Shown here: in pieces, positions 1 to 64,000 of the stretch
Layout: the number at the start of each line of letters is the position of its first letter
Position numbering within the stretch: the first letter of the stretch is position 1
Source of the DNA: a virus
Taxonomy: Duplodnaviria > Heunggongvirae > Uroviricota > Caudoviricetes
Reading direction: 5' to 3' (one strand)
Length of the DNA stretch: 64,000 nucleotides
Virus record (IMG/VR): IMGVR_UViG_3300011008_000003
Notes under the pieces: model-generated
The model's database searches: none
The model's input: only the letters and a program-made list of their open reading frames with translations
Told to the model about the DNA's origin: nothing
Program-made: the position numbers and the translations under genes

Positions 1-673
1 TAAGGCTATGCAGGGTATCGAAATGATGACTGAAATGATCAACGTGCTTCAGGCAGAAATGACCGCTGAAATGGACCGTGAAACTATCGGTCGTTGTAAG
101 TCTCTCTGCACACCGCGTATCTTCAACAAGTCTACCACGACTCTTAAGGACAACGACGGTTTCATTGGTACTAACTCTCAGGAACGTTTCGGTCTCATCA
201 TCACGCACATCATGAAGGGTGTTAACGACGTTCGTACTGCTACTCGTCGTGGCGCTGCTAACATTGCAGTTGTCTCCCCGGACGTTGCAACTGTTCTCCA
301 GTGCGCTAACCCGTGGTTCACCAAGGTTGCTCACGAAGTTAACGGTTCTGCTGTTACTCCGGAAATGGGTACTTTGAACGGCGTTGTTAAGGTCTTCTGT
401 GACCAGTACGCTGTTGATGAATTCGGTGCAAACGACAACGGTGAAGTTCTTCTTGCATTCAAGGGCTCTAGCCTCTATGATGCAGGTGTTATCTTCTGCC
501 CGTACGTTACCGGTGTTGTCAACCAGGCTATCGACCCGAACGACTTCAGTCCTCGCGTCGGTATCATGACTCGTTATGGCTTTGCTCATAACATGCTTGG
601 TGCTGAAAACTACTACCGCTTGCTCAAGTTCAACGGTCTGTTCGCTCAGGCTCCGGAAGAACTCGTTTGGTAA
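1..673 (+). CDS. putative major capsid protein, C-terminal part (5'-partial; reading frame open to window edge)
   Basis: ORF is open at position 1 in this frame. Followed by two strong rho-independent terminators, as expected for a highly expressed late gene. Shares a clear paralogous block (VRTATRRGAANIAV vs IRTSTRRSAANLIV, YYRLL vs YYIHL) with ORF 19579..20337. Family assignment is from recall of T4 gp23/gp24 paralogy, not a search. Confidence 0.45.
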   Translation, partial: KAMQGIEMMTEMINVLQAEMTAEMDRETIGRCKSLCTPRIFNKSTTTLKDNDGFIGTNSQERFGLIITHIMKGVNDVRTATRRGAANIAVVSPDVATVLQCANPWFTKVAHEVNGSAVTPEMGTLNGVVKVFCDQYAVDEFGANDNGEVLLAFKGSSLYDAGVIFCPYVTGVVNQAIDPNDFSPRVGIMTRYGFAHNMLGAENYYRLLKFNGLFAQAPEELVW

Positions 674-701
674 TCTGGTAATTGAAATAACGATTTTAAA
701 A

Positions 702-730
702 ATGCAGGATGAAAATCCTGCATTTTTAAT
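702..730 (+). terminator. intrinsic terminator hairpin (atgcaggat-gaaa-atcctgcat + T-run)
   Basis: Perfect 9-bp inverted repeat followed by TTTTT, immediately after the stop at 673. Confidence 0.7.
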
Positions 731-745
731 TTAAACATAAAAATA

Positions 746-776
746 AAACCGGAACTTAATTCCGGTTTATTTTAGT
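746..776. terminator. bidirectional terminator hairpin (ccggaa-cttaa-ttccgg flanked by A- and T-runs)
   Basis: Inverted repeat with T-runs on both strands. Sits between convergent genes 8..673(+) and 772..1248(-). Confidence 0.6.
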
Positions 777-1248
777 TATTCTTGATTAATCCTTTATTAT
801 ACAAGAAAATAAGAAATGAGTACAGATGTTTACATACCGTACTTTCTTTTTTCGGGTTATGAATCTTATTCGGAATGTGGCTAAAACTTTGAATAGGTTC
901 TGCCTGAGTAGAGTTTTTGAAATTTGGGTGGCTGACGTTATATCTGTAAGCGTTACAGGTACAATTTACTTTACCGATATTATGAATTGAGAACGGCTGT
1001 TCAATATCATCGCGATGAAACATAGCAGTTACTTGGTATCTTTTGCTTGGATCGCTTTCTGAAATAACAATACCAGTACATTTCATGGTATCTTTATCTT
1101 TACCATCGACATTGAAGTTTGAGATGTGTGCTTCTTTGTCGGAATAAGGAAAAACTTTTCTAAAATTGTCTAGCATATCTTGAAGAGTCATAGTAGCTTC
1201 ATCAACTCTACGGCCCTCAATCATATTCATATATTCTTTGAAATTCAT
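772..1248 (-). CDS. hypothetical protein with SWIM-like CxC...CxH zinc-finger signature
   Basis: CTCNAYRYN...CKH pattern in the translation; ORF has a start and stop. Confidence 0.4.
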   Translation of the reverse strand: MNFKEYMNMIEGRRVDEATMTLQDMLDNFRKVFPYSDKEAHISNFNVDGKDKDTMKCTGIVISESDPSKRYQVTAMFHRDDIEQPFSIHNIGKVNCTCNAYRYNVSHPNFKNSTQAEPIQSFSHIPNKIHNPKKESTVCKHLYSFLIFLYNKGLIKNN

Positions 1249-1266
1249 ATAATATTTATAGATAAT

Positions 1267-1274
1267 TATAAATA
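1267..1274 (+). promoter_or_regulatory. T4-type late promoter box TATAAATA
   Basis: Exact TATAAATA 25 nt upstream of the ATG at 1300, with AAGGAG RBS between. Confidence 0.5.
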
Positions 1275-1299
1275 ATATAAAGTATTAAGGAGTTTTATA

Positions 1300-2127
1300 A
1301 TGGACATTAAAAGGTCATTCAAACGTTTTAAAAAGAATTATATTCGTGAATCTGAAGTACTCGACAACGAAGATTTTGTCGATGTCGATCTCGAAGGTAC
1401 GAATAAGACTGGTATAGACTGGACAGAACAGTATTACGAATGTGGTGGTGACGACAACTCATGGTTGGATATTGCTATCGATTATTGCCTTAAGGCTGGG
1501 CTGGATGCAGATAGTTTCGATAACCAGGAACAGGTTGAGGAATTTCTAGCAGGAGTTTCTTACGATGAAATGGTTAGTGTGCTCGGTACACCGGAAGAAG
1601 TAGCAAATAGTGAACAACCGCATGAGCTTTCTGGCGACGACTATATTGACCCGGAAACTGCACTCGAAACTGACGACGGTTATGATACAGATTTCAATGA
1701 ATCTTGTTGTTGTGGCGGTAAGAAGAAGTCTAAGAAGGGTAAGAAAGATAAGAAGTCTAAGTTCGTTCCGTTCTGGGCAAAGAAAAAGGATAAGGACCTT
1801 AAGGAAGCTTTGAAGACTCTTAAGAATGCAGGTTATTCTGTCATTAACGAATGCGGAGTTGACTGTGAGCTCGAAGACGATGCAACTGGTTTCGGTATTG
1901 CTTTCGATGATTCTGATTACTACACTGAAGAAGGCGAATGTGAAGTTTGCGCAATCTGCGGTAAGGAATCTTGCGACGGTGAATATGACGAAGACGGAAA
2001 CTTTGTTTGCAGTGACTGTGCTGAAAATTCTCTTGAACAGCCTATGGAAGAAATTGACCCGATGGATATTTACTTCCGTGCAGGCCGTGCAGACAATATT
2101 CGCGACATGAACCGTTTTGTTCGCTAA
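1300..2127 (+). CDS. acidic protein with Lys-rich patch and C-terminal Cys zinc-ribbon (possible prohead core/scaffold-associated protein)
   Basis: Strong SD (AAGGAG). Very acidic composition, KKKSKKGKKDKKSK stretch, CEVCAICGK...CSDC motif. Sits just upstream of the protease-like gene. Confidence 0.4.
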   Translation: MDIKRSFKRFKKNYIRESEVLDNEDFVDVDLEGTNKTGIDWTEQYYECGGDDNSWLDIAIDYCLKAGLDADSFDNQEQVEEFLAGVSYDEMVSVLGTPEEVANSEQPHELSGDDYIDPETALETDDGYDTDFNESCCCGGKKKSKKGKKDKKSKFVPFWAKKKDKDLKEALKTLKNAGYSVINECGVDCELEDDATGFGIAFDDSDYYTEEGECEVCAICGKESCDGEYDEDGNFVCSDCAENSLEQPMEEIDPMDIYFRAGRADNIRDMNRFVR

Positions 2128-2148
2128 GCTTAAAAGAACTAAAAATAA

Positions 2149-2178
2149 GCCCGGATTAACCTCCGGGTTTTATTTTTT
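2149..2178 (+). terminator. intrinsic terminator (cccgga-ttaac-ctccggg + T-run)
   Basis: GC-rich inverted repeat followed by TTTTATTTTTT after the stop at 2127. Confidence 0.65.
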
Positions 2179-2232
2179 CTAAAAATCCAGATAAATGTTA
2201 TAAATATATAAAACATAAAAAGGATTTTTACA

Positions 2233-2901
2233 ATGGAAGCAAAGAAATTATTGTGTGAAGAAGCCTGCGCCGAAGCTAAAATGCTTATGGAAGATGCAGG
2301 AAATAATACAAAGACAATGTATATTTCAGGTCCGTTCATGATGGCAGAAGAAGTAAACCGTAACGGTCGTACTTATTCTCGTTCTATTATCGAACGTGAA
2401 GTTAACAAGTTCCAGAAGCTTATTGAATCTCGTGAAGCTCTCGGTGAACTTAACCACCCAGATACTATCGAAATTAACCCGAAGGAATCTGCAATCATGA
2501 TTACTGAACTTAAGATGGACGGTAATCTCGCTATGGGTAAGGCAAAGGTTTTACATACCCCTAATGGTAAGATTCTTGAATCCCTTTTGAATGACGGTGT
2601 TCGTATGGGTGTTTCTTCTCGTGGTACCGGAAACCTTACAGAAGGAAATATGGTTGCTGAAGACTATTCTCTCGTAACCATCGATTCTGTGTATATGCCG
2701 TCTGCCCAGGTCGCTTATACTGACCCGATGTATGAATCTGTACAGTATGTTTCTAAGTGGGTTCTGAACGAGGCTACGGGCCTTTATATCGAACAGCGTG
2801 AAAAGGTATTCGAAGCCCAGAAGAAGTTTAATAAGACTGTCGATAACGGTGGTTCTAAGGAAATTATCAAGGCTTTCAAGGAATTCTTGGCAAGCATCTA
2901 A
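2233..2901 (+). CDS. prohead core protease (T4 gp21-like)
   Basis: Motifs MMAEEVNRNGRTYSRSI and ALGELNHPDT match my recollection of T4 gp21. Size is 222 aa. Located in the head-morphogenesis neighbourhood. Confidence 0.6.
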   Translation: MEAKKLLCEEACAEAKMLMEDAGNNTKTMYISGPFMMAEEVNRNGRTYSRSIIEREVNKFQKLIESREALGELNHPDTIEINPKESAIMITELKMDGNLAMGKAKVLHTPNGKILESLLNDGVRMGVSSRGTGNLTEGNMVAEDYSLVTIDSVYMPSAQVAYTDPMYESVQYVSKWVLNEATGLYIEQREKVFEAQKKFNKTVDNGGSKEIIKAFKEFLASI

Positions 2902-2917
2902 TAATAAAAATATTTTG

Positions 2918-2950
2918 AAACCGGAGATAATTCTCCGGTTTTTTATTTTT
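2918..2950 (+). terminator. intrinsic terminator (ccggag-ataatt-ctccgg + T-run)
   Basis: Inverted repeat plus TTTTTTATTTTT directly after the stop at 2901. Confidence 0.7.
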
Positions 2951-3036
2951 ATACAAGAATCTCCGGAAAACTGTTATAAATAAATATAGGTGCAGAGGAA
3001 TAAGCCTTTGCATAGGATATTTTAGGAGAAATAAAA

Positions 3037-3402
3037 ATGAAACGTAGAGAAGATCAATACAATGCTGGTAATGATTACCTTCAGGTTACTTCCGCTTACT
3101 TCGTAACTGCTGACGACGCTGCTGAAAAGGCTTCTGGCGTTCCTGGTTACAAGGCATACTCCGACGGTCTGTATCACTACACGACTGCTCCGGTTTATGA
3201 ACTTTCTGGTGGTGTTTCCGCCCTCAACAAGCGTGTTTTCACCAAGCTCCCGCAGGACAAGTGGGAAGCTCCGTCCTTCGATGGTGCCGACTCTCTGTCT
3301 GCTATCACTGACGCAAGCGCAGTGTTCAGCCCGGACTACTCCAAGGTCGAATACGACTTCGAAACCGACAACACTTGGGAAAAGACACCTGGTGCAAAGT
3401 AA
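3037..3402 (+). CDS. hypothetical late protein
   Basis: TATAAATA box at 2975-2982 and GGAG RBS; 121 aa with no recognisable motif. Confidence 0.5.
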   Translation: MKRREDQYNAGNDYLQVTSAYFVTADDAAEKASGVPGYKAYSDGLYHYTTAPVYELSGGVSALNKRVFTKLPQDKWEAPSFDGADSLSAITDASAVFSPDYSKVEYDFETDNTWEKTPGAK

Positions 3403-3432
3403 TCTTTACTTGCAAAAGTAGATAAACTTAAA

Positions 3433-3464
3433 AGACCTCAGAGTAAAATCTGAGGTTCTTTTTA
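3433..3464 (+). terminator. intrinsic terminator (acctcaga-gtaaaa-tctgaggt + T-run)
   Basis: 8-bp perfect stem followed by TCTTTTT. Lies between convergent genes. Confidence 0.65.
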
Positions 3465-3767
3465 TAATATATCGAGAATTTTTTCTATATCTTTATTGCA
3501 TTTTCGTTGCCAAGCACTTTGAGCATTTCGTAGCTCCTTCATAAATTCTTCTTTATTATATGTAAATGCATTGGCATAGATTCTTGTACCGTCCGTATAA
3601 TGGAATCTGCATCGTATTTCATTGAGCGATATTGAGATACTGCCTATCTGGTATTTGTCAGACAGGCCAATCCAGTACATCTCGTCTGAAAGCTGTTTAT
3701 ATTCGATACAATACTGGTCGAGTATATTTTTTATATCGTCTATAGTGTTGATATACGGAATGCTCAT
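3462..3767 (-). CDS. hypothetical protein
   Basis: 101-aa ORF. A TATAAA-like box directly abuts its ATG on the minus strand. Confidence 0.4.
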   Translation of the reverse strand: MSIPYINTIDDIKNILDQYCIEYKQLSDEMYWIGLSDKYQIGSISISLNEIRCRFHYTDGTRIYANAFTYNKEEFMKELRNAQSAWQRKCNKDIEKILDIL

Positions 3768-3842
3768 ATTTTATATATTAACATGGGGCGATAACCAAAT
3801 AGTTACCGCCCCAAGAAACTCCTTGTACACTAGTACACGAGA

Positions 3843-5129
3843 TTACATTTTAGAATACTTCATTCCGCGTTTATCCAGAATTTCAGTAAACTGTTCGAGT
3901 GCCTTTGCGCTTAAACCACTGAGCGTGATACTTTCGTTATCGTTATTAACATCAGCAACAGCAGTAGTCTTATGTTCACTGTTATAAGCAGCGACCATTC
4001 GGTTAGCCATCTGAGTAATACGAGCGAACGAAGCGCTATCGCATGCGAATGTGACAGGACCGGTTGCACGAGGTGCGGCTTCACCGTTCTTCTTGGCAAC
4101 TTTCCTACCGCTATCAGACAAATCACCGGAAATCATACCCTTAAGAGTTTCCTTAAGAGCGGTAGTACCAATACCGACCTTCTTGACACCAGTACCCGCA
4201 GAGTTCATGAGGCTAACTTCTTTCCAATCGTCAGCACTACAGAATCCTTCCTGTTCCATTTTATAACGGATTGCTGTACCGTAAGTATCTGGAGAAACAC
4301 CGATATACAGCCTGCTAGTATTAGGGTCTTCAACCATAGTAACTTCAGAATAGCCTGTACGTGGACCATGAATTGTACGGAACCCATCCTTTGCTTCATC
4401 ATCCTTGACCTTGACTTCTACATAAGGAGCATTAGCAAACGGATACCTAATCTTGGTCATGAATTCACGCTTCTGAGAAAGCGGAAGAGTCGTGTAAAGA
4501 CCAGTATCATGACGGAAATCATTTTTCTTACCGCGTGCCTGACGGTCACGGAAGATTTCAGTCTTACCGGTAGCGAATTCGCTGTTCTTGATAATAGAAC
4601 CAAGGTTATGAAGACGAGACTGACCGATAATAAGTGCATCCTGTTCATCGTTCTTCCAGTAGAACTTGGCATAGAATACGTGTTCTTCAGCGATACGGTG
4701 AAGTTCTGCAGGAAGTTCCTTGTTGAAAGCCGGCGCAGGTTCATCGCCAGCGAAGCACTTGGCAATTACTGGATTTTCTCTGATTTCATCCTTAAGACCG
4801 TCGAGGTCGCCGACCGCATAAACAATTGTAAACTTACGGTTATCTTCGACTTCCTGCTTACCGACGAATGTCTTATAGTTACAGTCATAGAAAAGTGCGA
4901 GCGGTGCAAACTTACCAACTTCAGGTTCATAGTTAGCTACCCAGTTCTTGAAACGGATAGTGCTGAAGTAATAACCGATACGTGACGGCATTGGTGTTTG
5001 ATGGTCGCCTTCAACACTGGCGCCACTATTGAAATGGACGGAAATTGCCCATTTTGCGAGCTTCACATAGTTAGGCTCATGCGATACAGTTTCGCTGATA
5101 TAATCGTATGCATTTTCGAATAGGTTCAT
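3843..5129 (-). CDS. hypothetical late protein (428 aa)
   Basis: Long ORF with a minus-strand TATAAATA upstream (in 5150-5170), divergent from the terminase gene. No motif recognised. Confidence 0.5.
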   Translation of the reverse strand: MNLFENAYDYISETVSHEPNYVKLAKWAISVHFNSGASVEGDHQTPMPSRIGYYFSTIRFKNWVANYEPEVGKFAPLALFYDCNYKTFVGKQEVEDNRKFTIVYAVGDLDGLKDEIRENPVIAKCFAGDEPAPAFNKELPAELHRIAEEHVFYAKFYWKNDEQDALIIGQSRLHNLGSIIKNSEFATGKTEIFRDRQARGKKNDFRHDTGLYTTLPLSQKREFMTKIRYPFANAPYVEVKVKDDEAKDGFRTIHGPRTGYSEVTMVEDPNTSRLYIGVSPDTYGTAIRYKMEQEGFCSADDWKEVSLMNSAGTGVKKVGIGTTALKETLKGMISGDLSDSGRKVAKKNGEAAPRATGPVTFACDSASFARITQMANRMVAAYNSEHKTTAVADVNNDNESITLSGLSAKALEQFTEILDKRGMKYSKM

Positions 5130-5214
5130 TTTAAATCCTTTTTAACGTTTATATTATTTATAGTATAAAGATTTGCGGAATTATAAATATTAAAGCTAAT
5201 TAGGGAAATTAAAA

Positions 5215-6141
5215 ATGTTTAATAAGTCCGCAGAACTTCGCGGTCATGGTGAAAAAATTGAAATGACCAAGGAACAGATGGATGAATTCATCAAATGTTC
5301 CAAGGATATATTTTATTTCTGCAAGTATTTCTATATCATTCAGGATAAGAAAGGTGCAGCGCCGATTGAACTCCGCGAATATCAAGAAAGAATTATTCAG
5401 ATGTTCCTTGCCACATATAAAGACAAGGAAGGTCATATAAGAAATAACAGAATTATTACTCTTGGTCGTCAGGGTGGTAAGACGACTATTTGTACGCTCT
5501 ACATTCTTTGGTACGCTTTATTTAACAAGGATAAAGAAATTGCTGTTCTGGCTAACAAGGAACAGCAAGCAAAAGAAATCATGCAGAGAATTAGAGCGGC
5601 AGTTTTGAAATTGCCTTTATGGCTACAGCAGGGAATTAACCCTGACCGTGGCGGTTGGTCAAAAGAATCGATTGGTTTTGATAATGGTTGTAAAATTTTC
5701 TGTGCCGCTTCTGGTTCGTCTGCAATTCGTGGTAGAACTGTTGACTTGATGTTGGTGGACGAATTTGCGTTCTTGCCTCCGGAAGATGCTGACGATTTTA
5801 TTAAGTCTGTGTTCCCGACACAATCTTCTCGTTCTGACGCTATGTTGATTCTGATTTCTACGCCGCATGGAATGAATCAGTTCTATAACATCTGGCAGAA
5901 GGCTGTTGCCGGTATTAATTCATTTGTTCCGGCAAAGGTTCAATGGAATGAAATTCCGGGTCGTGATGAAACGTTTAAGCAGAAGATGATTCGTGACCTT
6001 GGTATTCAGACATTCATGCAGGAATATGCTTGTCTGTGCCCTGATGAGAAAATAACGGTCAAGGATGAAGTATCTGGAATAGAAATAACTGACTCTATAG
6101 CTAAGATCTGTGAACTGTGGGAAGACGGGTTTATAAAATAG
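5215..6141 (+). CDS. terminase large subunit, ATPase domain only (T4 gp17 N-terminal domain-like)
   Basis: Walker A GRQGGKT, adenine-binding LREYQ, Walker B MLVDEFAF and STPHGMNQFYNIW block. Colinear with T4 gp17 from about residue 110 to about 360, then a stop. No nuclease-domain motifs follow. Confidence 0.8.
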   Translation: MFNKSAELRGHGEKIEMTKEQMDEFIKCSKDIFYFCKYFYIIQDKKGAAPIELREYQERIIQMFLATYKDKEGHIRNNRIITLGRQGGKTTICTLYILWYALFNKDKEIAVLANKEQQAKEIMQRIRAAVLKLPLWLQQGINPDRGGWSKESIGFDNGCKIFCAASGSSAIRGRTVDLMLVDEFAFLPPEDADDFIKSVFPTQSSRSDAMLILISTPHGMNQFYNIWQKAVAGINSFVPAKVQWNEIPGRDETFKQKMIRDLGIQTFMQEYACLCPDEKITVKDEVSGIEITDSIAKICELWEDGFIK

Positions 6142-6142
6142 C

Positions 6143-6150
6143 TATAAATA
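6143..6150 (+). promoter_or_regulatory. TATAAATA late-promoter box abutting the start codon (TATAAATAACATATGAGT)
   Basis: Exact box 4 nt before the ATG at 6155. The identical 18-mer recurs at 13799-13816. Confidence 0.45.
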
Positions 6151-6154
6151 ACAT

Positions 6155-7942
6155 ATGAGTATAACCAACACAGATTTGGCGGCAGTTAATGAGAATTTAC
6201 GCGACATTCGCGATTATTCAGAGAAGCTTGAAGCACTGGATAGTTTAAAGAAATTTTTGGATTCTAAAGGTGCAATCAATAAAAGCATAAAAGAAACCGG
6301 CGTAAAGACTACAGCGGTAGGAGATAAGATAAAGAATGTCATTCAGACATTTAAGACTTCTCTTATCTCGACTATTAAAGATTCTGCTAATAAGTTGGAT
6401 AAGACTCTCAATAATATTCTCAAGGAAGCAAAGGTTGGCGGAAAGGGAGTAATTGCGCCGAAGGCTGAACAGAAGCCAGCTGATAAAACAATATCCGCGG
6501 CAATCACTTCGCCAATCGAGACTACAAAGTCTGCGGTTGTTTCCGAAAGCAATCAAACTCCGGAATTTGAGGCGCCGACAATCGTCAAGGCGTTGGATGC
6601 TGTTGCGAACTTACAGAAAGAAAACAATAAGCTTTTCGATAAGTTTATAAAGACAGAACAGAAATCTACTCAGGCAAAGAAGACTGAATCCTTGATAAAT
6701 AAGAAACCTGTTCCGACCGAGAATAAGGAAAAGAAGGAAAAGGTTGTAAAGCCGAAATTCCCATTTAACTTCAAACAGTTCATGGGAGGACTCGGAACGA
6801 TACTTAAGGGTATTTTGAATCCTGTAGCGTTGATTGTTGCTTTCATTACTAAGTCATTGCCGTATATCTTGATTGCTATCGCTTTCTTAAGAGGTTTCTG
6901 GAAAGGTATCGGTGAGGAATTACGAGAGAAATTCTCGAAAATAGGAAAGAAAATTGCGATAGGGGTAGGAATTGTATTCGCCCTGTTTAAAGGCGGACCT
7001 ATACTTATTAGAGTTTTGGCTCTTGCATATCATGCATTGCGTGTCAGCTTCTTGATTATCGAACATGCAGGAAAGATGTTATTACTCAAGATAAAAATGG
7101 GCCATGAAGCAGAAACATTCGCAGAAGAAAAAGGCGTTAGCATATTTAAACGCGGACTTGAACTGGCTAAGTTCGTCATGGAAAAGATTTTCATGGTGTT
7201 TAAGTACATGCTTGAAATTGCAAAATTTATACTTGCTGCTGGTATTGCAATCGTAATTGTCGGACTTGTTGTCTTGCTCATTGTCGGTATAATTATCGCG
7301 CTTGCTAAATTCGGTAGTTTGTTTGACGATGCGATTGGTAAAGTTGTAGATATATTTGTCGGAATCGGTAAATTTGTAATTGACATATTCACTGCCATTC
7401 CGAAGATGATTATTGATGGTGTTCTCTCATTATTCGGAGGATTGTTCGAATGGATTTTCGGCGGTAAATCTAGTGAGGGAGAAACAACGACTGCAGAACA
7501 GATGAATACAAAATCTGAAGTCTCCTTTAGTCAGGAACTTAAGGATGAATTCAGTACAATGCTGAAAGAAATTACAGCTCCGCTTGAATCTATTAACAAG
7601 GCTGTCAAGTTCATTGCGGTTCAATCCGCTATGCAGAATAGAATCGGTTTCGGAATGATTTCTCCGGTTAATATCAGAACTATCGCCGCAATTACTTCAG
7701 CAGTTTCTGAAGTCTGGAATAATAATGAAGCTACTGCCACGGCATCTGATCAGCTTGCTAAGGATCCTGAAGCAATCAATACTTCTATTAATGATAAGAA
7801 GGCGGTCGATATTGAAGATATGAAGAAGGATATATCCAATATGAAGAAATCGATGTCTGACCTATATTTGTTAATGCAGAGCTGGCATCGTGAAAGTTCA
7901 GGTGATAATCCGTATTTTATGGTTGGCGCGACAAGGAAATAA
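6155..7942 (+). CDS. coiled-coil plus multi-transmembrane protein (tape-measure-like or injected membrane protein)
   Basis: N-terminal Lys-rich coiled region and at least four long hydrophobic helices (e.g. ILAAGIAIVIVGLVVLLIVGIIIALA). 595 aa. Sits just upstream of the baseplate genes. Confidence 0.45.
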   Translation: MSITNTDLAAVNENLRDIRDYSEKLEALDSLKKFLDSKGAINKSIKETGVKTTAVGDKIKNVIQTFKTSLISTIKDSANKLDKTLNNILKEAKVGGKGVIAPKAEQKPADKTISAAITSPIETTKSAVVSESNQTPEFEAPTIVKALDAVANLQKENNKLFDKFIKTEQKSTQAKKTESLINKKPVPTENKEKKEKVVKPKFPFNFKQFMGGLGTILKGILNPVALIVAFITKSLPYILIAIAFLRGFWKGIGEELREKFSKIGKKIAIGVGIVFALFKGGPILIRVLALAYHALRVSFLIIEHAGKMLLLKIKMGHEAETFAEEKGVSIFKRGLELAKFVMEKIFMVFKYMLEIAKFILAAGIAIVIVGLVVLLIVGIIIALAKFGSLFDDAIGKVVDIFVGIGKFVIDIFTAIPKMIIDGVLSLFGGLFEWIFGGKSSEGETTTAEQMNTKSEVSFSQELKDEFSTMLKEITAPLESINKAVKFIAVQSAMQNRIGFGMISPVNIRTIAAITSAVSEVWNNNEATATASDQLAKDPEAINTSINDKKAVDIEDMKKDISNMKKSMSDLYLLMQSWHRESSGDNPYFMVGATRK

Positions 7943-7945
7943 AAC

Positions 7946-8842
7946 ATGTCTTTGATTAAATTTTACGACCAGCTTGATAACAGCACTACGCTTGGAAATA
8001 ATTCTCCAATTTATACTTCACACAAGTTTAAGCTTGCGGTGAATGAAAATATGCTTGTAAACGGAGAAAAACTTTCAGTAAAAGAAATACATGGAATTGT
8101 CGACCAATTGCCTGAAATAAGCTATTCGACTGAATGGGATTTATCTCCGGTTTCTACTTTGACAAAAAAGATTGAAGATTTTACGAACAACAATCTTATA
8201 CGTGCTATCGCATCCAATAATAAGAATTATAGACCGCCGATTTTTACCGATGGCTGGACTCAGAAAATGACAAAGGCAGGTTCGCCATTATCTTTGGATT
8301 TTACATTTAGAAGTTATCCGATTAATGAAATGTTTAATACTACGATGTATAAGGATATTATACATTTCTTAATCTATTTAACTACGCCACAGGAATATAA
8401 TTTCGAATCCAGTGTTAATGTTACGACTACGGCATTAAATTTGGCAGAACAGTCTTACGGTAAAAATATAGGTGAAGCTTCTAAGGAATTGATTGAGGCG
8501 ACACAAGGTAAAAGTATAACTGAATTGAAAGACGAATTTGCAAACGGCGGAGATATAAAAGACAAGTTTAATAATTTTTTAAAAGAAATTGAAAACCTTG
8601 GCAATATGGGTACTGATGTTGGTGGTGCTCCGTTATGTTCGTTAGAATTGGGTACGATGATAAAGAAAAGCCCGAAGATTAAATGGTTAATTAAAAGCTG
8701 GTCGTTTAAACCAGCGATTAATACTACATTGATAGATTCGACAGTAAATCCAATATATGTCGACTTTAAAGTTGCTATGGAAACACAACAAATTCTTACA
8801 GATGCAGATCTGAAAGAAATTTTTCCGAATATGGATAATTAA
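7946..8842 (+). CDS. hypothetical structural protein (possible tail-tube/baseplate junction protein)
   Basis: Position between the tape-measure-like gene and the baseplate module. No motif recognised. Confidence 0.35.
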   Translation: MSLIKFYDQLDNSTTLGNNSPIYTSHKFKLAVNENMLVNGEKLSVKEIHGIVDQLPEISYSTEWDLSPVSTLTKKIEDFTNNNLIRAIASNNKNYRPPIFTDGWTQKMTKAGSPLSLDFTFRSYPINEMFNTTMYKDIIHFLIYLTTPQEYNFESSVNVTTTALNLAEQSYGKNIGEASKELIEATQGKSITELKDEFANGGDIKDKFNNFLKEIENLGNMGTDVGGAPLCSLELGTMIKKSPKIKWLIKSWSFKPAINTTLIDSTVNPIYVDFKVAMETQQILTDADLKEIFPNMDN

Positions 8843-8843
8843 A

Positions 8844-10286
8844 TTATTTTTGGTCTGGTCTTAAATTAACGAGACCAGAAGAAAGTTCTTTTTGAAGACT
8901 TGTAGCAGCATCTGCCCAATTTGTTTTAGAATTTGAACCGGTAATACTTGACTCCAATACACGATACCATTGTGCTCTTGAATATGTTTGGTCAAGATTA
9001 CAAGTAATAGAGAATTCATAATAATAGTGTCCGCTATTATTTGTTTCTTCAGAACGTTTTACGGACCAGTTCGAAATATAAACGATGAGAGGAGTTTCTT
9101 TTTTGAAGATAGTTCCGCCGTAAATATTCAAATACCATAATTTTGCGCCAAAACTATTTTCTCTATTAAACTTATACAATACACGATATGGTCCATACTT
9201 TTTAACAGTAGTCCCTAAAAATTCATTTGCAGCCTTTATTAAAGGCCTTAAACCACCAATTTTTTCAATTTCAGAAGAAATAGTATCATCCGATTTTTTA
9301 TCTTTCATTTCATCTGCTGCATTTTTACAATGTTCATTAAATTTTGTTACTACTTTATTTTGGAACGCAGTATTTGAACTAAGATGATCCTTGATTAACT
9401 CTTCGACTATTCCTTTAAATTGGTCAATACTTTCACTATCTTTATAGCTTTTTTCAGATTGTGTAGGATTTCTGCTATATGATTTTTTCGCTGTTATTGT
9501 GACTTTTTTAGCATTTTGATCAATATCTAATTTATATGGTAAATATGAATCATTTTCACCATAGCTAGTTGGAATGTCACTACCGATATATCCGTTTGAA
9601 ACCATGAGATATAAGAACAGTTCTAAGTTTTCTTTATCTCTTTTTTTATCCGCTAAGTCTTTTTCATTTGCAGTTTGTTCTTCTGCTTTTTTCGGATTAT
9701 CTTTGTTATAATGTTCCATAAAGGTATTGCCCATATATTGTGCAGTACCTTCAACATTTTCAAGACCGGTAGAAACATTTTTTAATGCGCCAGCGAAATC
9801 AAATTGATTCTTCGCAGAAATTGCGGCATATTTACGTAAACCATTTATCCAATCATTCGGTAAAGTTTGACCAAGTGTATCGGAGGTAAAAATCTTAAAC
9901 TTTAAGTCTATAGAACCTGGACTGTAGCCATTATAGATTTTCTTAGTCCAGGAACCAGCTTTTACAAAGTTTATCCAGTTTGTACCAGTTGCGGCGCCGA
10001 TAGCGTTAACAGTATTGAATAGGTCATTGGTAGTAAACTGTTGAAGCATATCTTGCCATAAAGTACCAGGACCGTCAGCATAATCAACATTAAAAGAAAA
10101 TTCGGGCAATTCTTCGAGAACACCGATAAGATTAACAGGAACTTCACCATCATAAGTAGTGAGCTGAAATCTGGAAAGACCATAATTGGAATCATTTACC
10201 GGCGGATTACCGGCGAATTTCTTCTTTAATCTTTCCATTTCGGTAGGATCAGTTTCCTGTAATGTTTCGTAATCGTAAATTGCCAT
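8844..10286 (-). CDS. baseplate wedge protein (gp6/J-like) candidate
   Basis: 480-aa ORF immediately downstream of the gp25-like gene in the conserved V-W-J order. The start overlaps the stop of the upstream gene. Confidence 0.4.
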   Translation of the reverse strand: MAIYDYETLQETDPTEMERLKKKFAGNPPVNDSNYGLSRFQLTTYDGEVPVNLIGVLEELPEFSFNVDYADGPGTLWQDMLQQFTTNDLFNTVNAIGAATGTNWINFVKAGSWTKKIYNGYSPGSIDLKFKIFTSDTLGQTLPNDWINGLRKYAAISAKNQFDFAGALKNVSTGLENVEGTAQYMGNTFMEHYNKDNPKKAEEQTANEKDLADKKRDKENLELFLYLMVSNGYIGSDIPTSYGENDSYLPYKLDIDQNAKKVTITAKKSYSRNPTQSEKSYKDSESIDQFKGIVEELIKDHLSSNTAFQNKVVTKFNEHCKNAADEMKDKKSDDTISSEIEKIGGLRPLIKAANEFLGTTVKKYGPYRVLYKFNRENSFGAKLWYLNIYGGTIFKKETPLIVYISNWSVKRSEETNNSGHYYYEFSITCNLDQTYSRAQWYRVLESSITGSNSKTNWADAATSLQKELSSGLVNLRPDQK

Positions 10287-10690
10287 TATTTTCTAATCCT
10301 GCGTGCAAAAATGCCCTGAATCAAGCCGTCATTCGAAATATATGGAATTTTAAAAGTTATGACATGATTGAATTCGTCTTTTACAATATCAGCATTACCG
10401 CGGTCGATTTTAATCGGAACCCAGTATTCGATAGTATCAAAGACGCGAGGCATCAATTCGTCTGCTTGAGAAAAGTTTTCAAAAAGCAACAGATATAACG
10501 GGGAACCGTATGCAAGATTGAAGAGCCTTTCGAAAGGTTCTGTCAATAACACATTTTCAATCATTTGGTCTAATGCGTCTTTGCCCCAAACTTCTGTCTG
10601 TTCCCCGAGAGCGTCGAGGTCATAATACGGGTTGGTGACTTTCGTATTAGTTAATGTTGTAAAATCTGGATTTGCACTTAAACTCAGCAT
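10286..10690 (-). CDS. baseplate wedge protein gp25/W-like
   Basis: 134 aa with conserved ENVLLTEPFERL...FG block typical of the GPW/gp25 family. TATAAATA 4 nt upstream on the minus strand (10695-10702). Confidence 0.65.
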   Translation of the reverse strand: MLSLSANPDFTTLTNTKVTNPYYDLDALGEQTEVWGKDALDQMIENVLLTEPFERLFNLAYGSPLYLLLFENFSQADELMPRVFDTIEYWVPIKIDRGNADIVKDEFNHVITFKIPYISNDGLIQGIFARRIRK

Positions 10691-10703
10691 ACATTATTTA
10701 TAG

Positions 10704-11489
10704 CTAGCATTTTACGTTCGTATTTCCGACATTATGCGGAATGCCGGTAAATAGGCAGTTAGTGAAGTTATTACACAATTGTTTAGCAGGATTTCTTCCT
10801 AAGTTAACATTTCCTTGGACGGCATTGATATTGACATTGCCATTAGCCCTAAGTTTGGCATTTTTTCCAACGATAATGTCAGCGTCTCCACCAGCATTGA
10901 CCGTAAGCTTACCAGGACCGCTAAAGTCTTCACCGGTATTGATAGTCAATGAACCGTCAGCGCCGATAGTAATCGAAAGACCGGTACGGTGATGGAATTC
11001 GGTTTCGCCGGTTTTCTTATTTAACGTAAGATATTCACCTTGGTCGGTTTCGAGCAGGACCATCTTATTCGGATAGTCTTCCATTTTGAACATAAGCGGG
11101 TTTTTGGTCAAGTCTTGCGCAGTACGTTGCGTGTATGCGATCGCATCAAAAATCGGCTTCTGGATGTCCTTCTGGTCAAAATAACCGCGTAATATGGTAC
11201 CTATCTCAGGAATAATGAAGTTACCGTTCGTACCGCCGAAAAATCCCATATCAGGAACAGCCCATGGAAGAGCACTTTCAGCCAAATCGTCGTAATATCC
11301 GAAAATAAGGATTTTTACACGACCGAGTTTGAGCGGGTCGTCGTTATCAATAACCTTGCCGGTCCATCTGTCGCCAGCAGGGTCAACGGAATTATAGTCG
11401 TCGTTAGTAACAAGGGATTTTTCAAAACCTTGCTCAATGCTAGTCATTGCATCATTTAACAACGAATTCATATCAGGACTAGTATTCAT
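10704..11489 (-). CDS. baseplate central spike (gp5/gpV-like OB-fold plus beta-helix; no lysozyme domain)
   Basis: LGRVKILIFGYYDD N-terminal OB-fold signature. C-terminal repetitive NAGGDADIIVGKNAKLRANGNVNINAVQGNVNLG beta-helix-like repeats. Confidence 0.6.
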   Translation of the reverse strand: MNTSPDMNSLLNDAMTSIEQGFEKSLVTNDDYNSVDPAGDRWTGKVIDNDDPLKLGRVKILIFGYYDDLAESALPWAVPDMGFFGGTNGNFIIPEIGTILRGYFDQKDIQKPIFDAIAYTQRTAQDLTKNPLMFKMEDYPNKMVLLETDQGEYLTLNKKTGETEFHHRTGLSITIGADGSLTINTGEDFSGPGKLTVNAGGDADIIVGKNAKLRANGNVNINAVQGNVNLGRNPAKQLCNNFTNCLFTGIPHNVGNTNVKC

Positions 11490-11498
11490 AAAACCTCT

Positions 11499-12947
11499 TT
11501 ACTTAACCGTTTGAGTATACTTGGTTTGCTTTCTAAGTGGACCAACACCACCAACGCCATCAGAAGCACAAGTAGCCATTATCGTATATTTTGCGCCGAA
11601 AGCAAAACGGTGCGTGAGACCGGTAACGATATAGTTATTGGATTGAACAGAAGTCTTATGATTTACGGTAGTCATATCGACTGAAATTCTGTCACCAAGT
11701 TTAAGATATTGTTTCGGGTCAGCTGCATAACCTGGCTGGTCGGTAACACTGATGGTTAAGAATGTGAATTGCTGGAAAAATGCATGTTTGATACTGTCGT
11801 GATGAACAGGAGCATAGTCATAATATTCATGTGTCTGTAGAAAATGAGTTCCTACAGAATGGAATCTGACAGTTTCACCTTGTGTATCAGACTGGTTAGA
11901 AATCTTACCGACACGAAGTGTATTATTTTTGAAATCTTTTGACCTAAAGCATGTATCGTTAAATGTAAGTGCTCTCGGATTTGTTATGTCAAACGTTACA
12001 GGTGGAAATTTGATCATACTCATGGTAGAAACATTGTATGGATTAAATACATACTTCTTGATATTATATCCGCCTTGATTCTGTAAATAACCATGGTTAG
12101 CGATGTCAATATCATAATAGACGCTATATACTTCTGGTTTTTCAGTAGTATTCGCATCGTTACTATATTTTTTATCATAATATTTCTGATAACGAGACTG
12201 ATGAATATATTGCGCTGTAACAGTTTTTCCGCAAAGCGTATTCAACGAAGTATAATAAGCGTTACCGTTTCGGTCGACATACATTAACGGCATATCGTCG
12301 TCAGAAATCCATGCATGGCTTACAATCTTTTTTGCGAATTCAGAATAGGTCAAGGTTGAATTGAGCCATGACATATTGTCGTCAGGAGCAGAATCGAAAT
12401 CTATAATAGGTGTTAATCCAGCATTTGTAAGAACTACGGCAAGAGTTTCAGCACTGGTAAACGATTTATCGAGAGAAGGTGTCTTACCGGCCATGGTATC
12501 GGATTTCGGCCATACGCAAATATCGTTTAGATATTTTTCAGCACAGTACATGCAATGGAAAGTATAGATATAAGAATCACGGTCGAAATCCATCGAGTTA
12601 TCGATGGCCTGTATATTGAATGTACCTTCGAGTAATGGCTTGACGGCGACATGGTTATCGTCGTCGCTTATCATGTCTGGCATTACCTTGATATAAATCG
12701 TATTGCCGATTTGGAAATTGACATCATGGAATATGGTACCGACGTCAGACAGTTTCAAAGTCATAGTCGGAAGCAACAGGAAGAAATTTTCACGAATGAT
12801 AATATCGACGATTTTATCGCTCGGGATATTATAACCTTTGTCCGGGTCATCACTACCGTATATCAAAGTAATATTACAAGTTTGTTTTGCAATAGCGCTT
12901 GTGCCGATAGCGGCACCCGGATCCAATATTACATTTTCTGCTGCCAT
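11499..12947 (-). CDS. hypothetical baseplate hub-region protein (482 aa)
   Basis: Position directly upstream of the spike gene; no motif recognised. Confidence 0.35.
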   Translation of the reverse strand: MAAENVILDPGAAIGTSAIAKQTCNITLIYGSDDPDKGYNIPSDKIVDIIIRENFFLLLPTMTLKLSDVGTIFHDVNFQIGNTIYIKVMPDMISDDDNHVAVKPLLEGTFNIQAIDNSMDFDRDSYIYTFHCMYCAEKYLNDICVWPKSDTMAGKTPSLDKSFTSAETLAVVLTNAGLTPIIDFDSAPDDNMSWLNSTLTYSEFAKKIVSHAWISDDDMPLMYVDRNGNAYYTSLNTLCGKTVTAQYIHQSRYQKYYDKKYSNDANTTEKPEVYSVYYDIDIANHGYLQNQGGYNIKKYVFNPYNVSTMSMIKFPPVTFDITNPRALTFNDTCFRSKDFKNNTLRVGKISNQSDTQGETVRFHSVGTHFLQTHEYYDYAPVHHDSIKHAFFQQFTFLTISVTDQPGYAADPKQYLKLGDRISVDMTTVNHKTSVQSNNYIVTGLTHRFAFGAKYTIMATCASDGVGGVGPLRKQTKYTQTVK

Positions 12948-13840
12948 TAGATACCTATAGTCATGCCTCTATTTCCGGTTTCCCAGCTAGAAAGCTTTAC
13001 ATTTGTTACTATATTATATGCGTCGATAGGCTGTTCCGGTTTTTGGAAACAGCAGAATCCCTGGTCATTTGTCATTAATAAGTAAGACGACTTTTGTAAA
13101 TTCATATAGGTATACAGTTGCATTGCACCGACTGTGTTGAAGATGTTACCTTTCAGTCTATAAAGCTTGCCGAACATGTTAGCAATCTTCGTATTTTCAT
13201 TAGAAAGGTTTTGAAGCATTTTCAATACGGTTTCTATTTTATCTGGCGAATGCTTTAAAAGTTCGTCAAGGTCTTTTCCGCAATCACGGTTGAAATGGTC
13301 GAATTGCGTACTTGTATTGAACTGAGAGAAGACAGAATACATAAGCGAACGATTCATCTGTTTGTATTCCTTGCCGTCGCCAGATAATGTAGAACGAATG
13401 CCCTTGAATTCGATACGGGTATTATTTCTTAAGTCAACCAAGTCGCCTTTACCTGAACTGAAGCCGATATTTGCGAAACAGCTTGCGAACAGGAATTCGC
13501 CTTTACCGATTGCCGGTCTGGCAGTAGTTACGTTCAAAGCGTCGTTGATATATTCAGGTTTGAGATATTCAGCGAGGTTTGCCCTATGGAGGAAATCCGC
13601 CCAGGAAATCTTAGAGAAATTTTGAAAAGTAAATGTATTCTTTGCTAATTGCTCAAATAAATCTTCTGGTTTTACCAAAAGATTTTTCATAAGTAACATA
13701 CCGTGTTGGCTTGCAAGGCCTTCATGTTTACCGCACTTTTCAGCGGTCCAGAATTTCGGAAGTAAGGCATTTAAACTATTCAAATCCATATACATATTTA
13801 TAAATAACATATGAGTCTCTGTCGAATATACGAATGGCAA
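12947..13840 (-). CDS. hypothetical protein (297 aa)
   Basis: ORF with a TATAAATA-containing region at its 5' end, shared with the divergent gene. Confidence 0.45.
   Translation of the reverse strand: MPFVYSTETHMLFINMYMDLNSLNALLPKFWTAEKCGKHEGLASQHGMLLMKNLLVKPEDLFEQLAKNTFTFQNFSKISWADFLHRANLAEYLKPEYINDALNVTTARPAIGKGEFLFASCFANIGFSSGKGDLVDLRNNTRIEFKGIRSTLSGDGKEYKQMNRSLMYSVFSQFNTSTQFDHFNRDCGKDLDELLKHSPDKIETVLKMLQNLSNENTKIANMFGKLYRLKGNIFNTVGAMQLYTYMNLQKSSYLLMTNDQGFCCFQKPEQPIDAYNIVTNVKLSSWETGNRGMTIGI
13799..13806. promoter_or_regulatory. divergent/bidirectional TATAAATA late promoter region
   Basis: TTTATAAATAA reads as TATAAATA on both strands. Serves 13811(+) and 13840(-). Confidence 0.45.
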
Positions 13841-15778
13841 AATATTAAAACGGTAAAGCTTTCTGACGCATATACTGTTAGAATCAAGATGGATGATAGC
13901 AGTGAATATAAGGAATTACCAGAATGTTTGAGTGTTTCTTTGCCTTCGTATAAGTATAAGGAAGAAATTTATAAGTACGGAAATAATGAGAAGAAATTCT
14001 TAATTCCGGACTATACAGGGCTTGAGGATTTAAGCCTTGACTTCATGGAAAATTATCGTGAAGATATGAAAGACTATGCTTATTTGCGAATACAGGACCT
14101 TGTTAATATCTTTCTTAATAGATTATATGACCCGACTGCGGGAGTAGCTAGTTATAATTTGACAGATTATATTAAAGAAATCGTAGTATCTGTCTATAAG
14201 AATAATTTTAGCAATGTTGTAATCGAGTATGTTTTTAACGATTTGAAACTTACCGATTATACAAAGTATGACCTTGACTATGCTGCTGCGGATATTGCCA
14301 AGTGGACATTGAAATTTTCATATCAGAGTTATTATGTTCAATTAGTAGAACAAGGTCCGTCTGCTGCAGAAATTGCTTATGCTGCAGGTGAAGCTCAGTA
14401 TAAGGCTATGCAGGAAGCTATGGCTCAGGCATATCGCGGCGGTCGCGGTGTAAGAACTCCGCATGAAGACCAGAATATGGCAAGGCGTCACGAAGAATCT
14501 CTCCGTAACGGCGAAAGTGCATTGGATAATGAAATTTCCGAGAAGAAGGAAGAACGTCAGCAGAAGCTTGATGAAATGCGTCAGCTTGAAATGAACGAAA
14601 ACAAAGTTTCTACGACGAAAGAAAAAGAAGCACTTGAAGCAGCACAGCAAAAGACTGAAGCGGCGGAACAGGCCGTAAGAGAAGCTGAGGCTAAGCAAGT
14701 CGCCAGAGAAACAGATTATAAGAATGCAGTCGAAAAACACGGCGAGGCTGTAAAGAATTATGAAGAAGGAAAGACCGAAGGTACTACCAGAAGATTACGT
14801 GAAAAGAATAGTGAATTGTATGATGCAGAACAGCTTGCCGCTGAAAATCGTAAAGCGGCTAATACTAATTTAAAAGCGGCTAATGCTGAATTGGCTGCGG
14901 CTCAAGAAGCTTTGGCTAAGGCTAAGGAAGAAGAAGCTGCCGCACAAGAAGCTTATGATAAGAAAACATGGTTGAATTCTGAAGAAAGAAAGCAGCAACA
15001 AATTGATAAGCTTGCTAGCGAAATTGACCAGATAAATGCTGAAATCACTGATTTGAATAGGCAGAAGCAAGAACAAATTGAAGTCGCACAGGAACAACAG
15101 AGTAGATTCCAGGCAGAACGTAATTCTATGTCTTCTGAACAGAAACTCCGTAATGCTAGGTATCAGGATTCTGCCGAACATGCTATATCTCTTAACGAGA
15201 CTGAATCTGTACGTGACGACTGGTCTGCCGCGGCTAAGGATAATGCGGAATCTGAAACTCATTCTATGAACCGTCAGCAGATGGTTGGCGAAGAAGGATT
15301 TATTAAGGACAGGGTTGAAGGTCGTCAGAAACGATTTGACGACAAGAAAGAAAGCAGAGCGTTCGCCGCCGAAGAAGCTTCCAGGATTGCACAGCAGGAA
15401 GCTATCCGTCCTGAACTTGCCGAACTTGAAGATATGGAACTTGACGATGATTCTAATAGTAATCCGGTCTATAATGGAATGTCTGAAACCGGTAAGAAGG
15501 TTATGGACATCGGATATGAAAATGCCAAAGCCGAAGCACAGGCGGAGCAGAAGTTTGCAGAAAAGGCAGGAGTTACTAAGACAACTACAGCCAATGGTGA
15601 ATATATAGAAGTAAAGAACGCTTCTGAGATAACTAATCATCCGGATTATCAGGAACGAGTAACAGCCTTGTCTATGGAAATGTATAAACCTGGAAAGAGT
15701 GATCCTCAGATGGTATACGAAAAGGCGCAGGCCCAGGCCATGCAGGAATATCTTGAAGGTAAATTGAAATTAAAATAA
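13811..15778 (+). CDS. long coiled-coil protein (E/A/K/Q-rich), late
   Basis: 655 aa. After a roughly 190-aa N-terminal domain the rest is heptad-like AEQAVREAEAKQ... low-complexity coiled coil. Confidence 0.5.
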   Translation: MSLCRIYEWQNIKTVKLSDAYTVRIKMDDSSEYKELPECLSVSLPSYKYKEEIYKYGNNEKKFLIPDYTGLEDLSLDFMENYREDMKDYAYLRIQDLVNIFLNRLYDPTAGVASYNLTDYIKEIVVSVYKNNFSNVVIEYVFNDLKLTDYTKYDLDYAAADIAKWTLKFSYQSYYVQLVEQGPSAAEIAYAAGEAQYKAMQEAMAQAYRGGRGVRTPHEDQNMARRHEESLRNGESALDNEISEKKEERQQKLDEMRQLEMNENKVSTTKEKEALEAAQQKTEAAEQAVREAEAKQVARETDYKNAVEKHGEAVKNYEEGKTEGTTRRLREKNSELYDAEQLAAENRKAANTNLKAANAELAAAQEALAKAKEEEAAAQEAYDKKTWLNSEERKQQQIDKLASEIDQINAEITDLNRQKQEQIEVAQEQQSRFQAERNSMSSEQKLRNARYQDSAEHAISLNETESVRDDWSAAAKDNAESETHSMNRQQMVGEEGFIKDRVEGRQKRFDDKKESRAFAAEEASRIAQQEAIRPELAELEDMELDDDSNSNPVYNGMSETGKKVMDIGYENAKAEAQAEQKFAEKAGVTKTTTANGEYIEVKNASEITNHPDYQERVTALSMEMYKPGKSDPQMVYEKAQAQAMQEYLEGKLKLK

Positions 15779-15801
15779 ATAAATAAGAAAAAGGATTTAC
15801 A

Positions 15802-16230
15802 ATGGAACAAGAACAATCATTTACCGCTTACTATGCTGAGACTAAGGATAACGAATTTCAGAGTTTGTATTCTTTCGCAGTCGATGCATTGACATTCTCT
15901 AACAAGATTAATATCTATCACTGGCAGTGTGAAAAGGGATTCATCCACACTCATCTTCAGGAAGTGTATGAAATCATTCGCGATTTCGCTGATGAACTTG
16001 TTGAGATTACGCTTGGAACTGGAACTGAATTCAAGATTGACGAAAAGACTTATAAGTTCTCTGACGAAATCTATAATGAAGAAAACATGCAGCGTAAGCT
16101 TCGTGCCTTTATTGATGCAGTCGAGAATCTTTCTAAGCAGTTCCAGAATAAGATTGCACTGAATAACCTTATGACAGATACGGTCCAGAAGCTTGAAAAG
16201 GAATACGGGCTGTTGACTCACTTCTCGTAA
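15802..16230 (+). CDS. hypothetical protein
   Basis: 142 aa ORF with AAGGA RBS. Confidence 0.5.
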   Translation: MEQEQSFTAYYAETKDNEFQSLYSFAVDALTFSNKINIYHWQCEKGFIHTHLQEVYEIIRDFADELVEITLGTGTEFKIDEKTYKFSDEIYNEENMQRKLRAFIDAVENLSKQFQNKIALNNLMTDTVQKLEKEYGLLTHFS

Positions 16231-16245
16231 TAGGAGTTTATATAA

Positions 16246-16400
16246 TGCGTGAATTGAACAGTGAAAATTTAGCACGTGCAAAAGAGATGCTCAAGAAGGC
16301 GGGATATGACGTGATTCGTAATTGTAACAGCGAAGTAAAGTCATTTGACCACGAGTCATTCCAGCAATATCTGGACCAGCACACAAGTAAAGAAATTTAG
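16246..16400 (+). CDS. small hypothetical protein (about 51 aa)
   Basis: ATG with GGAG RBS; ends just before the terminator hairpin. Confidence 0.3.
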
Positions 16401-16415
16401 AGCTTGAACTAGCTA

Positions 16416-16450
16416 TCGAGGACCGTTTTACACGGTCCTTTCTTTTTATT
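16416..16450 (+). terminator. intrinsic terminator (aggaccg-ttttaca-cggtcct + T-run)
   Basis: 7-bp GC-rich stem plus TTCTTTTTATT. Confidence 0.65.
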
Positions 16451-16751
16451 GATATTTACGGATTTTTTATTTTCTTTCCAAACGTTCAAAAAAATTTACT
16501 ATTTTTTGTTTCAAAGTTAAAGAGGTAAAACTATGATTAACGATAATAATTGGGAAGTCTGGCTGTACAATGCCATCTCACATATTCCTTCAAATGTCTC
16601 CCTTGGTGACGCTATGAAAGTCGAAGAAAAATTACGTGAAATTGTCCGTCAGGTGAGGACCACAGGATTATAAATAAAACACGCTCGAGAACTAATGTTG
16701 ATGTGTTATTGTGAATAGAATGTTTGTAGAGTGTTTATAGAAAGGAAATAT

Positions 16752-19223
16752 ATGATTAAAAACGTAATCAAACGAGATAATCGTAGACGTAAGTTTAATA
16801 TAGCAAAAGTATATACCGCAATTGAAAATGCATTTAAGTCGATAGATGAAAAATATACAGAAGAAGGTATTGATCAGCTTGTCGATGAAGTAGTTGAAAT
16901 AATTTCCGCAAATGATGCCAAGTCAGCAAGAGTCGAAGATATTCAGAATGTCATTGAAAAGACATTGATGAGTAAGGGTTTCGGTTCAGTTGCCAAGGCA
17001 TTTATTTTGTATAGAGACGAACGTAATCGTGCTCGTGAAACTAAGTCGGATATTGTAAAGACCATTAAGGAAATTACAGAATCTGATATTAAGAGTTCTA
17101 ATATTCTTCGTGACAATGCGAACGAATCCGGCGCTACTCCTGCTGGTACATACGGTAAGATTGCATCTGAAACAAACAAGATGTATAACTTGCTGAATAA
17201 CATCAACAGAAAGTATGCACAGGAACACAAGGATGGTCATTTACATATTCATGACCTCAACCAGTATAATTTGACTTTCAACTGTCTTTTTGCACCTGTT
17301 GGTAAGTTGCTGAAGACTGGTTTCGATTCCGGTACTGGTTATCTTCGTTCGCCGAAGTCTATTCAGACAGCTGCTGCATTGACTGCCGTTATTCTTCAGC
17401 TTCAGTCTAACCAGCAATACGGTGGTATCGCAGACGATAACCTCGATTTCGATTTGGCTCCGTTTGTCGATATTTCTTTTAGGAAGAATCTAAAGGAAGA
17501 ATTAGAAAGATATATTGAATACAATCCAGACCATGAAGAAATGACCAACCTTGATGAAGTTGCAACAGCTTCTATGAACTGGCCTTCTGCATTACTTTAT
17601 ACTAAGTTCCCTAAGATTTGTGTTATCAAGGCAATTCAGAAAACAGACGATGATACTCATCAGGCAATGGAAGGTCTTATTGGTAACTTGAATTCTCTCC
17701 AGTCTCGTTCTGGAAACCAGGTTCCTTTCAGTTCTTTGAATTTCGGTCTTAATACTTCTAATTGTGGTCGTATGATTAGCAAGAACCTTATCAAGTCCCA
17801 GATGGAAGGTCTCGGTGACGGTTTGACTGCTATTTTCCCGATTTTGATTTTCAAGTTGATGAAGGGTTATACAAAGAATCCGGAAGATCCGAACTATGAC
17901 TTGTATCTTGATTCTATCAAGTGCCTTGCCCGTCGTTTTTATCCGAACTTTGTAAAGGTTGACAGTTCTTTCAATAAGCCATACGTTAAGTATGAAACTA
18001 AGGAAATTGAAATTACTGAAAAAGCAATTGGTGTCAAGGTTCGTGGTAAAGACGAAGCAACAATTATTCCAATGCAAGATCAGAAGTTCGATAAGTTTGT
18101 TTATCAGTATGATGTAGGTCAAGGTGACTATTGGGAAATTGAAGAAATTTCCGGAAACGTATTGAAGTTAAAGAAGCTTATCGAAAATACGACGATTTCG
18201 ACCATGGGTTGTCGTACACGTGTAATTGGTAATATCAACGGTGCAGAACAGACAACTGGTCGTGGAAACTTCGCATTCCATACGATTAACTTGCCGCGCC
18301 TTGCTATTGAAACCCATATCGAAGCTAAGGATGAAGAAGGACGTAAGCAGTTGTTCTTCAAGAAGCTTGACGATATGCTTGAAGACGCCAAGGGTAGTTT
18401 GCTTGACCGTTTCTCTTTGATTTGTAATAAGACTTATGAGAATTTCCCGTTCACTATGCAACAGGGACTTTATCTCACGTCTGACGATGAACCGCATGCG
18501 GTTACTGATAAGATTGGTGAAGTTCTTAAACAGGCTTCGCTTTCTATCGGTTATGTCGGCTTGGCTGAAACAATGCTCTTGCTCACAGGTAAGACATACG
18601 GTATCGACCATGAAATTGACGATTACGCATTCTCTATCGTAAAGCATATCCGTGAATTTGTCGATAAGACTCAGAAGGAAACTCATCTTAACTGGTCTTG
18701 CTTCGCTACTCCGGCTGAAGCTGTTGCTGGTCGTTTCGCAAATATTGACAAGAACCTTTTCCAGAATGAAAAGAAGCTTGCCGATGTCGATTTACAGCGT
18801 GTCTTTGGTAAGGGTTATTACACGAATAGCCACATGCTTGATTATTCCTTGGAAACATCTTTGGAAAACAAGATTAAGATGGAAGCTCCGTACCATAAGA
18901 TTACGAACGCAGGTCATATCTTCTATTATAAGCTGAACGGTGATTTGTCTAAGAATCTTGAAGCGGTCAAGGCTACGATTGATGCCATGTACGACGGTGA
19001 CTTGGGATATTTCACTTGTACGTTCGACAGCGATACTTGTACCAAGTGTCATTTCCACGGTATCATCAATAACGAATGCCCGTGCTGTGGTAACAAGAAC
19101 GAAGACGAGATTATTCGTGTTAGAAGAATTACCGGATATTTGACTGGTTCGCCTAAGAAGACAATTTTCAAATCCTGGAACGATGGAAAATTGGCAGAAT
19201 TGAGAGACCGTCACAATATTTAA
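16752..19223 (+). CDS. nrdD: anaerobic ribonucleoside-triphosphate reductase (class III RNR)
   Basis: N-terminal ATP-cone (VIKRDNRRRKFNIAKVYTAIENAF). C-terminal zinc ribbon CTKCHFHG...CPCCGN and glycyl-radical motif RRITGYLTGS. The ATG at 16752 has AAAGGAAAT RBS; the tracked ORF begins at an upstream TTG. Confidence 0.9.
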   Translation: MIKNVIKRDNRRRKFNIAKVYTAIENAFKSIDEKYTEEGIDQLVDEVVEIISANDAKSARVEDIQNVIEKTLMSKGFGSVAKAFILYRDERNRARETKSDIVKTIKEITESDIKSSNILRDNANESGATPAGTYGKIASETNKMYNLLNNINRKYAQEHKDGHLHIHDLNQYNLTFNCLFAPVGKLLKTGFDSGTGYLRSPKSIQTAAALTAVILQLQSNQQYGGIADDNLDFDLAPFVDISFRKNLKEELERYIEYNPDHEEMTNLDEVATASMNWPSALLYTKFPKICVIKAIQKTDDDTHQAMEGLIGNLNSLQSRSGNQVPFSSLNFGLNTSNCGRMISKNLIKSQMEGLGDGLTAIFPILIFKLMKGYTKNPEDPNYDLYLDSIKCLARRFYPNFVKVDSSFNKPYVKYETKEIEITEKAIGVKVRGKDEATIIPMQDQKFDKFVYQYDVGQGDYWEIEEISGNVLKLKKLIENTTISTMGCRTRVIGNINGAEQTTGRGNFAFHTINLPRLAIETHIEAKDEEGRKQLFFKKLDDMLEDAKGSLLDRFSLICNKTYENFPFTMQQGLYLTSDDEPHAVTDKIGEVLKQASLSIGYVGLAETMLLLTGKTYGIDHEIDDYAFSIVKHIREFVDKTQKETHLNWSCFATPAEAVAGRFANIDKNLFQNEKKLADVDLQRVFGKGYYTNSHMLDYSLETSLENKIKMEAPYHKITNAGHIFYYKLNGDLSKNLEAVKATIDAMYDGDLGYFTCTFDSDTCTKCHFHGIINNECPCCGNKNEDEIIRVRRITGYLTGSPKKTIFKSWNDGKLAELRDRHNI

Positions 19224-19239
19224 TTGAAATATCAGATTA

Positions 19240-19276
19240 AAATCATACAGACCCAAAATCTGTATGATTTTTCTAT
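19240..19276 (+). terminator. intrinsic terminator (atcatacaga-cccaaaa-tctgtatgat + T-run)
   Basis: 10-bp perfect stem plus TTTTTCT after the nrdD stop. Confidence 0.7.
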
Positions 19277-19291
19277 CTTTATAAGGAATTT

Positions 19292-19582
19292 ATGTTAGAC
19301 ACAATAATGTTATTAATCGGATATACTGGGGCTTTGGCGTTCGCTGTCTGTTCATTGCCGCAGGTAATAAAGGCATATAAGACGAAATCAACCGGTGATA
19401 TAAGTATATTTTTTATTATACTTTCGATTATCGGAAACCTTTGCAGTGCTGCATATATTTTCTATACGAATTATATAAGCGGGATGTGGCAATATCCTCA
19501 ATATGTTAATTATACGTTGGCAACGATTTTTATATTCATCTTGCTTGGACTAAAACTTAAATACGATAAGGACAAAAAATGA
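19292..19582 (+). CDS. PQ-loop / SemiSWEET-like small membrane protein
   Basis: 96 aa with three predicted TM helices and the LPQVIKAYKTKS motif after TM1, as in PQ-loop repeat proteins. Overlaps the next ORF as ATGA. Confidence 0.5.
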   Translation: MLDTIMLLIGYTGALAFAVCSLPQVIKAYKTKSTGDISIFFIILSIIGNLCSAAYIFYTNYISGMWQYPQYVNYTLATIFIFILLGLKLKYDKDKK

Positions 19583-20337
19583 AAGCTACTGAAATGGTAA
19601 AGACAATTAACGTTAATGACTTGGAAGAAGGCTGCGCAAGGGTTTTGCGATATGTCATTAGTCGTTATGCAAAGCCGGTTGAAAAGTATGTTCAGGTCGG
19701 CAGTTTAAATGATTTGAAAGAAACAGAATCATCTTGCTGGCAAATAAACAATAATGTTGAATATATCTATTCAGATACTCCACAGCCTGGTTATGTACCG
19801 GAACGTAAATTGGGTTATGAACACCAGTATATTTTGGAATCGGATTGGATTCCATATACTACAAAAGAAGCTAAAATTGAAGCTATCTTTAATGCATGCA
19901 AGGATGTAGCCAAGAAAGTCATTTTAAAGCCGAATTTTGACGGTGTAACAAGTGCTCAGGAACGTGCTGCTGTATATTGTACTGAATTGATTAAATATTC
20001 TAATAATATTCGAACTTCTACAAGACGTTCTGCAGCTAATTTGATTGTCTGCAATGACTTGTTTATGGAAAAGCTCGAAAAGGAAACTATGGGATTTGGT
20101 ATTCCGTTCTTTAATAAGGCAGTAGACGGTTCTGAAATTCTTATGAATAATTGTATTCATATTGTCAAGTCCGGATTAAAAGGAGACAAGCCTGAAGCAA
20201 TCGTAACTTATGCAGGTGTAGCGCCTACAGATGGCGGTAATGTTCTTGTTGAAGATACCGAGAATCTTCGTTTTGCTATCGCTAACCGATTCTATAATTC
20301 TGACAAGTATTATATTCATTTAACAATGGAAGACTAA
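19579..20337 (+). CDS. truncated capsid-protein paralog (shares a block with ORF 8..673)
   Basis: IRTSTRRSAANLIVCN vs VRTATRRGAANIAVVS, plus QER and YY-L blocks, relative to the putative major capsid protein. Translationally coupled to both flanking genes. Confidence 0.5.
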   Translation: MKATEMVKTINVNDLEEGCARVLRYVISRYAKPVEKYVQVGSLNDLKETESSCWQINNNVEYIYSDTPQPGYVPERKLGYEHQYILESDWIPYTTKEAKIEAIFNACKDVAKKVILKPNFDGVTSAQERAAVYCTELIKYSNNIRTSTRRSAANLIVCNDLFMEKLEKETMGFGIPFFNKAVDGSEILMNNCIHIVKSGLKGDKPEAIVTYAGVAPTDGGNVLVEDTENLRFAIANRFYNSDKYYIHLTMED

Positions 20338-20837
20338 TGAATTACAGTAAGATTGACCCGATGAGTATTGTCGACGGTGAAGGTTGTCGTGTTACTCTGT
20401 TCGTTTCCGGTTGTAGGAATCATTGTAAGGGATGTTTTAATCCCGAAACATGGAATTTCGATTACGGCCAAACTTTCGATATGATTGCAGTGAACGAAAT
20501 CATCGAAGCCTGTAAGAAACCGTACATTTCTGGCTTGACTATTTTGGGCGGAGAACCGTTCGAAGTAGAAAACCAGCCGGCGATTGCTGATCTTATTCGT
20601 AAATTCAAGGAAGTTTTGCCTGAAAAGAATATCTGGATGTTTACTGGATATATTTACGAGAAAAATCTCAGAATGGGACAAAGCCAGTATCTTGTAGGAA
20701 TTACGGATTATATTCTGGAAAATACAGATATTTTGGTTGACGGACCATTTATTCTTGAAGAAAGAGACCTAAATCTGAAATTCTGTGGTAGTAGAAACCA
20801 ACGATTACTAAGCAAAGACGATAGAGCTAAGCTATAA
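20337..20837 (+). CDS. nrdG: anaerobic RNR activating enzyme (radical SAM)
   Basis: CRNHCKGC CxxxCxxC cluster near the N-terminus and 166 aa size typical of NrdG. Downstream of nrdD. Confidence 0.85.
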   Translation: MNYSKIDPMSIVDGEGCRVTLFVSGCRNHCKGCFNPETWNFDYGQTFDMIAVNEIIEACKKPYISGLTILGGEPFEVENQPAIADLIRKFKEVLPEKNIWMFTGYIYEKNLRMGQSQYLVGITDYILENTDILVDGPFILEERDLNLKFCGSRNQRLLSKDDRAKL

Positions 20838-20841
20838 GAGA

Positions 20842-20872
20842 AAACCGGAAGTAATTCCGGTTTTTATTTTAA
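20842..20872 (+). terminator. intrinsic terminator (ccggaa-gtaa-ttccgg + TTTTTATTTT)
   Basis: Same hairpin family as at 746 and 2918. Confidence 0.7.
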
Positions 20873-20892
20873 ATTCCCTTTCTGTAAATTCT

Positions 20893-20900
20893 TATAAATA
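20893..20900 (+). promoter_or_regulatory. TATAAATA late promoter
   Basis: Exact box 25 nt upstream of the ATG at 20925, with AAGGAA RBS. Confidence 0.5.
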
Positions 20901-20924
20901 ATAAAGAAAAAGGAATTTAAAGGT

Positions 20925-22700
20925 ATGATAGCTAAAGCTGGTCAAATAATTGCAATAGATTCTGTAAAAGTAGACAATACCTTATCAGGTGACGGTGTAA
21001 GAACACCGCTTGGTGTTAAAGCGACTGCTCCAGCCGTATCTGGCCATGCTGGTTTGAGCGCTGAAAAGGTAGATAATACCGTATATATCGGAATGGAACC
21101 TGGTGCTGTTAAGGTTGTTTCGACTAATGAATCAGTTTCCATTGAAAAAACAGTAAAATCTGATGGTACGGTTGAATATAATCTTGGTGTTTCTGATACG
21201 AAAATCATCGGATCTAACGGTATTAGTGCTCGAGAAACTGCACCAGCTACATATACTATTGGTGTTTCTGGTGATTATGTAAAGTCAGAAACATTGAATG
21301 ACTATTATACCAAAGACGACGCTAATGCAACTTTCCAGCCTAAAGGTGATTATGTTGAAGAGTCTGAAATACAAGATATGGCAACAGAAACTTGGGTTGG
21401 TGAACATTATGTTCCGAAAAATGTTTTAGAGAGCTATTATACAAAAGATGAAGTTTACAATAAGAATGAAACTTATAGTAAAGATGAAGTTTATACAAAA
21501 CAAGAAGTTAATGATTTAATTCCTGATACTAGTAACTTTGCGCTTTCTGCTGATGTAGATACAGCAATAAATGAAGCTGCTGATGATATTAGTGATTGGG
21601 TAGAACATAATTTCCAGGAAATTGGTGATTATGCATCAACTAGTGATGTTGAAACAGCAAGTGCTAATGCTTATGATAAAGCAGTTGCAAAAATTCCAGA
21701 TGTCACTAATTTTATAACGAAAGATGTTAATAATTTAACATATTATTATGATAAAACAGAAACTAGTAGCACTTCTGAAATTACAAATGCTTTAAGTACA
21801 AAACTTGATTCAACCGTAGCTGAGCAAACATATCAACCAATAGGAAATTATGCTACTACATCAGATATAAATGACATGGCTACGCAGACTTGGGTAGGAC
21901 AACAAGGCTATCTGACTTCTATTCCTAATACTTATGCTTTAAAAAGTGATGTTGAAGCAGCAAGTGCTAATGCTTATGATAAAGCAGTTGCAAAAATACC
22001 AAACGTTGATAATTTTATAACAAAAGACGTTAATGATTTAACATATTACTATAAGAAGACTGAAACTAGTGGTTCTACTGAATTATCTACTGAATTTGCA
22101 AAAAAGGTAAATAATCCTGATACGTCATTAACTGATAAGTATTTGGTATTAAGAACTGATACTAATGGAGCAGTTAGTGGTTGGTGTAATTTTAATGATA
22201 AGATATATTCTAAGTCTGAATCTGATGGCAGATATATGCAGAAAAATACAGATTCTACTTTATCAGGTGATGGTACTACAAATAGTCCACTTGGAATAGA
22301 TTCTGATAATTTCTACGAATTAGATACTGCTGGAAATTATTTGGCATCACAGACTTCTAATCAGAAAACGATTATTAGTACAACTCCTGCATTGGATAAC
22401 GCTATTAGTAGGGTTTCTACTTCAGCCGATGTTTGGGACACGGTGTCTGCGAAGTCTACCGTTACAGTAAATACGACAAATAATGAGATTAAAGTAAATA
22501 ATAATGCTAATAGTGCTATAAGTGCTGTATCGTATGACTTATGCGAAGTAGGTGAACCAGATTTGATACCGCAGAAAATGATAGTCGGTACTTCTTCTGG
22601 TGCATTTGTAAGCTATGTAACTGGCGGAAAATGTAATGGAATGGGTACATTGTTCTTCTGGCTTGAATCGCAGCAACCATGGAATCCTGTTAATGAATAG
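20925..22700 (+). CDS. tail fibre protein with internal roughly 100-aa repeat modules
   Basis: Repeated SDVE(T/A)ASANAYDKAVAKIP...NFITKDVN.LTYYY.KTETS and MAT(E/Q)TWVG modules. Late promoter upstream. Confidence 0.55.
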   Translation: MIAKAGQIIAIDSVKVDNTLSGDGVRTPLGVKATAPAVSGHAGLSAEKVDNTVYIGMEPGAVKVVSTNESVSIEKTVKSDGTVEYNLGVSDTKIIGSNGISARETAPATYTIGVSGDYVKSETLNDYYTKDDANATFQPKGDYVEESEIQDMATETWVGEHYVPKNVLESYYTKDEVYNKNETYSKDEVYTKQEVNDLIPDTSNFALSADVDTAINEAADDISDWVEHNFQEIGDYASTSDVETASANAYDKAVAKIPDVTNFITKDVNNLTYYYDKTETSSTSEITNALSTKLDSTVAEQTYQPIGNYATTSDINDMATQTWVGQQGYLTSIPNTYALKSDVEAASANAYDKAVAKIPNVDNFITKDVNDLTYYYKKTETSGSTELSTEFAKKVNNPDTSLTDKYLVLRTDTNGAVSGWCNFNDKIYSKSESDGRYMQKNTDSTLSGDGTTNSPLGIDSDNFYELDTAGNYLASQTSNQKTIISTTPALDNAISRVSTSADVWDTVSAKSTVTVNTTNNEIKVNNNANSAISAVSYDLCEVGEPDLIPQKMIVGTSSGAFVSYVTGGKCNGMGTLFFWLESQQPWNPVNE

Positions 22701-22712
22701 TGAGGAAAGTTA

Positions 22713-24239
22713 ATGCCTTGGAATGTAAGAGGTAAAATTGCATGCCATTATCCTGCAAGAGGTAATCCAAATTTAGACGTTATGGCTATTGGATTTGTTC
22801 CTGCTGGAAGTAATCAATCTGCAAATGATATAAAAAATATAAAGGCTGTATATTTTATTCCAGCCGGTATTGATCCATCTACTGTTACGGTAAATAATTT
22901 ACATGATTACTTGGTTTGGGAAAGATATTGGGAAGAACCTTCACAGCGTTTATTAGCTGAAGATACTGGTCATTATGTATTGATGAAATATAGTCCAACT
23001 TCAGATATAACAGTATCATCTATTGGTATTTTAACAAAAGGTACTGGAACTAATAGCCGTTGTGTTTATATCTTAGATGAAAATGGTATTTTAATTGGTA
23101 AAAGTACCGGTAATGAAGCAAAAGTAGAAGATACTACTATACATGGATATACAGCAATAAAAAGAACTACAACATTTGATACTTCTATTACATTAAAAGA
23201 AGGTAAAGATTATTGGATTCAATATTATTTTGAAGGTTGTCAAAATTCACCAGATGCATATTATTTAAATGAACAAGGAACAGAATATAAAAACTTAGCA
23301 TTAAATAATTATTCACAAGCAACCCCAGTTGATATGTCTTCAATGAATTATATTGGTGAACTATTTCAGTCAAATACGCAAATGGCTGATATAGTTGCGA
23401 CGATCTTGCAATTAAATCAAGGAGAAGTGTTTAGACCAAGACGTAGTTCAGAATGGCCTATTCAAGGCATGACAATTAACTATTTTTATGAGAGAAATAG
23501 TAATTATATAAACAAAACAGTTTCACAAGTAGATCATTCACAACTTCAAACTTATAAAGATAAACCGAGAAATTCTGAATTAGCGAGCATGAGTACAGGT
23601 GACTTGCTTGTTATCGGATATGATAACAGTGGTAATGGTATGGTTTACGTTTGGGAAAGAACAGCAGTTACACTGCCATCTAACATTACAGATTATGCTA
23701 TATCAACAAGAGCAGAAATTGTGAATTGGATGGTTGCTGCAAATGTTGCTGATAATGGTAATACATTCTTCAGTGTTAGCTATTGGGATTGGCCTTACAA
23801 AGCTCCTGATACAGATGGTTCAATTTACGTTCGCACTGATAAAGGAAGCATTAAATTTTCTAGTTCAAGTGATGCACTTAATGCTCCACCAGCGTCACCA
23901 GTTATTGGTGCATTATATTTAAAAGCGAATGGTGCAGTGTTTCCTGGTGTTGGACAATATCGAGGCGATGTAATGGTATATTATGATGGAAATCAATGGA
24001 AAGAATTTGCTACTGAATCTAATACTATTGATACAGAATACACAATGGCTGATGGAACAACGAAAATCAAATACTTTAATAAACTAAGTTCTTCGTCATT
24101 TGCTACAGAAATAACATCATCAGTGTTTCCAGGAATTATTACACAGTTAAATCCACAACCTACATTGATTGACATTACACAAACACAATCAGATTATATT
24201 AAGCATTATCTTGAAATTAACGGAAATGAGGTCACATAA
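22713..24239 (+). CDS. hypothetical tail fibre / receptor-binding protein (508 aa)
   Basis: Follows the tail fibre gene in an AT-rich block; no motif recognised. Confidence 0.4.
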   Translation: MPWNVRGKIACHYPARGNPNLDVMAIGFVPAGSNQSANDIKNIKAVYFIPAGIDPSTVTVNNLHDYLVWERYWEEPSQRLLAEDTGHYVLMKYSPTSDITVSSIGILTKGTGTNSRCVYILDENGILIGKSTGNEAKVEDTTIHGYTAIKRTTTFDTSITLKEGKDYWIQYYFEGCQNSPDAYYLNEQGTEYKNLALNNYSQATPVDMSSMNYIGELFQSNTQMADIVATILQLNQGEVFRPRRSSEWPIQGMTINYFYERNSNYINKTVSQVDHSQLQTYKDKPRNSELASMSTGDLLVIGYDNSGNGMVYVWERTAVTLPSNITDYAISTRAEIVNWMVAANVADNGNTFFSVSYWDWPYKAPDTDGSIYVRTDKGSIKFSSSSDALNAPPASPVIGALYLKANGAVFPGVGQYRGDVMVYYDGNQWKEFATESNTIDTEYTMADGTTKIKYFNKLSSSSFATEITSSVFPGIITQLNPQPTLIDITQTQSDYIKHYLEINGNEVT

Positions 24240-24880
24240 TGATGTATTATGCTATTGACAAAGAAACAAATAAATTAAAAATAACAGCAGATAGTTTGTT
24301 ATTGTTAAAAAATGAAATTAAAAATTTAGGTAAATCAGAAGAAGACTATTTAATTTTAGAGGACGTAGATATGAAATATATTTCACGTATCGTTTATGTT
24401 GATGGCCAATGTGTTTATAATAATCGTGATTTTTGGCTAAATAAAGCACAAGATATTCTTGAAGATTATGATGAGCATGAAGTATTAGATTTTATGGGAC
24501 TTCCTGTAAATAAATTCAGATATGAAACAGAACGTAATTCAAATGCTTCAAGATTATCAGCTATTGATGGAACTGCTGGTGAAGTAGATTATAATATTAC
24601 TGTAGGAGCTGAATTCATTTCTTTATTCCGTGAAGAATGTATTAAGACTAAATTTGAAACAGTTACACCGATTGAAATTGGTATGAAACTGTCGCCAGTA
24701 ATTTCTTTTGTATTAACTGGTTCATTCCGTGAAGCAAAACTTACATTAAAAACTATTGAAAATGATGCTTTTTTGACAGAAGAACGTATGCAAAAATACG
24801 AAGATATGTTGGATGCGGCAGACGTAATTACTTATGCGACAGACGAAGAATATTATTATACAGCAGGTGAAGAGGTTTAA
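24239..24880 (+). CDS. hypothetical protein (possible fibre assembly factor)
   Basis: ATGA overlap with the upstream gene; 213 aa. Confidence 0.4.
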   Translation: MMYYAIDKETNKLKITADSLLLLKNEIKNLGKSEEDYLILEDVDMKYISRIVYVDGQCVYNNRDFWLNKAQDILEDYDEHEVLDFMGLPVNKFRYETERNSNASRLSAIDGTAGEVDYNITVGAEFISLFREECIKTKFETVTPIEIGMKLSPVISFVLTGSFREAKLTLKTIENDAFLTEERMQKYEDMLDAADVITYATDEEYYYTAGEEV

Positions 24881-25648
24881 ATGTTAACCGCAAAAAATGC
24901 ATCATCTCATATTTTATATTTTGGTGATAAAACCAAAATATTAAAAGAAAAACAAATGATAGACGTCAAGTGGTATACTTATGACGAAATTATTTCTATG
25001 CTTGAAACAGGAGATAAGGTTGCATTTCTAATTAGACACTCTCAGAAATCTGGAGATAATTTAACTAACGATGGTATTGCTTGGGTTAATGATACAAAAT
25101 CTCAAATAACAACAGCAGGTTTATCCGTAAATAGTTTTGATTATTATTCTTCTGGTGCTTCTTATTGTGATGCTACATTAAATCAATTTGGTGTTTCTTA
25201 TTCTACATTAAATTGTTTAAATAAGTATTTCTATTATGATTCAAGTTCCATAAACAATAATAGAAATATTATATCTGCTTATGCATATTGTCATCCTACA
25301 ACAGGTTCCGATGAGTTAACTACTGAACATGCTGCAGTAATTGGATGTAATAATACAGAAGTTTCTATTAATGAACATGTAAATTTGAAAACATCTTTAT
25401 TGATGGATGCTATTTTAAATAAGCTTCACAATACACAGAATAATATAATGATGGTGACACATGATGATATATTAGTTCCATTTACTGTGACAATTTCAGG
25501 TAAAGGTTTACACATGAGAGCTTATATGTCTGACACAGATGAAAAAGAATGGATAAGTTTTATGGGTGGAACTGCAGTTATATTAAGAGCTGATGGAACA
25601 TTTAGAGCATATCCGATAACAAGTGGACATGAAGATCCAACTAATTAA
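24881..25648 (+). CDS. hypothetical protein
   Basis: 255 aa ORF; terminator downstream. Confidence 0.4.
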   Translation: MLTAKNASSHILYFGDKTKILKEKQMIDVKWYTYDEIISMLETGDKVAFLIRHSQKSGDNLTNDGIAWVNDTKSQITTAGLSVNSFDYYSSGASYCDATLNQFGVSYSTLNCLNKYFYYDSSSINNNRNIISAYAYCHPTTGSDELTTEHAAVIGCNNTEVSINEHVNLKTSLLMDAILNKLHNTQNNIMMVTHDDILVPFTVTISGKGLHMRAYMSDTDEKEWISFMGGTAVILRADGTFRAYPITSGHEDPTN

Positions 25649-25678
25649 AAAAGCAAGATTTAATCTTGCTTTTTAATT
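25648..25678. terminator. bidirectional terminator (agcaagat-tta-atcttgct)
   Basis: 8-bp stem with A-run upstream and T-run downstream, between convergent genes. Confidence 0.6.
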
Positions 25679-26007
25679 TCTCTATTGTCTTTAACTTTTG
25701 AAAGTCTGTATTTTAAGAAATCACGAACTCGCTGAATAGTAGGATATTTAATAATCTGGTTTTCAGTAATGTCATTCCATGCGTCTGTATATCCGTTAAA
25801 CAGCATGATAAACCACCAATAGTTCTGTGTACCGTAGATTCGATAAGAAATGATGTCAGGTCTACATTCTTCGATTTTCTTGACTCTGTAATAGGAAACC
25901 GGGCCGAAGTCATAGGAATCGAAATATAATGAACCCATATCGTACTGTGCGATATTGTCAACCAGTTCTTTGTTCAGGTAATTGGTTCTTTCGGTTATAT
26001 TATCCAT
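25660..26007 (-). CDS. hypothetical small protein
   Basis: ORF with a minus-strand TATAAATA 7 nt before the ATG (26015-26022). Confidence 0.4.
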   Translation of the reverse strand: MDNITERTNYLNKELVDNIAQYDMGSLYFDSYDFGPVSYYRVKKIEECRPDIISYRIYGTQNYWWFIMLFNGYTDAWNDITENQIIKYPTIQRVRDFLKYRLSKVKDNREIKKQD

Positions 26008-26026
26008 ACTGTATTATTTATAGCAT

Positions 26027-26482
26027 TTAGAAAGTAGCCGACAGGATCTTCTTATATTCGATGTAATTCTTGATAGTAAACGCGAGGTTTTTAATATTCT
26101 CAAGTGTACTTTCAATGAATTCCAGAATATATTTCTGCTGGTTAACTTCCTTCATCTTGGCGATGTATGCAGGAGTACAGTTAATCTGAGTTTCGATACC
26201 TTTTGTATTATCCCAGATTTGGTTTACGGTAATTCCGTATTTAGCCTGGAGGTCGGTCGTCTGTCTGGAAAATTTATAACATTTATAGATGTCGCCATAA
26301 ATTTCCATAAGTTCGATATTGAGGTGAGAATAAACAAACTTCTGGTTATTATACAGCTTAGTCCAGTCCTGTACGAGGGCGGGCAAAAGGTTATTCTTGG
26401 TCATGATGGCTTCAAAGGTGTCAGGCATCTTGACATCCTTATCGGCTTTCTGTTTCAATAATTTAAATTCATCAATCGTCAT
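26027..26482 (-). CDS. hypothetical protein
   Basis: 151 aa ORF; a minus-strand TATAAATA precedes the ATG by 7 nt. Confidence 0.4.
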   Translation of the reverse strand: MTIDEFKLLKQKADKDVKMPDTFEAIMTKNNLLPALVQDWTKLYNNQKFVYSHLNIELMEIYGDIYKCYKFSRQTTDLQAKYGITVNQIWDNTKGIETQINCTPAYIAKMKEVNQQKYILEFIESTLENIKNLAFTIKNYIEYKKILSATF

Positions 26483-26859
26483 AGTACAGTATTTATAGTC
26501 CCGTCTAAAGAGTTAAGCGCTTCTTCAATTTCATTGTTGTGTCTATAGGCCATGTAGCCTTCGTAAGTAAGACTCAGGTTATATTCTTTTCGTTCGACAT
26601 TTGCCCAGTAAATATACTCATAGAATCTGCCTTCGATTTCTTCTTTCATAACCTGTTCAGTCGCATTGTTAGCGGGCATGAACAAATATTTTTCGAACAT
26701 ATCATGACATTCTTTTTTAAACATTTCTAAACCGAATAATACGGCATATTCTGGATATTTTGTAGTATCAAGTTTGAATACAGTATCTTGGAGTGCACAT
26801 CCTGTTAAGTTAATTCTGAATTCAACCGCATCTTTTAGCTTTGTAACATTTATACCCAT
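26479..26859 (-). CDS. hypothetical protein
   Basis: 126 aa ORF with overlapping stop/start arrangement. Confidence 0.35.
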   Translation of the reverse strand: MGINVTKLKDAVEFRINLTGCALQDTVFKLDTTKYPEYAVLFGLEMFKKECHDMFEKYLFMPANNATEQVMKEEIEGRFYEYIYWANVERKEYNLSLTYEGYMAYRHNNEIEEALNSLDGTINTVL

Positions 26860-27622
26860 ATTCTTTCATCTCGTCTTTTATAAAGTCTTTATATTCAGTC
26901 AGACCGATTTCATCATATACCCAATCTTCATCAACCGGTTTTGTAAAGTCATATACAGGAACGCAGTCATATTTCGTATGCTGGTTAAACTTATAGAGAT
27001 AGTTTAAGAACATCGCAATATCTGTATTACAGTAATCTATGAAATTTTTACACTCTTCCGTAGTGGCAAATCCTATATACTGATTTTTGAACCGTAACGT
27101 AGGTTCTGGGACGTTTTGTAATGGGGTATATCTTTCCTTGCTTAAAAGCGTTGGCCAGTCCCAGCAGCGTCTATGGCCCCTTATTTCGCTTAATTGGATG
27201 TACCATTCATTCTTCTTGCCCTGTTCGGTCCCGATTGTCTTTTTTCCAATCAAATATTGGTCTACAATTCCGGTAATTTCCTTATATTTAGCTGGATCTG
27301 AAAACTTATTCCAACGTAATTCAAGCAGGTCAGCTTTCTTTTCGCCGAATACGAAAATACCTACATCAGAGAAAAATGCAGCGTCGTCAAACTTGGCGTC
27401 GCCGACCACGGTTTCGATTCTTTCGAATTTTTCAAAATTCTTGTTGAGAATCTCAATATGCTTATAGTTGACATTTTCTTTGATTCTTGGATTGTCAACG
27501 AAATCAGTAGGTATAATCCAAACAGCCCTATCAGAGATCTTCGAGCATTCCGACATTATCTTTAGATAGAGCTTTTCGCCTTTGCCGTTATATGGTGGAT
27601 TTCCTATAATATTGAATTTCAT
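26822..27622 (-). CDS. NPPY-motif protein (N6-adenine methyltransferase-like; no recognisable SAM-binding motif I)
   Basis: IIGNPPYNG at residues 5-13 is a classic motif IV of amino-MTases, but no FxGxG motif was found in the remaining 250 aa. Confidence 0.35.
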   Translation of the reverse strand: MKFNIIGNPPYNGKGEKLYLKIMSECSKISDRAVWIIPTDFVDNPRIKENVNYKHIEILNKNFEKFERIETVVGDAKFDDAAFFSDVGIFVFGEKKADLLELRWNKFSDPAKYKEITGIVDQYLIGKKTIGTEQGKKNEWYIQLSEIRGHRRCWDWPTLLSKERYTPLQNVPEPTLRFKNQYIGFATTEECKNFIDYCNTDIAMFLNYLYKFNQHTKYDCVPVYDFTKPVDEDWVYDEIGLTEYKDFIKDEMKEYGYKCYKAKRCG

Positions 27623-27978
27623 TCTTGACAGTAATATTCAGTTTTAAGATTTTCGATAGCCTGGAATAAATCAGCTTGATTATTAAGTTTCAGTTTCCAG
27701 CCGTTACATTCGATAGTATCACCAACTTTAATGACAATTTCCGGATTTCTATTACGAAGCATCTGTGCTGGAAAAAACTTAGAAAAACCCATGTAATTTA
27801 CTTGTGCATAAGTTGGAACTTCCTTATGTTCGGACAGCCCGATACTTGTAATTTTGTTACGGTCAAGCGAAAGAGGAAAAGCTTCCATGTTCGGTTTAAA
27901 CTTGTAATACCATACACAGCTTTGGTCGTTATAACGTTTGAATTCAATTTCCTTCATTATTTTCCTCTTGTAGGTCAT
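27619..27978 (-). CDS. small hypothetical protein, paralog of the adjacent gene
   Basis: C-terminus GDTIECNGWKLKL...ADLFQAIENLKTEY vs GDVISCNSWSKEI...GDVIAVLENLRLEY in ORF 27944..28357. Confidence 0.4.
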   Translation of the reverse strand: MTYKRKIMKEIEFKRYNDQSCVWYYKFKPNMEAFPLSLDRNKITSIGLSEHKEVPTYAQVNYMGFSKFFPAQMLRNRNPEIVIKVGDTIECNGWKLKLNNQADLFQAIENLKTEYYCQE

Positions 27979-28357
27979 ATTCTAATCTTAGGTTTTCCAG
28001 TACGGCTATAACATCGCCAGTAGTTTTAATTTCTTTGGACCAAGAATTACATGATATTACGTCGCCTCGCATAATCAACTGAGTACAATCAACTGGCAGA
28101 AGATCTAGCGGCGGAAATGTACGACGATGTATTTCTGTACTACTGTCAGGGTCTAATTCATCTGGAAGTTCTTTTATACCAATACCATACTGTTCAACTT
28201 TATCCATAGATAGAAAAAATTCACTAAAATTATTCCATTTCGGCGTCAAGTCTTCAGTATATCTTCTTGAATCAAACAGTGTATAATGATACCAGCGAGC
28301 AAACTTGCCGATGACATTAAGCCCATGTCTTGAAATGTGAAATTTAATAGGTTTCAT
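27944..28357 (-). CDS. small hypothetical protein, paralog of 27619..27978
   Basis: See paralogous C-terminal block. Confidence 0.4.
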   Translation of the reverse strand: MKPIKFHISRHGLNVIGKFARWYHYTLFDSRRYTEDLTPKWNNFSEFFLSMDKVEQYGIGIKELPDELDPDSSTEIHRRTFPPLDLLPVDCTQLIMRGDVISCNSWSKEIKTTGDVIAVLENLRLEYDLQEENNEGN

Positions 28358-28358
28358 G

Positions 28359-28670
28359 TTATTTCAAATCTTTAAGGATGCTGTCCGTCAGTTTATTTTC
28401 GAAATACGCTTTTAGTTCTATCGCTGGAGGAAATTTAAAATTAAATTTTTCTTGTGCATAAGCTAAACCTCTAGCAGCAAGCATATATTCGATATTAACC
28501 GGCATTTTAGTATTAGGTTTTTTGAACTTATAAAGTTCTATACCATAATCGATAAATATAGTAAGGAAATCTAAGACATATTCCTTATAGTTCTTGAACA
28601 TATGATGTCGTTTTAGACCATATTTATCTTCCAGCTTCATTCTTTCCGAACTCCTTGTAACGTTCGACAC
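28359..28670 (-). CDS. hypothetical protein
   Basis: 103 aa ORF. Confidence 0.35.
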   Translation of the reverse strand: MSNVTRSSERMKLEDKYGLKRHHMFKNYKEYVLDFLTIFIDYGIELYKFKKPNTKMPVNIEYMLAARGLAYAQEKFNFKFPPAIELKAYFENKLTDSILKDLK

Positions 28671-29076
28671 AGGTTTTTACGAGAGGACCAAGACTCTTGA
28701 AATACATGTCATATGCATTCGGGTCGATAAGTTTGTAACCATCGACTTCGAGAGGTCTTCTGCCTTCGAATGAGAAATAGGTAGAACAGCTTAATAGAGA
28801 CAATTCTACAGGAACTTCCGCGACATAGAGATGTAAATCCTTATACTTGGTATAAAGGAACATTCCGCAGTCGTACAGGTCTTCTTTAGCCAACGTGATA
28901 TTGGCTTCTTCTTTTAGTTCACGAAGTGCTGCGTCGATATGGGATTCGTTACCTTCGACATGGCCTTTCGGAATATCGTAATTACCAGGTCTCCAAGGAT
29001 GGCATGACGGATGACATGCCAAGAGTTGACCGGTAATCTTATCAATGATTATAACACCACAACTTATAGCTTTCAT
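28624..29076 (-). CDS. Nudix hydrolase
   Basis: Nudix box GHVEGNESHIDAALRELKEEANI (Gx5Ex7REUxEExGU) at residues 37-59. Confidence 0.75.
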   Translation of the reverse strand: MKAISCGVIIIDKITGQLLACHPSCHPWRPGNYDIPKGHVEGNESHIDAALRELKEEANITLAKEDLYDCGMFLYTKYKDLHLYVAEVPVELSLLSCSTYFSFEGRRPLEVDGYKLIDPNAYDMYFKSLGPLVKTCVERYKEFGKNEAGR

Positions 29077-29135
29077 AACAGTAAATATAGCAATTTATTT
29101 GCTAGCTAGAAATAAAATGAAAAATATCCAAGTTT

Positions 29136-29333
29136 TTAGAAACGTATGACAAAATTCAACACATACGTATTGTCGATGAGCCTAAGCCAGTTAGGTTCAA
29201 TTTCGAAATAGCTGTACTTGATAGTACGAGTATTCCACCAGTCGATTTCCTTACAAAAATCGTCCGTAAAAAACTTAGAACATGCGAAAGACATGCTACA
29301 GACAAATGGGATTAGAAAGATTATTTTTTGCAT
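29136..29333 (-). CDS. small hypothetical protein with N-terminal hydrophobic segment
   Basis: 65 aa; MQKIIFLIPFVCSMSFA signal-like start. Confidence 0.25.
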   Translation of the reverse strand: MQKIIFLIPFVCSMSFACSKFFTDDFCKEIDWWNTRTIKYSYFEIEPNWLRLIDNTYVLNFVIRF

Positions 29334-29803
29334 TTTTTCCTTGTCGTTTTCTTTGCTTTCTTATTTATAGGTTGCTTAGTTTTTTCCGGTTTTTTCTTAG
29401 GAACACCAGCTCCCGGCGTAGGCAATGCTGGAACAAGCTCGTCAATGTCTTTGATGTTTAGAATATTCAGAAGCTGTTGAATCTTGTTCAATGTTTCTTT
29501 CTTATGAGTCGTATAAGAGAGGTCTCGGACCATGTTCTGAAGACTGTGCATCCATCTTGAATAGTTGTGTTTCTTCAGGCTTTTGATATTGAATCCTCCC
29601 TGTAGCTTTTCCTCGTTAGGATAGGCTTTGGCAAGGAGATGGTGAGCCACGACGTGTTCTTTGGGCGTCAGATATATTATGTTCGCTGGAATATCCGGAC
29701 CGCCTAAACCGCGAGGAACGATATGGTGTTTCTCGTAAATGACGGATTCTTTGCGTCCTGCCGCTTTGGCGATAATCTGGTAATAGATTTTAAGGTAGTT
29801 CAT
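29321..29803 (-). CDS. free-standing HNH endonuclease
   Basis: EKHHIVPRGLGGPDIPANIIYLTPKEHVVAHH HNH core and a Lys-rich basic tail. Start placed at the internal Met MNYLKIY (ATG at 29803) because the tracked N-terminal extension overlaps the divergent late promoter. Confidence 0.65.
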   Translation of the reverse strand: MNYLKIYYQIIAKAAGRKESVIYEKHHIVPRGLGGPDIPANIIYLTPKEHVVAHHLLAKAYPNEEKLQGGFNIKSLKKHNYSRWMHSLQNMVRDLSYTTHKKETLNKIQQLLNILNIKDIDELVPALPTPGAGVPKKKPEKTKQPINKKAKKTTRKKCKK

Positions 29804-29853
29804 ACATAATATATAATATTTGTTTTTAAAATATAGAAAATAAATGGAAATCT

Positions 29854-29861
29854 TATAAATA
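29854..29861 (+). promoter_or_regulatory. TATAAATA late promoter
   Basis: Exact box 26 nt upstream of the ATG at 29888, with GAGGA RBS. Confidence 0.5.
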
Positions 29862-29887
29862 ATATAAAATAATTTGAGGATTTCTAA

Positions 29888-31147
29888 ATGAATATATTTG
29901 AACAAGCCGCAGCCTTCCTCGACGACGAAATCTTGCTGGAAGGTAAATTAAAATCTAAGTATTCTTCAGTTAGTAACCGTACCGATAAGTTTTTTGATAT
30001 TCTTGAACGTCCGGCGACTAAGATTTTGGACCTTAAGAGCGACCGTCATAGGGAAGCAACGAATATCGACGTGATTCGTCGCCAGATGTACGAGCTCAAG
30101 CGTGAATATGACCGTACTCCGGCATGCCAGAGCAACAGGTTTATTAACGGTTTCATGCAGGTCATGGATATTATTATGGATAACCTTGAAGATGGTGATA
30201 CTGACTATATCTATGCCGCAAAGTGGCCTCAGTTAATGAACTGGATTAAGGACAATGCACAGCGTATCGAAGGTAACTATACCAACGAAGCCGTTATTGC
30301 TAAGCTCGCTGGCGAATATATAACCAAGGTTGCTCGTCCTGCATTGCAGAAGTTCAAGACTGTCGAAGGAAAGAAACAGCGTAAGTCCGCTCGTGTTAAC
30401 GTTAAGACTATGCTTGATAATCCGGAATTCCAGCAGGTTCTTATTAACCGTTCTGAAGGCCGTTTCGATCTTCGTAAGAACGAAGGTTCTCGTCCGCCGG
30501 TCATTATTGATAACGTCAAGCATCTTACTTTGAATTTCCGTAACTACGAAGAACTTAACGAAATTCTTGCTGCCAAGGATGAAAACGAACTTTATAACGT
30601 CGTTAAGAACCAATTTGACTCTCCGTCTGGTATCTATCACGGTATTACTGATACGACTATTCCTGAAGGTATCGAATTCCAGTATCAGAATGATGCACTT
30701 GCAGCTTGTGACTGGGGCTTAAAGGATAAGGTTGTTGAACGTATTCTCCGCCGTGGTACCTATTATAACTCTGACAAGTCTAAGGTTATTCTTTTTGTCA
30801 ATAACGGTGAATCTCTTCGTAGTGAATTCGACGTTGGTGAAGAAGAATCCAGATATGTCAACGAATTCGCAAGCCATAACAACGAACTGTATATCGCTTT
30901 GAACCGTAATGACCGTTTCAATAAGCTCTATACGAATCAGGATGTGAAGTTTGACGTATTCGAAATTGTTCAGGGAGAAAACAGTCAGGTTTATATTTCT
31001 CGCGGTACATACGTTCTTGATACAATCGATGACGAACGAATCAAGTATGTACGTGAAAAGGAAACAATTGAACGTGACGGCACAGGTGCAAGTGAAACTG
31101 TCGCTGAATCCGTCATGAACCTGGCGGCAAACTTGCTGATTGACTAA
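29888..31147 (+). CDS. hypothetical late protein (419 aa)
   Basis: Late promoter plus RBS; no motif recognised. Confidence 0.5.
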   Translation: MNIFEQAAAFLDDEILLEGKLKSKYSSVSNRTDKFFDILERPATKILDLKSDRHREATNIDVIRRQMYELKREYDRTPACQSNRFINGFMQVMDIIMDNLEDGDTDYIYAAKWPQLMNWIKDNAQRIEGNYTNEAVIAKLAGEYITKVARPALQKFKTVEGKKQRKSARVNVKTMLDNPEFQQVLINRSEGRFDLRKNEGSRPPVIIDNVKHLTLNFRNYEELNEILAAKDENELYNVVKNQFDSPSGIYHGITDTTIPEGIEFQYQNDALAACDWGLKDKVVERILRRGTYYNSDKSKVILFVNNGESLRSEFDVGEEESRYVNEFASHNNELYIALNRNDRFNKLYTNQDVKFDVFEIVQGENSQVYISRGTYVLDTIDDERIKYVREKETIERDGTGASETVAESVMNLAANLLID

Positions 31148-31515
31148 ATACTGTATAAATCCGTATCGGAATCAATTTGAGGAGTATTCTTATTAGGGTA
31201 CTCCTTATATTGTTCAAATGACGGAAGCTGACTATTCAGCATATCTGCGATTCTTTCCATTTGTTCAACTGACCTCAGTTGGACAATTTCTTTTCCGCAT
31301 TTAATTAAGTCGCCGAGACCAAGATAGATACAACATTTACGGTCTACTTCCTGGTCTTCTGCCAAAGGATCACTGGAAGGAACATAAGTTTCTTTCTTGA
31401 GACAGCGGAATCTAAGCATACCCATATCAATATCGGCCTTACATACGCCGATAGCGACCGGTTCACAATATTCGCCTGGACAACCAGGGATATGTTTTCT
31501 ATATTCGATAATCAT
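31144..31515 (-). CDS. hypothetical Cys-rich protein
   Basis: 123 aa with CPGEYC, RFRC, CC and C...C pattern suggesting metal binding. Confidence 0.35.
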   Translation of the reverse strand: MIIEYRKHIPGCPGEYCEPVAIGVCKADIDMGMLRFRCLKKETYVPSSDPLAEDQEVDRKCCIYLGLGDLIKCGKEIVQLRSVEQMERIADMLNSQLPSFEQYKEYPNKNTPQIDSDTDLYSI

Positions 31516-32114
31516 GTGTTCTTATGGTTAATAGGTTCTTTGTAGTGATGAACTTCAACGGTCTTTTTAATCGTATCGACAATCATGAGGTCGAGGTTAG
31601 AAAAAGTAAAACCGTTAGAATTGATAATGTCGTATGCAGAAATACCCGGATTTCCAGTCATGTAATGATAAAGGTAACGTATAACCATGCCATGAGAAAT
31701 ACAGATAACAGCATCTGTTTTATTTTCATGGTGAATCATATTACCCATATCATGGAAGATTTCCAGTGCACGCTTTTCCATAGTGCTTGCCGGTAAATAG
31801 ACAAGACTGTCAAATTCATCCTTGGTAATTTCCCAGAACTTACGATTTCCAAGGTTCTTACATTCGAATTCCCCAAGACATTTACATACTTCCATCGGCA
31901 ATTTATCGAACAGTAACTTTGCCGTACTAATACAGCGGCGTGTTGGAGAACTTACGATAAATTTTCTAACGGCTTCCGGAATAAACTTGCCAACCCTTTC
32001 TTCCCAGTCTTCTGGTTTATCATAAAGGTTAATATCGCAGTTTTCATAACCAGGAACCATAGAACCCGAGCTGTTAGCCGAAGTCGGTGCATGTCGAATG
32101 AAGTAGAATTTCAA
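31512..32114 (-). CDS. histidine phosphatase (phosphoglycerate-mutase-like superfamily)
   Basis: N-terminal FIRHAPT (RHG-type catalytic motif) and internal ISHG motif. Confidence 0.6.
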   Translation of the reverse strand: MKFYFIRHAPTSANSSGSMVPGYENCDINLYDKPEDWEERVGKFIPEAVRKFIVSSPTRRCISTAKLLFDKLPMEVCKCLGEFECKNLGNRKFWEITKDEFDSLVYLPASTMEKRALEIFHDMGNMIHHENKTDAVICISHGMVIRYLYHYMTGNPGISAYDIINSNGFTFSNLDLMIVDTIKKTVEVHHYKEPINHKNT

Positions 32115-32183
32115 TTTTTTACCTTAAAATAAAATTTGCTATATGTAAATATAGCAAATTATTTAAAAATTGTAAGCCTTAAA

Positions 32184-33362
32184 TTAAGTGTCGAAAATTA
32201 CTGGCTGACTATCGTATTCAATCGGTTGGTCTTCGAAAGAAATCTGATTATCAATAATTGTCGCACCATTTCCGATACCTTCGGCAATAACCTTAGCAGA
32301 GCTATCATCTGCAATATAGCCGCCATAATTAATACGTAATCCAGTAACCTTTCCCATTACAGGAATGACATTATTGCTGACACCGGCCTCTACATTACCT
32401 TCAAATGTTTTTACGACAGTTGTATCGTTTAAAACTTCGAAATAAGGATTTCCATGGGCAATATTAGTTGTTTTTACGGTTAAAGTACCGAATGCAAAAT
32501 TCAAAGTATTACCGAAGTCAAAAGTATATTGACCAAGCTGTGTATCAAGCGTACCGTCGAATGTTCTGTTGATTGTATCAGTCGGGTCTTCGACATAGAA
32601 CCAGTCAGTTCTGTAATTATTACCGGAAATATTCCAGTAGCCGTGTTCATCCTTGGAATCATAACGGAATCCAAATTTATTTTCATCGACTTTAGATAAA
32701 GTCAAATAATTATTTGCGGATTTACAGATAACAGCTTGTTCATAAGAAACTGCTTCCTGCATCTTAGAATAAATAAGCGGGTCATTATAGTCGATAACGA
32801 TACAAGCATCAACGTTTTTACATTCAGTAGTTTCAACACTGTTATCGTTCTTTACGAAATATTCTGTAAATTCTGCATTAGTATCAATTAAAGAATAGAA
32901 ACGAACGCCGTTATCTTTAATATCTTTAACATAAGCTAAACCAGTAGGAACTGCGCTTGTTCCGCTAGAGCCGCTAGAGCCACTAGAACCGCTGGAGTAG
33001 GCTCCATAGGCTCTAGATCCACTGGTACCACTAGAACCGGATGCTGTTTCATAAACATAAACCGGCAAGAGCTTATTGTTTAATGCGTTTATTGTATCAT
33101 TGTATGCATGGCCGTTATCATAAATCCATGCGATACCGTTTCCGGTAGGAATATTGTTAATTGCATTGTACATTTCCGTTTTGGTAGGAAATACGTTATA
33201 AACTTCATTCTTTGTCGGAAACGTAGTAAAGAAACTATTGGCAGGAACTTTATAATTATCAATTCCAGCTTGTATAGCAGGAAAATAAGAACCAGGTATG
33301 TTCCTCAATTCTTCAATAGTTTTTACGTCATAATATGATAATTTTCTTTTTGTTACTGCCAT
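32184..33362 (-). CDS. structural protein with Ser/Gly-rich linker (tail fibre/baseplate candidate)
   Basis: SGSSGTSGSRAYGAYSSGSSGSSGSSGTS linker between two domains. Late promoter (TATAAATA) upstream on the minus strand. Confidence 0.4.
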   Translation of the reverse strand: MAVTKRKLSYYDVKTIEELRNIPGSYFPAIQAGIDNYKVPANSFFTTFPTKNEVYNVFPTKTEMYNAINNIPTGNGIAWIYDNGHAYNDTINALNNKLLPVYVYETASGSSGTSGSRAYGAYSSGSSGSSGSSGTSAVPTGLAYVKDIKDNGVRFYSLIDTNAEFTEYFVKNDNSVETTECKNVDACIVIDYNDPLIYSKMQEAVSYEQAVICKSANNYLTLSKVDENKFGFRYDSKDEHGYWNISGNNYRTDWFYVEDPTDTINRTFDGTLDTQLGQYTFDFGNTLNFAFGTLTVKTTNIAHGNPYFEVLNDTTVVKTFEGNVEAGVSNNVIPVMGKVTGLRINYGGYIADDSSAKVIAEGIGNGATIIDNQISFEDQPIEYDSQPVIFDT

Positions 33363-33380
33363 AATTAAACCTTAATATAT

Positions 33381-34616
33381 TTATAATTGCTCGTACTTAA
33401 GTGGGTTGTTTTCATAAAATACAGGAATAGAATCGTATTGTATATATGATTTTGGTTCAGGCGGTTTTTTAAAATTCAATGAAATACTGTCATTTTGATA
33501 GATATATTTTGAACCGAGAACTGTAGAGAACGCAGCAGTTAGCGATAAAAGAATAGATTTGTCGTTAAGATTATCGTTATTTTCATCAGATGTATCTATT
33601 GCACATTCTGGAATGAACGTAGAAGCGTCTCGTTCTGCTTGCAAGTAACATAAGTCAGAAGTTTCAGATGTAATAAAGATGTCATTCAATTTGCCGAACA
33701 AATCAATAAAGATAGTAGTAGCTGTACCTTTAAACAATACCAGAATACCATTAGTCTCTACCTTAAAGTCGACATCCTTTCCAATTTCAAGAGTAAAAAT
33801 TTTCGAATATGTATTCGGGTCATATTTCTTATTGGCGAAACTACCTTCAAGTTTGAATCTGAAAGTTTTTTGTCCAGAAATTTTAAACTTACGTCCGAGT
33901 TCAGATAAGTTAAAATACGTGTTCTTTAAAGTATTCGATTCAGAATCGTTTTCTAAATCAAGCTTTGCCGCTCTTACAGAGAGCCAAGGCAGGAACAGGC
34001 TATAAATGGTATTGTTTTTCTTGTCGACTTCAGACTTGTATGCCAATGGGTTAAATACGACATCCCATTGATAACGAAAATCTGAAATCTCACGTTTTGT
34101 AAATCCGTCACAGTCTTCACGTTCATCAGTACCGGATTTATCGACACGGGTCATATATTCGAAATGAATATCGGTATTGATTGTAATGATATAGTAAAGA
34201 TAACGAAGACAACGAGTAACAGGTTTCATCTGAAGTATGGTAGAGATAATCGTACTTGCCATACTGTTGAAAGACTTGAACGATATATTATTTTCTTGTT
34301 TAAGGTCGACGTCAAAACGAGAAGTCAAGAAATAATCTTTAACTGTTGCATTTCCCCAATCAGCAATACGCTGTCTAACTGCGTCCAGTTCGTCTGCACG
34401 GAACATTTCATCGCCGAGGAAGTTCTGTAAGGCATTTTGTGTACGAGGAGACCAGAGCTCAGTTATGGACGTACAGAGACCCATCAGGTTAAGAACCATC
34501 TGAATACCAGTATAAGTACCTTTTAGCTGGTTATATTCCGGCATATTCTTATAAAGATATTTTATAGTGTTGTTGGCAACAGTTTTCAGATGTTTATTAT
34601 ATGTCGGTGTTTTCAC
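33381..34616 (-). CDS. hypothetical structural protein (411 aa)
   Basis: Part of a co-directional late-gene block. Confidence 0.4.
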   Translation of the reverse strand: MKTPTYNKHLKTVANNTIKYLYKNMPEYNQLKGTYTGIQMVLNLMGLCTSITELWSPRTQNALQNFLGDEMFRADELDAVRQRIADWGNATVKDYFLTSRFDVDLKQENNISFKSFNSMASTIISTILQMKPVTRCLRYLYYIITINTDIHFEYMTRVDKSGTDEREDCDGFTKREISDFRYQWDVVFNPLAYKSEVDKKNNTIYSLFLPWLSVRAAKLDLENDSESNTLKNTYFNLSELGRKFKISGQKTFRFKLEGSFANKKYDPNTYSKIFTLEIGKDVDFKVETNGILVLFKGTATTIFIDLFGKLNDIFITSETSDLCYLQAERDASTFIPECAIDTSDENNDNLNDKSILLSLTAAFSTVLGSKYIYQNDSISLNFKKPPEPKSYIQYDSIPVFYENNPLKYEQL

Positions 34617-35917
34617 TTTTCATCCTCAGGCTTATAATACATGTAATAAAGAAATTCGTCAAAATTCGGAGTAACTTCGTAATTATACTCTTCATGAAGA
34701 TAGTCGATTAACGGAGATTCAATCTTGTCTAAATCATTGAAATTACCGATTCGTGCAATCTTTTCAAGAACGCCAATTCTGTTTCCAGTTTCCAAGCTTG
34801 TATGGCAAGTATTCAAAACATCCTGAGTAAACTTGACAAAATTTGCATAGTGTTCATCACTCAAAAATTTCGGACTGTAAGTAGCGAACTTATAAAGACG
34901 ACCATCATCGGCATAGATAAACGGACCGAGAATACCTTCAGCATATGTTTCATCACGAATAACATCGTGAATTTCTGTATTGTCAATATCAATCCAGGCA
35001 TCTACTACTACGTTTCCAGTTGTGTTGATATTCGTAACATAGAACAACATGACGCCGGTAGTTGGATCATAAGTAAATGTAGAAGTATCGAGATAACCAA
35101 TACTGCCTTCACCTAATTGAATTGTCGGAGTAATTTCTCTTAAATCAATATTTGGATTCGTTACCTTTACTAGGGTCTTACCTTCGACATTATCGCGAAT
35201 AATCATATCTTGCGGTTCTATCTCAATAAATTCGATAATGAGTGGAGTAAGATATGGATTATCACCATTACGCTTTAAATAATACCAACGGCGGTCTGTG
35301 GTAAACTTTACATAGTTAGCAGACGTGTCCCATACGATAACGGTAATCTGCTTTTCATTTAATTTCTTTACGTCAAAAGACTTGTCGATACTGAATTTAA
35401 GTTTATAGATATTTCCATTTTTTGCAAGGGAAATATTCTTAATATATTCTGAAGAAATACGACCATTCTTTTGGTTTGACGTATCTTTACGTGTCGCCTT
35501 ATAAAGAATATCTTCTTCAGTAGTACCATTTGCAATAATCAGCTGGGCAACATCCAATGGAGAATCAGATTTAAACGTAATTTCACATTTATAGTCTGAT
35601 TCGAAAACCATGTATTGAATATCAGAGCCAGCAACTTCAGGCGGAACATTGTCAACGACAATATTCTTGATTGTAGTTGAAAGATAAACAGAAAGCGGTG
35701 TAGCGTCGAAGAATATTGTTCCTACAGGATAATTATCCTTATTCTCATCGACGTCGCCACCATAAACAGTTTGATCTTTTCCTTCGGTATTCTGGGTAAT
35801 ATACTTAAAATACCAGTTTTCAGAACGTAAGCGTTCTTCGTCGATACTGTCGAACTTACGTCCGTTACCGTAACCTTCTGCGTAATTTTTTACTTCAAGC
35901 GACATTTTTAATCCCAA
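34613..35917 (-). CDS. hypothetical structural protein (434 aa)
   Basis: Overlapping stop/start with neighbours; no motif recognised. Confidence 0.4.
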   Translation of the reverse strand: MGLKMSLEVKNYAEGYGNGRKFDSIDEERLRSENWYFKYITQNTEGKDQTVYGGDVDENKDNYPVGTIFFDATPLSVYLSTTIKNIVVDNVPPEVAGSDIQYMVFESDYKCEITFKSDSPLDVAQLIIANGTTEEDILYKATRKDTSNQKNGRISSEYIKNISLAKNGNIYKLKFSIDKSFDVKKLNEKQITVIVWDTSANYVKFTTDRRWYYLKRNGDNPYLTPLIIEFIEIEPQDMIIRDNVEGKTLVKVTNPNIDLREITPTIQLGEGSIGYLDTSTFTYDPTTGVMLFYVTNINTTGNVVVDAWIDIDNTEIHDVIRDETYAEGILGPFIYADDGRLYKFATYSPKFLSDEHYANFVKFTQDVLNTCHTSLETGNRIGVLEKIARIGNFNDLDKIESPLIDYLHEEYNYEVTPNFDEFLYYMYYKPEDEK

Positions 35918-36747
35918 AGTCCGATTGTATCAAATGATTTCTTATCAAGCACGGTAAACTTGATTTTCGGCCAGTCTTTGCGGCACATACCAGCAGCACC
36001 AGACTGTAAGAAGATTTTCGTGATGATAGGTTTTTTCAGAATAATAGACTCTTGCTGCTTATTGTCTTCAGCGATATGATTATTCAATTCGACCTTATAT
36101 TTCGTTAAAAGTTTTCCACCATTCTTGACAATAAATCCGATTGCGTTCTTCAAGTCATCTGGAAGACAACAGTCGATGAATGAAACATAGTCATCAGATT
36201 CAAGAACACGAGACCTGAATAAATCGAAATCTGAAAGCAAAAGATTCTTGTCGTCGGTTACAAGGCCGATATTCTTTTCAGAAAACCATGCGTCGATATT
36301 ATGATAATTCCAAAGAAACTTCTTATAAGCGACAACCTTAAGACGCTTAATCTCATCTTTGAATAATTCAGAATATGTCAAGAAATTAGACCAAGATTCA
36401 TTTTCGTCACCCTGAACCATGGAATCGATGAATTCTTTATATGTTGGAATTCCTTCAACACGAATAAGGACATTTACTCTTTCAAGCGGGCTGTTAGAAT
36501 TCATAAAGATAGTATTCGGGTTCAACGTGACGGCATATTCTGTAGCGTTGGATATGCTTTTTAAAGTATCGATTAACATATCGTATGTAGTAGCTACATA
36601 ACCGTTTATGACTGTTCTCGAAATGACATTATCGAGCTCAGATTTCTTAAAAGGTATCGTTACCTTATTGATATTAAACGTGTCTTTATTCTGTATCATC
36701 ATTTTTATATATTTATAATAAACGCTGCCAGTGTTGACCGGCAGCAT
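35908..36747 (-). CDS. hypothetical structural protein
   Basis: Start placed at the internal Met (MLPVNTG) to remove a 62-nt overlap. Minus-strand TATAAATA just upstream. Confidence 0.4.
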   Translation of the reverse strand: MLPVNTGSVYYKYIKMMIQNKDTFNINKVTIPFKKSELDNVISRTVINGYVATTYDMLIDTLKSISNATEYAVTLNPNTIFMNSNSPLERVNVLIRVEGIPTYKEFIDSMVQGDENESWSNFLTYSELFKDEIKRLKVVAYKKFLWNYHNIDAWFSEKNIGLVTDDKNLLLSDFDLFRSRVLESDDYVSFIDCCLPDDLKNAIGFIVKNGGKLLTKYKVELNNHIAEDNKQQESIILKKPIITKIFLQSGAAGMCRKDWPKIKFTVLDKKSFDTIGLWD

Positions 36748-36769
36748 TTGATATTCTATCGCTTGACTA

Positions 36770-37258
36770 TTAGTAACCGAGTGTACCGACAATAAACGGC
36801 TTGGTATTATTCGGGAATTCAGAAAGTTCAAGCATAGTCAGCGGAATAGTCACAGTTTGAGCATAAATCTCACGGTTGACTTCTTCCTTCTTTCCGACTT
36901 TTTCGAAAAATTCTTTATGTTTTTCGTGGAGCTTGGCAAATTCTTCATCATATTCCTTTGCACACTTAGTATAGACCGGAAGGCCGTTACGCATAATGAG
37001 TTCACCCTTTTCGTTGCGGTCAGCATACTTTTCCTGAAGTTCACGTTGTGCAGACCAGACTTCCTGATATTCCGGTTCACGACGTTCATCATAAAGTTCG
37101 CCCATAAGCTTTGCGTATTCCGGCGCCATAGTTTCACAGTTCTTATAGATGAACCAAGAATACTTTGGATTGGTACCTTCAGCAAGAATCTTCGGATTGA
37201 ATTCTTCAAAAAGCTGTCTGAGGTAGAATTTACTGATTGTCACATTTTCAACTTTCAT
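36770..37258 (-). CDS. hypothetical E/K-rich protein
   Basis: 162 aa. Minus-strand TATAAATA 28 nt upstream with AAAGGA RBS. Confidence 0.4.
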   Translation of the reverse strand: MKVENVTISKFYLRQLFEEFNPKILAEGTNPKYSWFIYKNCETMAPEYAKLMGELYDERREPEYQEVWSAQRELQEKYADRNEKGELIMRNGLPVYTKCAKEYDEEFAKLHEKHKEFFEKVGKKEEVNREIYAQTVTIPLTMLELSEFPNNTKPFIVGTLGY

Positions 37259-38067
37259 TTTTTATCCTTTTTACATGGTTTTGTATTTATAATTCTTGAA
37301 TCGAGATATTCGATAAGTTTCTGACTGTAATCCTTACATAAGAAAATTTCTGACTTAGCCGTTTCTTTACATGGAATCTGAACGAGCATCATTTCACCGA
37401 TTTTCATGCTAGGACAATGCTTTTCGAGAATAGCCTTATAAAGAGAAAGCTGCATGCTATAATGGTTACAGTTACAGTCGTCTTCCGTATTGAACGGTTC
37501 TTTCATTTTCTGATAACGATTGGTATGGTCGAATTTCTTAGACGTTTTCCAGTCAAGAATAGCATAGCAATCTTTAATCTTGTTATAACAAAGGAAGTCA
37601 ATAGTTCCGACAAGACCCCAGTCGCGGTCATAAACGATAAATTCGTTTTTAATCGGAATATAACGTTCCTTCAATGTGGCAATCAATGACTTTGCCTTTT
37701 TCTTACGCCATTCGAAATCTTCGCGCATTCCTTCAAACTTATCGAGCTCGTTATAATCCGGATAAAATTCCTTATTTTGCCATTCGAATTCTGCAACACT
37801 ATGAACGGCCGTACCCAAAGTACATGCGTAATCGCCCGCCTGTTTCCATTCGGCGCGAATATCTGCCACCTGTTTTCCATAGTATTTTCCGCCGAGTTTC
37901 TGACTTGCCTTTTCGGCAATCATATCCCAGTCCTTATCCGGTTCAAGCTGACCGATAAAGGTAGTTACGGAAGTATATTTCGTACCTACTGAATCGGTAT
38001 ACTTATGCCCGACTTCTTCGAAATGAATATCGTTAAATGCATTCCATAATTCTTTATATAACTGCAT
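37255..38067 (-). CDS. PD-(D/E)XK family nuclease (RecB/Cas4-like) with C-terminal Cys cluster
   Basis: GTAVH...E...VGTIDFL...AILDWKTSKK D/ExK core. Four C-terminal cysteines (CNCNH...C...C) reminiscent of Cas4/AddB Fe-S nucleases. Confidence 0.5.
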   Translation of the reverse strand: MQLYKELWNAFNDIHFEEVGHKYTDSVGTKYTSVTTFIGQLEPDKDWDMIAEKASQKLGGKYYGKQVADIRAEWKQAGDYACTLGTAVHSVAEFEWQNKEFYPDYNELDKFEGMREDFEWRKKKAKSLIATLKERYIPIKNEFIVYDRDWGLVGTIDFLCYNKIKDCYAILDWKTSKKFDHTNRYQKMKEPFNTEDDCNCNHYSMQLSLYKAILEKHCPSMKIGEMMLVQIPCKETAKSEIFLCKDYSQKLIEYLDSRIINTKPCKKDKK

Positions 38068-38087
38068 ATATCATCCTTTCTTTAAAC

Positions 38088-38951
38088 TTATCCTAGCCTG
38101 TCCCATTCGCTCGCAAGCCTACGTATCTGTTTGTAATAGGCTCTGTCTGCCCAGGAAGGCTCAACCTCGGTAAATTCGTCATACGTACCGCCAATACGCT
38201 TAAACCATGCGGCACAGCTGAATATTACATTATGACGTTCACCGCTCGGAGCGTTTTCGATTTTTTCACCGAGGTATTTTTTCGCATTGTCAAGGTTCAT
38301 ATCGCCCTTGAGCTTTCTAAACATTTCATTCTGTTTTTTCTTTGCAAGCAGATATTCAGTCTGCTTTTCCTGGCACAGTTCATAAGCCAGCTTGAATTCA
38401 TAACCGAGTTCCTTAAATGGATTAAACAAGTCACCGTTATTTATCTTATAATAGTACGGTGCACCTTTTTCCTTGATAGCAGGCATTTTGAAAAACTGTG
38501 CTCTTGTAAAACTTGCTTTATCAGCCATAGGGAAATATTTCAGCATGAAATGATAAGGACTGAAAGCTTCGTTATGGCCTTTGAAGAACAATAATTGAAT
38601 ATCGTATTCCTTATCCAGGAATAGAAAAACACGGAATTTCTGGTTCGTTCCGTCATAAGAATGTGACGTATGAAGAATGAACATAAAATTCCTAAATGTA
38701 CTTTCAAATTCGTCGATTGTATATGTAGGACTATCGAAATCAAGAATCAGCACATCGGTAGAATCAATATTTTCGGTCTGTCTCTTAGTTCCTTTGACCG
38801 TGCAGAATTTCCACTGCGGAATCATATCTTTCTTTTCGACAACCAATGGATGCTGAATAACATGCATAAACTGGCGCATGGCCTTATCTGACCATTCCAT
38901 CGGATGCATTTCATTATCATATTGATTTTTTATGTACTGAAGTACTCTCAT
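38088..38951 (-). CDS. hypothetical protein, possible primase-polymerase (AEP) like
   Basis: VLILDFD acidic motif and ILHTSHSYDG motif, which is a weak resemblance. Start moved to Met MRVLQY because the tracked N-terminus contains the TATAAATA box and terminator. Confidence 0.3.
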   Translation of the reverse strand: MRVLQYIKNQYDNEMHPMEWSDKAMRQFMHVIQHPLVVEKKDMIPQWKFCTVKGTKRQTENIDSTDVLILDFDSPTYTIDEFESTFRNFMFILHTSHSYDGTNQKFRVFLFLDKEYDIQLLFFKGHNEAFSPYHFMLKYFPMADKASFTRAQFFKMPAIKEKGAPYYYKINNGDLFNPFKELGYEFKLAYELCQEKQTEYLLAKKKQNEMFRKLKGDMNLDNAKKYLGEKIENAPSGERHNVIFSCAAWFKRIGGTYDEFTEVEPSWADRAYYKQIRRLASEWDRLG

Positions 38952-39018
38952 AGCAATCTTAAATATAGTAAAAAATAACAAGTATTTTTGGACTAAATAA
39001 TTTTTTCGAAAATATTTA

Positions 39019-39046
39019 TAAAGGGAACGGTTTCCCATTCCCTTTA
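39019..39046 (-). terminator. intrinsic terminator ending the membrane operon (gggaa-accg-ttccc + T-rich)
   Basis: GC-rich hairpin on the minus strand followed by TTTATAAATATTTT, directly after the flotillin stop. Confidence 0.45.
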
Positions 39047-39070
39047 ATAAATCAGCTCATTGTATTAGGA

Positions 39071-40702
39071 TTAGCGACGACGACGGCGTTGCTGATCACC
39101 AAGAATCTGAGCAGCGATGTTTTCGGCCTGAGCATTTGTAATGCCCGGGAAAACCTGTTCAGATTCCTGTGCCGGAGCCTTCGGCGCTTCAGCCTTCGGA
39201 GCTTCCTCAGCGACAACTTCAGCTTCAGCCTTTTCAACGGTCTTCGGAGTGCCAGCGACACCAGCGAGGCGAGCGCCGAACATAGATCCGAGAACGGTCT
39301 TAAGGTCGAGACCGAGGGAATCAGTCAAACCGTTGGAAACCTGAGTAAGGGTCTTGGTGATGTCACCAGTAAGCTGAGCAGTATTGCCCTGGCCGTACAT
39401 AGTGATGTTGCCAATCTTTTCCATCGGCTTTGCGATTGCACCAGCGATAGCCGGGAGCTGTTCGAAATACTTCTCAATAGTCTTGAGCTGCATTTCCTGG
39501 CGAGCTGCGTCACCGTACTTCTTCATAGCTTCTGCCTTCTGGTCGAGTGCAGCAGCTTCTGCAAGGCCCTTAGCCTTTACAGCGTCAGCTTCTGCTTCGC
39601 CCTTAGCCTTAGTAGCGGCAGCTTCAGCGAAAGCCTTCTGCTTGTCAGCTTCAGCCTTAGCCTTAATAGCTTCAGCCTGTTGCTTCTGAGTGAAGAGTGC
39701 AGCTTCAGCTTCCTTCTGCTGCTTATAGAGGTCAGCGTCAGACTTCTGAATCTGTGCCTGCTTTTCAGCTTCAGCCTTCTTCTGAATTTCTGCTTCGAGT
39801 TCCTTCTGACGGACAGCTACCATGCGTTCGCGGATTTCAATCTGCTTTTCCTGCTTTGCAACTTCAGCAGCTGCAGCAGTGATGTTAATGGTCTTCTGCT
39901 GTTCCTGCTTCTGAATTTCGTAAGCAGCGTCAGCTTCAGCCTTCTTGGTATCAGAGATACGCTTAAGGTCAGCCTTCTTAACTTCAAGGTCATTCTGCTT
40001 CTGTGCGATTTCGAGGTTAGCAGCAACCTGGGCGTCATTTGCAGACTTAGCAGCTTCAGCCTGTGCAATCTTCACGTCGCGTTCAGCATTTGCACGAGAA
40101 ATAGAAGCAGCCTTCTGGATTGCTACGGCCTTATCGACACCGAGGTTTTCGATAACCTTGCCGTCATCGGAGAAGTTCTGAATGTTGAAGGTTTCGACGA
40201 TAACGCCGAGCTTCTTAAGGTCAGGAATAGCGTTTTCAAGAACCTTTTCAGAAACCTGCTTACGGTCAGTAACCATGTCGACCAGGTTCATCTGGCCGAC
40301 AATCTCACGCATGTTACCCTCCAAAACGTCGACAATCATTCCCTTGATAGTACCGATGTCTTTGTTCAAGAAGTTCTGTGCAGCTTTCTTAATATCGTCC
40401 GGTTGGTCAGAAATCTTCGCATTAACAACAGCGTCGACCGTAACGTTAATGTAATCCTTGGTCGGAACCGCGTTCTGGGTCTTGACGTCAATCGGAATCA
40501 ACTTCAAGCTAAGAACGTCAGCACGTTCAAGGAACGGAATCTTGAAACCGGCATGACCGATAATTGTTCGGAGCTGTCGGAAACCAGAGATGATGATTAC
40601 TTCGTCCGGCGCAGCCTTGATGTAAGACGTAACGAAGAGGATGATAATGAACAGTACGAACAGGCCGATGCCCGCACCGATGAGGAAGTTGGAACTAATC
40701 AT
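39071..40702 (-). CDS. SPFH/band-7 flotillin-like membrane protein
   Basis: N-terminal TM helix, an SPFH domain (PDEVIIISGFRQLRTIIGHAGFKIPFLER...) and a roughly 300-aa A/E/K/Q coiled-coil flotillin-type tail. GC content visibly higher than the surroundings. Confidence 0.8.
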   Translation of the reverse strand: MISSNFLIGAGIGLFVLFIIILFVTSYIKAAPDEVIIISGFRQLRTIIGHAGFKIPFLERADVLSLKLIPIDVKTQNAVPTKDYINVTVDAVVNAKISDQPDDIKKAAQNFLNKDIGTIKGMIVDVLEGNMREIVGQMNLVDMVTDRKQVSEKVLENAIPDLKKLGVIVETFNIQNFSDDGKVIENLGVDKAVAIQKAASISRANAERDVKIAQAEAAKSANDAQVAANLEIAQKQNDLEVKKADLKRISDTKKAEADAAYEIQKQEQQKTINITAAAAEVAKQEKQIEIRERMVAVRQKELEAEIQKKAEAEKQAQIQKSDADLYKQQKEAEAALFTQKQQAEAIKAKAEADKQKAFAEAAATKAKGEAEADAVKAKGLAEAAALDQKAEAMKKYGDAARQEMQLKTIEKYFEQLPAIAGAIAKPMEKIGNITMYGQGNTAQLTGDITKTLTQVSNGLTDSLGLDLKTVLGSMFGARLAGVAGTPKTVEKAEAEVVAEEAPKAEAPKAPAQESEQVFPGITNAQAENIAAQILGDQQRRRRR

Positions 40703-40739
40703 TGATTGATCCTTTGTTGATGTTTGTTTCAGTTAGTAT

Positions 40740-41480
40740 CTAATCGTTCAGCCATGCGTTATCCATTGCGACAAAGACACAACAAACAATTAAAATCACG
40801 GCTGAGAAAATTAACCAGAAATAAAGCACTGCGTGTTTCCAGCTAAATGCATCTATCGCCTGGTCAATCGTAACATTATTCCGGAATTCTCCATCATTAA
40901 TTCGATGATTTTCGACATTAGCGTAAAGCGTTCCAGTATAAGTCAAATTCCTGCCATAATAGACATGTCGTCTATTCTGGGCAAAATTCACAGTTTTTAT
41001 ATAATTGCCTTCAGGCAGTTTTGGGAATGCAGAATAGTAAAACTCTTTCTTAAGGAATTTAATCTTTTCTACAGCCCAGTCATCGGCACCTTTATAATCC
41101 CATGTCCAGTAAACCTGGGTATGGCACGAGCGAGTCTTACCAGAACCAGTACAGACGAGCCTGGTGTGCATCGTATAGACTTCTAATACACGATGTATTG
41201 ACATATACTGTCCAGGGATATTATTGTCCGTAACGCTGCCTATGGCTTCGGCGGTACCGTATGACAATGTATGTCCAGCATCAGTCTTAAAGGCATAGGC
41301 GAACTGTGTAGAATCGTTATCGATTTTAACAGCCTGGTTATACTTGGCATTATGTTCGTCTTGCCAAATACCCATCCTATTGCCGACATAAAACCCTATG
41401 CCGATTGAGATAAGAGCGAAAATGATTGCGATAATCAGCTCTTTCTGTGTAACTTCAATATTGGTATCGCCGATATACAT
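40740..41480 (-). CDS. membrane protein with N- and C-terminal TM helices (246 aa)
   Basis: Hydrophobic segments at both ends with a roughly 180-aa extracytoplasmic middle. Co-operonic with the LemA and flotillin genes. Confidence 0.45.
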   Translation of the reverse strand: MYIGDTNIEVTQKELIIAIIFALISIGIGFYVGNRMGIWQDEHNAKYNQAVKIDNDSTQFAYAFKTDAGHTLSYGTAEAIGSVTDNNIPGQYMSIHRVLEVYTMHTRLVCTGSGKTRSCHTQVYWTWDYKGADDWAVEKIKFLKKEFYYSAFPKLPEGNYIKTVNFAQNRRHVYYGRNLTYTGTLYANVENHRINDGEFRNNVTIDQAIDAFSWKHAVLYFWLIFSAVILIVCCVFVAMDNAWLND

Positions 41481-41483
41481 TTA

Positions 41484-42023
41484 TTAGTCCTTCAAAAGGC
41501 CAGTGGGTGCGTCTACGGGCGCATTTTGGAATTCGAGATATTCATAGTTCTTTTCCTGATAGCCCAAAATACTCAAGAAGATACGGGTCGGGAACATCTG
41601 GATATGACGCTTGTAATCACGAACGTTTGCATTGTAATATTTTCTGTGTGAACTGATACGATTTTCGGTCATGGCTAACTCGCTCATGTACCTGTCGTAA
41701 TTTTCGATAGAGCGCAACTGCGGATAACGTTCCACGACGCCCTTGATGTAAGCAGAAGCTGTGACGTTGCCCTTGCCTTCGTCTGGTGTACGTGCTTCTG
41801 AAAGCTTAATGAGAACTTCCGCCTCATGCTTATTGTAAGACTTGACTGCTTCCGCCAAGTTGACGAGCAAGCCGGCTCGTCGATTATATTCTGCGTTTAA
41901 GTCGCTAAGAGAGCTTTCTACAAGCTGTTCCTTGGCGATTGCTGTATTCTGTGAGCTTTGTACTCCGAATACACACATTAAGATTACGGCTACAACGATA
42001 CCGATAATTGCGAGTGCTTTCAT
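41484..42023 (-). CDS. LemA family protein
   Basis: N-terminal TM helix then ERYPQLRS...TENRIS..RKYYNANVRDYKRHIQMFPTRIF, the characteristic LemA signature. Confidence 0.7.
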   Translation of the reverse strand: MKALAIIGIVVAVILMCVFGVQSSQNTAIAKEQLVESSLSDLNAEYNRRAGLLVNLAEAVKSYNKHEAEVLIKLSEARTPDEGKGNVTASAYIKGVVERYPQLRSIENYDRYMSELAMTENRISSHRKYYNANVRDYKRHIQMFPTRIFLSILGYQEKNYEYLEFQNAPVDAPTGLLKD

Positions 42024-42028
42024 TTGGT

Positions 42029-42511
42029 TTACTCCTTTTCTGAAATAAGTTTACTAATGTCTTCTGCAAGCTGTTTTGAAGATGTCTTTACTGTGCCCAG
42101 TAATTCATCATCAGTTGCGATAAACTTGTAATCCCAGCTGATTTGTTCTTTACGTTTGTCATTAATCAACGGGACAAAAATATTAAAATTGCCGTTATAG
42201 TCTTTATAGCATGAATTATCTAAAGTCTTTTGAATTTTATCGACGCCAGTTTTGATAATTGTATTACGAACTTTAAGTTCATTTGTTTTGTTAAGCTCGT
42301 TAACAGAATCCGAATATACCCAGAATACAAGATTACCATATCTGAACCAGGTAGTAATATTACCACCATATTGTTCAACCATTTTGGATCTAATTGTTGG
42401 TTTTTCCGGTTCTTTCGGCATGGAAGATTTCTTATTACTGCACTTCTGAATAATATCACACAGGATATAAAGCGCCATTATTCCCATTAAAATATAAAGA
42501 AATGGAGACAT
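42029..42511 (-). CDS. membrane-anchored hypothetical protein (first gene of the membrane operon)
   Basis: N-terminal TM helix MSPFLYILMGIMALYILCDII and AAAGGAACA RBS. Located 23 nt downstream of the predicted -10. Confidence 0.45.
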   Translation of the reverse strand: MSPFLYILMGIMALYILCDIIQKCSNKKSSMPKEPEKPTIRSKMVEQYGGNITTWFRYGNLVFWVYSDSVNELNKTNELKVRNTIIKTGVDKIQKTLDNSCYKDYNGNFNIFVPLINDKRKEQISWDYKFIATDDELLGTVKTSSKQLAEDISKLISEKE

Positions 42512-42541
42512 TTAGTGTTCCTTTATTGATTCGTTGCGTTA

Positions 42542-42570
42542 AATATAAAAAAGGATTGACATGTTGTCAA
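42542..42570 (-). promoter_or_regulatory. sigma70-like promoter TTGACA-N17-TATATT embedded in an inverted repeat
   Basis: On the minus strand TTGACA (42570-42565), a 17-nt spacer and TATATT (42547-42542) are read directly from the sequence. The palindrome ttgacatgttgtcaa also forms the stem of a terminator for the upstream minus-strand gene. Confidence 0.5.
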
Positions 42571-42598
42571 CCCCTTTTTTAAAGCAATTTATTAAAAA

Positions 42599-43375
42599 TT
42601 ACTTTTCGTAGCGTCCGCCAGCCTTCTGACGTTTAAAATTCTCACGGTTCTTTTCGTAATAGAATTTCCAGATGTCCTGCGGAGTCATGCCGAGCGCGAC
42701 ATAGAGCTTGATGAACTTGACCATAAGGGTATCGACCATATCGTAAAGGACAGTGTACGGAACCTTTGGTTCATAAGTTTCATAAGTCTTCCATGCCTTA
42801 TACGGCAATTGCTGCATAATCTGACCGAAAGCGATAATATAGTCACCAATCAGGAAACGAATAGAAGTTTCACCAATAGTACCAGCATGGAAATCTTCCT
42901 TGGCCTTATCATAGTACCATTCGAGAGTTTCACGTGGCTTCATATTGATGTAAAGCAACGTATTCATAAGGAAGTGAACTGCGTCAGTCAATTCGAAACG
43001 GCTATCGTCAGTAATTTCGTAATTATCCTTCTGCATCTGTTCATCGAGTTCAAAAAGCTCGGTTACGACACTACCAAGATGGTAGATAGACATTCCGGAC
43101 TTGACAAACAAATTTTCCTTAGAATCAGGAGTAAGAGTTCCACGCTTCTTACCGAGCATATTCTGCAGAGATTCCTGCATATCGAACATAACCTGAAGTG
43201 CATTAGCCGGATAATTTTCGTCAACATCCGGAATAACAATGTCATCATCAGTTTTTGCCGAACTAGTAATCTTATCAGCAACAATAGTAGCTTTTTCACG
43301 AAGTTTCTTCTGCAAAGTTGCAAAAGTATCAGCTTCTTCTACGACATTGCCGTACATGCTGTTAGTATCAATCAT
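42599..43375 (-). CDS. dCTPase-like all-alpha NTP pyrophosphohydrolase (T4 gp56/MazG-like)
   Basis: Blocks ALQVMFDMQESLQ, FELTDAVHFLMN and C-terminal IWKFYYEKNRENFKRQ match my recollection of T4 gp56 (PLQVMLDMQ, FELVDIFHFVLN, IFKLYYLKNKENFARQ). Not verified by a search. Confidence 0.45.
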   Translation of the reverse strand: MIDTNSMYGNVVEEADTFATLQKKLREKATIVADKITSSAKTDDDIVIPDVDENYPANALQVMFDMQESLQNMLGKKRGTLTPDSKENLFVKSGMSIYHLGSVVTELFELDEQMQKDNYEITDDSRFELTDAVHFLMNTLLYINMKPRETLEWYYDKAKEDFHAGTIGETSIRFLIGDYIIAFGQIMQQLPYKAWKTYETYEPKVPYTVLYDMVDTLMVKFIKLYVALGMTPQDIWKFYYEKNRENFKRQKAGGRYEK

Positions 43376-43376
43376 A

Positions 43377-43700
43377 TTAGTTTACCTTTTCCTTAGACTT
43401 CTTGGATTTCTTTACCGGAACTGCAGTATTAGCTACAGCGTCTTCCTGCGGAACAAGAGACTTGAGAACTTCAAGAATATTGCCGCATTCCTTCTTGAGC
43501 AAATCTTCATTTCGATCGTATTCTTCCTGAGTAAGACCAATCAAATCCTTGAGTAAAAATTCACGAGAGAAGAGAGGGGAAATACCAGAACTACCGTCGA
43601 CACGAGGAATAAACTGACTAAGAACGCCAAGGACGTCTGCAATTTCACGAGCACGGGTTAAATCTGCTTTTGTAGTTTTCTTTGTTGTAGTCTTTTTCAT
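43377..43700 (-). CDS. hypothetical protein
   Basis: 107 aa with a basic N-terminus. Confidence 0.35.
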   Translation of the reverse strand: MKKTTTKKTTKADLTRAREIADVLGVLSQFIPRVDGSSGISPLFSREFLLKDLIGLTQEEYDRNEDLLKKECGNILEVLKSLVPQEDAVANTAVPVKKSKKSKEKVN

Positions 43701-43725
43701 AATTTACCTTTAAATGGGCAAAATA

Positions 43726-43756
43726 AAACATAAGAGAATTGAATCTCTTATGTTTT
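43726..43756 (-). terminator. intrinsic terminator after the SSB gene (aacataagaga-attgaa-tctcttatgtt)
   Basis: 11-bp perfect stem followed by a T-rich tract on the minus strand. Confidence 0.65.
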
Positions 43757-43775
43757 ATTCTATTTTTGTGTAAAA

Positions 43776-44900
43776 TTAGCTATTAGCAAGCTTTGCGAAG
43801 AAATCGTCTTCGTCTTCAGCGACAGCAGGCTGAGCGCTGGTCGACGGGCTTTCATCTTCATCGAACGGCATGCTAGGTGCGGTTTCGACTTCATTGAAGC
43901 TTACAGTAGGAGTAGACATCTTCTGCGGCTTACTTGCAGTACCGAAGATTTCGTCGTCATTGACAACGGTAGTCTGAATATTCATTGGAGCTGCAGACTT
44001 TGTAGTTGCTGCATAATCTTCAGAACCGTCAGCAAATTCTTCAAAAAGGTTCTTGCCAGACTTCTTGTTGTAAGATTCAACAATAGCATTGTAAGAACGA
44101 TACTTTTCCTTCGGAATTTCGATGTCCTTGAGGGTATAGAGCTGTGCGTCAACTGCATCGATTTCATCATCGGTCATATCATAGAGCTTGTCATCAGCGG
44201 CATGCTTGCAGATACGACGCGGGCTATTGAAGTGAGAAGTCTTGTAGCTCGGACCATTAGAATCCTGAATACCTTCCCAAACGAAGTTTGCACCAGCCTT
44301 TTCTTCACCACTGAGAACGCACTTGTCGTTCGGACCGTAGTAGGAGAACGGGTTGATACCCGGAATAATCTGACCGGTTTCATCATCCTTCTTATCAGCG
44401 ATAGCGTCAGTAATGAAACCCATAATTGCACGGCTATATTCGAGACGGAAAACCTTACCTTCAGTGTCCGGCTGGTTTTCGTTCTTCACAATATAGACGT
44501 TTGAGTAATACTTCGGCTTCCACTTACCGAGAACACGGTCACGAGCTTCCTTGGTCTTGCCGTACTTGTTCCAGACCTTGGAGTTATATTCGCAAATCGG
44601 ACACTTCAAGTCCTTGTCCTTGAACTTGCCGACGCAATCACAACCAAACCACTGGCCGTTTTCGAGCTGGAAGAGGTGAATACGGTTTTCAACCCAAGGA
44701 ATTTCGTCACCGTCACCGACCTTAGCCGGGAGGAAGCGAAGAATGACCTTGAACTTACCGTTCTTCATGAGAGGCTTAAAGAGGCCTTCGATTTCATAAC
44801 TCGGCTTTTCATCCTTATCCTTACGCTTATTGGCAGAACCAATTTCGTTAAGAGCCGAGTACATGCTGTTGAGACTATTTCTATTTCTTTGAATTGGCAT
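43776..44900 (-). CDS. single-stranded DNA-binding protein (T4 gp32-like)
   Basis: VILRFLPAK, EGKVFRLEY, Zn-site Cys cluster (CDC...CPIC), ANFVWEG and an acidic C-terminal tail. ATG at 44900 with AAGGAAAG RBS gives 51 aa before (I/V)LRFLP, the same spacing as in T4. The tracked ORF begins at an upstream TTG. Confidence 0.85.
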   Translation of the reverse strand: MPIQRNRNSLNSMYSALNEIGSANKRKDKDEKPSYEIEGLFKPLMKNGKFKVILRFLPAKVGDGDEIPWVENRIHLFQLENGQWFGCDCVGKFKDKDLKCPICEYNSKVWNKYGKTKEARDRVLGKWKPKYYSNVYIVKNENQPDTEGKVFRLEYSRAIMGFITDAIADKKDDETGQIIPGINPFSYYGPNDKCVLSGEEKAGANFVWEGIQDSNGPSYKTSHFNSPRRICKHAADDKLYDMTDDEIDAVDAQLYTLKDIEIPKEKYRSYNAIVESYNKKSGKNLFEEFADGSEDYAATTKSAAPMNIQTTVVNDDEIFGTASKPQKMSTPTVSFNEVETAPSMPFDEDESPSTSAQPAVAEDEDDFFAKLANS

Positions 44901-44959
44901 TTTATCTTTCCTTTGTAAATTCAATCGTACATTCGATTGTTGGTTTAAATATAGAAACT

Positions 44960-45607
44960 TTACGTATCCTTTTTCTTGCTTTTATTTTTTTCTGATATTT
45001 CTTTGTGAAGCTTTATTATCATCTCGCAAAAGGTAATAAAGCGCTTATATTCGATATTCTTTATCGAATCTTTATTTAATTTGAATTTTTCATGATACAA
45101 CCCCTGTATGTAGAATTCCGGATCCAATGTACCGGCACAGTACATTTTATAAGCCCGGTTTTCCTGGTTCTCATCCAGTTCGTACAGGGAAAATCGATTA
45201 TTCGTAAAATAATCAAATCCGTTATTCCTTTCTTCTATAATTTTGTTTATCTGGTCAATCTGCCTGGTAATAACGGCGCGCTTGGTAAAAACCTTGGCGC
45301 CTAACAATTTATTTATAGTGTTAACATCCTTCAATTCGGGACATTTTTTGTCACAAAGGCATTTCATCATCACATACATGGTCCAATGCTCTAAATCCGT
45401 AAAAGAGCAGTTCATTTCATTAGCGAGCGGAATACAATAATTGGACATGTATTCCACGCCCTGACTATCCTGTACGAACTGGTTAATTATATAATTCTCC
45501 ATCGTATCAGCAAAGAATTCGCGGAATACGTTGGTATTGAACCTTTTCGCATTCCACATCTTCTTTATATTCTTATATACCATATATAGCTGGTATTTGT
45601 CTATCAT
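44960..45607 (-). CDS. possible helicase-loading protein (gp59-like)
   Basis: 215 aa basic protein adjacent to the gp32-like gene as in T4. N-terminal YQLYMVYKNIKKMW weakly resembles gp59. Confidence 0.35.
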   Translation of the reverse strand: MIDKYQLYMVYKNIKKMWNAKRFNTNVFREFFADTMENYIINQFVQDSQGVEYMSNYCIPLANEMNCSFTDLEHWTMYVMMKCLCDKKCPELKDVNTINKLLGAKVFTKRAVITRQIDQINKIIEERNNGFDYFTNNRFSLYELDENQENRAYKMYCAGTLDPEFYIQGLYHEKFKLNKDSIKNIEYKRFITFCEMIIKLHKEISEKNKSKKKDT

Positions 45608-45981
45608 ATCAGAAATTCATCCATTCCGGTTTTTTTATCAAGTAAAAAACGCTTTTTCATACTCGTTGTAAGAGTATAGCTGTTAATCTCGTCGAGACAT
45701 TTCAGAAGTACCTGTGGTTCGAGCCAGTCGTCAACCAGATATATCATGGCGTCTGCAAGGCTAATCTTGTTTTCCTTGTTCAGAGTATAAAGAACATTAT
45801 TGAACTTGTTATATTCAGCAGGTTCGTTCTTTATTACACGTACCAGATAATCCGGCAATTGAGAATCCGGGTCGATTATATCGAAATCGATACCGGCCTT
45901 CTTCATATACTTGTAAAATGAATCTTTGGTCTGTTCAATTTCGTGGTCGTCGTTGAACAGCAGGTTTTCATTGTCTATCAT
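45604..45981 (-). CDS. hypothetical protein
   Basis: 125 aa ORF between the loader-like and helicase genes. Confidence 0.35.
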   Translation of the reverse strand: MIDNENLLFNDDHEIEQTKDSFYKYMKKAGIDFDIIDPDSQLPDYLVRVIKNEPAEYNKFNNVLYTLNKENKISLADAMIYLVDDWLEPQVLLKCLDEINSYTLTTSMKKRFLLDKKTGMDEFLI

Positions 45982-45991
45982 ATTATTTCCT

Positions 45992-47338
45992 CTATAAATC
46001 GAATACGTTCACGTCTGGAGCCGGCTGTGGCGGTTCAGGCAGACTGTTAGAACCGAAATCTTCATCATTGTTGTTAAAAGACTTCAGGTCATAAATCTTC
46101 TGTTTTTCAATATCGACACCGATAGTTACAATCGGAGCCTTAGGCATACCATAACGAGTCTTAAGAAGCTTGACAGTATACATATCTGCAGCTTTCATTT
46201 CAGGTGTCTGTGTAACGCCGAAAATAGCGTCAGCCTTCATGGTCTGGCCGAATGAGTCAGCTGCGTCGTCAAGTCCCATTTCAGCCTTGCCATAACCACC
46301 GCGGTTAGCCTGCATAGCAGAAATAATCGGAATCTGTTCCACAAGACCGATAGAACGAACCTGAGCGGCGATTGCACGAAGCTTAGAGTTATCGTTCATA
46401 TTCGGGTCGACACGTCCATCCGGGACCATACATCCGATATAGTCAAGCATAATGACATCTGGATTAAAGTCATGCTTTTCTTTATATTCCTTGAGCAATG
46501 CCTTTAACTGGAGCGAGCTTACACAGTATTCTGGATATTCCTTAATCTTCAGCTTGTTATGACCAATCTGGCCTAACATCTTAGTAAACAAACGCATATA
46601 TGCTTCTTTATTCAAGGCCTTTAGTTCATTCTGTGTCTTGTCCATAAGATTCTGCATGATACGTTGACCGATTTTAACTTCCGGGTCTTCGAATGTAACA
46701 TACAAGACTCTCTTGCCAGCCAGAAGCATAGCAGAAGCCATGGAACAAAGGAACAAGGTTTTACCGATATTGGTCGGAGCCATGATAAGAGTCAATGACT
46801 GTTCGTGAACACCTCCGTGAATCATCTCGTCAAGTGTCTTACAGCCAGTAGGAATAACCTTTTCGTTGGTAACAAAATTATTATAGATTCGTTCTGGCTC
46901 TTCGAAGAACGAGAAACCAATCTGAGTATCGAAGGTAAAAGATTCAGCATACGCGACTTCTTCTGCGAAACTGCCAGTATGCTTGTTATTTACACAGTAG
47001 GTAGATATATTTTCTTGGATCTTGCGTAATAGACGTTTTCTGACGAAATCCTGTATTTCGTCAAGCATGAATTTCGTATTGACATCGCTATCTGGGATTG
47101 CCATACATTTGTTGAATGCGGCTACTGTTCTTTCGTCGGACAACAGCCTACGCATTTCAATGACATTGGGCATCGCAGAAAATCTTGCATTATAATCGCT
47201 TATAGCATTTACTATGTACTTATGATCTAGGTTTATAAACCAGTCGGAATTCAATTCCGGCACAACTTTTGAAGAAACGTCACTATTTGCGTAAAGTGCT
47301 TTGATTATTACTTGTTCGAATTCTATATCTGTAGTCAT
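45992..47338 (-). CDS. replicative DNA helicase (DnaB/T4 gp41-like)
   Basis: Walker A APTNIGKT, Walker B IMLDYIG and RecA-like C-terminal domain motifs. 448 aa. Confidence 0.85.
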   Translation of the reverse strand: MTTDIEFEQVIIKALYANSDVSSKVVPELNSDWFINLDHKYIVNAISDYNARFSAMPNVIEMRRLLSDERTVAAFNKCMAIPDSDVNTKFMLDEIQDFVRKRLLRKIQENISTYCVNNKHTGSFAEEVAYAESFTFDTQIGFSFFEEPERIYNNFVTNEKVIPTGCKTLDEMIHGGVHEQSLTLIMAPTNIGKTLFLCSMASAMLLAGKRVLYVTFEDPEVKIGQRIMQNLMDKTQNELKALNKEAYMRLFTKMLGQIGHNKLKIKEYPEYCVSSLQLKALLKEYKEKHDFNPDVIMLDYIGCMVPDGRVDPNMNDNSKLRAIAAQVRSIGLVEQIPIISAMQANRGGYGKAEMGLDDAADSFGQTMKADAIFGVTQTPEMKAADMYTVKLLKTRYGMPKAPIVTIGVDIEKQKIYDLKSFNNNDEDFGSNSLPEPPQPAPDVNVFDL

Positions 47339-47500
47339 TTTATTTCTCCGGGTTATTTATTAAAGTGTAACCCGTTGTTTGCAAATATAGAAAAAAGCCC
47401 GTGTATGATACAGGCTTTTAGATTTTATCTGATTTTTTAATAAATATGGATATTTTCACCTATATAAATATATAAAAAATTTTTTACTATATTTGTAGAT

Positions 47501-48310
47501 ATGACCAGTGAAGTTGTTTTATTAGTGAAAACGTCATATTATCATGATACCGTAGAATGGATTGAATGGTATAAGAAGTTGGGATTCGACCATATAACCA
47601 TATATGACAATGAATCTACGATTGACTTCAATACAATAATAGCAAATTATTCAGATTATGTGACATATAATAAAATTGTTGGATTTCCTGACCAACTAAA
47701 TTTGGAATTACAACATTATAGACAGTGCAAGTATGATTATGTCTTTTTTGCAGATGCCGACGAGTTTTTATGGATAGATCCAAAATATAAAAATATAAAT
47801 GAATATCTCGATACAAAATGTCAGAATAATGACATTCATCAGCTGGCTATCTACTGGGTAAAAATTTCAGCAAATCCATGTCCAGAAGCACGTAAAGATA
47901 AACCAGAATCTACTCAAGTTAAAACTTTTAAATATGTTCAAGAAATCGAAAGCGAAAGCTGGATAAAATGTTTTTACAGAACCGGTTTAGATTTTATGTC
48001 TATGCATTGCCATTTCGCATTACCGTATGATAAAATGTATGATACTAATGGAAACTCGATAGTTTTACAAGATATTCGAAAGTGTAATTATAATTATAAT
48101 ATGGATGACGCCATTTTGTATCATTATTTCCATAAATCATGGGAAGAATTCAAAACCAAAATGCAATCCACTTATGCACCAATGAATACGACCTATAAAG
48201 AACTGTACCCGAAATATCAGTTTAAGACATATTATAATTATGCAAGACTGTTATATAGAATAGGATATAATACGTATGATAATAAAATCGAAAAATATCT
48301 CTATGCATAA
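47501..48310 (+). CDS. GT-A glycosyltransferase, GT92/DUF23-like (paralog 1)
   Basis: VEWIEWY...GFDHITIYDNES and DxD FFADADEFLW blocks; very AT-rich gene. Confidence 0.55.
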   Translation: MTSEVVLLVKTSYYHDTVEWIEWYKKLGFDHITIYDNESTIDFNTIIANYSDYVTYNKIVGFPDQLNLELQHYRQCKYDYVFFADADEFLWIDPKYKNINEYLDTKCQNNDIHQLAIYWVKISANPCPEARKDKPESTQVKTFKYVQEIESESWIKCFYRTGLDFMSMHCHFALPYDKMYDTNGNSIVLQDIRKCNYNYNMDDAILYHYFHKSWEEFKTKMQSTYAPMNTTYKELYPKYQFKTYYNYARLLYRIGYNTYDNKIEKYLYA

Positions 48311-49790
48311 TATCGATTATAATGCAATCAATATTCGCTATGAACACGAAGAACCGATTGACGATTACGTTAGTGCAGAAATTACTGAAAATGGAGAATT
48401 ACGATATTGGAATCATATTTTAAGTAAGGTATTTAAATCAGTAAAGAAAGCGCCAAAGATTGAGTTAAAATATTGTTATTATGAATGGTCAAATTGGATT
48501 GATGTATTATGCGGTATTATTCAAGATATTAACAAGATGAATTTTATTCCAAGGATAACAATTCACGTTTATGGGAATATTGAACCGCCGGATATTTTTT
48601 TAAAATATTTTACTGTAACAAAAATAAATAATGTAAAAATAGGTTATCGTGATATGATTATTAAAAGTAGTAATTTTACTAATGACTGGTATATTATACA
48701 AGAAACTCTGACTAGTGTTGATGAATTACTTTCAAAGTATAATAACACAGAAATACGAGATATTCCGTTTAAGTATGATTCTGAAATTTTGTTAATTACG
48801 AATTCAAGAAGATATAATTTTTCGGATTTGGTATATTGGATTTTTTATCATAAAAATGTATTGAAATTTGATAATATTGTGATTGTTCATAATAACAATG
48901 ACGATAAAGATGATCAGCTTGCATTGATGCAAATCTGTAAGTATTTCAATGTTGATTATTTTTATGAACCAGTTGGTTCACAGAAGTTAATTTTTAATAA
49001 GTATCAGAAACTTTCTGAAGCAAAGTGGATGATTTGTATTGATGAAGACGAATTCATTTATTTACCGGATAATATGACAATAAATGAATTGCTAAGCAAA
49101 TATAAAAATGAATATAAGTTAACTTTTGATATGATTAATTTTTATAGCGATGTAATGCTTAGAAATAAGAATAGCAAAACATTTCTTGAAAATTTCAGAT
49201 ATATTTGTCTTGATGATTCAAATAAAAATTTGATTTTCCAGAATGAAACAGATTCATATGCATTAACCCTGTATAAGACTTTTGTTAATAATAAGTTATT
49301 TCATTATTTGATAAACGCCACGAACTCTTTGGTTGATAGAACATTATTTAGTGTTAAGAATGAAAACAATAATAATATTGTTACATTAATTCCAGAGGAT
49401 AAAAAGGTTCTTCGTGCTTTTCATAAGCCTGAAATTGGACTTATTCATAATCCATTTACAATGTATAATAAAGAGATGATTAAGTCTTATAATTTAACGT
49501 CTAAGCTATATGTTAAATATTCATATGAATATGATAAACCGAATGTTTCTCTATTAAATAATCCATTTATAGCGCATTATAAATATAGAACTTTGGAAGA
49601 ATACGCCAATAAAGTTAAGTATAATAAGTTTATGGATGTAACAAGTTGCTATTATGATACAAACTATAAGCTTGATAAATTCTGTAACTTATATGAACAT
49701 AAGACATTCTTTAAGGTTGATAAGTTATATGAAAAATATTTGACCCATGTCAATGAATGGAATATTATAAGACATGAAATCAACTGGTAA
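48276..49790 (+). CDS. GT-A glycosyltransferase, GT92/DUF23-like with N-terminal extension (paralog 2)
   Basis: LVYWIFYHKNV...IVHNNND and DxD ICIDEDEFIY in the C-terminal half. Confidence 0.5.
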   Translation: MIIKSKNISMHNIDYNAINIRYEHEEPIDDYVSAEITENGELRYWNHILSKVFKSVKKAPKIELKYCYYEWSNWIDVLCGIIQDINKMNFIPRITIHVYGNIEPPDIFLKYFTVTKINNVKIGYRDMIIKSSNFTNDWYIIQETLTSVDELLSKYNNTEIRDIPFKYDSEILLITNSRRYNFSDLVYWIFYHKNVLKFDNIVIVHNNNDDKDDQLALMQICKYFNVDYFYEPVGSQKLIFNKYQKLSEAKWMICIDEDEFIYLPDNMTINELLSKYKNEYKLTFDMINFYSDVMLRNKNSKTFLENFRYICLDDSNKNLIFQNETDSYALTLYKTFVNNKLFHYLINATNSLVDRTLFSVKNENNNNIVTLIPEDKKVLRAFHKPEIGLIHNPFTMYNKEMIKSYNLTSKLYVKYSYEYDKPNVSLLNNPFIAHYKYRTLEEYANKVKYNKFMDVTSCYYDTNYKLDKFCNLYEHKTFFKVDKLYEKYLTHVNEWNIIRHEINW

Positions 49791-49801
49791 GGCTCTATAT
49801 T

Positions 49802-50851
49802 ATGATATTGAAAAACAAAAATTACAATATTAAAATTTTTGATAGTGATAGTTATAATAATTATGATTTTAACCAACCGATAGATAAAGAAAAACTATAC
49901 AATACAGAACTAATTTTAATAACGAATTCTAATAATCTGAACGAATTGTTATATTGGCTGTATTGGCATATAAATGTTATTGGTTTTGAACATGTTGTAT
50001 TAATTGATAATTCCAAAGAAAATTTAATCCGACCGTTTATTTCTAAATTTGGAAATTCAATAACATATGTCAAGAAACCTGGCGTAATATCACAATGTGA
50101 AATTTATAATTATTATGTAAAAAATTCAAAATCTAAATGGGTATTGCCATTAGATGATGATGAATATTTGTATATATCTGATAAATTTGACCATAGTATA
50201 AATACATTTATCAAAAAGAATGATTTACCTGTTTACAAATATGCTTTTAACTGGCATATGATGTTTAGTGATACTATAATTGAAAAGAATAATGATTTTT
50301 ATGTAAATCTGTATCAAAGGGAATGCCCGATCGATTATGTAACATTCGACTGTTTTTGGTGTATCAAAACAATGGTCAATACCGAAATCAATCACCTATA
50401 TGTTTCTGATAATGGGGAAATACCGTTTGAATTAAAGCTAAATAATCTCAATATGGATAAAAACTATAGACATACAGATTCTGGATTTTCATTATTCAAA
50501 GTAAATCATATGGGGTCTGTACATAATCCTATAAGTAAGCTGAATAATACTTTCATGCATGCCTATAATTATAATACAGACGATATGACTGTAGGTTTAT
50601 TCTGTAATAACAAGGATAGGAATAGAGATATTTATATTGCACATTATAAGTATAGAGATTTAGATAGTATAAAGTTTAAGATAAAGAATTTTCATTTTAC
50701 TGATATAATGAAACAATATATCAATGACGCCTATAATTTGGATAATTATTATAATGCATTCAATATTATAAGACCATCATTGGTAAAAAATGATGATTTA
50801 TACAATTTATCAAATGAATTTGATTTGGGAAATAAAGTAAAAGCTATATAA
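49802..50851 (+). CDS. GT-A glycosyltransferase, GT92/DUF23-like (paralog 3)
   Basis: LLYWLYWHINVIGFEHVVLIDNS and DxD LPLDDDEYLY. Confidence 0.5.
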   Translation: MILKNKNYNIKIFDSDSYNNYDFNQPIDKEKLYNTELILITNSNNLNELLYWLYWHINVIGFEHVVLIDNSKENLIRPFISKFGNSITYVKKPGVISQCEIYNYYVKNSKSKWVLPLDDDEYLYISDKFDHSINTFIKKNDLPVYKYAFNWHMMFSDTIIEKNNDFYVNLYQRECPIDYVTFDCFWCIKTMVNTEINHLYVSDNGEIPFELKLNNLNMDKNYRHTDSGFSLFKVNHMGSVHNPISKLNNTFMHAYNYNTDDMTVGLFCNNKDRNRDIYIAHYKYRDLDSIKFKIKNFHFTDIMKQYINDAYNLDNYYNAFNIIRPSLVKNDDLYNLSNEFDLGNKVKAI

Positions 50852-50864
50852 TTTTATATAGCTT

Positions 50865-51725
50865 TTATTTTAAATATTTGAGTGTAGAATCTACAGTTAA
50901 ATCTAACATATATGGAAACTGTTTAGATTTCGTTAAATAATCTTCAATATTAGAATCCATATAATAACGTTTATTGTTTATCAAATTTTGTTTAATCAAT
51001 GATGTTTTTATTTTATCATTATATTCATCAATCGTAGTTATTCTATAATGGTACAATCTTAAATAATAGTCATATATTGTTCTTGCAAACATTTTATGCC
51101 TATTGTCTATCTCAAAAACATCAGTAGTTGTTATTGTTTCAAAATTTTTAAGACCATGATGAACACTATCGAAATCATTATTGTCATATAATATAACCGG
51201 CTTCATTTCTATAAATGCAACATTTATACGAAATTTACAGAGATCATTATAATTCATATTTTCTGGTCTAGTAGCCAATAAATTTTTTGACATCATATTT
51301 GTCCACGGTACACCGAGTGAATGTGTTTTAAACTTAATGAAATCGTGCATCACGCATTCTTTAAACGAATTAAATTTAAAACTATCATACCACCAAAATT
51401 CATCAAAATCCGGAATAATAATTATATCATTTATATTAGGTTTTATAATATCAGATATTACAATATTATAATTGTCAATCTGATTAGTTTTTGAATACAA
51501 TTCATTTATTAATACAATATTATTATAATTTTTGATATAATCAGAAATATTAAGTTCACTATTGTCATTAAGAATTATAATCTTATCGCACTTGATAAAT
51601 TTTTCATACCAAGTTAACCACATGTTAAAATCAGCAGCATTAGTACCTTTTATGATAAGAATGGCATATAATTTTTGAATTTCTTTAGAAATTTTTATAT
51701 TTGTATTTTTATAGAATAAAGCCAT
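50865..51725 (-). CDS. GT-A glycosyltransferase, GT92/DUF23-like (paralog 4)
   Basis: NMWLTWYEKF...IIILNDNS and DxD IIPDFDEFWW. Confidence 0.5.
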   Translation of the reverse strand: MALFYKNTNIKISKEIQKLYAILIIKGTNAADFNMWLTWYEKFIKCDKIIILNDNSELNISDYIKNYNNIVLINELYSKTNQIDNYNIVISDIIKPNINDIIIIPDFDEFWWYDSFKFNSFKECVMHDFIKFKTHSLGVPWTNMMSKNLLATRPENMNYNDLCKFRINVAFIEMKPVILYDNNDFDSVHHGLKNFETITTTDVFEIDNRHKMFARTIYDYYLRLYHYRITTIDEYNDKIKTSLIKQNLINNKRYYMDSNIEDYLTKSKQFPYMLDLTVDSTLKYLK

Positions 51726-51726
51726 A

Positions 51727-52860
51727 TTAACAAGTAGTGAAAAATTTTTCTAAATTATTTATATAGTCTTGATAATTCTCTTTTTGATGAATAAAATTAT
51801 AATTTCGTTCCTGACTTTTTATATCAAGCACGTTATCAAAAATATTAGGATTCAAATCATCAATATTGAATATATCCGTATGTTTAGAATAATATTGATA
51901 GTTTATTCCGTCTAAAAATATTTTCTTACCGGTATAAAGCATATGGTTTATATTTCCAATTGCTTCTTGACGTAATTGTCCAAATATGGCGCAAGAACAA
52001 TTATCAATTAGCTTAAAGTATTCATATTTTCCGATATAGTTTTCGATAAATATCGGATTAACATACATTAAAGCTTTACAGAATTCTTTTATTTTATTTT
52101 TATATTTTTCTGAATCAAACTGTTCAAATTTTCCATTTGGATATGCCAATGGAATATATGCATTACATTTGATTTTTCTTTCTTCCAAAATATTTAAAAT
52201 ATCGATGTGATTGTTTGTCGGTAATAGACAGTGACCGACAAGAATATTATTATTCAAAGATTCATTAGGTACAAATTGAATATTTGCCTTTGGATCCATA
52301 TAATCAAATGGAAAAGGTTTTACATTTTGAAATTTTTTAGAAACTAATTCAAACTCATTCGGTAATACAGTCGAAATATACGAAATTTTATTTAAGAAAC
52401 TATCGTATTGCCATTGCTTTCTAAGAATTTTATTGTACAACCATTTAAACGGATATTTAACCTTATATAACAAATTGTTATTCATTACATTGGCATATTG
52501 GCGAGTCAAGGGCTTAAATAAATCTATATCGACCGCCATTTTTAAAATATCATTTTTGTCGGAGTATATGTCATAACCCCATGTTATTCCGATAATTTTA
52601 GGTTTTAGCTTTAACAGTTTATATTTGTGCTCTAAGAAATAAAGAGAATGGAAAATTACAAAATCAAATTCATTATCGTTAATATAATTGATTAAATCCG
52701 TTAAATTACGGTAGTTTTTTACTTTTGTATTTTTTATACAATTATATTTGTCATATTTTAGATTTGTAAAAAATTCAGATTTTATGTTTAAATGCGAAAA
52801 AATATCGATAGCCAAATCGATAAATTTTTCGTCTGGACATAAATGACAAATCTTTAACAT
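51727..52860 (-). CDS. WecF-like glycosyltransferase (GT56, 4-amino-deoxyhexose transferase family) candidate
   Basis: Blocks FVIFHSLYF, GITWGYDIY, ILVGHCLLPTNNHIDIL and CAIFGQLRQEAIGN resemble my recollection of E. coli WecF (FFFHGQF, WHIWGADLY, ILVGNSGDRSNEHIAAL, FIFARQQGIGT). Confidence 0.45.
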   Translation of the reverse strand: MLKICHLCPDEKFIDLAIDIFSHLNIKSEFFTNLKYDKYNCIKNTKVKNYRNLTDLINYINDNEFDFVIFHSLYFLEHKYKLLKLKPKIIGITWGYDIYSDKNDILKMAVDIDLFKPLTRQYANVMNNNLLYKVKYPFKWLYNKILRKQWQYDSFLNKISYISTVLPNEFELVSKKFQNVKPFPFDYMDPKANIQFVPNESLNNNILVGHCLLPTNNHIDILNILEERKIKCNAYIPLAYPNGKFEQFDSEKYKNKIKEFCKALMYVNPIFIENYIGKYEYFKLIDNCSCAIFGQLRQEAIGNINHMLYTGKKIFLDGINYQYYSKHTDIFNIDDLNPNIFDNVLDIKSQERNYNFIHQKENYQDYINNLEKFFTTC

Positions 52861-52863
52861 GGA

Positions 52864-53895
52864 TTAGTAAATATTGATTTTAGAAGTCTTTTTTAGAATT
52901 TCAATTATTGTCAGGATTTCTTCTTTAGTTTCATGATCCAATTCAATACCGTTCATAAATTCGTTCAATCTGAATTCAGTATCGGCAAAATTGAATATAA
53001 TTGCACTGAAATTATACGGTTCAATAAATGCAGGGAAGTTTATAATATCCTTGTAATTATATTTAGAAATAGTGTAGGTTGTTTCCAATTCTATACCATC
53101 TGTATCATGTAAGTTTTTCAGAAATTCAAGGCTTTCTAATAACATTTCCCATTTTGCACCTTTTCTAATTGTTTCAAACAATTCTTTACTAGATGCATCA
53201 ATAGAAATCTTTATAGACTTTATAAGCTTTCTGGTATTCGGGTGAATCTTATTCCATTGTTTCGGTAATAAAATAGCGTTCGTCATAAGCATAATTTCTT
53301 TTAATTCATGTCCGCTTAAATCACTCGACAGAATACTCATATAATTCTTACTAAACAATGCTTCACCATCGCCAGCGATATTTAATGAATGACAATGCTT
53401 GGCATATTCAATTACCTTATCATTAAATTCTTTTGGAATATCGACCTTAGTAATAACATCATCACGACATGTAATACAAGATAAATTGCAAGAAATATCA
53501 TATGCGACTTCAAACCTATAAGGATATGGTTCTGAAAAATCGCCGGTTTCAAATGCATCGACAATTTTCTGTCCATATTCGCCGAAATGGTCAACACAGT
53601 TTTTGGCAGTAAAGAATCTTTCATCTCTCTGAATAAAATTCGGACAATTCAGGCAATGAGAAAAATCATGATTTAAAATTTTCTTTCGAAATTCTCTAGC
53701 TTTTTTTGACTGAAAATATGTATCAAACTTATTAACATCGGGTTCACGATATTCTTCAACTCTGCTTTTATTTTCAATCCAATGTAAACAGCACGGGAAT
53801 AGTCCATCATGCTTCTTAATATTTAATCTTATAAATGGCAAATAGCAAATATGTCTATCTTTTAAGTTATATTTATCTGTCATAATTACATCCAA
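52864..53895 (-). CDS. radical SAM enzyme
   Basis: CNLSCITC (CxxxCxxC) plus additional N-terminal Cys-rich region CYLPF...CCLHW. Confidence 0.6.
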   Translation of the reverse strand: MDVIMTDKYNLKDRHICYLPFIRLNIKKHDGLFPCCLHWIENKSRVEEYREPDVNKFDTYFQSKKAREFRKKILNHDFSHCLNCPNFIQRDERFFTAKNCVDHFGEYGQKIVDAFETGDFSEPYPYRFEVAYDISCNLSCITCRDDVITKVDIPKEFNDKVIEYAKHCHSLNIAGDGEALFSKNYMSILSSDLSGHELKEIMLMTNAILLPKQWNKIHPNTRKLIKSIKISIDASSKELFETIRKGAKWEMLLESLEFLKNLHDTDGIELETTYTISKYNYKDIINFPAFIEPYNFSAIIFNFADTEFRLNEFMNGIELDHETKEEILTIIEILKKTSKINIY

Positions 53896-54650
53896 ACATC
53901 ATCACTCATCGGACTATATTTATAGCCTTTCTTAATGGCTTCTTCCAAAGATAAATCTTTAAATTCCTGAGCATAGAACCAACGCCCGCTTGTCTTATCA
54001 TCTATCAAAGCACCTACAAGTGCTCCTGGAATAACGCTTTCTACAGGATTCAAACCAGTATTATTATTAAATCCGGTTTTCAAAGAACCAGGGTCAAGAA
54101 CATTCATTATAACGTCAGTTCCGGTCAATTTATTGGCGTAATCTTTAACATATTTTTTCAATGCAGCCTTTGCACATGAATATGCGGCATATTCTGGCTG
54201 GTTAACTATTCCGCTAACAGTAAATTGAATCCTACCAAAACCTCTATTTATCATTCTGCCAAGAAAATGATATGCAATCTTTACAGGGGCGAAAAAGTTT
54301 ACCGCCATTGCATTATGAAAATCTTCCATAGTATTAGTCGTATAATCTTCAAAATACTGGCTTAGCATTCCAGCATTATTGAAAACAATGTCAACATTTA
54401 CGCCCAATGAATCTATTTTCTTAAGCATGTCGTCAATTTCAAATTCATTTTCTAAATGACAACCGTAAGAAATAGCTGTAATATTCGGATTTATTGTATA
54501 AAGTTCTTTCAATACAGTGTCAGCATTTTCCTGTGTTCTCGCCTGGATAATTATATTTGCGCTAAGCTTTGCCATTTCATGAGCAATAAGTCTTCCAACA
54601 CCACGAGAACCACCAGTAATCAATACATATTTGTTTTTTACATCAATCAT
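53886..54650 (-). CDS. short-chain dehydrogenase/reductase (SDR)
   Basis: TGGSRGVG cofactor-binding motif and YSCAK (YxxxK) catalytic motif. Confidence 0.85.
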   Translation of the reverse strand: MIDVKNKYVLITGGSRGVGRLIAHEMAKLSANIIIQARTQENADTVLKELYTINPNITAISYGCHLENEFEIDDMLKKIDSLGVNVDIVFNNAGMLSQYFEDYTTNTMEDFHNAMAVNFFAPVKIAYHFLGRMINRGFGRIQFTVSGIVNQPEYAAYSCAKAALKKYVKDYANKLTGTDVIMNVLDPGSLKTGFNNNTGLNPVESVIPGALVGALIDDKTSGRWFYAQEFKDLSLEEAIKKGYKYSPMSDDVWM

Positions 54651-55567
54651 AGAGTATATCTTTTGATTAAAATTTGTTCAGTTACACTAATTTGATTATC
54701 TATCGGCAAGTTATTAAAACAGTTCATGTGATTACTTATCATATCATATCCTGTAGTAAGCGAAAATGCAACGCCTGCAGAGAAACGAGAATTAATATCG
54801 ATAAGATAATAGTTATCACCGTTGTGAATGAATTCCATACATAAAGAACCGTTTATATTCAATTTATTTCCGATATAAGAAACAATAGAAGCCAGTTTCT
54901 TATCATCGAACATTTTGACAGTTAATCCCGCTCCATTGCTTGTTCTGATAAGTTCTTCACGCATGACCATAGAATCTTTATTATCTTTGGCGGAACGGCA
55001 ATAATCAACCGTACAAACATTACCCTTGACATATTGCTGAACAATATACTTATATGGATTATTAAGAACCATTAATTGTTCAAATTCGGGCTTTATCAAT
55101 AAACCTTGGCTACTACGGCCATTTATCAATTTCGCTACGACCGTATTATATCTGATTTTATAATCCAATAATTTCCATGTAGTCGGAACAGTAACCATGT
55201 CGTCATGTTCAAAATACTTATAGAGCTCATACTTATTTCTGATAATCTTAAGTATATCATCTTCAGGCATACATAATGTAATTCCAGCGAATTGATTTCT
55301 ATTTCTGTTTATGACGTCGATTTCTAAATCGGTCAAAGGTACGATATATTTAATATCATGCTTCTTGCATGTATCAATAAGGAAATTACAGTATTTTTCC
55401 TCTTCGTCCGCATAAGGCGATTGATAAAAATAATCGCAGAGCGTACTTTCATAATGCCAATCTTTTGGATATATGTCACAACCGACAACAAGATTGTCAG
55501 AATTATTTAATTGCGTAATTACGCATTCGGCAGACATTGAACCTATTGCTGTTACTAAGATATTCAT
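54647..55567 (-). CDS. ATP-grasp ligase
   Basis: MNILVTAIGS N-terminal Rossmann-like start, central ATP-grasp fold and LIDINSRFSAG motif. Start taken at the internal Met. Confidence 0.65.
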   Translation of the reverse strand: MNILVTAIGSMSAECVITQLNNSDNLVVGCDIYPKDWHYESTLCDYFYQSPYADEEEKYCNFLIDTCKKHDIKYIVPLTDLEIDVINRNRNQFAGITLCMPEDDILKIIRNKYELYKYFEHDDMVTVPTTWKLLDYKIRYNTVVAKLINGRSSQGLLIKPEFEQLMVLNNPYKYIVQQYVKGNVCTVDYCRSAKDNKDSMVMREELIRTSNGAGLTVKMFDDKKLASIVSYIGNKLNINGSLCMEFIHNGDNYYLIDINSRFSAGVAFSLTTGYDMISNHMNCFNNLPIDNQISVTEQILIKRYTL

Positions 55568-55671
55568 GTACGTAAATATAGAAAATTTTATGATTTTTGT
55601 AAAAAACTTAATATTTTTCAAATTTTTTACTATTATTGTATTTGAATATAAATATTTATGCTTGAGGTTAT

Positions 55672-56583
55672 ATGCTGGTTGTAAAGAAAGAAAAAGACCT
55701 TGTTAAGTCAAAACATATATTAGACGTACTTGATAGATATAAAAAAGTTTTTAATTGCGATTGTAATATTAAATATCCGCAAAAATTTACCGAGAAAATG
55801 CAATGGCTTAAGGTATATGATAATAACCCGTTAAAGACATACTGTTCTGATAAAATAAATCTCAGAAATTATTGTAAGGACATATTGGGTCAAGATATAT
55901 GTCCAAAAATATATTCAGTATATGGTAACGTTTCAAGAATTGATATTGCATCGGTTCCAAAAATTTGTGTTATAAAATGTAATCATGGCAGTGGATATAA
56001 TATTGTACTGAACAATAGGAGTTTAACTCCACAAGATATGGAAACATTGGAAAGATGGTATCAGACAGATTTTTCAACCGTCGCACAGGAAAGCCATTAT
56101 AAAGCAATAAATCATAAGATTTTTACAGAAGAACTATTGAATATTGAATGCGAATATAAAGTCTGGTGTTTTCATGGAATGCCGAAATTTACCCAATGTA
56201 TTTTTTATGATAATCTTGGAAATACATTGTATAAACCTGACCCGGCATATAGAAGAATTTGGTCTCGCCATGATGCATTAATCAATACTGAATTTGAATT
56301 GATAAAGGGATGGCAGTTTAATATCGGTCGTCCGAGCTATAACGAAAATAAATACTTAAAACATTATTATAAAAGATATTGCAGGACCGAATATTATAAT
56401 ATGCTATTAAGATATTCAAAAATGCTTTCTGAAAAATTTAATTTTGTAAGGGTTGATTTTTATAAAACATTTGATAATAAGATTTATCTGTCAGAATTAA
56501 CTTTTATTCCTTCTGCCGGATTTATGCATTTCAATAGTGAACATACAGATTATCAAATTGGAAAATTGTTAAATATAGGTTAA
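55672..56583 (+). CDS. TupA-like ATP-grasp protein (PF14305-like)
   Basis: N-terminal FTEKMQWLKVYDNNPLKTYCSDKINLRNY resembles the TupA-like family consensus as I recall it. Confidence 0.4.
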   Translation: MLVVKKEKDLVKSKHILDVLDRYKKVFNCDCNIKYPQKFTEKMQWLKVYDNNPLKTYCSDKINLRNYCKDILGQDICPKIYSVYGNVSRIDIASVPKICVIKCNHGSGYNIVLNNRSLTPQDMETLERWYQTDFSTVAQESHYKAINHKIFTEELLNIECEYKVWCFHGMPKFTQCIFYDNLGNTLYKPDPAYRRIWSRHDALINTEFELIKGWQFNIGRPSYNENKYLKHYYKRYCRTEYYNMLLRYSKMLSEKFNFVRVDFYKTFDNKIYLSELTFIPSAGFMHFNSEHTDYQIGKLLNIG

Positions 56584-56587
56584 GATT

Positions 56588-57520
56588 ATGTTAATAAAAC
56601 ACGCGAAAAAGATAATAATGGATTGTGCATTGCCGACAGATACCTTGATTGTTCGTCTATTGGATCCTACTCATATCGCAGTTGCACATTGCGGGCAAAG
56701 AGAGAAAGAACTTGTTAACCCATTGAGTTTCGATGAAGTCTATGCTATGTCTTCAGATGATTTCTGGGAATATTTGCAAGATTCATATAAGAAAATTCCA
56801 GAAAATCATAAATGGGAACCAGATTATTATTGCTATACCAAAAATAAGATATGTATGTATAATGATAAATATGTCAAGAAAGTTATAATCTCGACATCTA
56901 AGCATTGTAATAATCTTTGTAAGATGTGTATGGTTTCATCAAATACATATCTAAATACGGAAACCGATAAAAAACTATATTTTAGTATTTTGGAGAAACT
57001 GAAAGGACATGGAATTTTCGAAATAGGCCTTACTCATAATGGCGAGCCGTTTTTGTATAAGAAAGAAGCTTTCGATTACATGGAATCATTAAAAGCAAAA
57101 ATTGACTGTACACAAATTTGTATAACTTCCAATACTTCGCTTCTTAACAGTGACGATATACAACGATTAAAACGTATAAAAGATATTCAGGGAATCGACA
57201 TGTTCTTTATGGCTTCATGTAGTGCTATTACGGCAGAAACCTATAAACAAGTACATGGCACACCATATTTTGAAACCGTAAAAAATAATATTCTCGAACT
57301 TAATAAAAATAATATATTATCCTGTATAAGTTTTGTGATTCAAAGAGAAAATATTCATGAACTTGAATTTCTAAAAGATTATTGGTATTCTCAAGGCGTA
57401 ACTGTTCCGTTATATGCCAGAATCCTCGTTGGGTTTGACGGTGCCGAAATTGCAAAAATGCCGGAATATCAGAGATTTTTACAAGTTCGTGAAAAACTGG
57501 GTCCAGAAATATTTAAATGA
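56588..57520 (+). CDS. radical SAM enzyme
   Basis: CNNLCKMC CxxxCxxC cluster in the first third of the protein. Confidence 0.6.
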   Translation: MLIKHAKKIIMDCALPTDTLIVRLLDPTHIAVAHCGQREKELVNPLSFDEVYAMSSDDFWEYLQDSYKKIPENHKWEPDYYCYTKNKICMYNDKYVKKVIISTSKHCNNLCKMCMVSSNTYLNTETDKKLYFSILEKLKGHGIFEIGLTHNGEPFLYKKEAFDYMESLKAKIDCTQICITSNTSLLNSDDIQRLKRIKDIQGIDMFFMASCSAITAETYKQVHGTPYFETVKNNILELNKNNILSCISFVIQRENIHELEFLKDYWYSQGVTVPLYARILVGFDGAEIAKMPEYQRFLQVREKLGPEIFK

Positions 57521-58554
57521 TAACTGTAACTAAACCTAAATTACCGAATCTATCAGAATTAATGCCGATGTTGGAAAACATCTGGCATTCTGGTATTATA
57601 ACGAACAACGGTTCATATTGCAAAGAATTTGAACAAAGATTATCAGAATATCTCGATACTCCGTATGTTTCCGTTGTATCTAATGCCACAAACGGCTTAT
57701 TATTAGCCCTGAAGGCCTTAAATATATCAGGGGATGTAGTTACTAGCCCATACAGTTTTGCGGCCACAGAGAACGTTTTACGCTGGTTAAATCTCAATCC
57801 GATAATGGTCGACACCGATGAGCTCGGTAATATAGATCCGGATAAGATTGAACAGGCAATAACGAAGAATACTACGGCAATTCTGCCTATTCACGTATAT
57901 GGAAGACCGTGTGATACAGAAAAAATTCAGAATATAGCAAATAAGTATAATCTGAAAGTTATTTACGATGCAGCACATGTTTTTGGTGTCAAGGTTGATT
58001 TCGGTGATGTCAGTGTCATAAGCATGCATGCGACGAAGGTATTCAATACATGTGAAGGCGGAATTGTAATATCTAAAACAGCGGAAATAAAAAAGAAAAT
58101 TGACTTACTCCGTAATTTTGGGATAGAGGATGAAGAAACTGTAAGCGAATACGGAATCAATGCGAAACTGGATGAAATACGAGCCGCGATTGGTATATTG
58201 AATCTAAAAACAATAGATTCAGATATTATGGAACGTAAAGCAATTTTCGAAAAATATAGAACTGGTTTAAAAGATGTTCCAGGAATAAGAACCTTGGACA
58301 ATAGTTATAACGGTTCTTATTTTCCGATATTCATTGACGAAAAATTATACGGACATAATAGAGATTATCTTTATGAAATGTTTAAATCGGAAGGAATACT
58401 GGCAAGAAAATATTTTTACCCGATTCGATATAAACTTGAAATATCGTCCAGGCTTTCAAATACGGTTTTGTGTTTACCGATATATCCAGGTCTTGAAGAT
58501 ATAACGATTGAAAAGATTGTGAATCTAATTCATAACATTAGAAAAACGGATTGA
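57517..58554 (+). CDS. DegT/DnrJ/EryC1/StrS-family PLP-dependent sugar aminotransferase (WecE-like)
   Basis: SPYSFAATENV, IHVYGRPCD, DAAHVFG and the PLP-lysine context SMHATKVFNTCEGG. Confidence 0.85.
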   Translation: MITVTKPKLPNLSELMPMLENIWHSGIITNNGSYCKEFEQRLSEYLDTPYVSVVSNATNGLLLALKALNISGDVVTSPYSFAATENVLRWLNLNPIMVDTDELGNIDPDKIEQAITKNTTAILPIHVYGRPCDTEKIQNIANKYNLKVIYDAAHVFGVKVDFGDVSVISMHATKVFNTCEGGIVISKTAEIKKKIDLLRNFGIEDEETVSEYGINAKLDEIRAAIGILNLKTIDSDIMERKAIFEKYRTGLKDVPGIRTLDNSYNGSYFPIFIDEKLYGHNRDYLYEMFKSEGILARKYFYPIRYKLEISSRLSNTVLCLPIYPGLEDITIEKIVNLIHNIRKTD

Positions 58555-58591
58555 GCTTGTCAATCCGTTATTAGATAATAATATTTGATTT

Positions 58592-59320
58592 TTAATAATC
58601 TTTAGCTAATTCTTGTTTAATTTGTTCAGTTGTATAGCCTTTAAAATCTTCATAATATGACTGTGCATTATATTTACCAAAGGCCCTTACTAATAGATTA
58701 AATCGATTTTTTAAGTCCTCTAAACGAGTTATTATTTCTTTACGTGATAATTCAGAGGAAAGATCTGCAATGACATCATAAGCTTTTTCTATTGTAGTTT
58801 CAAGACTATCGGATAAATCAATATCATCTAAATGTAATTCAAAAACATTAATTATATACGAGTCATAACTGTCCCCAGTATACCAAAATGTTGGTACTGA
58901 ATTTCTCGTTTTATACTCTGGGAAAATATCAGAAACATCTGTACCTATAAAAGTATCAAATGTATCATTACGTCTTCCATAAGCAAATGCAGGTCCTATT
59001 ATTATACGATCATCATTATAAATTACTTCAAAAGTATTTATTATAGTACCTTTTTCAGCAGATAATCTTTCAAAAACATGTTCCAATATGGCACGTTTTC
59101 GGCCAGTTTTATCTTTTACATCGCCAGCATTATAGAAAAGTGTCCGTTTGTCTTCTAGATCTTGTCTTGCAGATTGTACTTCATCGTCATTAGTCCATCC
59201 TGAATGTGGTCTTATATATTTAAAATCCCTTTCATATCGAGTTGTCCTATAAGGACGAGGACGTGCTTCGACGAGATAGTTATTTTCTTTAAGAATTCGT
59301 TTTGCTGTTTCTAAATCCAT
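58592..59320 (-). CDS. hypothetical protein
   Basis: 242 aa ORF convergent with the aminotransferase gene. Confidence 0.4.
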   Translation of the reverse strand: MDLETAKRILKENNYLVEARPRPYRTTRYERDFKYIRPHSGWTNDDEVQSARQDLEDKRTLFYNAGDVKDKTGRKRAILEHVFERLSAEKGTIINTFEVIYNDDRIIIGPAFAYGRRNDTFDTFIGTDVSDIFPEYKTRNSVPTFWYTGDSYDSYIINVFELHLDDIDLSDSLETTIEKAYDVIADLSSELSRKEIITRLEDLKNRFNLLVRAFGKYNAQSYYEDFKGYTTEQIKQELAKDY

Positions 59321-59423
59321 AATTTTCTCTATTTATTTTATATTATTTATAGTTAATCTAATAAAAATCAGATATTTTAACCTTATTGAATATGTTTACG
59401 AAAATTTACTATATTTTACATAT

Positions 59424-60296
59424 ATGAATTACAATAATCCCGATTTACGCATATTAAATATCACGCATTCGGACATGGACGGTATCGCATGTTCGATTGT
59501 TCTCAAAAACTTCTACAAGACAGTCCATGTCCTTCCGACCAACTACAATACCGAATGGAAGCTTGCAGACGACGCCAAGGCTTACGAGGGAAAGTACGAT
59601 ATTATTATCTGTACCGATTTTTGCCCGACCAAGGCTTATGCTGACATCTGTAAACTTGGACATGTCCTTGTAATCGACCATCATGAATCAGTCATGGACC
59701 GAAACAATAACGAAACCATCGTTATCAATACACAATGGTCTGCTACTGCCCTGGTCCATAAGTTCATCAGCAAGTTCAAGAATATCTCATATCTTGATAA
59801 CTTCGTGAAGCTTGTAGATGACTGGGATATGTTCCGTTTGAAGGATCCGCGTTCACCGTTCTTCAATAACATGTTCTGGGAAATGGGTAACAAGTGGTTC
59901 CTTCGTCGATTCATTAAAGGAAATTTGGAATTTTATCCGGAAGAAAAGCAATACTTTGTCGATTCCCGTAATGAATTCAAGGAAATGTATGAAACCCTTG
60001 AAATTATTGACCTTGCTCAGCATGGCGTATTTTTCGAAACAGATAGATTTATGCATGACTGTATTGAATCTCTGAAGAAAGACGGTTACAAGTGGTTCAT
60101 TATCAAGAATAAGAGCAATCTTTCTATCAGGTGTGACGATATTGACTTGACCGATGTTTTCAAGAAACTCGGTAAGGGCGGAGGTCACGTTCATGCTGGC
60201 GGATTGCCGCTTTACAAGAATGACAATATTCAGGAAATTATCGAGCAGATTGAACGAATAATTGACGCTGAATATCGAAACTTAGAGAATATGTAA
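59424..60296 (+). CDS. DHH/DHHA1 phosphoesterase (NrnA-like nanoRNase/pAp phosphatase family)
   Basis: DHH motifs HSDMDG and VIDHHES; C-terminal DHHA1 GGGH (KGGGHVHAGG). Confidence 0.75.
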   Translation: MNYNNPDLRILNITHSDMDGIACSIVLKNFYKTVHVLPTNYNTEWKLADDAKAYEGKYDIIICTDFCPTKAYADICKLGHVLVIDHHESVMDRNNNETIVINTQWSATALVHKFISKFKNISYLDNFVKLVDDWDMFRLKDPRSPFFNNMFWEMGNKWFLRRFIKGNLEFYPEEKQYFVDSRNEFKEMYETLEIIDLAQHGVFFETDRFMHDCIESLKKDGYKWFIIKNKSNLSIRCDDIDLTDVFKKLGKGGGHVHAGGLPLYKNDNIQEIIEQIERIIDAEYRNLENM

Positions 60297-60298
60297 AA

Positions 60299-60332
60299 GA
60301 AAACCGGGATTAAGTCCCGGTTTTTATTTTTA
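60299..60332. terminator. bidirectional terminator (ccggga-ttaag-tcccgg)
   Basis: Hairpin with flanking A-run and T-run between convergent genes. Confidence 0.7.
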
Positions 60333-62360
60333 TTGAACAATCGCTTCAAGTGTTCCAGATATTGGTAATCCAACATTGAATTCATATATTGTATCACCGT
60401 CAGCTGAAATATTCGTAGGCCAAACAGTAACATCGTATATACCTGCACTAGTAGAAGATGCTGCAGTAATATAACTGCCATCAGTCCAGTCAATTGTGTC
60501 GTTATAACCAGAATGAATAACTTCATCTGGAGTTTCATAGTAATACTTATAGCTATTAGACTTAGGCGTAGCGAATTCTGGAGAAGTAGCACTCACACCG
60601 AAGTAAAATTTATTATCTTCGACATAACCAAAAGGTTGAATATCTTCAATAGAATATACCTTGAATGCTAATGAAACTTCATGCGATTTAACAGTCTTAG
60701 TTTCATCATAAACCTTAGTCCAGTAAACCATCAGATAATGTTCACCAGGTTCAAGGTCCTTAATACTAATATCGAATCCACTAGTGCCGTTCACATCAAT
60801 AATTGTGCCGTTATCTATGCGATAATGCATAGTGCAATCGCCGAAGCTATATCCGAAGCTCAAATGAATATTATTTTCAGAAAAATCAATAGAAGATGGA
60901 AGTGCTTCAGCAAACTTAGGAGCTGCCTTGACTTCGGTAACGAATGTCAAACCTTCAGTATTGTTATTACCGACAGGCGTAGCAGATAACATACATGGAA
61001 TAATATCTGTTCTAACATCTTCATAATTATATGGATCATAAGTCAAATGATTGCAATATAAAAGCCCGGCTTCGACACTTGCAGGAGAACATTCGTCAGT
61101 AAATGTATAACCGCTTGTTCCAGAAGCTTCGATTTCATACTTAGTTGCCAAAGCCAATGCTTCAGTTGGACCGTATGCAGAAATGATAACGGGTTCTGTT
61201 GCACATTCATCGATTTGAATTTCGACATCTTTTCGCATGTTACAGTCTTGAATTTCAGTATCACCGTTCATAAAATGAATAGAATTATCAACTGTCTGTT
61301 GGTCATGTTCATAATAGTCAGTAGGTTCGAAATTCATTTCGATTTCATCAAGATACGGAAGACGTTCAACAGTAATAGATGTCTTTTGCGACAGGTTATC
61401 AAGCTTATCAAATGCAGCAACCTTACAATTATGTGTACCGTAAGAAATATCCATATCGCTTAAGTTAATGGCACTTGTATAAGATGTCAATTTTACTTCA
61501 TCATTCTCAAGAACATAATAACCAGAAATATATTCTGCCATTTTCTTTGGTTTAGTCGTAGCTGTTGCAGTATCACGCTGATTATATGTACTTGCATCAA
61601 GGTCAAATAAGTCCATATTGCTATTAAATGTACCGCCGATTTCAACAGGTGCGGTATATGCCAATTCATAATCATTCTTAGCATAAGCCCTAACAGTATA
61701 TGTACCGACGTCTTTATCTAAAATAAATGATGGAACATCATTTGCGGAAACAAATTTTTGGATAGTTCCGTCAGGATTAGTAACTTCATAACCGAATTCA
61801 AATGTATGTGTAATATCATTGAGTTCATCAAAATCGCCTGAAACTTTCTGCGTAGAAAAACCATAATCTGCATCAGCATAGGTATGATTTCTTGTTATAG
61901 TAACATTAAATCCGTTAATCTTATCTTCCATCGGCAAGACAGTCACAGTTATAATGGACGGAGAACCGGCAGCGATGTCACCTTCAGGATATACGGAGAT
62001 TTTATATGTGCCTGGACGTAAGAACGGAGAAATAATAGTTTCTCGAACTTCTGAATGTCCTTCTTCAGTTTCATAGACAGTCGTAACAGAAGTAGAAGTA
62101 TTCTTACATTTAATCTTATAATAATTGACATCGGGAATATGTTCACCTTCGACATCCCATGTCAACTTATCACAGTTAACATCAATACCCTCTGCATATT
62201 CAAGATTTGTAGCAGATACGTTACGAACTGGGTCAATTTCGGCTTCACGCATAAAACGAGACAGCTGAAGGTTTTCCCAGAGTTGGCGGAGTTCTTCTTC
62301 AGTGAAGTTTTGGTCTGTACTAGCAACAAGATTTATTAACGGTTTTTTCATGAATACCAC
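60330..62360 (-). CDS. large structural protein with Ig-like/beta-sandwich repeats (decoration or fibre protein candidate)
   Basis: 676 aa, Thr/Ser/Tyr-rich beta-strand-like composition, minus-strand TATAAATA upstream. Confidence 0.45.
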   Translation of the reverse strand: MVFMKKPLINLVASTDQNFTEEELRQLWENLQLSRFMREAEIDPVRNVSATNLEYAEGIDVNCDKLTWDVEGEHIPDVNYYKIKCKNTSTSVTTVYETEEGHSEVRETIISPFLRPGTYKISVYPEGDIAAGSPSIITVTVLPMEDKINGFNVTITRNHTYADADYGFSTQKVSGDFDELNDITHTFEFGYEVTNPDGTIQKFVSANDVPSFILDKDVGTYTVRAYAKNDYELAYTAPVEIGGTFNSNMDLFDLDASTYNQRDTATATTKPKKMAEYISGYYVLENDEVKLTSYTSAINLSDMDISYGTHNCKVAAFDKLDNLSQKTSITVERLPYLDEIEMNFEPTDYYEHDQQTVDNSIHFMNGDTEIQDCNMRKDVEIQIDECATEPVIISAYGPTEALALATKYEIEASGTSGYTFTDECSPASVEAGLLYCNHLTYDPYNYEDVRTDIIPCMLSATPVGNNNTEGLTFVTEVKAAPKFAEALPSSIDFSENNIHLSFGYSFGDCTMHYRIDNGTIIDVNGTSGFDISIKDLEPGEHYLMVYWTKVYDETKTVKSHEVSLAFKVYSIEDIQPFGYVEDNKFYFGVSATSPEFATPKSNSYKYYYETPDEVIHSGYNDTIDWTDGSYITAASSTSAGIYDVTVWPTNISADGDTIYEFNVGLPISGTLEAIVQ

Positions 62361-62489
62361 ACTTATTTTTATTATTTATAATTTTCTGGACCATATAAAT
62401 AAGATGTACCTGTAGAGTTATACAGGAAAATTTCAGAAGAATTGTAAAAAAATTTTTATAATAGAATTAAATTTCTATATTTTACCTAT

Positions 62490-63974
62490 ATGGAATACGA
62501 TATAACTATACAAAAGCAGAATAATTCCTATGTTCAGCTTCATTGCGATGAAAGCTTGAACCACAAAATTTACTGCTTATTTTCAGCATTTCAGCCAGGC
62601 TATAGATTCAACCCGAGATATAAACTAAAACTCTGGGATGGAAAGATTCATTGCTATAGTCCGATTACACAGCTCTTGCCGATTGGCTTAGTTGATAATC
62701 TGTTAAACTGGTGTAAAAAGAACAATTATACCTACAAGCTATTCGGTCTTGACGATTTTAAAGATACGATAAGTTATGCAGATATGAAAAATGAGGTAAA
62801 TTCTCAGATTACAAAATTCGATGCAAGAGATTATCAGCTTAGCGCGATTTATCAGGCTTTGACTAATAAACGCGGAGTATTGCTTTCTTGTACGGGTTCT
62901 GGTAAATCTCTTATGATTTACGGGATTTTGAAATATCTGATTAACCGTAAAAATAAGCGTCATCTTTTGCTTATTGTTCCGAGTGTTTCTCTAGTCGAAC
63001 AGATGTATTCTGACTTTATCGATTATGGTTGGAAAAACATTGAAAACGATGTCGAAAAGCTTTATTCCGGAATGGATCCGACATACAGAACTCCAGTTCT
63101 AATTTCTACTTGGCAGAGTCTTGAAAATCAGGATAAAGATTTCTTTGCCGATTTCCAAGGAGTGATTGTCGACGAATGTCACGGTACGAAAGCTAACGTT
63201 GTTTCTCGACTTTTAAAGCAGTGTCTGAGTGCCGATTATAAGATTGGTACTACTGGTACTTTGCCGACTGAAACAGCAGACCAGCTTATGATTAACGGCG
63301 TTCTCGGAAACGTCATTTATGAGCTTAAATCCAAGCAGCTTATTGAACTTGGCTATCTGACAAAAATTGTTGTGGCGAGTATTTTTATCAAATATCCTGA
63401 GGAATTCATAAAGGCAAATAAGGATAGAACATATCAAGAAGAAGTAAAGGTTGTTGAAGAAACTCCTGAGCGAAATAGGTCATTGAATTTCGTTATTGAC
63501 CATTCTAAACCGACCGATAATATTTTGATTCTTGTCAACCATAAGGATCATTTGAAATCTGTTAAGGAATATCTGAATCTTGTATATCCTGACCGTAAGG
63601 TAAGTATTATCATGGGCGAAGTGAAAGCCAAGGAACGTGAAAGTATACGTACAGGAATTGAAGACGAAGACGGTACATTATTGCTTGCTACATACGGTAC
63701 AGTTTCGACCGGTATTAACATTCCGAAATTGCATGCCGTTATGCTTTATGCTAACAGTAAATCTCGTATCAAGGTCTTGCAGTCTATCGGTCGTGGACTT
63801 CGAAAACACGTTTCGAAAAACAAGGTCATTATCTACGATATTATTGACGATTTGTCTTATAAAACTCGTACTGGAAAAGCTCACAAAAACTACTGTATGC
63901 AACATTATGATGAACGTTTGTCGTACTATACTGAGCAAGAATTTCCAGTTGTAGAAACTACGATAAATCTCTAA
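62490..63974 (+). CDS. SF2 DNA helicase, UvsW-like
   Basis: ARDYQ (Q-motif), GSGKS Walker A, DECH Walker B and LATYGTVSTGINIP motif VI-like region. 494 aa. Confidence 0.7.
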   Translation: MEYDITIQKQNNSYVQLHCDESLNHKIYCLFSAFQPGYRFNPRYKLKLWDGKIHCYSPITQLLPIGLVDNLLNWCKKNNYTYKLFGLDDFKDTISYADMKNEVNSQITKFDARDYQLSAIYQALTNKRGVLLSCTGSGKSLMIYGILKYLINRKNKRHLLLIVPSVSLVEQMYSDFIDYGWKNIENDVEKLYSGMDPTYRTPVLISTWQSLENQDKDFFADFQGVIVDECHGTKANVVSRLLKQCLSADYKIGTTGTLPTETADQLMINGVLGNVIYELKSKQLIELGYLTKIVVASIFIKYPEEFIKANKDRTYQEEVKVVEETPERNRSLNFVIDHSKPTDNILILVNHKDHLKSVKEYLNLVYPDRKVSIIMGEVKAKERESIRTGIEDEDGTLLLATYGTVSTGINIPKLHAVMLYANSKSRIKVLQSIGRGLRKHVSKNKVIIYDIIDDLSYKTRTGKAHKNYCMQHYDERLSYYTEQEFPVVETTINL

Positions 63975-64000
63975 CTCAATTTATAAATATAAAACACAAG

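Follow-up and report, generated by a model that had tools for sequence, protein, structure and literature searches.

Two distant genes of a large T4-like phage probably encode the halves of its large terminase, to be joined by an atypical split intein

The window, by which is meant the whole 64-kb stretch of phage DNA that was analyzed, carries on its plus strand an open reading frame (ORF) of 308 aa (5215..6141) that corresponds to the ATPase half of a large terminase (TerL) and continues into a short tail before its stop. The features of the locus, with the basis of each assignment, are as follows.

5182..5189, plus strand: TATAAATA, a motif resembling T4-type late promoters, with its start 33 nt upstream of the ATG (motif count against shuffles)
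5215..6030, plus strand: predicted N-extein, the TerL ATPase half, aa 1-272, ending in ...FMQEYA (Pfam Terminase_6N, T4 gp17, S-SM1 gp17)
5464..5487, plus strand: Walker A (P-loop) GRQGGKTT, aa 84-91 (read from sequence)
5752..5766, plus strand: Walker B LVDEF, aa 180-184 (read from sequence)
6031..6138, plus strand: putative IntN of an atypical split intein, an N-fragment of 36 aa (CLCPDEKITVKDEVSGIEITDSIAKICELWEDGFIK), Cys273-Lys308, with block A only (tail-profile match to CatN)
6031..6033, plus strand: Cys273 (TGT), putative intein Cys1 and first splicing nucleophile (invariant in 120/120 homologues)
6139..6147, plus strand: stop TAG at 6139-6141, then CTA, then an in-frame TAA (read from sequence)

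The ORF is a genuine T4-type large-terminase ATPase and not a stand-alone domain. Pfam Terminase_6N (PF03237) matches aa 81-274 (E=1e-17) with a score of 65 bits, the cut-off being 22, and the T4 gp17 structures 3EZK, 3CPE and 2O0H are matched at E about 1e-36 to 3e-37, with aa 12-263 colinear with chain positions 97-332 of 3EZK_A (E=2.6e-37). Residues 13-266 of gp17 from the cyanophage S-SM1, a full-length protein of 549 aa, are 41% identical to the ORF, and this alignment breaks off at the junction with the tail. Across 38 homologues, R85, Q86, G88, K89, T90 and T91 of Walker A and L180, V181, D182, E183 and F184 of Walker B are invariant, the adenine-binding YQ (aa 56-57, within REYQ at aa 54-57) is conserved, and the STPHGMNQFYNIW block is invariant or nearly so. 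A family match above threshold together with Walker A, Walker B and YQ identifies an ATPase domain of the T4 gp17 type. The original prediction had recognized this colinearity with gp17 and quoted GRQGGKT, YQ, LVDEF and STPHGMNQFYNIW, all of which are present in the ORF. The N-terminal region that it described as missing is missing relative to T4 only, as residue 8 of the ORF pairs with residue 13 of S-SM1 gp17 and the two proteins are colinear from there onward. The RNase-H-like nuclease of a complete enzyme is absent from the 308-aa polypeptide.

The ORF does not end exactly at the ATPase/nuclease boundary, as had been proposed; terminase homology stops at residue 272/273, with Ala272 as its last residue, and 36 further residues precede the stop. 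With TAG, CTA and TAA following one another in frame, and an unrelated ORF downstream, both readthrough and a frameshift at 6130-6160 are excluded. That ORF (6155-7942, 595 aa) lies in a different frame, contains long hydrophobic stretches and has neither a Pfam match nor terminase similarity, in agreement with the initial description of an unrelated next gene. Genes for NrdD, a DnaB-like helicase and an SPFH/flotillin-like protein are present in the window as well.

The tail opens with C-L-C-P-D-E-K-I-T-V, in which the pattern C-L-x-x-D-x-x-I-T-V corresponds to intein block A, with the nucleophilic Cys of a class 1 intein at its first position (Cys273). The best 120 homologues of the ORF (identity 52-92%) have lengths of 218-359 aa, with 114 falling within 285-319 aa, and every one ends in a tail of the same kind, 30-39 aa in 117 of the 120, with the family consensus C-L-x-G-D-E-x-V-T-I. 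A profile built from 23 diverse tails matches PDB 6DSL_A, the ‘Consensus engineered intein CatN’ (E=4.7e-8), followed by the N-termini of archaeal PolII inteins. A PDB search with the 36-aa tail as a single sequence returns nothing significant, and the tail is easily overlooked for this reason. Unsplit relatives carry a native Cys at the position of Cys273 (a slash marks the junction): S-SM1 gp17 reads ...FRVEFE/CEFLGS... where the ORF reads ...FMQEYA/CLCPDEKITVKDEVSGIEITDSIAKICELWEDGFIK and stops, and the intein-less relative L293 reads QEYA/CKFLGS. Judged from its sequence, the tail is the IntN of the family, and at the insertion site, of GOS-TerL, AceL-TerL and the engineered Cat (PDB 6DSL), and the ORF is most likely a split-intein precursor encoding the N-terminal half of TerL.

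No nuclease half (C-half) was found in the 64-kb window when its six-frame translation was searched, with filters off, using a profile HMM built from 53 C-halves. Searches of the window by tblastn with complete TerL sequences from S-SM1 and phiEa2809 gave no match past the ATPase half, and neither a regular-expression search for HN[CST] nor tblastn with CatC (query sequence taken from the PDB alignment) revealed a partner; a weak CatC match at 30722-30889 (E=0.001) was dropped, being without HMM support. Extension past the window end via the last gene added 3.7 kb with UvsW and UvsX and no terminase. In 18 loci from the clade to which the window belongs, and in three more distant relatives on contigs of 233-417 kb, the 10 kb to either side of the N-half likewise contain no C-half.

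Searches based on the known aquatic family recovered that family and not the clade of the window. A word-indexed protein search with CatC returned 15 short aquatic fragments only, and the aquatic IntC-TerL starts collected with CatC have the form M...SHN/CEFLGS. An aquatic IntC profile run against 1.84 billion representatives gave 1597 matches, many of them IntC + nuclease proteins of 360-420 aa, and none of the 150 representatives listed was tied to the window's clade. A locus search keyed on [ILV][VIL]SHNCxFxG yielded aquatic contigs only; patterns based on SHNC missed the clade because its junction is NHNC. Cluster look-ups of ten candidate C-halves led to short contigs only, and mirror-tree correlation did not discriminate which C-half representative pairs with the window's clade.

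The C-halves of the clade were reached through a locus search with an N-half alignment (80 loci). In the L245 clade, whose N-halves are 65% identical to the ORF (for example on a 142-kb contig), a C-half lies immediately upstream on the opposite strand across a 104-bp spacer, with the junction L-I-N-H-N/C-S-F-L-G-S. Used as seed, this C-half retrieved about 85 related C-halves, most of 344-400 aa and nearly all with a precomputed Pfam PF17289 assignment, and an alignment of 40 of them served to locate C-halves on IMG/VR contigs that bear an N-half. On a JGI contig of 425,000 bp, 3300041166|Ga0453052_1263495, this analysis places the two halves as follows.

115,503-116,561, minus strand: P0383, 352 aa, IntC-nuclease
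160,456-161,382, plus strand: 308-aa ORF identical to that of the window

The halves are thus 43.9 kb apart on opposite strands and divergently oriented. A comparison over 16 kb gives 96.6% identity between this contig and the window. The partner is placed through this contig and through relatives, the window's own molecule being known for 64 kb, and in window coordinates it should lie roughly 39 kb before position 1. The nuclease ORF sought by the original prediction is therefore missing from the window and present, as P0383, on a near-identical contig, and the suggestion that the nuclease domain is encoded elsewhere through an intein is essentially right. No free-standing homing endonuclease gene lies between the halves.

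About six further IMG/VR contigs carry both halves, 45-59 kb apart except for one adjacent, divergent pair. In the following lines, percentages give the identity of the N-half to the window ORF.

3300037454_000507, 69 kb: N-half (99%) 54,658-55,581, plus strand; C-half 8,255-9,310, minus strand; gap 45.3 kb
3300028832_000001, 416 kb: N-half (75%) 104,931-105,848, plus strand; C-half 45,231-46,283, minus strand; gap 58.6 kb
3300037455_000543, 424 kb: N-half (75%) 185,460-186,377, plus strand; C-half 239,806-240,861, plus strand; gap 53.4 kb
3300023371_000061, 411 kb: N-half (69%) 271,682-272,638, minus strand; C-half 331,182-332,231, plus strand; gap 58.5 kb
3300018430_000021, 291 kb: N-half (69%) 154,971-155,927, plus strand; C-half 95,378-96,427, minus strand; gap 58.5 kb
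3300028805_000046, 185 kb: N-half (56%) 116,556-117,434, plus strand; C-half 163,968-165,065, minus strand; gap 46.5 kb

Among these contigs, the halves share a strand only on the 424-kb one. The phage is a large, T4-like one. Genes in the neighborhood of the two halves match the Pfam families of the major capsid protein (Gp23), the prohead protease (Peptidase_S77) and T4_CASP, and there are weak matches to neck and baseplate families of T4, to a translational regulator of the RegA type and to UvsW and UvsX.

P0383 is composed of an IntC (aa 1-101, Met1-Asn101), a Cys at the +1 position (Cys102) and a nuclease half that follows. The IntC contains block B as S35-D-D-H38 and ends in H100-N101, so that the block B His, penultimate His, terminal Asn and +1 Cys of a class 1 intein are all in place. 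Residues 1-112 match the profile of the aquatic AceL/GOS/Cat-family IntC with an hhalign probability of 99.3% (E=1.4e-20, 33% identity), and CatC matches P0383 at E=1e-4. An AlphaFold model of P0383 (mean pLDDT 83) matches solved inteins, among them VidaL (E=2.5e-7), gp41-1 and Npu DnaE, over its first ~100 residues; these matches span about 100-110 aligned columns and concern the IntC part alone. Pfam intein models stay below threshold on this IntC, and the assignment for that reason draws on the matches to the family profile and to CatC, together with the fold.

The remainder of P0383 is a T4-type terminase nuclease. Residues 99-306 align with 351-550 of T4 gp17 in 3EZK_A (E about 2e-18), equivalent to 376-574 in 3CPE_A, a chain 25 positions longer at its front, and Pfam Terminase_6C matches aa 149-307 (E=1.2e-13). 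Structurally, the model superimposes on the RB49/T4 gp17 nuclease domain with a TM of 0.88 (E=1e-15). D152, E210 and D297/D298 align on the motifs LDCSEG, IELN and HDD, which we take to carry the T4 catalytic residues D401, E458 and D542. Sequence analysis of 40 C-halves, at ~50% identity, shows that H38, H100, N101, C102, D152, E210, D297 and D298 are invariant in all 40.

Both genes are preceded by TATAAATA, the T4 late-promoter consensus. The motif occurs 32 times in the window against 11.1 expected, a three-fold excess that none of 100 shuffles reached, and many copies stand just upstream of ORF starts. A copy starts 26 nt upstream of the partner gene's ATG in L382, and 8 of 10 lineages checked have one upstream of the C-half. 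These positions suggest late synthesis of the two halves under separate promoters; with the promoter motifs as the evidence, the two distant, opposite-strand halves may be co-expressed.

Taken together, the two genes very probably encode the halves of a single TerL that are trans-spliced by an atypical natural split intein. Transcription of each gene from its own TATAAATA promoter late in infection would supply two precursors, the first consisting of the N-extein (aa 1-272) and the 36-aa IntN that starts at the nucleophile Cys273, the second of the 101-aa IntC, Cys102 (+1) and the RNase-H-like nuclease half. The short IntN would dock on a partly folded IntC and complete the HINT fold. Class 1 protein trans-splicing would then proceed through a thioester at Cys1, transfer to Cys+1 and cyclization of the Asn; this route, with Cys1 and Cys+1 as in AceL-TerL and Cat, is by analogy the most likely one. 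The reaction would excise an intein of 137 aa and ligate ...FMQEYA to CSFIGSS..., and the product would be a normal covalent T4-type TerL of 523 aa that both translocates and cuts DNA.

Joined in silico, N-extein 1-272 and C-extein 102-352 give 523 aa that align gap-free across the junction with gp17 of S-SM1 and phiEa2809 and with L293, the intein-less relative (546 aa, from a 202-kb contig). The gap-free alignment places the intein exactly before the natively conserved Cys, at the ATPase/nuclease hinge, and the insertion site corresponds to about T4 residue 353/354. The predicted junction tryptic peptide of spliced TerL is DLGIQTFMQEYACSFIGSSPTLISSECLEK. Since the tail carries the conserved nucleophile Cys1 and the partner the block B His, His-Asn and Cys+1, a covalent full-length enzyme is expected, and the original description of the ORF as only a stand-alone ATPase domain does not hold.

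The best-surviving alternative, itself improbable, is that the halves bind without splicing, IntN and IntC serving as a non-covalent dimerization module for a terminase of two polypeptides. Split-intein fragments do associate tightly ahead of any chemistry (PMC11766414), and the region around the penultimate His reads N-H-N where most relatives have S-H-N. A module kept for binding alone, however, would not preserve catalytic residues at a divergence of ~50% identity, and the residues needed for catalysis only are invariant: Cys1 in 120/120 N-halves, and the block B His, His-Asn and Cys+1 in 40/40 C-halves. The family members tested, AceL-TerL, GOS-TerL and Cat, do splice (PMC11766414). Far less probable still is a stand-alone ATPase that packages DNA without a nuclease or with an unrelated one, the option raised originally on the ground that the ORF lacks the domain, and compatible with its absence from the entire 64-kb window. 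Against this, a cognate IntC-nuclease gene with all three acidic residues (D/E/D) intact shares a contig with the ATPase half in the window lineage and in about six relatives, and the conserved intein-fragment tail would be purposeless. That the ORF results from faulty sequencing or assembly, from a frameshift or from decay of terL through a premature stop, as its length of about half a normal TerL might suggest, is hardly credible, as the identical 308-aa protein is recorded in 89 blocks of independent assemblies, the tail recurs in all 120 best homologues, a second in-frame stop lies two codons past the first and no downstream frame contains terminase sequence.

Within the known family of atypical TerL split inteins, this intein represents an allelic member that agrees with the others in host protein, insertion site, split point and chemistry. 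The family includes GOS-TerL and AceL-TerL, natural split inteins of the atypical kind from T4-like terminases, and Cat, which is their consensus; the IntN/IntC lengths of AceL-TerL, GOS-TerL and Cat-TerL are 25/104, 37/115 and 30/104, and Cys+1 is used (PMC11766414). Trans-splicing of AceL-TerL and Cat has been shown experimentally (PMC11766414); the literature on these inteins includes Dassa et al. 2009 (PMC2677866) and, as summarized in PMC11766414, Thiel et al. 2014 and Bachmann & Mootz 2015. The split intein of the GOS terminase was first described as ‘fractured at an unusual point’, its C-part of 122 aa containing each of the N-terminal motifs apart from N1 (Dassa et al. 2009, PMC2677866). 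The window's intein shares with this family a T4-type large terminase as host and an insertion point that immediately precedes the conserved Cys in C-[ESD]-F-[LI]-G-S, the C-exteins all starting at one TerL position, with CEFLGS or CSFIGS. Its IntN of 36 aa and IntC of 101 aa, each homologous to its counterpart, agree with the family's division into an IntN of 25-37 aa with block A only and an IntC of 101-122 aa with blocks B, F and G, and the Cys1/Cys+1 pair is that of AceL and Cat.

Unlike the known members, the window's clade forms a divergent IntC/IntN subfamily of large T4-like phages, with a dispersed arrangement and no intervening endonuclease gene. Identity in the IntC is only about 33%, the end of the IntC is L-I-N-H-N instead of I-[VI]-S-H-N, and the IntN has a conserved extra end, ELW-x-DGF[IL]K. 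The known family comes from lake or ocean samples, whereas the clade's sequences come from contigs of 142-425 kb whose sample names suggest ruminant or gut metagenomes. The halves of the known family are adjacent, while those of the window's clade are 44-59 kb apart and mostly on opposite strands.

The ‘fractured genes’ of environmental phages are alike in that a housekeeping gene is present as two ORFs with a split-intein part at each break; in that layout (Dassa et al. 2009, PMC2677866) the halves are adjacent, typically with a free-standing homing endonuclease gene between them. The layout is common to most of the aquatic relatives in IMG/VR, where 517 contigs carry an aquatic-type C-half: at most loci with upstream sequence, the N-half is directly upstream across a gap of a few bases to about 1.5 kb, and some of the aquatic-type TerL genes are contiguous, not split. 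The halves of the window lineage, in contrast, are non-neighboring and on opposite strands, with no such endonuclease gene between them; the exception among the relatives is the L245 clade, adjacent but divergent.

In cyanobacteria such as Synechocystis and Nostoc, DnaE is encoded by two distant, opposite-strand genes, dnaE-n and dnaE-c, and is rebuilt by trans-splicing. The dispersed arrangement of the window lineage resembles this system more closely than a phage ‘fractured gene’: in each case an essential enzyme derives from distant genes on opposite strands, and Npu DnaE is among the structural matches of the IntC model. The cyanobacterial system differs in being a cellular gene with another host protein and a canonical split (IntN ~100 aa, IntC ~36 aa), and there is no close sequence relationship. 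The TerL of Nitratidesulfovibrio phage SRB7757 has an intein of a related family in the same protein (match to CatC at E=1.4e-12), but this is a contiguous (cis) mini-intein at the Walker B site (FIDE/C...SHN/CAFIP), not at the ATPase/nuclease junction. No description of a dispersed split terminase was found in the full-text literature searched, whose coverage is incomplete, and the chance that an arrangement both dispersed and fixed is new in its own right is moderate.

In annotation, TerL ORFs of half length that end in C-L-x-G-D-x-x-[VI]-T-[VI] should be treated as split-intein precursors and not as truncated or domain-only terminases; otherwise, TerL-based phylogenies and completeness checks will mis-score such phage genomes. 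In protein labeling, atypical split inteins whose IntN is the size of a peptide are much sought after, and few natural ones have been characterized; the clade offers many divergent pairs. AceL-TerL has its optimum at 8 °C (PMC11766414). If the hosts are bacteria of the warm-blooded gut or rumen, the clade would contribute more than 100 natural split inteins with a short IntN and an adaptation to temperatures of about 37-39 °C.

For the biology of these phages, the finding would mean that an essential virion-assembly enzyme can remain dependent on trans-splicing with its halves tens of kilobases apart. A dependence kept after the halves drifted apart would imply long-term fixation of the intein and not a passing invasion. 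Tentatively, and with the balance tipping slightly against so broad a statement, a whole clade of large T4-like phages may obtain its packaging motor only via trans-spliced halves 44-59 kb apart, usually on opposite strands and each with its own late promoter, the dispersed split intein being fixed in the virus rather than a transient ‘fractured gene’. If this is true, packaging could be subject to a post-translational checkpoint provided by the dispersed split.

TerL is encoded in two halves, an ATPase-IntN precursor (N-half) and an IntC-nuclease precursor (C-half), and one related clade, L245, on a 142-kb contig, carries these adjacent in divergent orientation, separated by a 104-bp spacer:

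8850-9896, minus strand: IntC-nuclease half of TerL
10001-10951, plus strand: ATPase-IntN half of TerL

The same organization is found in L246-L248. It may be a halfway stage linking the 'fractured' layout, with neighbouring halves, to the dispersed one, with halves 44-59 kb apart. In two large-contig relatives, genes for TnpB/OrfB_IS605 (Cas12f-like) lie no more than a few kb from the N-half, and may have driven the rearrangements by which the TerL halves were parted:

L107, 13498-14796 and 16313-17524: TnpB/OrfB_IS605 genes
L111, 7222-8592: TnpB/OrfB_IS605 gene

Directly upstream of the C-half on the 425-kb contig (L382, 4595-4993), a RegA-like gene (PF01818) is called as two short ORFs. Five other assemblies (L383-L387) encode it as a single 132-aa gene, and the split call could reflect a frameshift or a sequencing error.

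The window contains 32 copies of TATAAATA, the consensus of T4 late promoters, where 11 would be expected, and none of 100 shuffles gave as many. Examples are:

1267-1274, 2199-2206, 2975-2982, 5155-5162 (minus strand), 5182-5189, 6143-6150, 20893-20900 and 47463-47470: TATAAATA

ORF starts mostly lie 20-40 nt downstream of the motif, a placement that suggests T4-type late transcription. Two further genes of the window stand out:

16731-19223, plus strand: NrdD, anaerobic ribonucleotide reductase with an ATP-cone, 830 aa
39071-40702, minus strand: SPFH/Band 7 (E=3e-23) and flotillin domain protein, 543 aa

Relative to the solved NrdD 8P23, the window protein carries an additional ∼60-70 aa at residues ∼417-487, too short for an intein. 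The SPFH/flotillin protein is membrane-scaffold-like and unusual in a phage.

An empty insertion site is provided by an intein-less relative, whose N-half is 51% identical and whose uninterrupted TerL reads continuously through QEYA|CKFLGS:

L293 (IMGVR_UViG_3300017971_000002, 202 kb), 9980-11617, plus strand: intein-less TerL, 546 aa

Metagenomic TerL proteins of 800-1040 aa (P0136, P0139, P0142, P0146, P0152, P0166 and others) can contain as many as three or four inteins from the family of the TerL split intein described here. Their insertion sites differ: GK[ST] of the P-loop, DE of Walker B, and QEYA|C. TerL appears to be a hotspot for this intein family. The Walker B site is also occupied in a Nitratidesulfovibrio phage, by a contiguous mini-intein of ∼136 aa (FIDE|CVTGDT...TSHN|CAFIP) related to CatC, the C-fragment of the engineered Cat split intein (E=1.4e-12):

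L026 (phage SRB7757, PV062637.1, unannotated record), 2878-4953: TerL, 691 aa

Follow-up and report, generated by a model that had tools for sequence, protein, structure and literature searches.

In a T4-like gut or rumen phage of roughly 400 kb, a gene for a compact relative of the major capsid protein (MCP), here called mini-Gp23, lies within the operon for anaerobic ribonucleotide reductase. The core operon of this clade consists of nrdD, a SemiSWEET-like PQ-loop gene and nrdG, and mini-Gp23 is an accessory insert (Table 1; the window is the whole 64,000-nt stretch of DNA analysed). Comparisons among near-identical phages indicate that mini-Gp23 is dispensable and that its alleles are swapped fast. 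The explanation that best accommodates the locus as a whole, in which we place about even confidence, combines an nrdD-SemiSWEET-nrdG operon and its probable metabolite facilitator with an accessory MCP-derived protein that would engage binding partners of the MCP.

Table 1. Features of the nrdD-nrdG locus and of the MCP gene at the left edge of the window.
Feature	Position	Strand	Support or remark
Gp23-type MCP, C-terminal 223 codons, cut by left window edge	2..673	+	Pfam Gp23 E=3.4e-39
TATAAATA, T4-late-promoter-like motif (putative)	16669..16676	+	75 nt 5′ of nrdD ATG
nrdD, class III (anaerobic) ribonucleotide reductase catalytic subunit	16752..19223	+	Pfam NRDD 5.5e-149
13-bp hairpin followed by T-tract, terminator-like or 5′-UTR element	19239..19271	+	terminator scan
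PQ-loop/SemiSWEET homologue, 96 aa, three-TM, middle gene of operon	19292..19582	+	PF04193 E=6.1e-14
mini-Gp23, 252 aa, compact HK97-fold MCP paralogue between PQ-loop gene and nrdG	19579..20337	+	
nrdG, radical-SAM activase of NrdD	20337..20837	+	Fer4_12 E=2.2e-47; TIGR02491 E=1.3e-48, above cut-off
Terminator-like hairpin at operon end	20840..20865	+	terminator scan

A preliminary description of this DNA had placed a PQ-loop-like gene and a capsid-protein paralogue between nrdD and nrdG, and this arrangement was confirmed. The nrdD product carries ATP-cone and glycyl-radical (Gly_radical) domains besides NRDD and exceeds the cut-off of TIGR02487; the program-predicted ORF (16731..19223) begins with GTG, while homologues, 87-96% identical among relatives, use the ATG at 16752, giving 823 aa. 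ATGA overlaps had been proposed at both ends of the capsid paralogue. Read directly from the sequence, the junction with the PQ-loop gene is indeed ATGA (19579-19582), but that with nrdG is TAATG, a 1-nt overlap of stop and start. The ribosome-binding site and translational coupling of mini-Gp23 are retained. An Rfam search of 15500..21500 gave no match, and no compositional anomaly was seen at the mini-Gp23 cassette.

The location of a capsid paralogue outside the head module, coupled to nrdG, was borne out, while its supposed co-expression with nucleotide metabolism has to be qualified, as the cluster has baseplate genes on one side and tail-fibre genes on the other and a late-type TATAAATA stands 5′ of nrdD. 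This motif occurs 32 times in the window (11 expected), usually 24-26 nt ahead of structural-gene starts, and its copy upstream of nrdD is a putative T4-late-type promoter; the next copy, at 20893, precedes a tail-fibre-like gene at 20925. The hairpin directly 5′ of the PQ-loop gene is conserved: over nine relatives 96.6% of cells were paired, with compensatory changes in four pairs, a score reached by 0 of 500 shuffles. It still adjoins the PQ-loop gene in one relative (L019) although a 637-aa gene has been inserted upstream.

The parent family of mini-Gp23 is the Gp23-type MCP. The MCP gene of this phage is represented in the window by a frame open from base 2, covering positions 165-371 of the 376 in the Pfam Gp23 profile; the listed ORF, 8..673, holds the C-terminal 221 aa. 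Its earlier identification as the MCP was right as to family, but it is the C-terminal part of a 439-aa protein and not a whole gene (full-length orthologues in relatives are 439 aa long and 90-99% identical). The sequence block that the preliminary description had seen in both proteins was recovered by BLASTP (16/34 identities, E=7e-8), and the match extends well beyond it. The mini-Gp23 family profile scored 60.9 bits against the MCP fragment, and the family HMM 58-78 bits against the clade's own 439-aa MCPs. By hhalign, residues 99-251 of mini-Gp23 aligned with MCP residues 240-427 (probability 99.2%, E=8e-20). A further stretch, residues 4-35, matched MCP 98-131 (E=0.003) and is colinear with this longer alignment; this part of the MCP aligns in turn with T4 gp23 residues 105-133. 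The top PDB matches of the family profile were T4 gp23. Against Pfam Gp23 (PF07068) the window protein scored 13.8 bits (E=0.038; gathering cut-off 24.4), and 15 of 18 family members matched, the best with E=1.9e-8 and two relatives just above the cut-off (25.8 and 24.5 bits). At the level of sequence, profile-profile comparison is decisive for homology between mini-Gp23 and the clade's MCP.

This alignment spans MCP residues 98-131 and 240-427 only. The N-terminal ~95 residues of the MCP (propeptide and N-arm) and the insertion domain are missing from mini-Gp23, which so departs from the full-length MCP architecture (propeptide, N-arm and insertion domain in about 420-520 aa). Retained are the Gp23 motifs IRTxTRRGAGN, the most conserved, DGG and a C-terminal YY. 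An AF2 model (pLDDT 86.7, pTM 0.81), for which the input alignment held mini sequences only and which replaced a discarded model from a shallower alignment (pLDDT 40), predicts a complete HK97 core with spine helix, A-domain and P-domain. The predicted fold is nearest to gp24 and gp23, nearer than to encapsulins. The earlier term truncated is imprecise for a protein that has lost the N-terminal region and the insertion domain but is predicted to retain its whole core.

Mini-Gp23 is a distinct short family, hitherto undescribed, of 190-252 aa, with members conserved down to 23% identity across phages. A word-index protein search found relatives of at least 86% identity only and the family profile added three; the family was revealed by an exhaustive HMMER search, with 15 non-repetitive matches, all of 192-252 aa. 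PHROGs, NCBIfam and PADLOC hold no family of its own for mini-Gp23, giving only weak matches to the 'major head protein' phrog_138. Searches of 50,697 GenBank phage records by tblastn with mini-Gp23 and two other members returned nothing, or weak matches to full-length capsid proteins, a metagenome scan for further loci added little, and no description of a truncated MCP paralogue was found in the literature. Since the family is confined to uncultivated gut and rumen jumbo phages, the functions proposed for it below are inferred.

The distribution of mini-Gp23 among close relatives is uneven. Several loci (L093-L096, L102, L106 and L108) have nrdD-PQ-nrdG without it; in the first four, the PQ-loop protein is 99% and NrdG 96-97% identical to those of the window, and across relatives without the gene NrdD is 92-93% and NrdG 96-97% identical. 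Absence was established within ±5-10 kb of the locus, and a pattern scan of low sensitivity detected no copy elsewhere in these relatives of about 291-424 kb. Other loci, L013-L019 among them, have two mini-Gp23 paralogues flanking nrdG, only 24-44% identical to the window protein, with NrdD 94-96% identical. Phages with NrdD 92-96% identical may thus have no mini-Gp23, the 252-aa allele or two paralogues. The MCP could be compared as well in one two-copy relative only, a 415-kb contig, where it is 94% identical to that of the window. The cassette junctions are gene-exact, with ATGAA at either end. In some relatives a second radical-SAM gene adjoins mini-Gp23. The same hotspot has also received a 196-aa ORF and a 637-aa zinc-finger ORF, and an HNH-like ORF lies nearby. 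Distant members always have a non-head setting among replication and nucleotide-metabolism genes: the order mini-nrdG-mini in L090, neighbours dUTPase, gp32, UvsX and a nuclease in L091, and DHFR and helicase in L008-L010. The dN/dS of mini-Gp23 is 0.20-0.31, against 0.04-0.16 for nrdD and nrdG, which shows that the protein is functional, and its frame is intact in more than 100 cluster members.

Unlike an MCP, then, mini-Gp23 is encoded outside the head module and is missing from relatives. Its presence/absence pattern and rapid allele exchange argue against a core shell or vertex subunit. An essential gp24-like vertex protein was rejected on these grounds, and the earlier suggestion of a minor vertex protein resembling T4 gp24 found no support, given its absence from close relatives, its replacement by alleles of 24-44% identity or by two paralogues in a backbone 92-96% identical, and the loss of N-arm and insertion domain.

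We propose instead that an MCP-derived gene was inserted gene-exactly between the PQ-loop gene and nrdG, and that its product may act as a soluble mimic of monomeric MCP, binding some partner that normally binds the MCP. Direct recognition of the capsid fold has lately been demonstrated for several bacterial immune receptors, and mini-Gp23 is therefore a testable candidate for counter-defence or assembly interference. The most plausible partners would be host immune sensors of the HK97 fold or A-domain; alternatively, mini-Gp23 might bind the MCP itself or the factors that fold and assemble it. Given such a role, an arms race would account for the variable alleles and paralogues. The sensors Avs7, Avs8, Avs10 and Dsr1 wrap the HK97 fold and contact the A-domain (bioRxiv 10.64898/2026.01.04.697583). 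In its most specific form, which we hold to be improbable, the proposal would make mini-Gp23 the first phage trigger mimic, occupying immune sensors of the HK97 fold, A-domain or conserved strand without activating them; candidate sensors are Avs7, Avs8, Avs10, Dsr1, type I Thoeris and CapRel- or Lit-like systems. Were this true, allele turnover, paralogue pairs and presence/absence would track the host defence repertoire. Against a decoy, a mimic of the trigger might switch sensors on instead of blocking them. No capsid-fold anti-defence protein was found in the literature, and the word 'capsid' does not appear in the text of the EVADES survey (268 proteins).

Among the rival explanations, that of a non-essential virion component, a minor capsid, vertex or decoration-like protein, is rather unlikely. 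Such a protein would join the MCP in the shell by its retained A- and P-domain surfaces, in the manner of T4 gp24, and, being optional like Hoc and Soc, would differ from strain to strain. An HK97 fold nearest to gp24 and gp23 would suit it, as would the position of the operon between baseplate and tail-fibre genes and the late-type TATAAATA 5′ of nrdD; in addition, a search of the 64-kb window and of the 10 kb around the MCP gene turned up no further, full-length paralogue of the gp24 type. A virion role is hard to reconcile, however, with a gene that is missing where the PQ-loop protein and NrdG are nearly identical, that diverges to 24-44% identity although the MCP is 94% identical (in the one relative compared), that occurs as two paralogues in some genomes and that sits in replication and nucleotide-metabolism modules in distant phages. 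In the T4 capsid, moreover, the N-terminal arm or propeptide and the insertion domain tie capsomers together, and mini-Gp23 lacks these mediators of inter-capsomer contacts.

The same combination, with the capsomer-forming A-domain and IRTxTRRGAGN kept and the inter-capsomer elements lost, would fit a modulator of capsid assembly, whether of the phage itself, a co-infecting phage or a satellite. It would insert into capsomers or cap them, whether to chaperone them, to regulate capsid size or assembly, or as a dominant-negative 'capsid poison'. Allele turnover suits such a conflict, but MCPs are 90-99% identical across alleles, and it is hard to picture how single alleles could target competitors without self-poisoning; we consider this reading improbable too. 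Far less probable is an encapsulin-like nanocompartment or ring sheltering the oxygen-sensitive NrdD, NrdG or radical-SAM enzymes. Its appeal is that mini-Gp23 repeatedly adjoins nrdG and, in some relatives, the second radical-SAM gene; yet other members lie far from nrd genes, the protein resembles gp23 and gp24 more than it does encapsulins and has no N-arm, and no cargo tag or dependence is evident, because NrdD (92-93% identical) and NrdG (96-97%) are essentially unchanged in relatives without it. A remnant of capsid-gene duplication, decaying or without function and kept as a passive passenger, might be expected of a shortened paralogue in a variable hotspot with 196-aa and 637-aa insertions, but this hardly credible reading was rejected on dN/dS, intact frames and the confident fold prediction, and it is at odds with a 190-252-aa family conserved down to 23% identity and with the retained ribosome-binding site and translational coupling.

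The PQ-loop/SemiSWEET gene is the conserved partner of nrdD and nrdG, accompanying nrdG in every relative, in one with the order nrdD-nrdG-PQ, and its dN/dS is 0-0.06. Its product had been described as PQ-loop-like, with three transmembrane helices and an LPQ motif, all of which was confirmed: it matches PF04193 with 52 bits (cut-off 22), has hydrophobic stretches at about residues 1-28, 33-58 and 70-91, and carries SLPQ at residues 21-24. Among solved structures, those of SemiSWEETs come closest to it (4RNG, E=8e-5, full-length alignment), and it has the SemiSWEET form, a three-helix bundle of about 90-100 aa with the PQ motif in TM1, while scoring below the NCBIfam SemiSWEET_2 threshold (30.6 vs 80 bits). 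The sugar pocket of SemiSWEETs contains a Trp in TM2 and an Asn in TM3; in the 4RNG alignment Tyr55 occupies the Trp column, and the invariant Asn73 lies one position off the Asn column. PQ(Y/F)VNYTLAT forms a second conserved motif. No match was found by tblastn in GenBank phage records, and a genome scan yielded only phage contigs mis-binned as Methanobrevibacter MAGs and distant homologues; homologues outside the clade are not adjacent to nrd genes. The literature searched contained no description of a phage SemiSWEET. The strict linkage to nrdD-nrdG favours a transporter over the holin-like membrane protein that had been named as the alternative. By analogy with PnuN, we take the protein to be, most likely, a dimeric facilitator of the SemiSWEET type for a small metabolite in dNTP supply, an idea grounded in synteny within this clade. 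One possibility is a phage-encoded (deoxy)nucleoside facilitator. Deoxynucleoside import is predicted for PnuN, a SWEET-fold transporter whose gene is linked to nrd genes (PMC7749635, after Rodionov and Gelfand 2005).

Independently of mini-Gp23, the conserved SemiSWEET coupled to nrdG hints at phage-directed metabolite transport tied to anaerobic dNTP synthesis. To our knowledge, HK97-fold proteins are known almost only as shells, encapsulins and a few satellite capsid-size factors being the exceptions. Here a phage appears to keep one or two reduced, fast-evolving, dispensable copies of its capsid protein in a non-head operon, the genomic pattern typical of a conflict gene. Structural studies could also use mini-Gp23 as a soluble HK97 core of minimal size.

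Known systems resemble this locus in part. T4 gp24 is a near-full-length MCP paralogue encoded beside the MCP and forms pentons, and Hoc and Soc are optional capsid proteins of T4. Mini-Gp23 is homologous to gp23 and gp24 over its C-terminal ~165 residues and an N-terminal strand of the LVGVQ...FALRY type, but it is about half their size (190-252 vs 439-521 aa), lacks the propeptide, N-arm and insertion domain of gp23, is encoded 19 kb away from the MCP gene in the window and not in the head module, and is dispensable and hypervariable, with as many as two copies around nrdG. The accessory protein Ccm of SaPIbov5, an MCP homologue with the HK97 fold, redirects capsid size, and a role of mini-Gp23 in modulating assembly would be comparable in principle; Ccm is satellite-encoded, near full length and built into the procapsid, whereas mini-Gp23 is the phage's own gene and much reduced. 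Encapsulins are cellular and have an N-arm or N-helix and cargo-loading peptides, while mini-Gp23 stands nearest to the capsid proteins of the T4 type and shares neither cellular origin nor cargo with a targeting peptide. The PQ-loop protein, like the bacterial SemiSWEETs of Thermodesulfovibrio yellowstonii (4RNG) and Leptospira biflexa (4QNC), has ~90-100 aa, three TM and PQ in TM1, but differs in being phage-encoded, with Tyr for the TM2 Trp and the additional PQ(Y/F)VNYTLAT, and, unlike these and PnuN, its gene is coupled translationally to nrdG. Finally, T4-like genomes have a 'plastic periphery', in which core genes, frequently those near nrd genes, are separated by free-standing ORFs of accessory or mobile kind. 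The mini-Gp23 cassette has in common with it a gene-exact presence/absence polymorphism between core genes, but codes for a capsid-fold protein instead of a nuclease or one of the usual small ORFs.

The 252-aa protein encoded between nrdD and nrdG had been noted to share a sequence block with the putative major capsid protein (MCP), and pairwise BLASTP bore this out (34 residues, 47% identity, E=7e-8). Alone, the protein scored a sub-threshold 13.8 bits against Pfam Gp23. When 1.84 billion representatives were searched exhaustively with HMMER, 16 matches were obtained, all of 192-252 aa except one repetitive protein of 1,783 aa; these are a family of short proteins, here called mini-Gp23, rather than a one-off truncation. 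Pfam Gp23 was matched by 15 of 18 aligned members (best E=1.9e-8). T4 gp23 filled the first four places among PDB matches of the profile made from this alignment, and the corresponding HMM gave the clade's MCPs 58-78 bits and the window's MCP fragment 60.9; secondary matches of the reciprocal MCP HMM were mini proteins only. By hhalign, mini residues 99-251 were matched to MCP residues 240-427 (probability 99.2%, E=8e-20), while residues 4-35 align best, and colinearly, to MCP 98-131 (...LVGVQP...FALRY...; E=0.003), a stretch that aligns in turn to T4 gp23 residues 105-133 and overlaps the Gol region of gp23. An AlphaFold2 model built from an alignment of mini sequences only (pLDDT 86.7, pTM 0.81) was searched with Foldseek; its top 17 PDB matches were all phage capsid shell or vertex proteins (E~1e-6), 15 of them T4 gp23 or gp24 chains. 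Alignments and model together predict a compact MCP paralogue with the HK97 fold that retains the spine helix, A-domain, P-domain core and a beta-hairpin and lacks both the first ~95 residues of the MCP (propeptide and N-arm) and the insertion domain.

No Pfam (beyond the weak Gp23 matches), PHROG, NCBIfam or PADLOC family covers mini-Gp23, no member was found among cultured phages in the GenBank phage records searched, and no description of such MCP paralogues, or of capsid-fold anti-defence proteins, was found in the literature. Among BFVD entries are a small number of unstudied viral proteins that are short and HK97-like; one example is a 'major capsid protein' of 191 aa on a gut myovirus contig. 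Mini-Gp23 belongs to the HK97/Gp23 superfamily, in which both its architecture and its genomic behaviour are new.

The MCP fragment, whose full-length orthologues on related contigs have 439 aa, is at most 37% identical to the closest MCP among 50,697 GenBank phage records, and 90-99% identical to MCPs of IMG/VR contigs, the longest of them 424 kb. A 399-kb contig carries a 252-aa protein identical to the window's copy, and source names of related contigs indicate the ruminant gut (bovine, goat, yak). The T4 late-promoter motif TATAAATA occurs 32 times in the window (11 expected), mostly 24-26 nt upstream of structural-gene start codons, implying gp55-type late transcription in a jumbo phage. 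Taken together, MCP identities, large related contigs, gut sources and late motif indicate that the window is part of an uncultivated T4-like jumbo phage genome. Its terminase-large-subunit-like ORF matches the C-terminal half of TerL profiles only (phrog_5989 positions 97-343; phrog_2 positions 259-457 of 807), and TerL may be split or interrupted in this phage. Two related 173-191 kb contigs with an nrdD-PQ-mini-nrdG-mini locus (L111 and L112; JAFQXD010000042.1, JAFRFB010000097.1) entered the database as goat-gut MAGs of Methanobrevibacter sp., an assignment that is almost certainly a binning artefact.

In the window, nrdD, the 96-aa PQ-loop ORF, the mini-Gp23 gene and nrdG are consecutive on the same strand, and AAGGA-like ribosome-binding sites precede all three genes downstream of nrdD. 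The preliminary description placed ATGA overlaps at both internal junctions; that between the PQ-loop and mini-Gp23 genes is a true ATGA, whereas mini-Gp23 and nrdG overlap by one base (TAATG). The nrdD product also contains ATP-cone and glycyl-radical domains (Pfam). An insert between its two Pfam NRDD-matching stretches is far more variable among relatives than the remainder of NrdD. The DUF5856/Dps-like gene is kept upstream of nrdD in L001, L002 and L004 and might be functionally connected with the Fe-S and radical enzymes.

Features of the window and of related loci on other contigs (L001-L112)
Feature	Position or loci	Strand	Basis or remark
MCP fragment	8..673	+	C-terminal 221 residues; Pfam Gp23 3.4e-39; frame open to window's left edge
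TATAAATA sites, examples	1267, 2199, 5182, 20893, 29854, 47463		Motif scan of window
TerL-like ORF	5215..6141	+	Just 308 aa
DUF5856/Dps-like (ferritin-like) gene	15802..16230	+	142 aa
nrdD	16731..19223	+	Mechanical ORF from GTG; ATG 16752 in relatives' calls; Pfam NRDD 5.5e-149
NrdD insert	about 18020..18200		~60 aa, residues about 423-483
13-bp hairpin + T-tract	19239-19271		Directly upstream of PQ-loop gene
PQ-loop gene	19292..19582	+	96 aa; PF04193 match
mini-Gp23 gene	19579..20337	+	252 aa; MCP homology
nrdG	20337..20837	+	TIGR02491, E=1.3e-48
Empty slot	L093-L096		PQ and nrdG overlap by ATGA; PQ 99%, NrdG 96-97% identical to window
252-aa allele in slot	window, L001, L004-L007; also L002, L003		L002, L003 with extra 196-aa ORF
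'Type B' (216-219 aa) in slot, 'type A' (215-223 aa) just after nrdG	L013-L019, L098-L100, L103-L105, L107, L111, L112
Distant mini	L090		Order mini-nrdG-mini
Distant mini	L091		Between dUTPase-like gene and PD-(D/E)XK nuclease; UvsX, DnaB-type helicase, gp32 nearby
Distant mini	L008-L010 (267-kb contig)		Adjoins DHFR and Dda-like helicase
196-aa ORF	L002:10778-11368, L003:3963-4553		Between mini gene and nrdG
637-aa ORF	L019:2568-4481 (= L107)		C2H2 zinc finger + DUF7487; between nrdD and PQ
309-aa radical-SAM protein	L013:6164-7093, L014:6538-7467, L019:6642-7571		Directly after second mini gene
PQ-loop homologue	L109:6001-6282		44% identical

The site between the PQ-loop gene and nrdG was compared among contigs with NrdD 92-96% identical to the window's and was found in three states: empty, holding the 252-aa allele, or associated with two paralogues. 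It is empty too in L102, L106 and L108 (NrdD 83-87% identical). The mini gene is inserted gene-exactly, each junction reading ATGAA. A 415-kb contig has an MCP 94% and a NrdD 96% identical to the window's, and two minis 42% and about 24% identical. Close alleles gave dN/dS values of 0.20-0.31 (nrdD 0.04-0.16, nrdG 0.04-0.12, PQ-loop gene 0-0.06), and the frame is intact across a 104-member cluster (90% identity); the gene is thus functional despite its variable presence, and an inert remnant is the last-ranked explanation. No distant member lies within a head module. Mini-Gp23 thus appears to be an accessory, fast-replaced and dispensable cassette rather than a core structural gene. The 196-aa ORF has no match in Pfam, PHROG or PADLOC; in L013-L016 nrdD is preceded by an HNH-like ORF of 160 aa. 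The nrd region is an insertion hotspot. The 309-aa protein, which has a CxxxCxxC motif and weakly resembles NrdG, QueE and viperin models, is found in relatives with two mini-Gp23 genes and is absent from the window.

Unlike the MCP, mini-Gp23 would lack the elements locking capsomers into the lattice while keeping the capsomer-forming A-domain and conserved N-terminal strand, and the inference we favour is a soluble mimic of the MCP engaging partners that bind the MCP. Host immune sensors rank first among such partners: according to a recent report (bioRxiv 10.64898/2026.01.04.697583), the Avs7, Avs8, Avs10 and Dsr1 receptors enclose the HK97 fold and touch the A-domain, and the population-genetic behaviour of mini-Gp23 is that of a conflict gene, so that interference with such sensors would be the leading reading. 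An optional virion component ranks second; no full-length gp24-like paralogue was seen in the window or within 10 kb of the MCP gene. An assembly modulator or capsid poison comes third and an encapsulin-like compartment fourth. Despite its coupling to nrd genes, mini-Gp23 sits in this window in an operon surrounded by late genes, and nrdD is preceded by a late-type motif.

Nine relatives keep the hairpin upstream of the PQ-loop gene, four of its pairs showing compensatory changes; it stays attached to that gene in L019 despite the 637-aa ORF inserted after nrdD, and could be a terminator, attenuator or 5′-UTR element. The 96-aa product itself is a PQ-loop homologue, as proposed earlier, matching PF04193 well over threshold, with three hydrophobic helices and the LPQ motif (as SLPQ) in TM1. 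Its gene is under very strong purifying selection and accompanies nrdG in every relative compared. On the 424-kb contig L101 (IMGVR_UViG_3300037455_000543; MCP 90% identical) the order is nrdD-nrdG-PQ, nrdG and PQ overlap, and NrdD is of a different type (716 aa, 22% identity); the PQ-nrdG linkage has outlived nrdD replacement, and the PQ-loop gene is the conserved partner of nrdD-nrdG. Homologues outside the clade (38-62% identity) do not adjoin nrd genes. The homologue on the unrelated phage contig L109 follows tail genes between a SprT-like 246-aa ORF and a 113-aa ORF, a lysis-cassette-like layout that makes holin-like use of the fold possible in some phages. The best solved relatives of the window's protein are SemiSWEETs (4RNG, E=8e-5, full-length alignment), from which it differs in falling under the NCBIfam SemiSWEET cut-off and in having Tyr at the pocket Trp column. 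Its nearest functional precedent is PnuN, a transporter of the SWEET fold whose gene is linked to those of ribonucleotide reductase and whose predicted role is deoxynucleoside import (PMC7749635).

Follow-up and report, generated by a model that had tools for sequence, protein, structure and literature searches.

An uncultured rumen megaphage of about 430 kb carries, on the minus strand, a cassette of four genes for a flotillin, a LemA-family protein and two further membrane-anchored proteins. We tentatively read this cassette as a flotillin-scaffolded module for the maintenance and organization (homeostasis) of the host membrane and not as a weapon against one competitor, a reading based on sequence comparison to which we assign a probability of roughly 45%. 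The window analyzed here comprises 64,000 nucleotides of this phage, of which a near-identical contig measures 427,710 bp. A search of the literature found no paper describing a phage operon of flotillin with LemA and orf3, in keeping with the remark in an earlier sequence-only reading that this is not a described phage function.

Layout, boundaries and expression of the cassette

The four co-directional reading frames lie where the sequence-only reading had placed them. In the order of transcription, they encode orf1 (160 aa; 42029-42511, minus strand), with an N-terminal transmembrane (TM) anchor and a small alpha/beta domain which is probably cytoplasmic; the LemA-family protein (179 aa; 41484-42023, minus strand), with an N-terminal TM helix and a four-helix-bundle domain; orf3 (246 aa; 40740-41480, minus strand), a member of phrog_3886 in which two TM helices enclose a beta-rich domain of about 175 aa; and a FloT-type flotillin (543 aa; 39071-40702, minus strand), which consists of a hydrophobic N-anchor, an SPFH domain, an EA-rich coiled coil and the flotillin C-domain. 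The genes are separated by 5, 3 and 37 nt, and an AGGA-type ribosome-binding site precedes all four. Around them are gp32, DnaB, dUTPase-like, primase-like and exonuclease genes (Pfam/PHROG profile matches), and contigs bearing the cassette reach 428 kb, both of which confirm that it is phage-borne.

A promoter-like TTGACA-N17-TATATT (42542-42570, minus strand) is found 36 nt ahead of the start codon of orf1. It scores 11/12 and is the top site of a 12-kb scan, and the extended motif GGTTGAC-N14-20-TATATT occurs once in 64 kb vs 0.01 expected. As had been proposed, it is embedded in a palindrome: a hairpin with a T-run (AAAAAAGGGGTTGACA-ACA-TGTCAATCCTTTTTT; 42547-42580, minus strand; dG -17.5 kcal/mol, z -5.2) overlaps the -35 box and probably terminates, or insulates against, transcription coming from the upstream dUTPase-like gene. 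The GC hairpin proposed as terminator at the other end (39019-39046, minus strand) also proved real (dG -20.2 kcal/mol, z -5.2); a generic terminator scan as a whole found 10 sites vs 9.4 expected, which is not above chance. In every related lineage the stop codon of the flotillin gene is followed, at this same position, by a different hairpin with a T-run, and the motifs and hairpins that bound the cassette are conserved in position among the relatives. The operon-like layout with promoter-like and terminator-like elements of its own is hence confirmed, and the cassette probably forms a separately promoted and terminated transcription unit of the megaphage.

The cassette is not the sole user of this promoter, a point which the earlier reading missed: related phages reuse the hairpin/TTGAC/TATATT element ahead of other genes, with two to five copies per 17 kb. 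Upstream of orf1 the hairpin element is kept in L004-L010, L013 and L108 despite differing flanking genes, and the promoter element remains with orf1 even at loci with an upstream insertion of a DUF7487 gene. At one host locus, a sigma70-like scan gave 17 sites vs 9.6 expected, with a consensus that may not be that of Fibrobacter. In the window the box TATAAATA is over-represented (32 vs 11 expected), 18 copies being intergenic and upstream of genes, and that of the next gene (39013-39020) follows directly after the terminator-like hairpin. The earlier claim that all surrounding genes use this box holds for genes downstream of the cassette but fails upstream, where none precedes the dUTPase-like, 107-aa, gp32 and DnaB genes; gp32 and DnaB instead carry a T-run and an (A/C)TATATTT box. 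To judge by the resemblance of its promoter, the cassette is probably expressed early, and host RNA polymerase, as first suggested, would reasonably be the enzyme that transcribes it.

Host origin of the flotillin, and its phage-specific polybasic tail

The flotillin matches Band_7 (PF01145; 83.2 bits vs a cut-off of 23.6, residues 30-207) and Flot (PF15975; 37.7 bits vs 27), both above the Pfam cut-offs, and aligns in full length with human flotillin-1 (9BQ2/9L3G; residues 29-465, E 2e-47), which bears out the SPFH/flotillin identity first suggested. The NCBIfam FloT match has an E of 8e-74, and with 249.4 bits vs a cut-off of 700 for the strict B. subtilis FloT equivalog (NF058507) the protein is a family member only. 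Its hydrophobic N-anchor lies within residues 1-27, and the coiled-coil region contains 33-nt periodic repeats.

The nearest cellular relatives are chromosomal flotillins of rumen Fibrobacter, with 70-73% identity. This identity varies little along the protein (SPFH domain 73%, coiled coil 71%, C-domain 78%), which suggests that the scaffold function has been retained. The Fibrobacter genes lie on contigs of up to 462 kb (GC 0.51) and are flanked by housekeeping genes, read from their translations as MiaB-, PanD- and ArgS-like. In the tree, phage and Fibrobacter flotillins form a clade with a support of 96/100, in which the phage proteins are sister to the Fibrobacter clade and not nested within it. 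The cassette's GC content exceeds that of its flanks, as had been noticed (flotillin 0.46-0.52 and LemA about 0.45 vs 0.33-0.41), with agreement at third codon positions (GC3 0.53 and 0.51 vs 0.31-0.44); the Fibrobacter origin of the flotillin explains the high GC. Capture of the flotillin from a Fibrobacter-lineage host, almost intact, is well supported by these comparisons, and the Fibrobacter lineage is likely to be the host of the megaphage.

The raised GC and GC3 and the host gene as closest relative would also be expected of passenger DNA, a host fragment captured recently and without a role in infection. We regard this as very improbable, since the reading frames are all intact, where the sequence-only reading had envisaged disrupted genes as the contrary outcome, and dN/dS lies far under 1. 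In the comparison with the close relative L005, LemA has a value of 0.03, orf3 of 0.06, the flotillin of 0.07 and orf1 of 0.28; the full range is 0.03-0.09 for LemA and 0.07-0.16 for the flotillin. Moreover, the cassette is retained across lineages whose flanking proteins have diverged down to 40-46% identity, including phages in which the dUTPase-like flanking gene retains only 46% identity. Of the four proteins the flotillin alone is host-like, and it is sister to the Fibrobacter clade; its GC3 has drifted to each phage's own composition (0.30 in L010, 0.66 in L012).

The phage flotillin ends in a 46-aa polybasic extension (AEEAPKAEAPKAP...ILGDQQRRRRR; 39074-39211, minus strand), which no Fibrobacter flotillin (about 496-504 aa) possesses. 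A tail with basic residues at its very end or close to it is found in L006, L009, L010, L012 and L108, and the tail is kept in every lineage of the clade. FloT-like proteins occur in at least 229 IMG/VR stretches, and ten sampled viral ones form an all-viral clade with 40-45% identity to the window flotillin; the other viral flotillins examined have no such tail. For membrane maintenance the tail counts as an adverse point, as a simple "spare host gene copy" model leaves it unexplained. The C-termini of solved flotillin cages come together at the cap (homology to 9BQ2 is by sequence), and a poly-Arg ring at the dome apex might tether nucleic acid or acidic phage proteins, making the assembly a platform at the membrane for phage replication or packaging or for the timing of lysis. 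The phage-specific tail, its retention throughout the clade and the location of the cassette among gp32, DnaB, primase-like and exonuclease genes would fit such a platform, which we nevertheless consider quite improbable, given the tailless flotillins of other viruses and a replication-gene neighborhood that may reflect shared expression timing only.

The LemA-orf3 pair and its links to orf1 and flotillin

The LemA assignment stands (PF04011, E 2e-26, 93 bits vs a cut-off of 26.2), with further matches to phrog_1383 (E 5e-30) and to the LemA structure 2ETD in the PDB (E 3e-20); residues 3-21 form the TM helix. The LemA-like protein MamQ is required for magnetosome membrane formation (PMC3905215), and the phage protein does not belong to the MamQ equivalog (NF040966, 55 bits vs 250). 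orf3, the constant partner of phage LemA, matches phrog_3886 with an E of 1.1e-48 (residues 7-244 on profile positions 5-262/263). H105, C110, C119 and H120 are invariant, which suggests a metal or redox site.

The pair is also present in Enterococcus Schiekvirus (EfV12-phi1, GVEsP-1), in the Lysinibacillus phage LC76P1, in the Lactococcus phage PLg-TB25 and in the Latilactobacillus phage TMW 1.46 P1. Gene order, adjacency and protein architectures in these cultured phages are the same as in the cassette, at 39-45% identity for LemA and about 30% for orf3, whereas flotillin and orf1 are missing. Their annotation labels ("LemA", "virion structural protein", "putative repressor", "transmembrane protein 43") find no support in Pfam searches: no Pfam domain was detected in orf3 family members, and TMEM43/DUF1625 gave no match in orf3 (E <= 0.01) or in 10 distant members (E <= 0.1). 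In a Streptococcus locus (L105), the LemA gene is followed by one for a four-TM protein. Judged from these genomes, it is well supported that LemA and orf3 constitute a two-gene membrane module common to many phages of Gram-positive bacteria. The module lies in early regions or next to replication genes and is not part of lysogeny modules, and in temperate siphoviruses it occupies the early lytic region.

The orphan family that includes orf1 shares the motif WF(R/K)Y..L.FW.Y.DS, and orf1 evolves fast (21-33% identity between lineages, dN/dS 0.28-0.56). NfeD and TPM_phosphatase had both been put forward as candidate families. orf1 has no Pfam match to NfeD, its predicted model lacks an OB-fold, and no NfeD gene adjoins the SPFH gene; neither orf1 nor orf3 matches TPM_phosphatase or HtpX (M48) in Pfam.

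The fast evolution of orf1 resembles that of arms-race proteins, and all four proteins are membrane-anchored behind an early-looking promoter. Early inner-membrane proteins (orf1, LemA and orf3, perhaps organized by the flotillin) could alter the envelope in such a way that later phages fail to inject their DNA, for which T4 Imm/Sp and the Sie proteins are precedents. The beta-rich domain of orf3 between its two TM helices could face the periplasm, and if it does, an envelope-directed role such as exclusion gains appeal. Even so, superinfection exclusion or an entry block seems unlikely to us. Strong purifying selection acts on LemA, orf3 and the flotillin, and phages whose hosts belong to different phyla have them in common, which is unusual for competitor-specific exclusion, and the early lytic position of the pair in temperate siphoviruses is not the lysogeny module, the usual site of Sie genes. 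Exclusion has no need of a near-intact copy of a host scaffold, and at E <= 0.01 none of the four proteins matched a family of PADLOC-DB v2. The conservation of LemA-orf3 across phages of several hosts, the presumed Fibrobacter phages included, and the spread of FloT-like proteins over at least 229 IMG/VR stretches with their all-viral clade instead argue for a cell-biological role over one in an arms race, as the membrane-maintenance reading would have it.

Another candidate reading is the takeover of host flotillin and membrane quality control, in which the phage flotillin, still 72% identical to the host's, would co-assemble with it or replace it and redirect its clients (FtsH-/HtpX-type proteases, secretion or signaling complexes), with LemA and orf3 as putative adaptors. 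The high and even host identity over the oligomerization regions, the added phage-specific tail, the established links of SPFH proteins with FtsH and of LemA with HtpX, and the possible metal or redox site of orf3 are in line with this. It is distinctly unlikely in our view, as the cassette contains no protease or other client gene, and the all-viral flotillin clade is only 40-45% identical to the window flotillin, so that mimicry of a particular host protein may not be general.

The four genes do not make up the single unitary module that was first assumed, but a host-derived flotillin, an independent LemA-orf3 module and a lineage-specific orf1. The cassette is kept among relatives, and at loci from which LemA and orf3 are absent orf1 still precedes the flotillin. 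Flotillins of viruses mostly occur by themselves, and the majority of LemA-orf3 pairs have no flotillin with them, so the parts are not strictly interdependent. In a second, apparently unrelated group of phages of about 150 kb (GC 0.32), LemA-orf3 and a flotillin lie within 2.4 kb on the same strand (identity 50% for flotillin, 41% for LemA, 30% for orf3), and in L010 orf1 overlaps the flotillin start codon. This proximity and this overlap argue for a functional link between the modules.

A proposed role in membrane maintenance, and comparison with known systems

Flotillin-1/2, HflK/C and QmcA form membrane-capping cages, FloT of B. subtilis is a member of the SigW envelope-stress regulon, an ftsH htpX double mutant is suppressed by QmcA in multicopy, and LemA is often paired with HtpX. 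In the proposed mechanism, the cassette would be transcribed from the sigma70-like promoter class which serves other non-late genes in this phage group. The N-terminal hairpin of the flotillin would insert in the cytoplasmic membrane, and its EA-rich coiled coils would oligomerize into SPFH domes, as in the solved flotillin, HflK/C and QmcA assemblies. These domes would delimit membrane patches in which LemA, orf3 and orf1 are perhaps enclosed or organized. On the assumption of a shut-off of host gene expression and of a long megaphage infection cycle, the host cytoplasmic membrane would remain ordered, sealed and energized, and its membrane-protein machinery would be kept working.

A closely related proposal is that the module stabilizes or repairs the membrane against pore-forming or depolarizing abortive-infection effectors. 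Envelope damage elicits a response from flotillins and other membrane-stress proteins, and the cassette combines membrane-scaffold and membrane-stress related families with early-looking expression. It resembles no known anti-defense protein and shows no link to a defense locus, and the proposal overlaps with membrane maintenance, differing only in the cause of the damage; such counter-defense has, in our estimate, a rather small probability.

Among known systems, the flotillins of Fibrobacter succinogenes and FloT/YuaG share the order of anchor, SPFH/Band_7 domain, EA-rich coiled coil and C-domain; unlike bacterial FloT/YuaG, the present protein is phage-encoded, is served by a phage promoter element, bears the extension ending in RRRRR and has no NfeD-type partner. 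As in yuaF-floT, ybbJ-qmcA and hflK/C with FtsH, an SPFH scaffold would share its transcript with small membrane proteins, and as in the yuaF-floT/ybbJ-qmcA type, a small N-anchored protein can lie directly upstream of the SPFH gene; in contrast to these bacterial operons, NfeD and protease are absent and the partners are LemA and a phrog_3886 protein. Bacterial LemA-TPM and LemA-HtpX operons differ in that the cassette has no TPM_phosphatase or HtpX gene beside LemA. With T4 Imm/Sp the cassette shares small, probably early membrane proteins of a lytic phage, but neither sequence nor fold, and three of its four proteins are slow-evolving members of widespread families. Like phage morons and auxiliary metabolic genes (AMGs) with their own promoter and terminator, it places a host-derived gene in an apparently self-contained phage unit, where the composition of the captured gene drifts toward that of the phage; unlike them, its cargo is a structural membrane scaffold instead of a metabolic enzyme, and the flotillin shares one operon with phage-native membrane proteins.

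Layout and putative transcription signals of the cassette

The cassette (window 39019-42570) consists of four co-directional minus-strand genes encoding membrane proteins, and the arrangement proposed in the sequence-only reading was borne out for each open reading frame. These are orf1 (42029-42511; 160 aa, a single predicted N-terminal TM helix), LemA (41484-42023; 179 aa, a predicted N-terminal TM helix), orf3 (40740-41480; 246 aa, hydrophobic helices at about residues 15-33 and 221-239) and the flotillin gene (39071-40702; 543 aa, an N-terminal hydrophobic anchor). They are separated by 5, 3 and 37 nt, and an AGGA-type ribosome-binding site precedes all four. The HMM check that the earlier reading had named supports its family assignments, with Pfam matches above the gathering scores for LemA (E 2e-26), Band_7/SPFH (E 3e-23) and Flot (E 3e-9). 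The NCBIfam model FloT (B. subtilis-type flotillin) matches the window flotillin at E 8e-74, under its equivalog cut-off, and none of the PHROGs v4 families matches it. Furthermore, human flotillin-1, as solved in the cage structures 9BQ2 and 9L3G, aligns with it over its full length (E 2e-47), and PDB entry 2ETD aligns with the window LemA. The higher GC content ascribed to the block is found across flotillin and LemA, third codon positions included.

The sequence TTGACA-N17-TATATT at 42570-42542 is the top promoter-like site among 46 in a 12-kb scan, and its extended form occurs once in the 64-kb window (0.01 expected). As proposed, this promoter-like site lies in a palindrome (42542-42570), a hairpin followed by a T-run (fold z -5.2) which probably also terminates the upstream dUTPase-like gene, and the predicted GC-hairpin terminator (39046-39019) is equally stable (z -5.2). 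The hairpin/TTGAC/TATATT element is found upstream of orf1 in all orf1-bearing relatives, regardless of the genes further upstream, and remains joined to orf1 despite the insertion of a DUF7487 gene; each lineage also has its own hairpin and T-run 3' of the flotillin stop codon. Since the element is reused before other genes, 2-5 times per 17 kb in related phages, it represents a promoter class of the phage group rather than a signal private to the cassette. The DUF7487 gene (333 aa; 8911-9912 of L108, a near-identical 428-kb relative) separates the dUTPase-like gene from the cassette promoter, has its own TATAAATA box and is not present in the window. It is likewise inserted in L109 and L110, with additional copies in L113, and behaves as a mobile (homing-type) gene would.

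The motif TATAAATA, which has the same sequence as the T4 late-promoter box, is overrepresented in the window (32 copies, 11 expected). Intergenic sequence, 4.5% of the window, holds 18 of the 32 copies, 12-96 nt upstream of genes; examples are those at 1267, 2199, 5182, 6143, 20893, 26497, 33385, 39020, 47463, 55647 and 59351. This enrichment upstream of genes suggests that the megaphage has a T4-like late transcription system. The box had been ascribed to all genes surrounding the cassette, which holds for the downstream genes but not for the upstream dUTPase-like, 107-aa, gp32 and DnaB genes, and gp32 and DnaB carry a T-run and an (A/C)TATATTT box in its place.

This second recurrent motif, a T-run followed by (A/C)TATATTT(A/G), occurs at 44953, 47389, 47487, 59409, 62475, 32153 and 29089, preceding gp32, DnaB, a helicase and other genes, often with a hairpin ahead and in several copies with a spacing of no more than 13-15 nt to the start codon. 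Its sequence is similar to TAnnTTTG, the -7 box of promoters of the Bacteroidota type, and Bacteroidota and Fibrobacter are both placed in the FCB superphylum. In addition, the listed ATG (39038) of the primase-like ORF (38088-39038, minus strand) falls within the cassette terminator hairpin, and the alignment with its orthologue in the related locus L010 begins only at residue 28. The true start is probably the ATG near 38951, upstream of which lie TATAAATA (39013-39020) and TTTTTTACTATATTTAA (about 38959-38975).

Megaphage setting and host origin of the flotillin

The neighbours of the cassette are phage replication and nucleotide-metabolism genes, encoding a gp32-type SSB, DnaB, a dUTPase_2/MazG-like protein, a primase-like protein, an exonuclease, NrdD and a helicase; many further window proteins have no PHROG or Pfam match. 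A megablast search with the cassette as query, covering 50,697 phage records, returned no cultured close relative. The close relatives in IMG/VR and ENA are contigs of 348-428 kb, which indicates that the window derives from an uncultured megaphage, and the records of several related contigs name goat, yak or sheep gut compartments. A very low-GC island of the window (47501-50851, plus strand; 0.24-0.31, about 0.37 elsewhere) encodes three glycosyltransferases in succession (GT92 and GT2_4 families) and may be a separately acquired module modifying DNA, virion or host surface.

The proposed survey of relatives for the same cassette gave a divided picture: a 427,710-bp contig has the identical gene order (orf1 92% identical), but L010 and L013 lack LemA and orf3, and L012 lacks orf1. 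In L010 and L013 the orf1 orthologue lies directly 5' of the flotillin gene and overlaps its start codon, and by gene order orf1 is an orphan travelling with flotillin. Its family comprises 56 members, all metagenome-derived, in which no known domain was found, and its model (pLDDT 73.8) combines an N-terminal anchor with a small alpha/beta domain. An assignment to NfeD was rejected, as the model is not an OB-fold. L012, a 348-kb relative with a GC content of 0.51, encodes between orf3 and flotillin a 136-aa protein (7578-7988) with G/V/D-rich, GDVxVxGxV-like repeats; Pfam gave no match for it and does not support the bactofilin identity that was considered.

Cellular relatives of the flotillin were sought in 185,579 species genomes. 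The nearest are flotillins encoded on the chromosomes of Fibrobacter succinogenes and of further Fibrobacter MAGs (70-73% identity), located among housekeeping genes on contigs of up to 462 kb with a GC content of 0.51, followed by those of Clostridia and Streptococcus (45-52%). In a neighbour-joining tree, phage and Fibrobacter flotillins form a clade (96/100) in which Fibrobacter is monophyletic (97/100), which fits an acquisition long ago from a host of the Fibrobacter lineage. Such a capture explains the high GC content, and flotillin GC3 (0.53 in the window, 0.30 in L010, 0.66 in L012) has since drifted toward the composition of each phage. The same phylogeny provides a lead to Fibrobacter as the likely host of this lineage of rumen megaphages of about 430 kb. 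Some MAG contigs assigned to Methanobrevibacter (L028, L029), Fibrobacter (L039) and Prevotella (L041) carry the phage cassette together with its phage neighbours, which are the exonuclease and primase-like genes in some and the LemA-orf3 pair in others. Because of these neighbours they are probably megaphage contigs mis-binned into cellular MAGs, and we flag them as such; the Methanobrevibacter and Prevotella contigs were rejected as true cellular carriers of the cassette, the neighbours being those of L010 and L012.

Identity between the window and Fibrobacter flotillins is even along the protein, at 73% in the SPFH domain, 71% in the coiled coil and 78% in the C-domain. A phage protein this close to its cellular counterpart might take over the clients of the host flotillin, a reading we consider rather unlikely. 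All phage copies of the clade are longer at the C-terminus (by 46 aa in the window protein), and this extension is basic at or near its end, with RRRRR in the window, L006, L009 and L108 and RKRKH in L010; the Fibrobacter flotillins are without it. The polybasic tail could make the protein a tethering platform, which is improbable.

Across distant phages of the group, flotillin is 85-91% identical, and the flanking dUTPase-like protein falls to 46%. Flotillin dS is about 0.7 (window 39071-40702 against 8001-9650 of L006 and L009), and in the same genome pairs LemA, orf3, orf1 and the dUTPase-like gene reach 1.4-2.5, two to three times that value, which suggests either strong codon constraint or a more recent swap between phage lineages. 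Against the close relative L005, dN/dS is 0.03 for LemA, 0.06 for orf3, 0.07 for flotillin and 0.28 for orf1. That the cassette is passenger DNA is contradicted by these selection and conservation data and is scarcely credible.

LemA-orf3 pairs and flotillins in other viruses

The orf3 protein belongs to the PHROG family phrog_3886 (E 1e-48), and a profile search collected 811 clusters at 50% identity, with no Pfam domain in any member searched. In its AF2 model (pLDDT 88.5), two TM helices enclose a beta-rich domain of about 175 aa, and residues H105, C110, C119 and H120 are invariant. No solved structure resembling the model was found, and its BFVD matches are uncharacterised phage and giant-virus proteins. 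Foldseek places it beside giant-virus 'ORFan' membrane proteins (Satyrvirus, Tupanvirus, Klosneuvirus, Hyperionvirus) with probability 1.0 and a TM-score of only about 0.4; to judge by the models, a TM-beta-TM fold may be common to very different virus groups.

In many other phages an orf3-family gene lies directly downstream of LemA or one small ORF away, as in Enterococcus Schiekvirus, Lysinibacillus phage LC76P1, Lactococcus phage PLg-TB25, Latilactobacillus phage TMW 1.46 P1 and metagenomic contigs, and no flotillin was found near the pair in any of these. In the small siphovirus TMW 1.46 P1 the pair closes the early/replication block, immediately before the RinA and terminase genes, and it occupies the corresponding position in the unannotated small siphovirus PLg-TB25. 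By its genomic distribution, LemA-orf3 is a phage module independent of flotillin. The LemA homologues are inconsistently labelled ('virion structural protein', 'putative repressor' or 'LemA family protein' in NC_029009, NC_048087, PV523735, PQ571287, MN241318 and OP455939), and their LemA-family membership was confirmed. An orf3 homologue is labelled 'transmembrane protein 43'; this TMEM43/DUF1625 assignment was rejected, Pfam giving no support for orf3 or 10 distant relatives.

IMG/VR has at least 229 stretches that encode FloT-like proteins; the contigs are mostly 80-425 kb long, and some of these loci could be prophage-adjacent host DNA (set: L014-L026, L001 [MT835492] and L125-L195). Ten sampled flotillins group in an exclusively viral clade of their own; their identity to the window protein is about 40-45%, and their neighbouring genes are unrelated. 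In L196 (5221-10557; also L197 and L198), from a lineage of 145-150 kb contigs with a GC content of 0.32, LemA, an orf3-family gene and, 2.4 kb downstream of them, flotillin share one strand. Four small genes lie between, of which, in our reading, one resembles a metallophosphatase gene and another a nucleotidyltransferase gene. By gene content this is a second, independent LemA-orf3-flotillin association in an apparently unrelated lineage. In L105 and other loci of the Streptococcus parasanguinis group (L073-L106), LemA is followed by a gene for a four-TM protein, HtpX-like in our reading, and the chromosomal flotillin lies about 4.5 kb downstream. As the intervening genes look unrelated, this proximity may be coincidental.

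Possible functions and comparison with known systems

Flotillins and LemA proteins are widespread, and their bacterial functions are poorly understood. The SigW envelope-stress regulon includes FloT, an ftsH htpX double mutant is suppressed by QmcA, and HtpX is a frequent partner of LemA. In addition, the LemA-like protein MamQ is required for magnetosome membrane formation (PMC3905215), and in mycobacteria a domain of the LemA type has been put forward as a scaffold close to the membrane (bioRxiv 10.64898/2026.07.15.738315).

Family identities, flotillin host origin, modular history, purifying selection and conserved regulatory motifs are demonstrated, and the reading we prefer, at a probability of roughly 45%, is one of membrane order and maintenance. 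LemA, orf3 and orf1 would be co-expressed membrane proteins within or beside flotillin-defined membrane domains, and together the cassette proteins would hold the membrane ordered, sealed and energised during an infection assumed to be long. The same membrane proteins could serve superinfection exclusion, which seems unlikely. Counter-defence against membrane-targeting abortive infection is improbable. PADLOC gave no match, and the cassette is not a catalogued defence system. In a further, unlikely scenario, large phages would assemble microdomains caged by flotillin on the inner membrane of the bacterium, in which the polybasic-tailed, host-derived flotillin co-assembles with or replaces the host protein and encloses LemA, orf3 and orf1. 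Such a compartment, specified by the virus, would anchor or regulate some step of infection, be it replication or packaging of the genome at the membrane, the timing of lysis or the exclusion of entry. If this were true, the flotillins in hundreds of viral contigs and the second linkage would represent a general, unrecognised phage strategy.

Beyond the preferred maintenance reading, a captured flotillin under purifying selection, with a modified tail and in one operon with a LemA pair, points to a shared flotillin-LemA pathway and to a dependence of very large phages on membrane organisation in the course of infection. LemA and phrog_3886, both conserved and uncharacterised, are directly testable in cultured Enterococcus, Lysinibacillus, Lactococcus and Latilactobacillus phages.

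The impression that a phage flotillin/LemA module is undescribed is upheld by the full-text literature searched on phage flotillin, SPFH and LemA modules and on Fibrobacter jumbo phages, and by jumbo-phage overviews, none of which describes one; the sole mention, in passing, is of an SPFH-like lipoprotein in the Schitoviridae phage GIB1 (PMC13239085). Among known systems, the cassette includes members of the flotillin and LemA families, but it differs from the NfeD-SPFH operon and is of neither the LemA-TPM nor the LemA-HtpX kind. It resembles phage moron or auxiliary genes in carrying a gene of host origin within what looks like a transcription unit of its own, and differs from them in its cargo, a membrane scaffold combined with phage membrane proteins.
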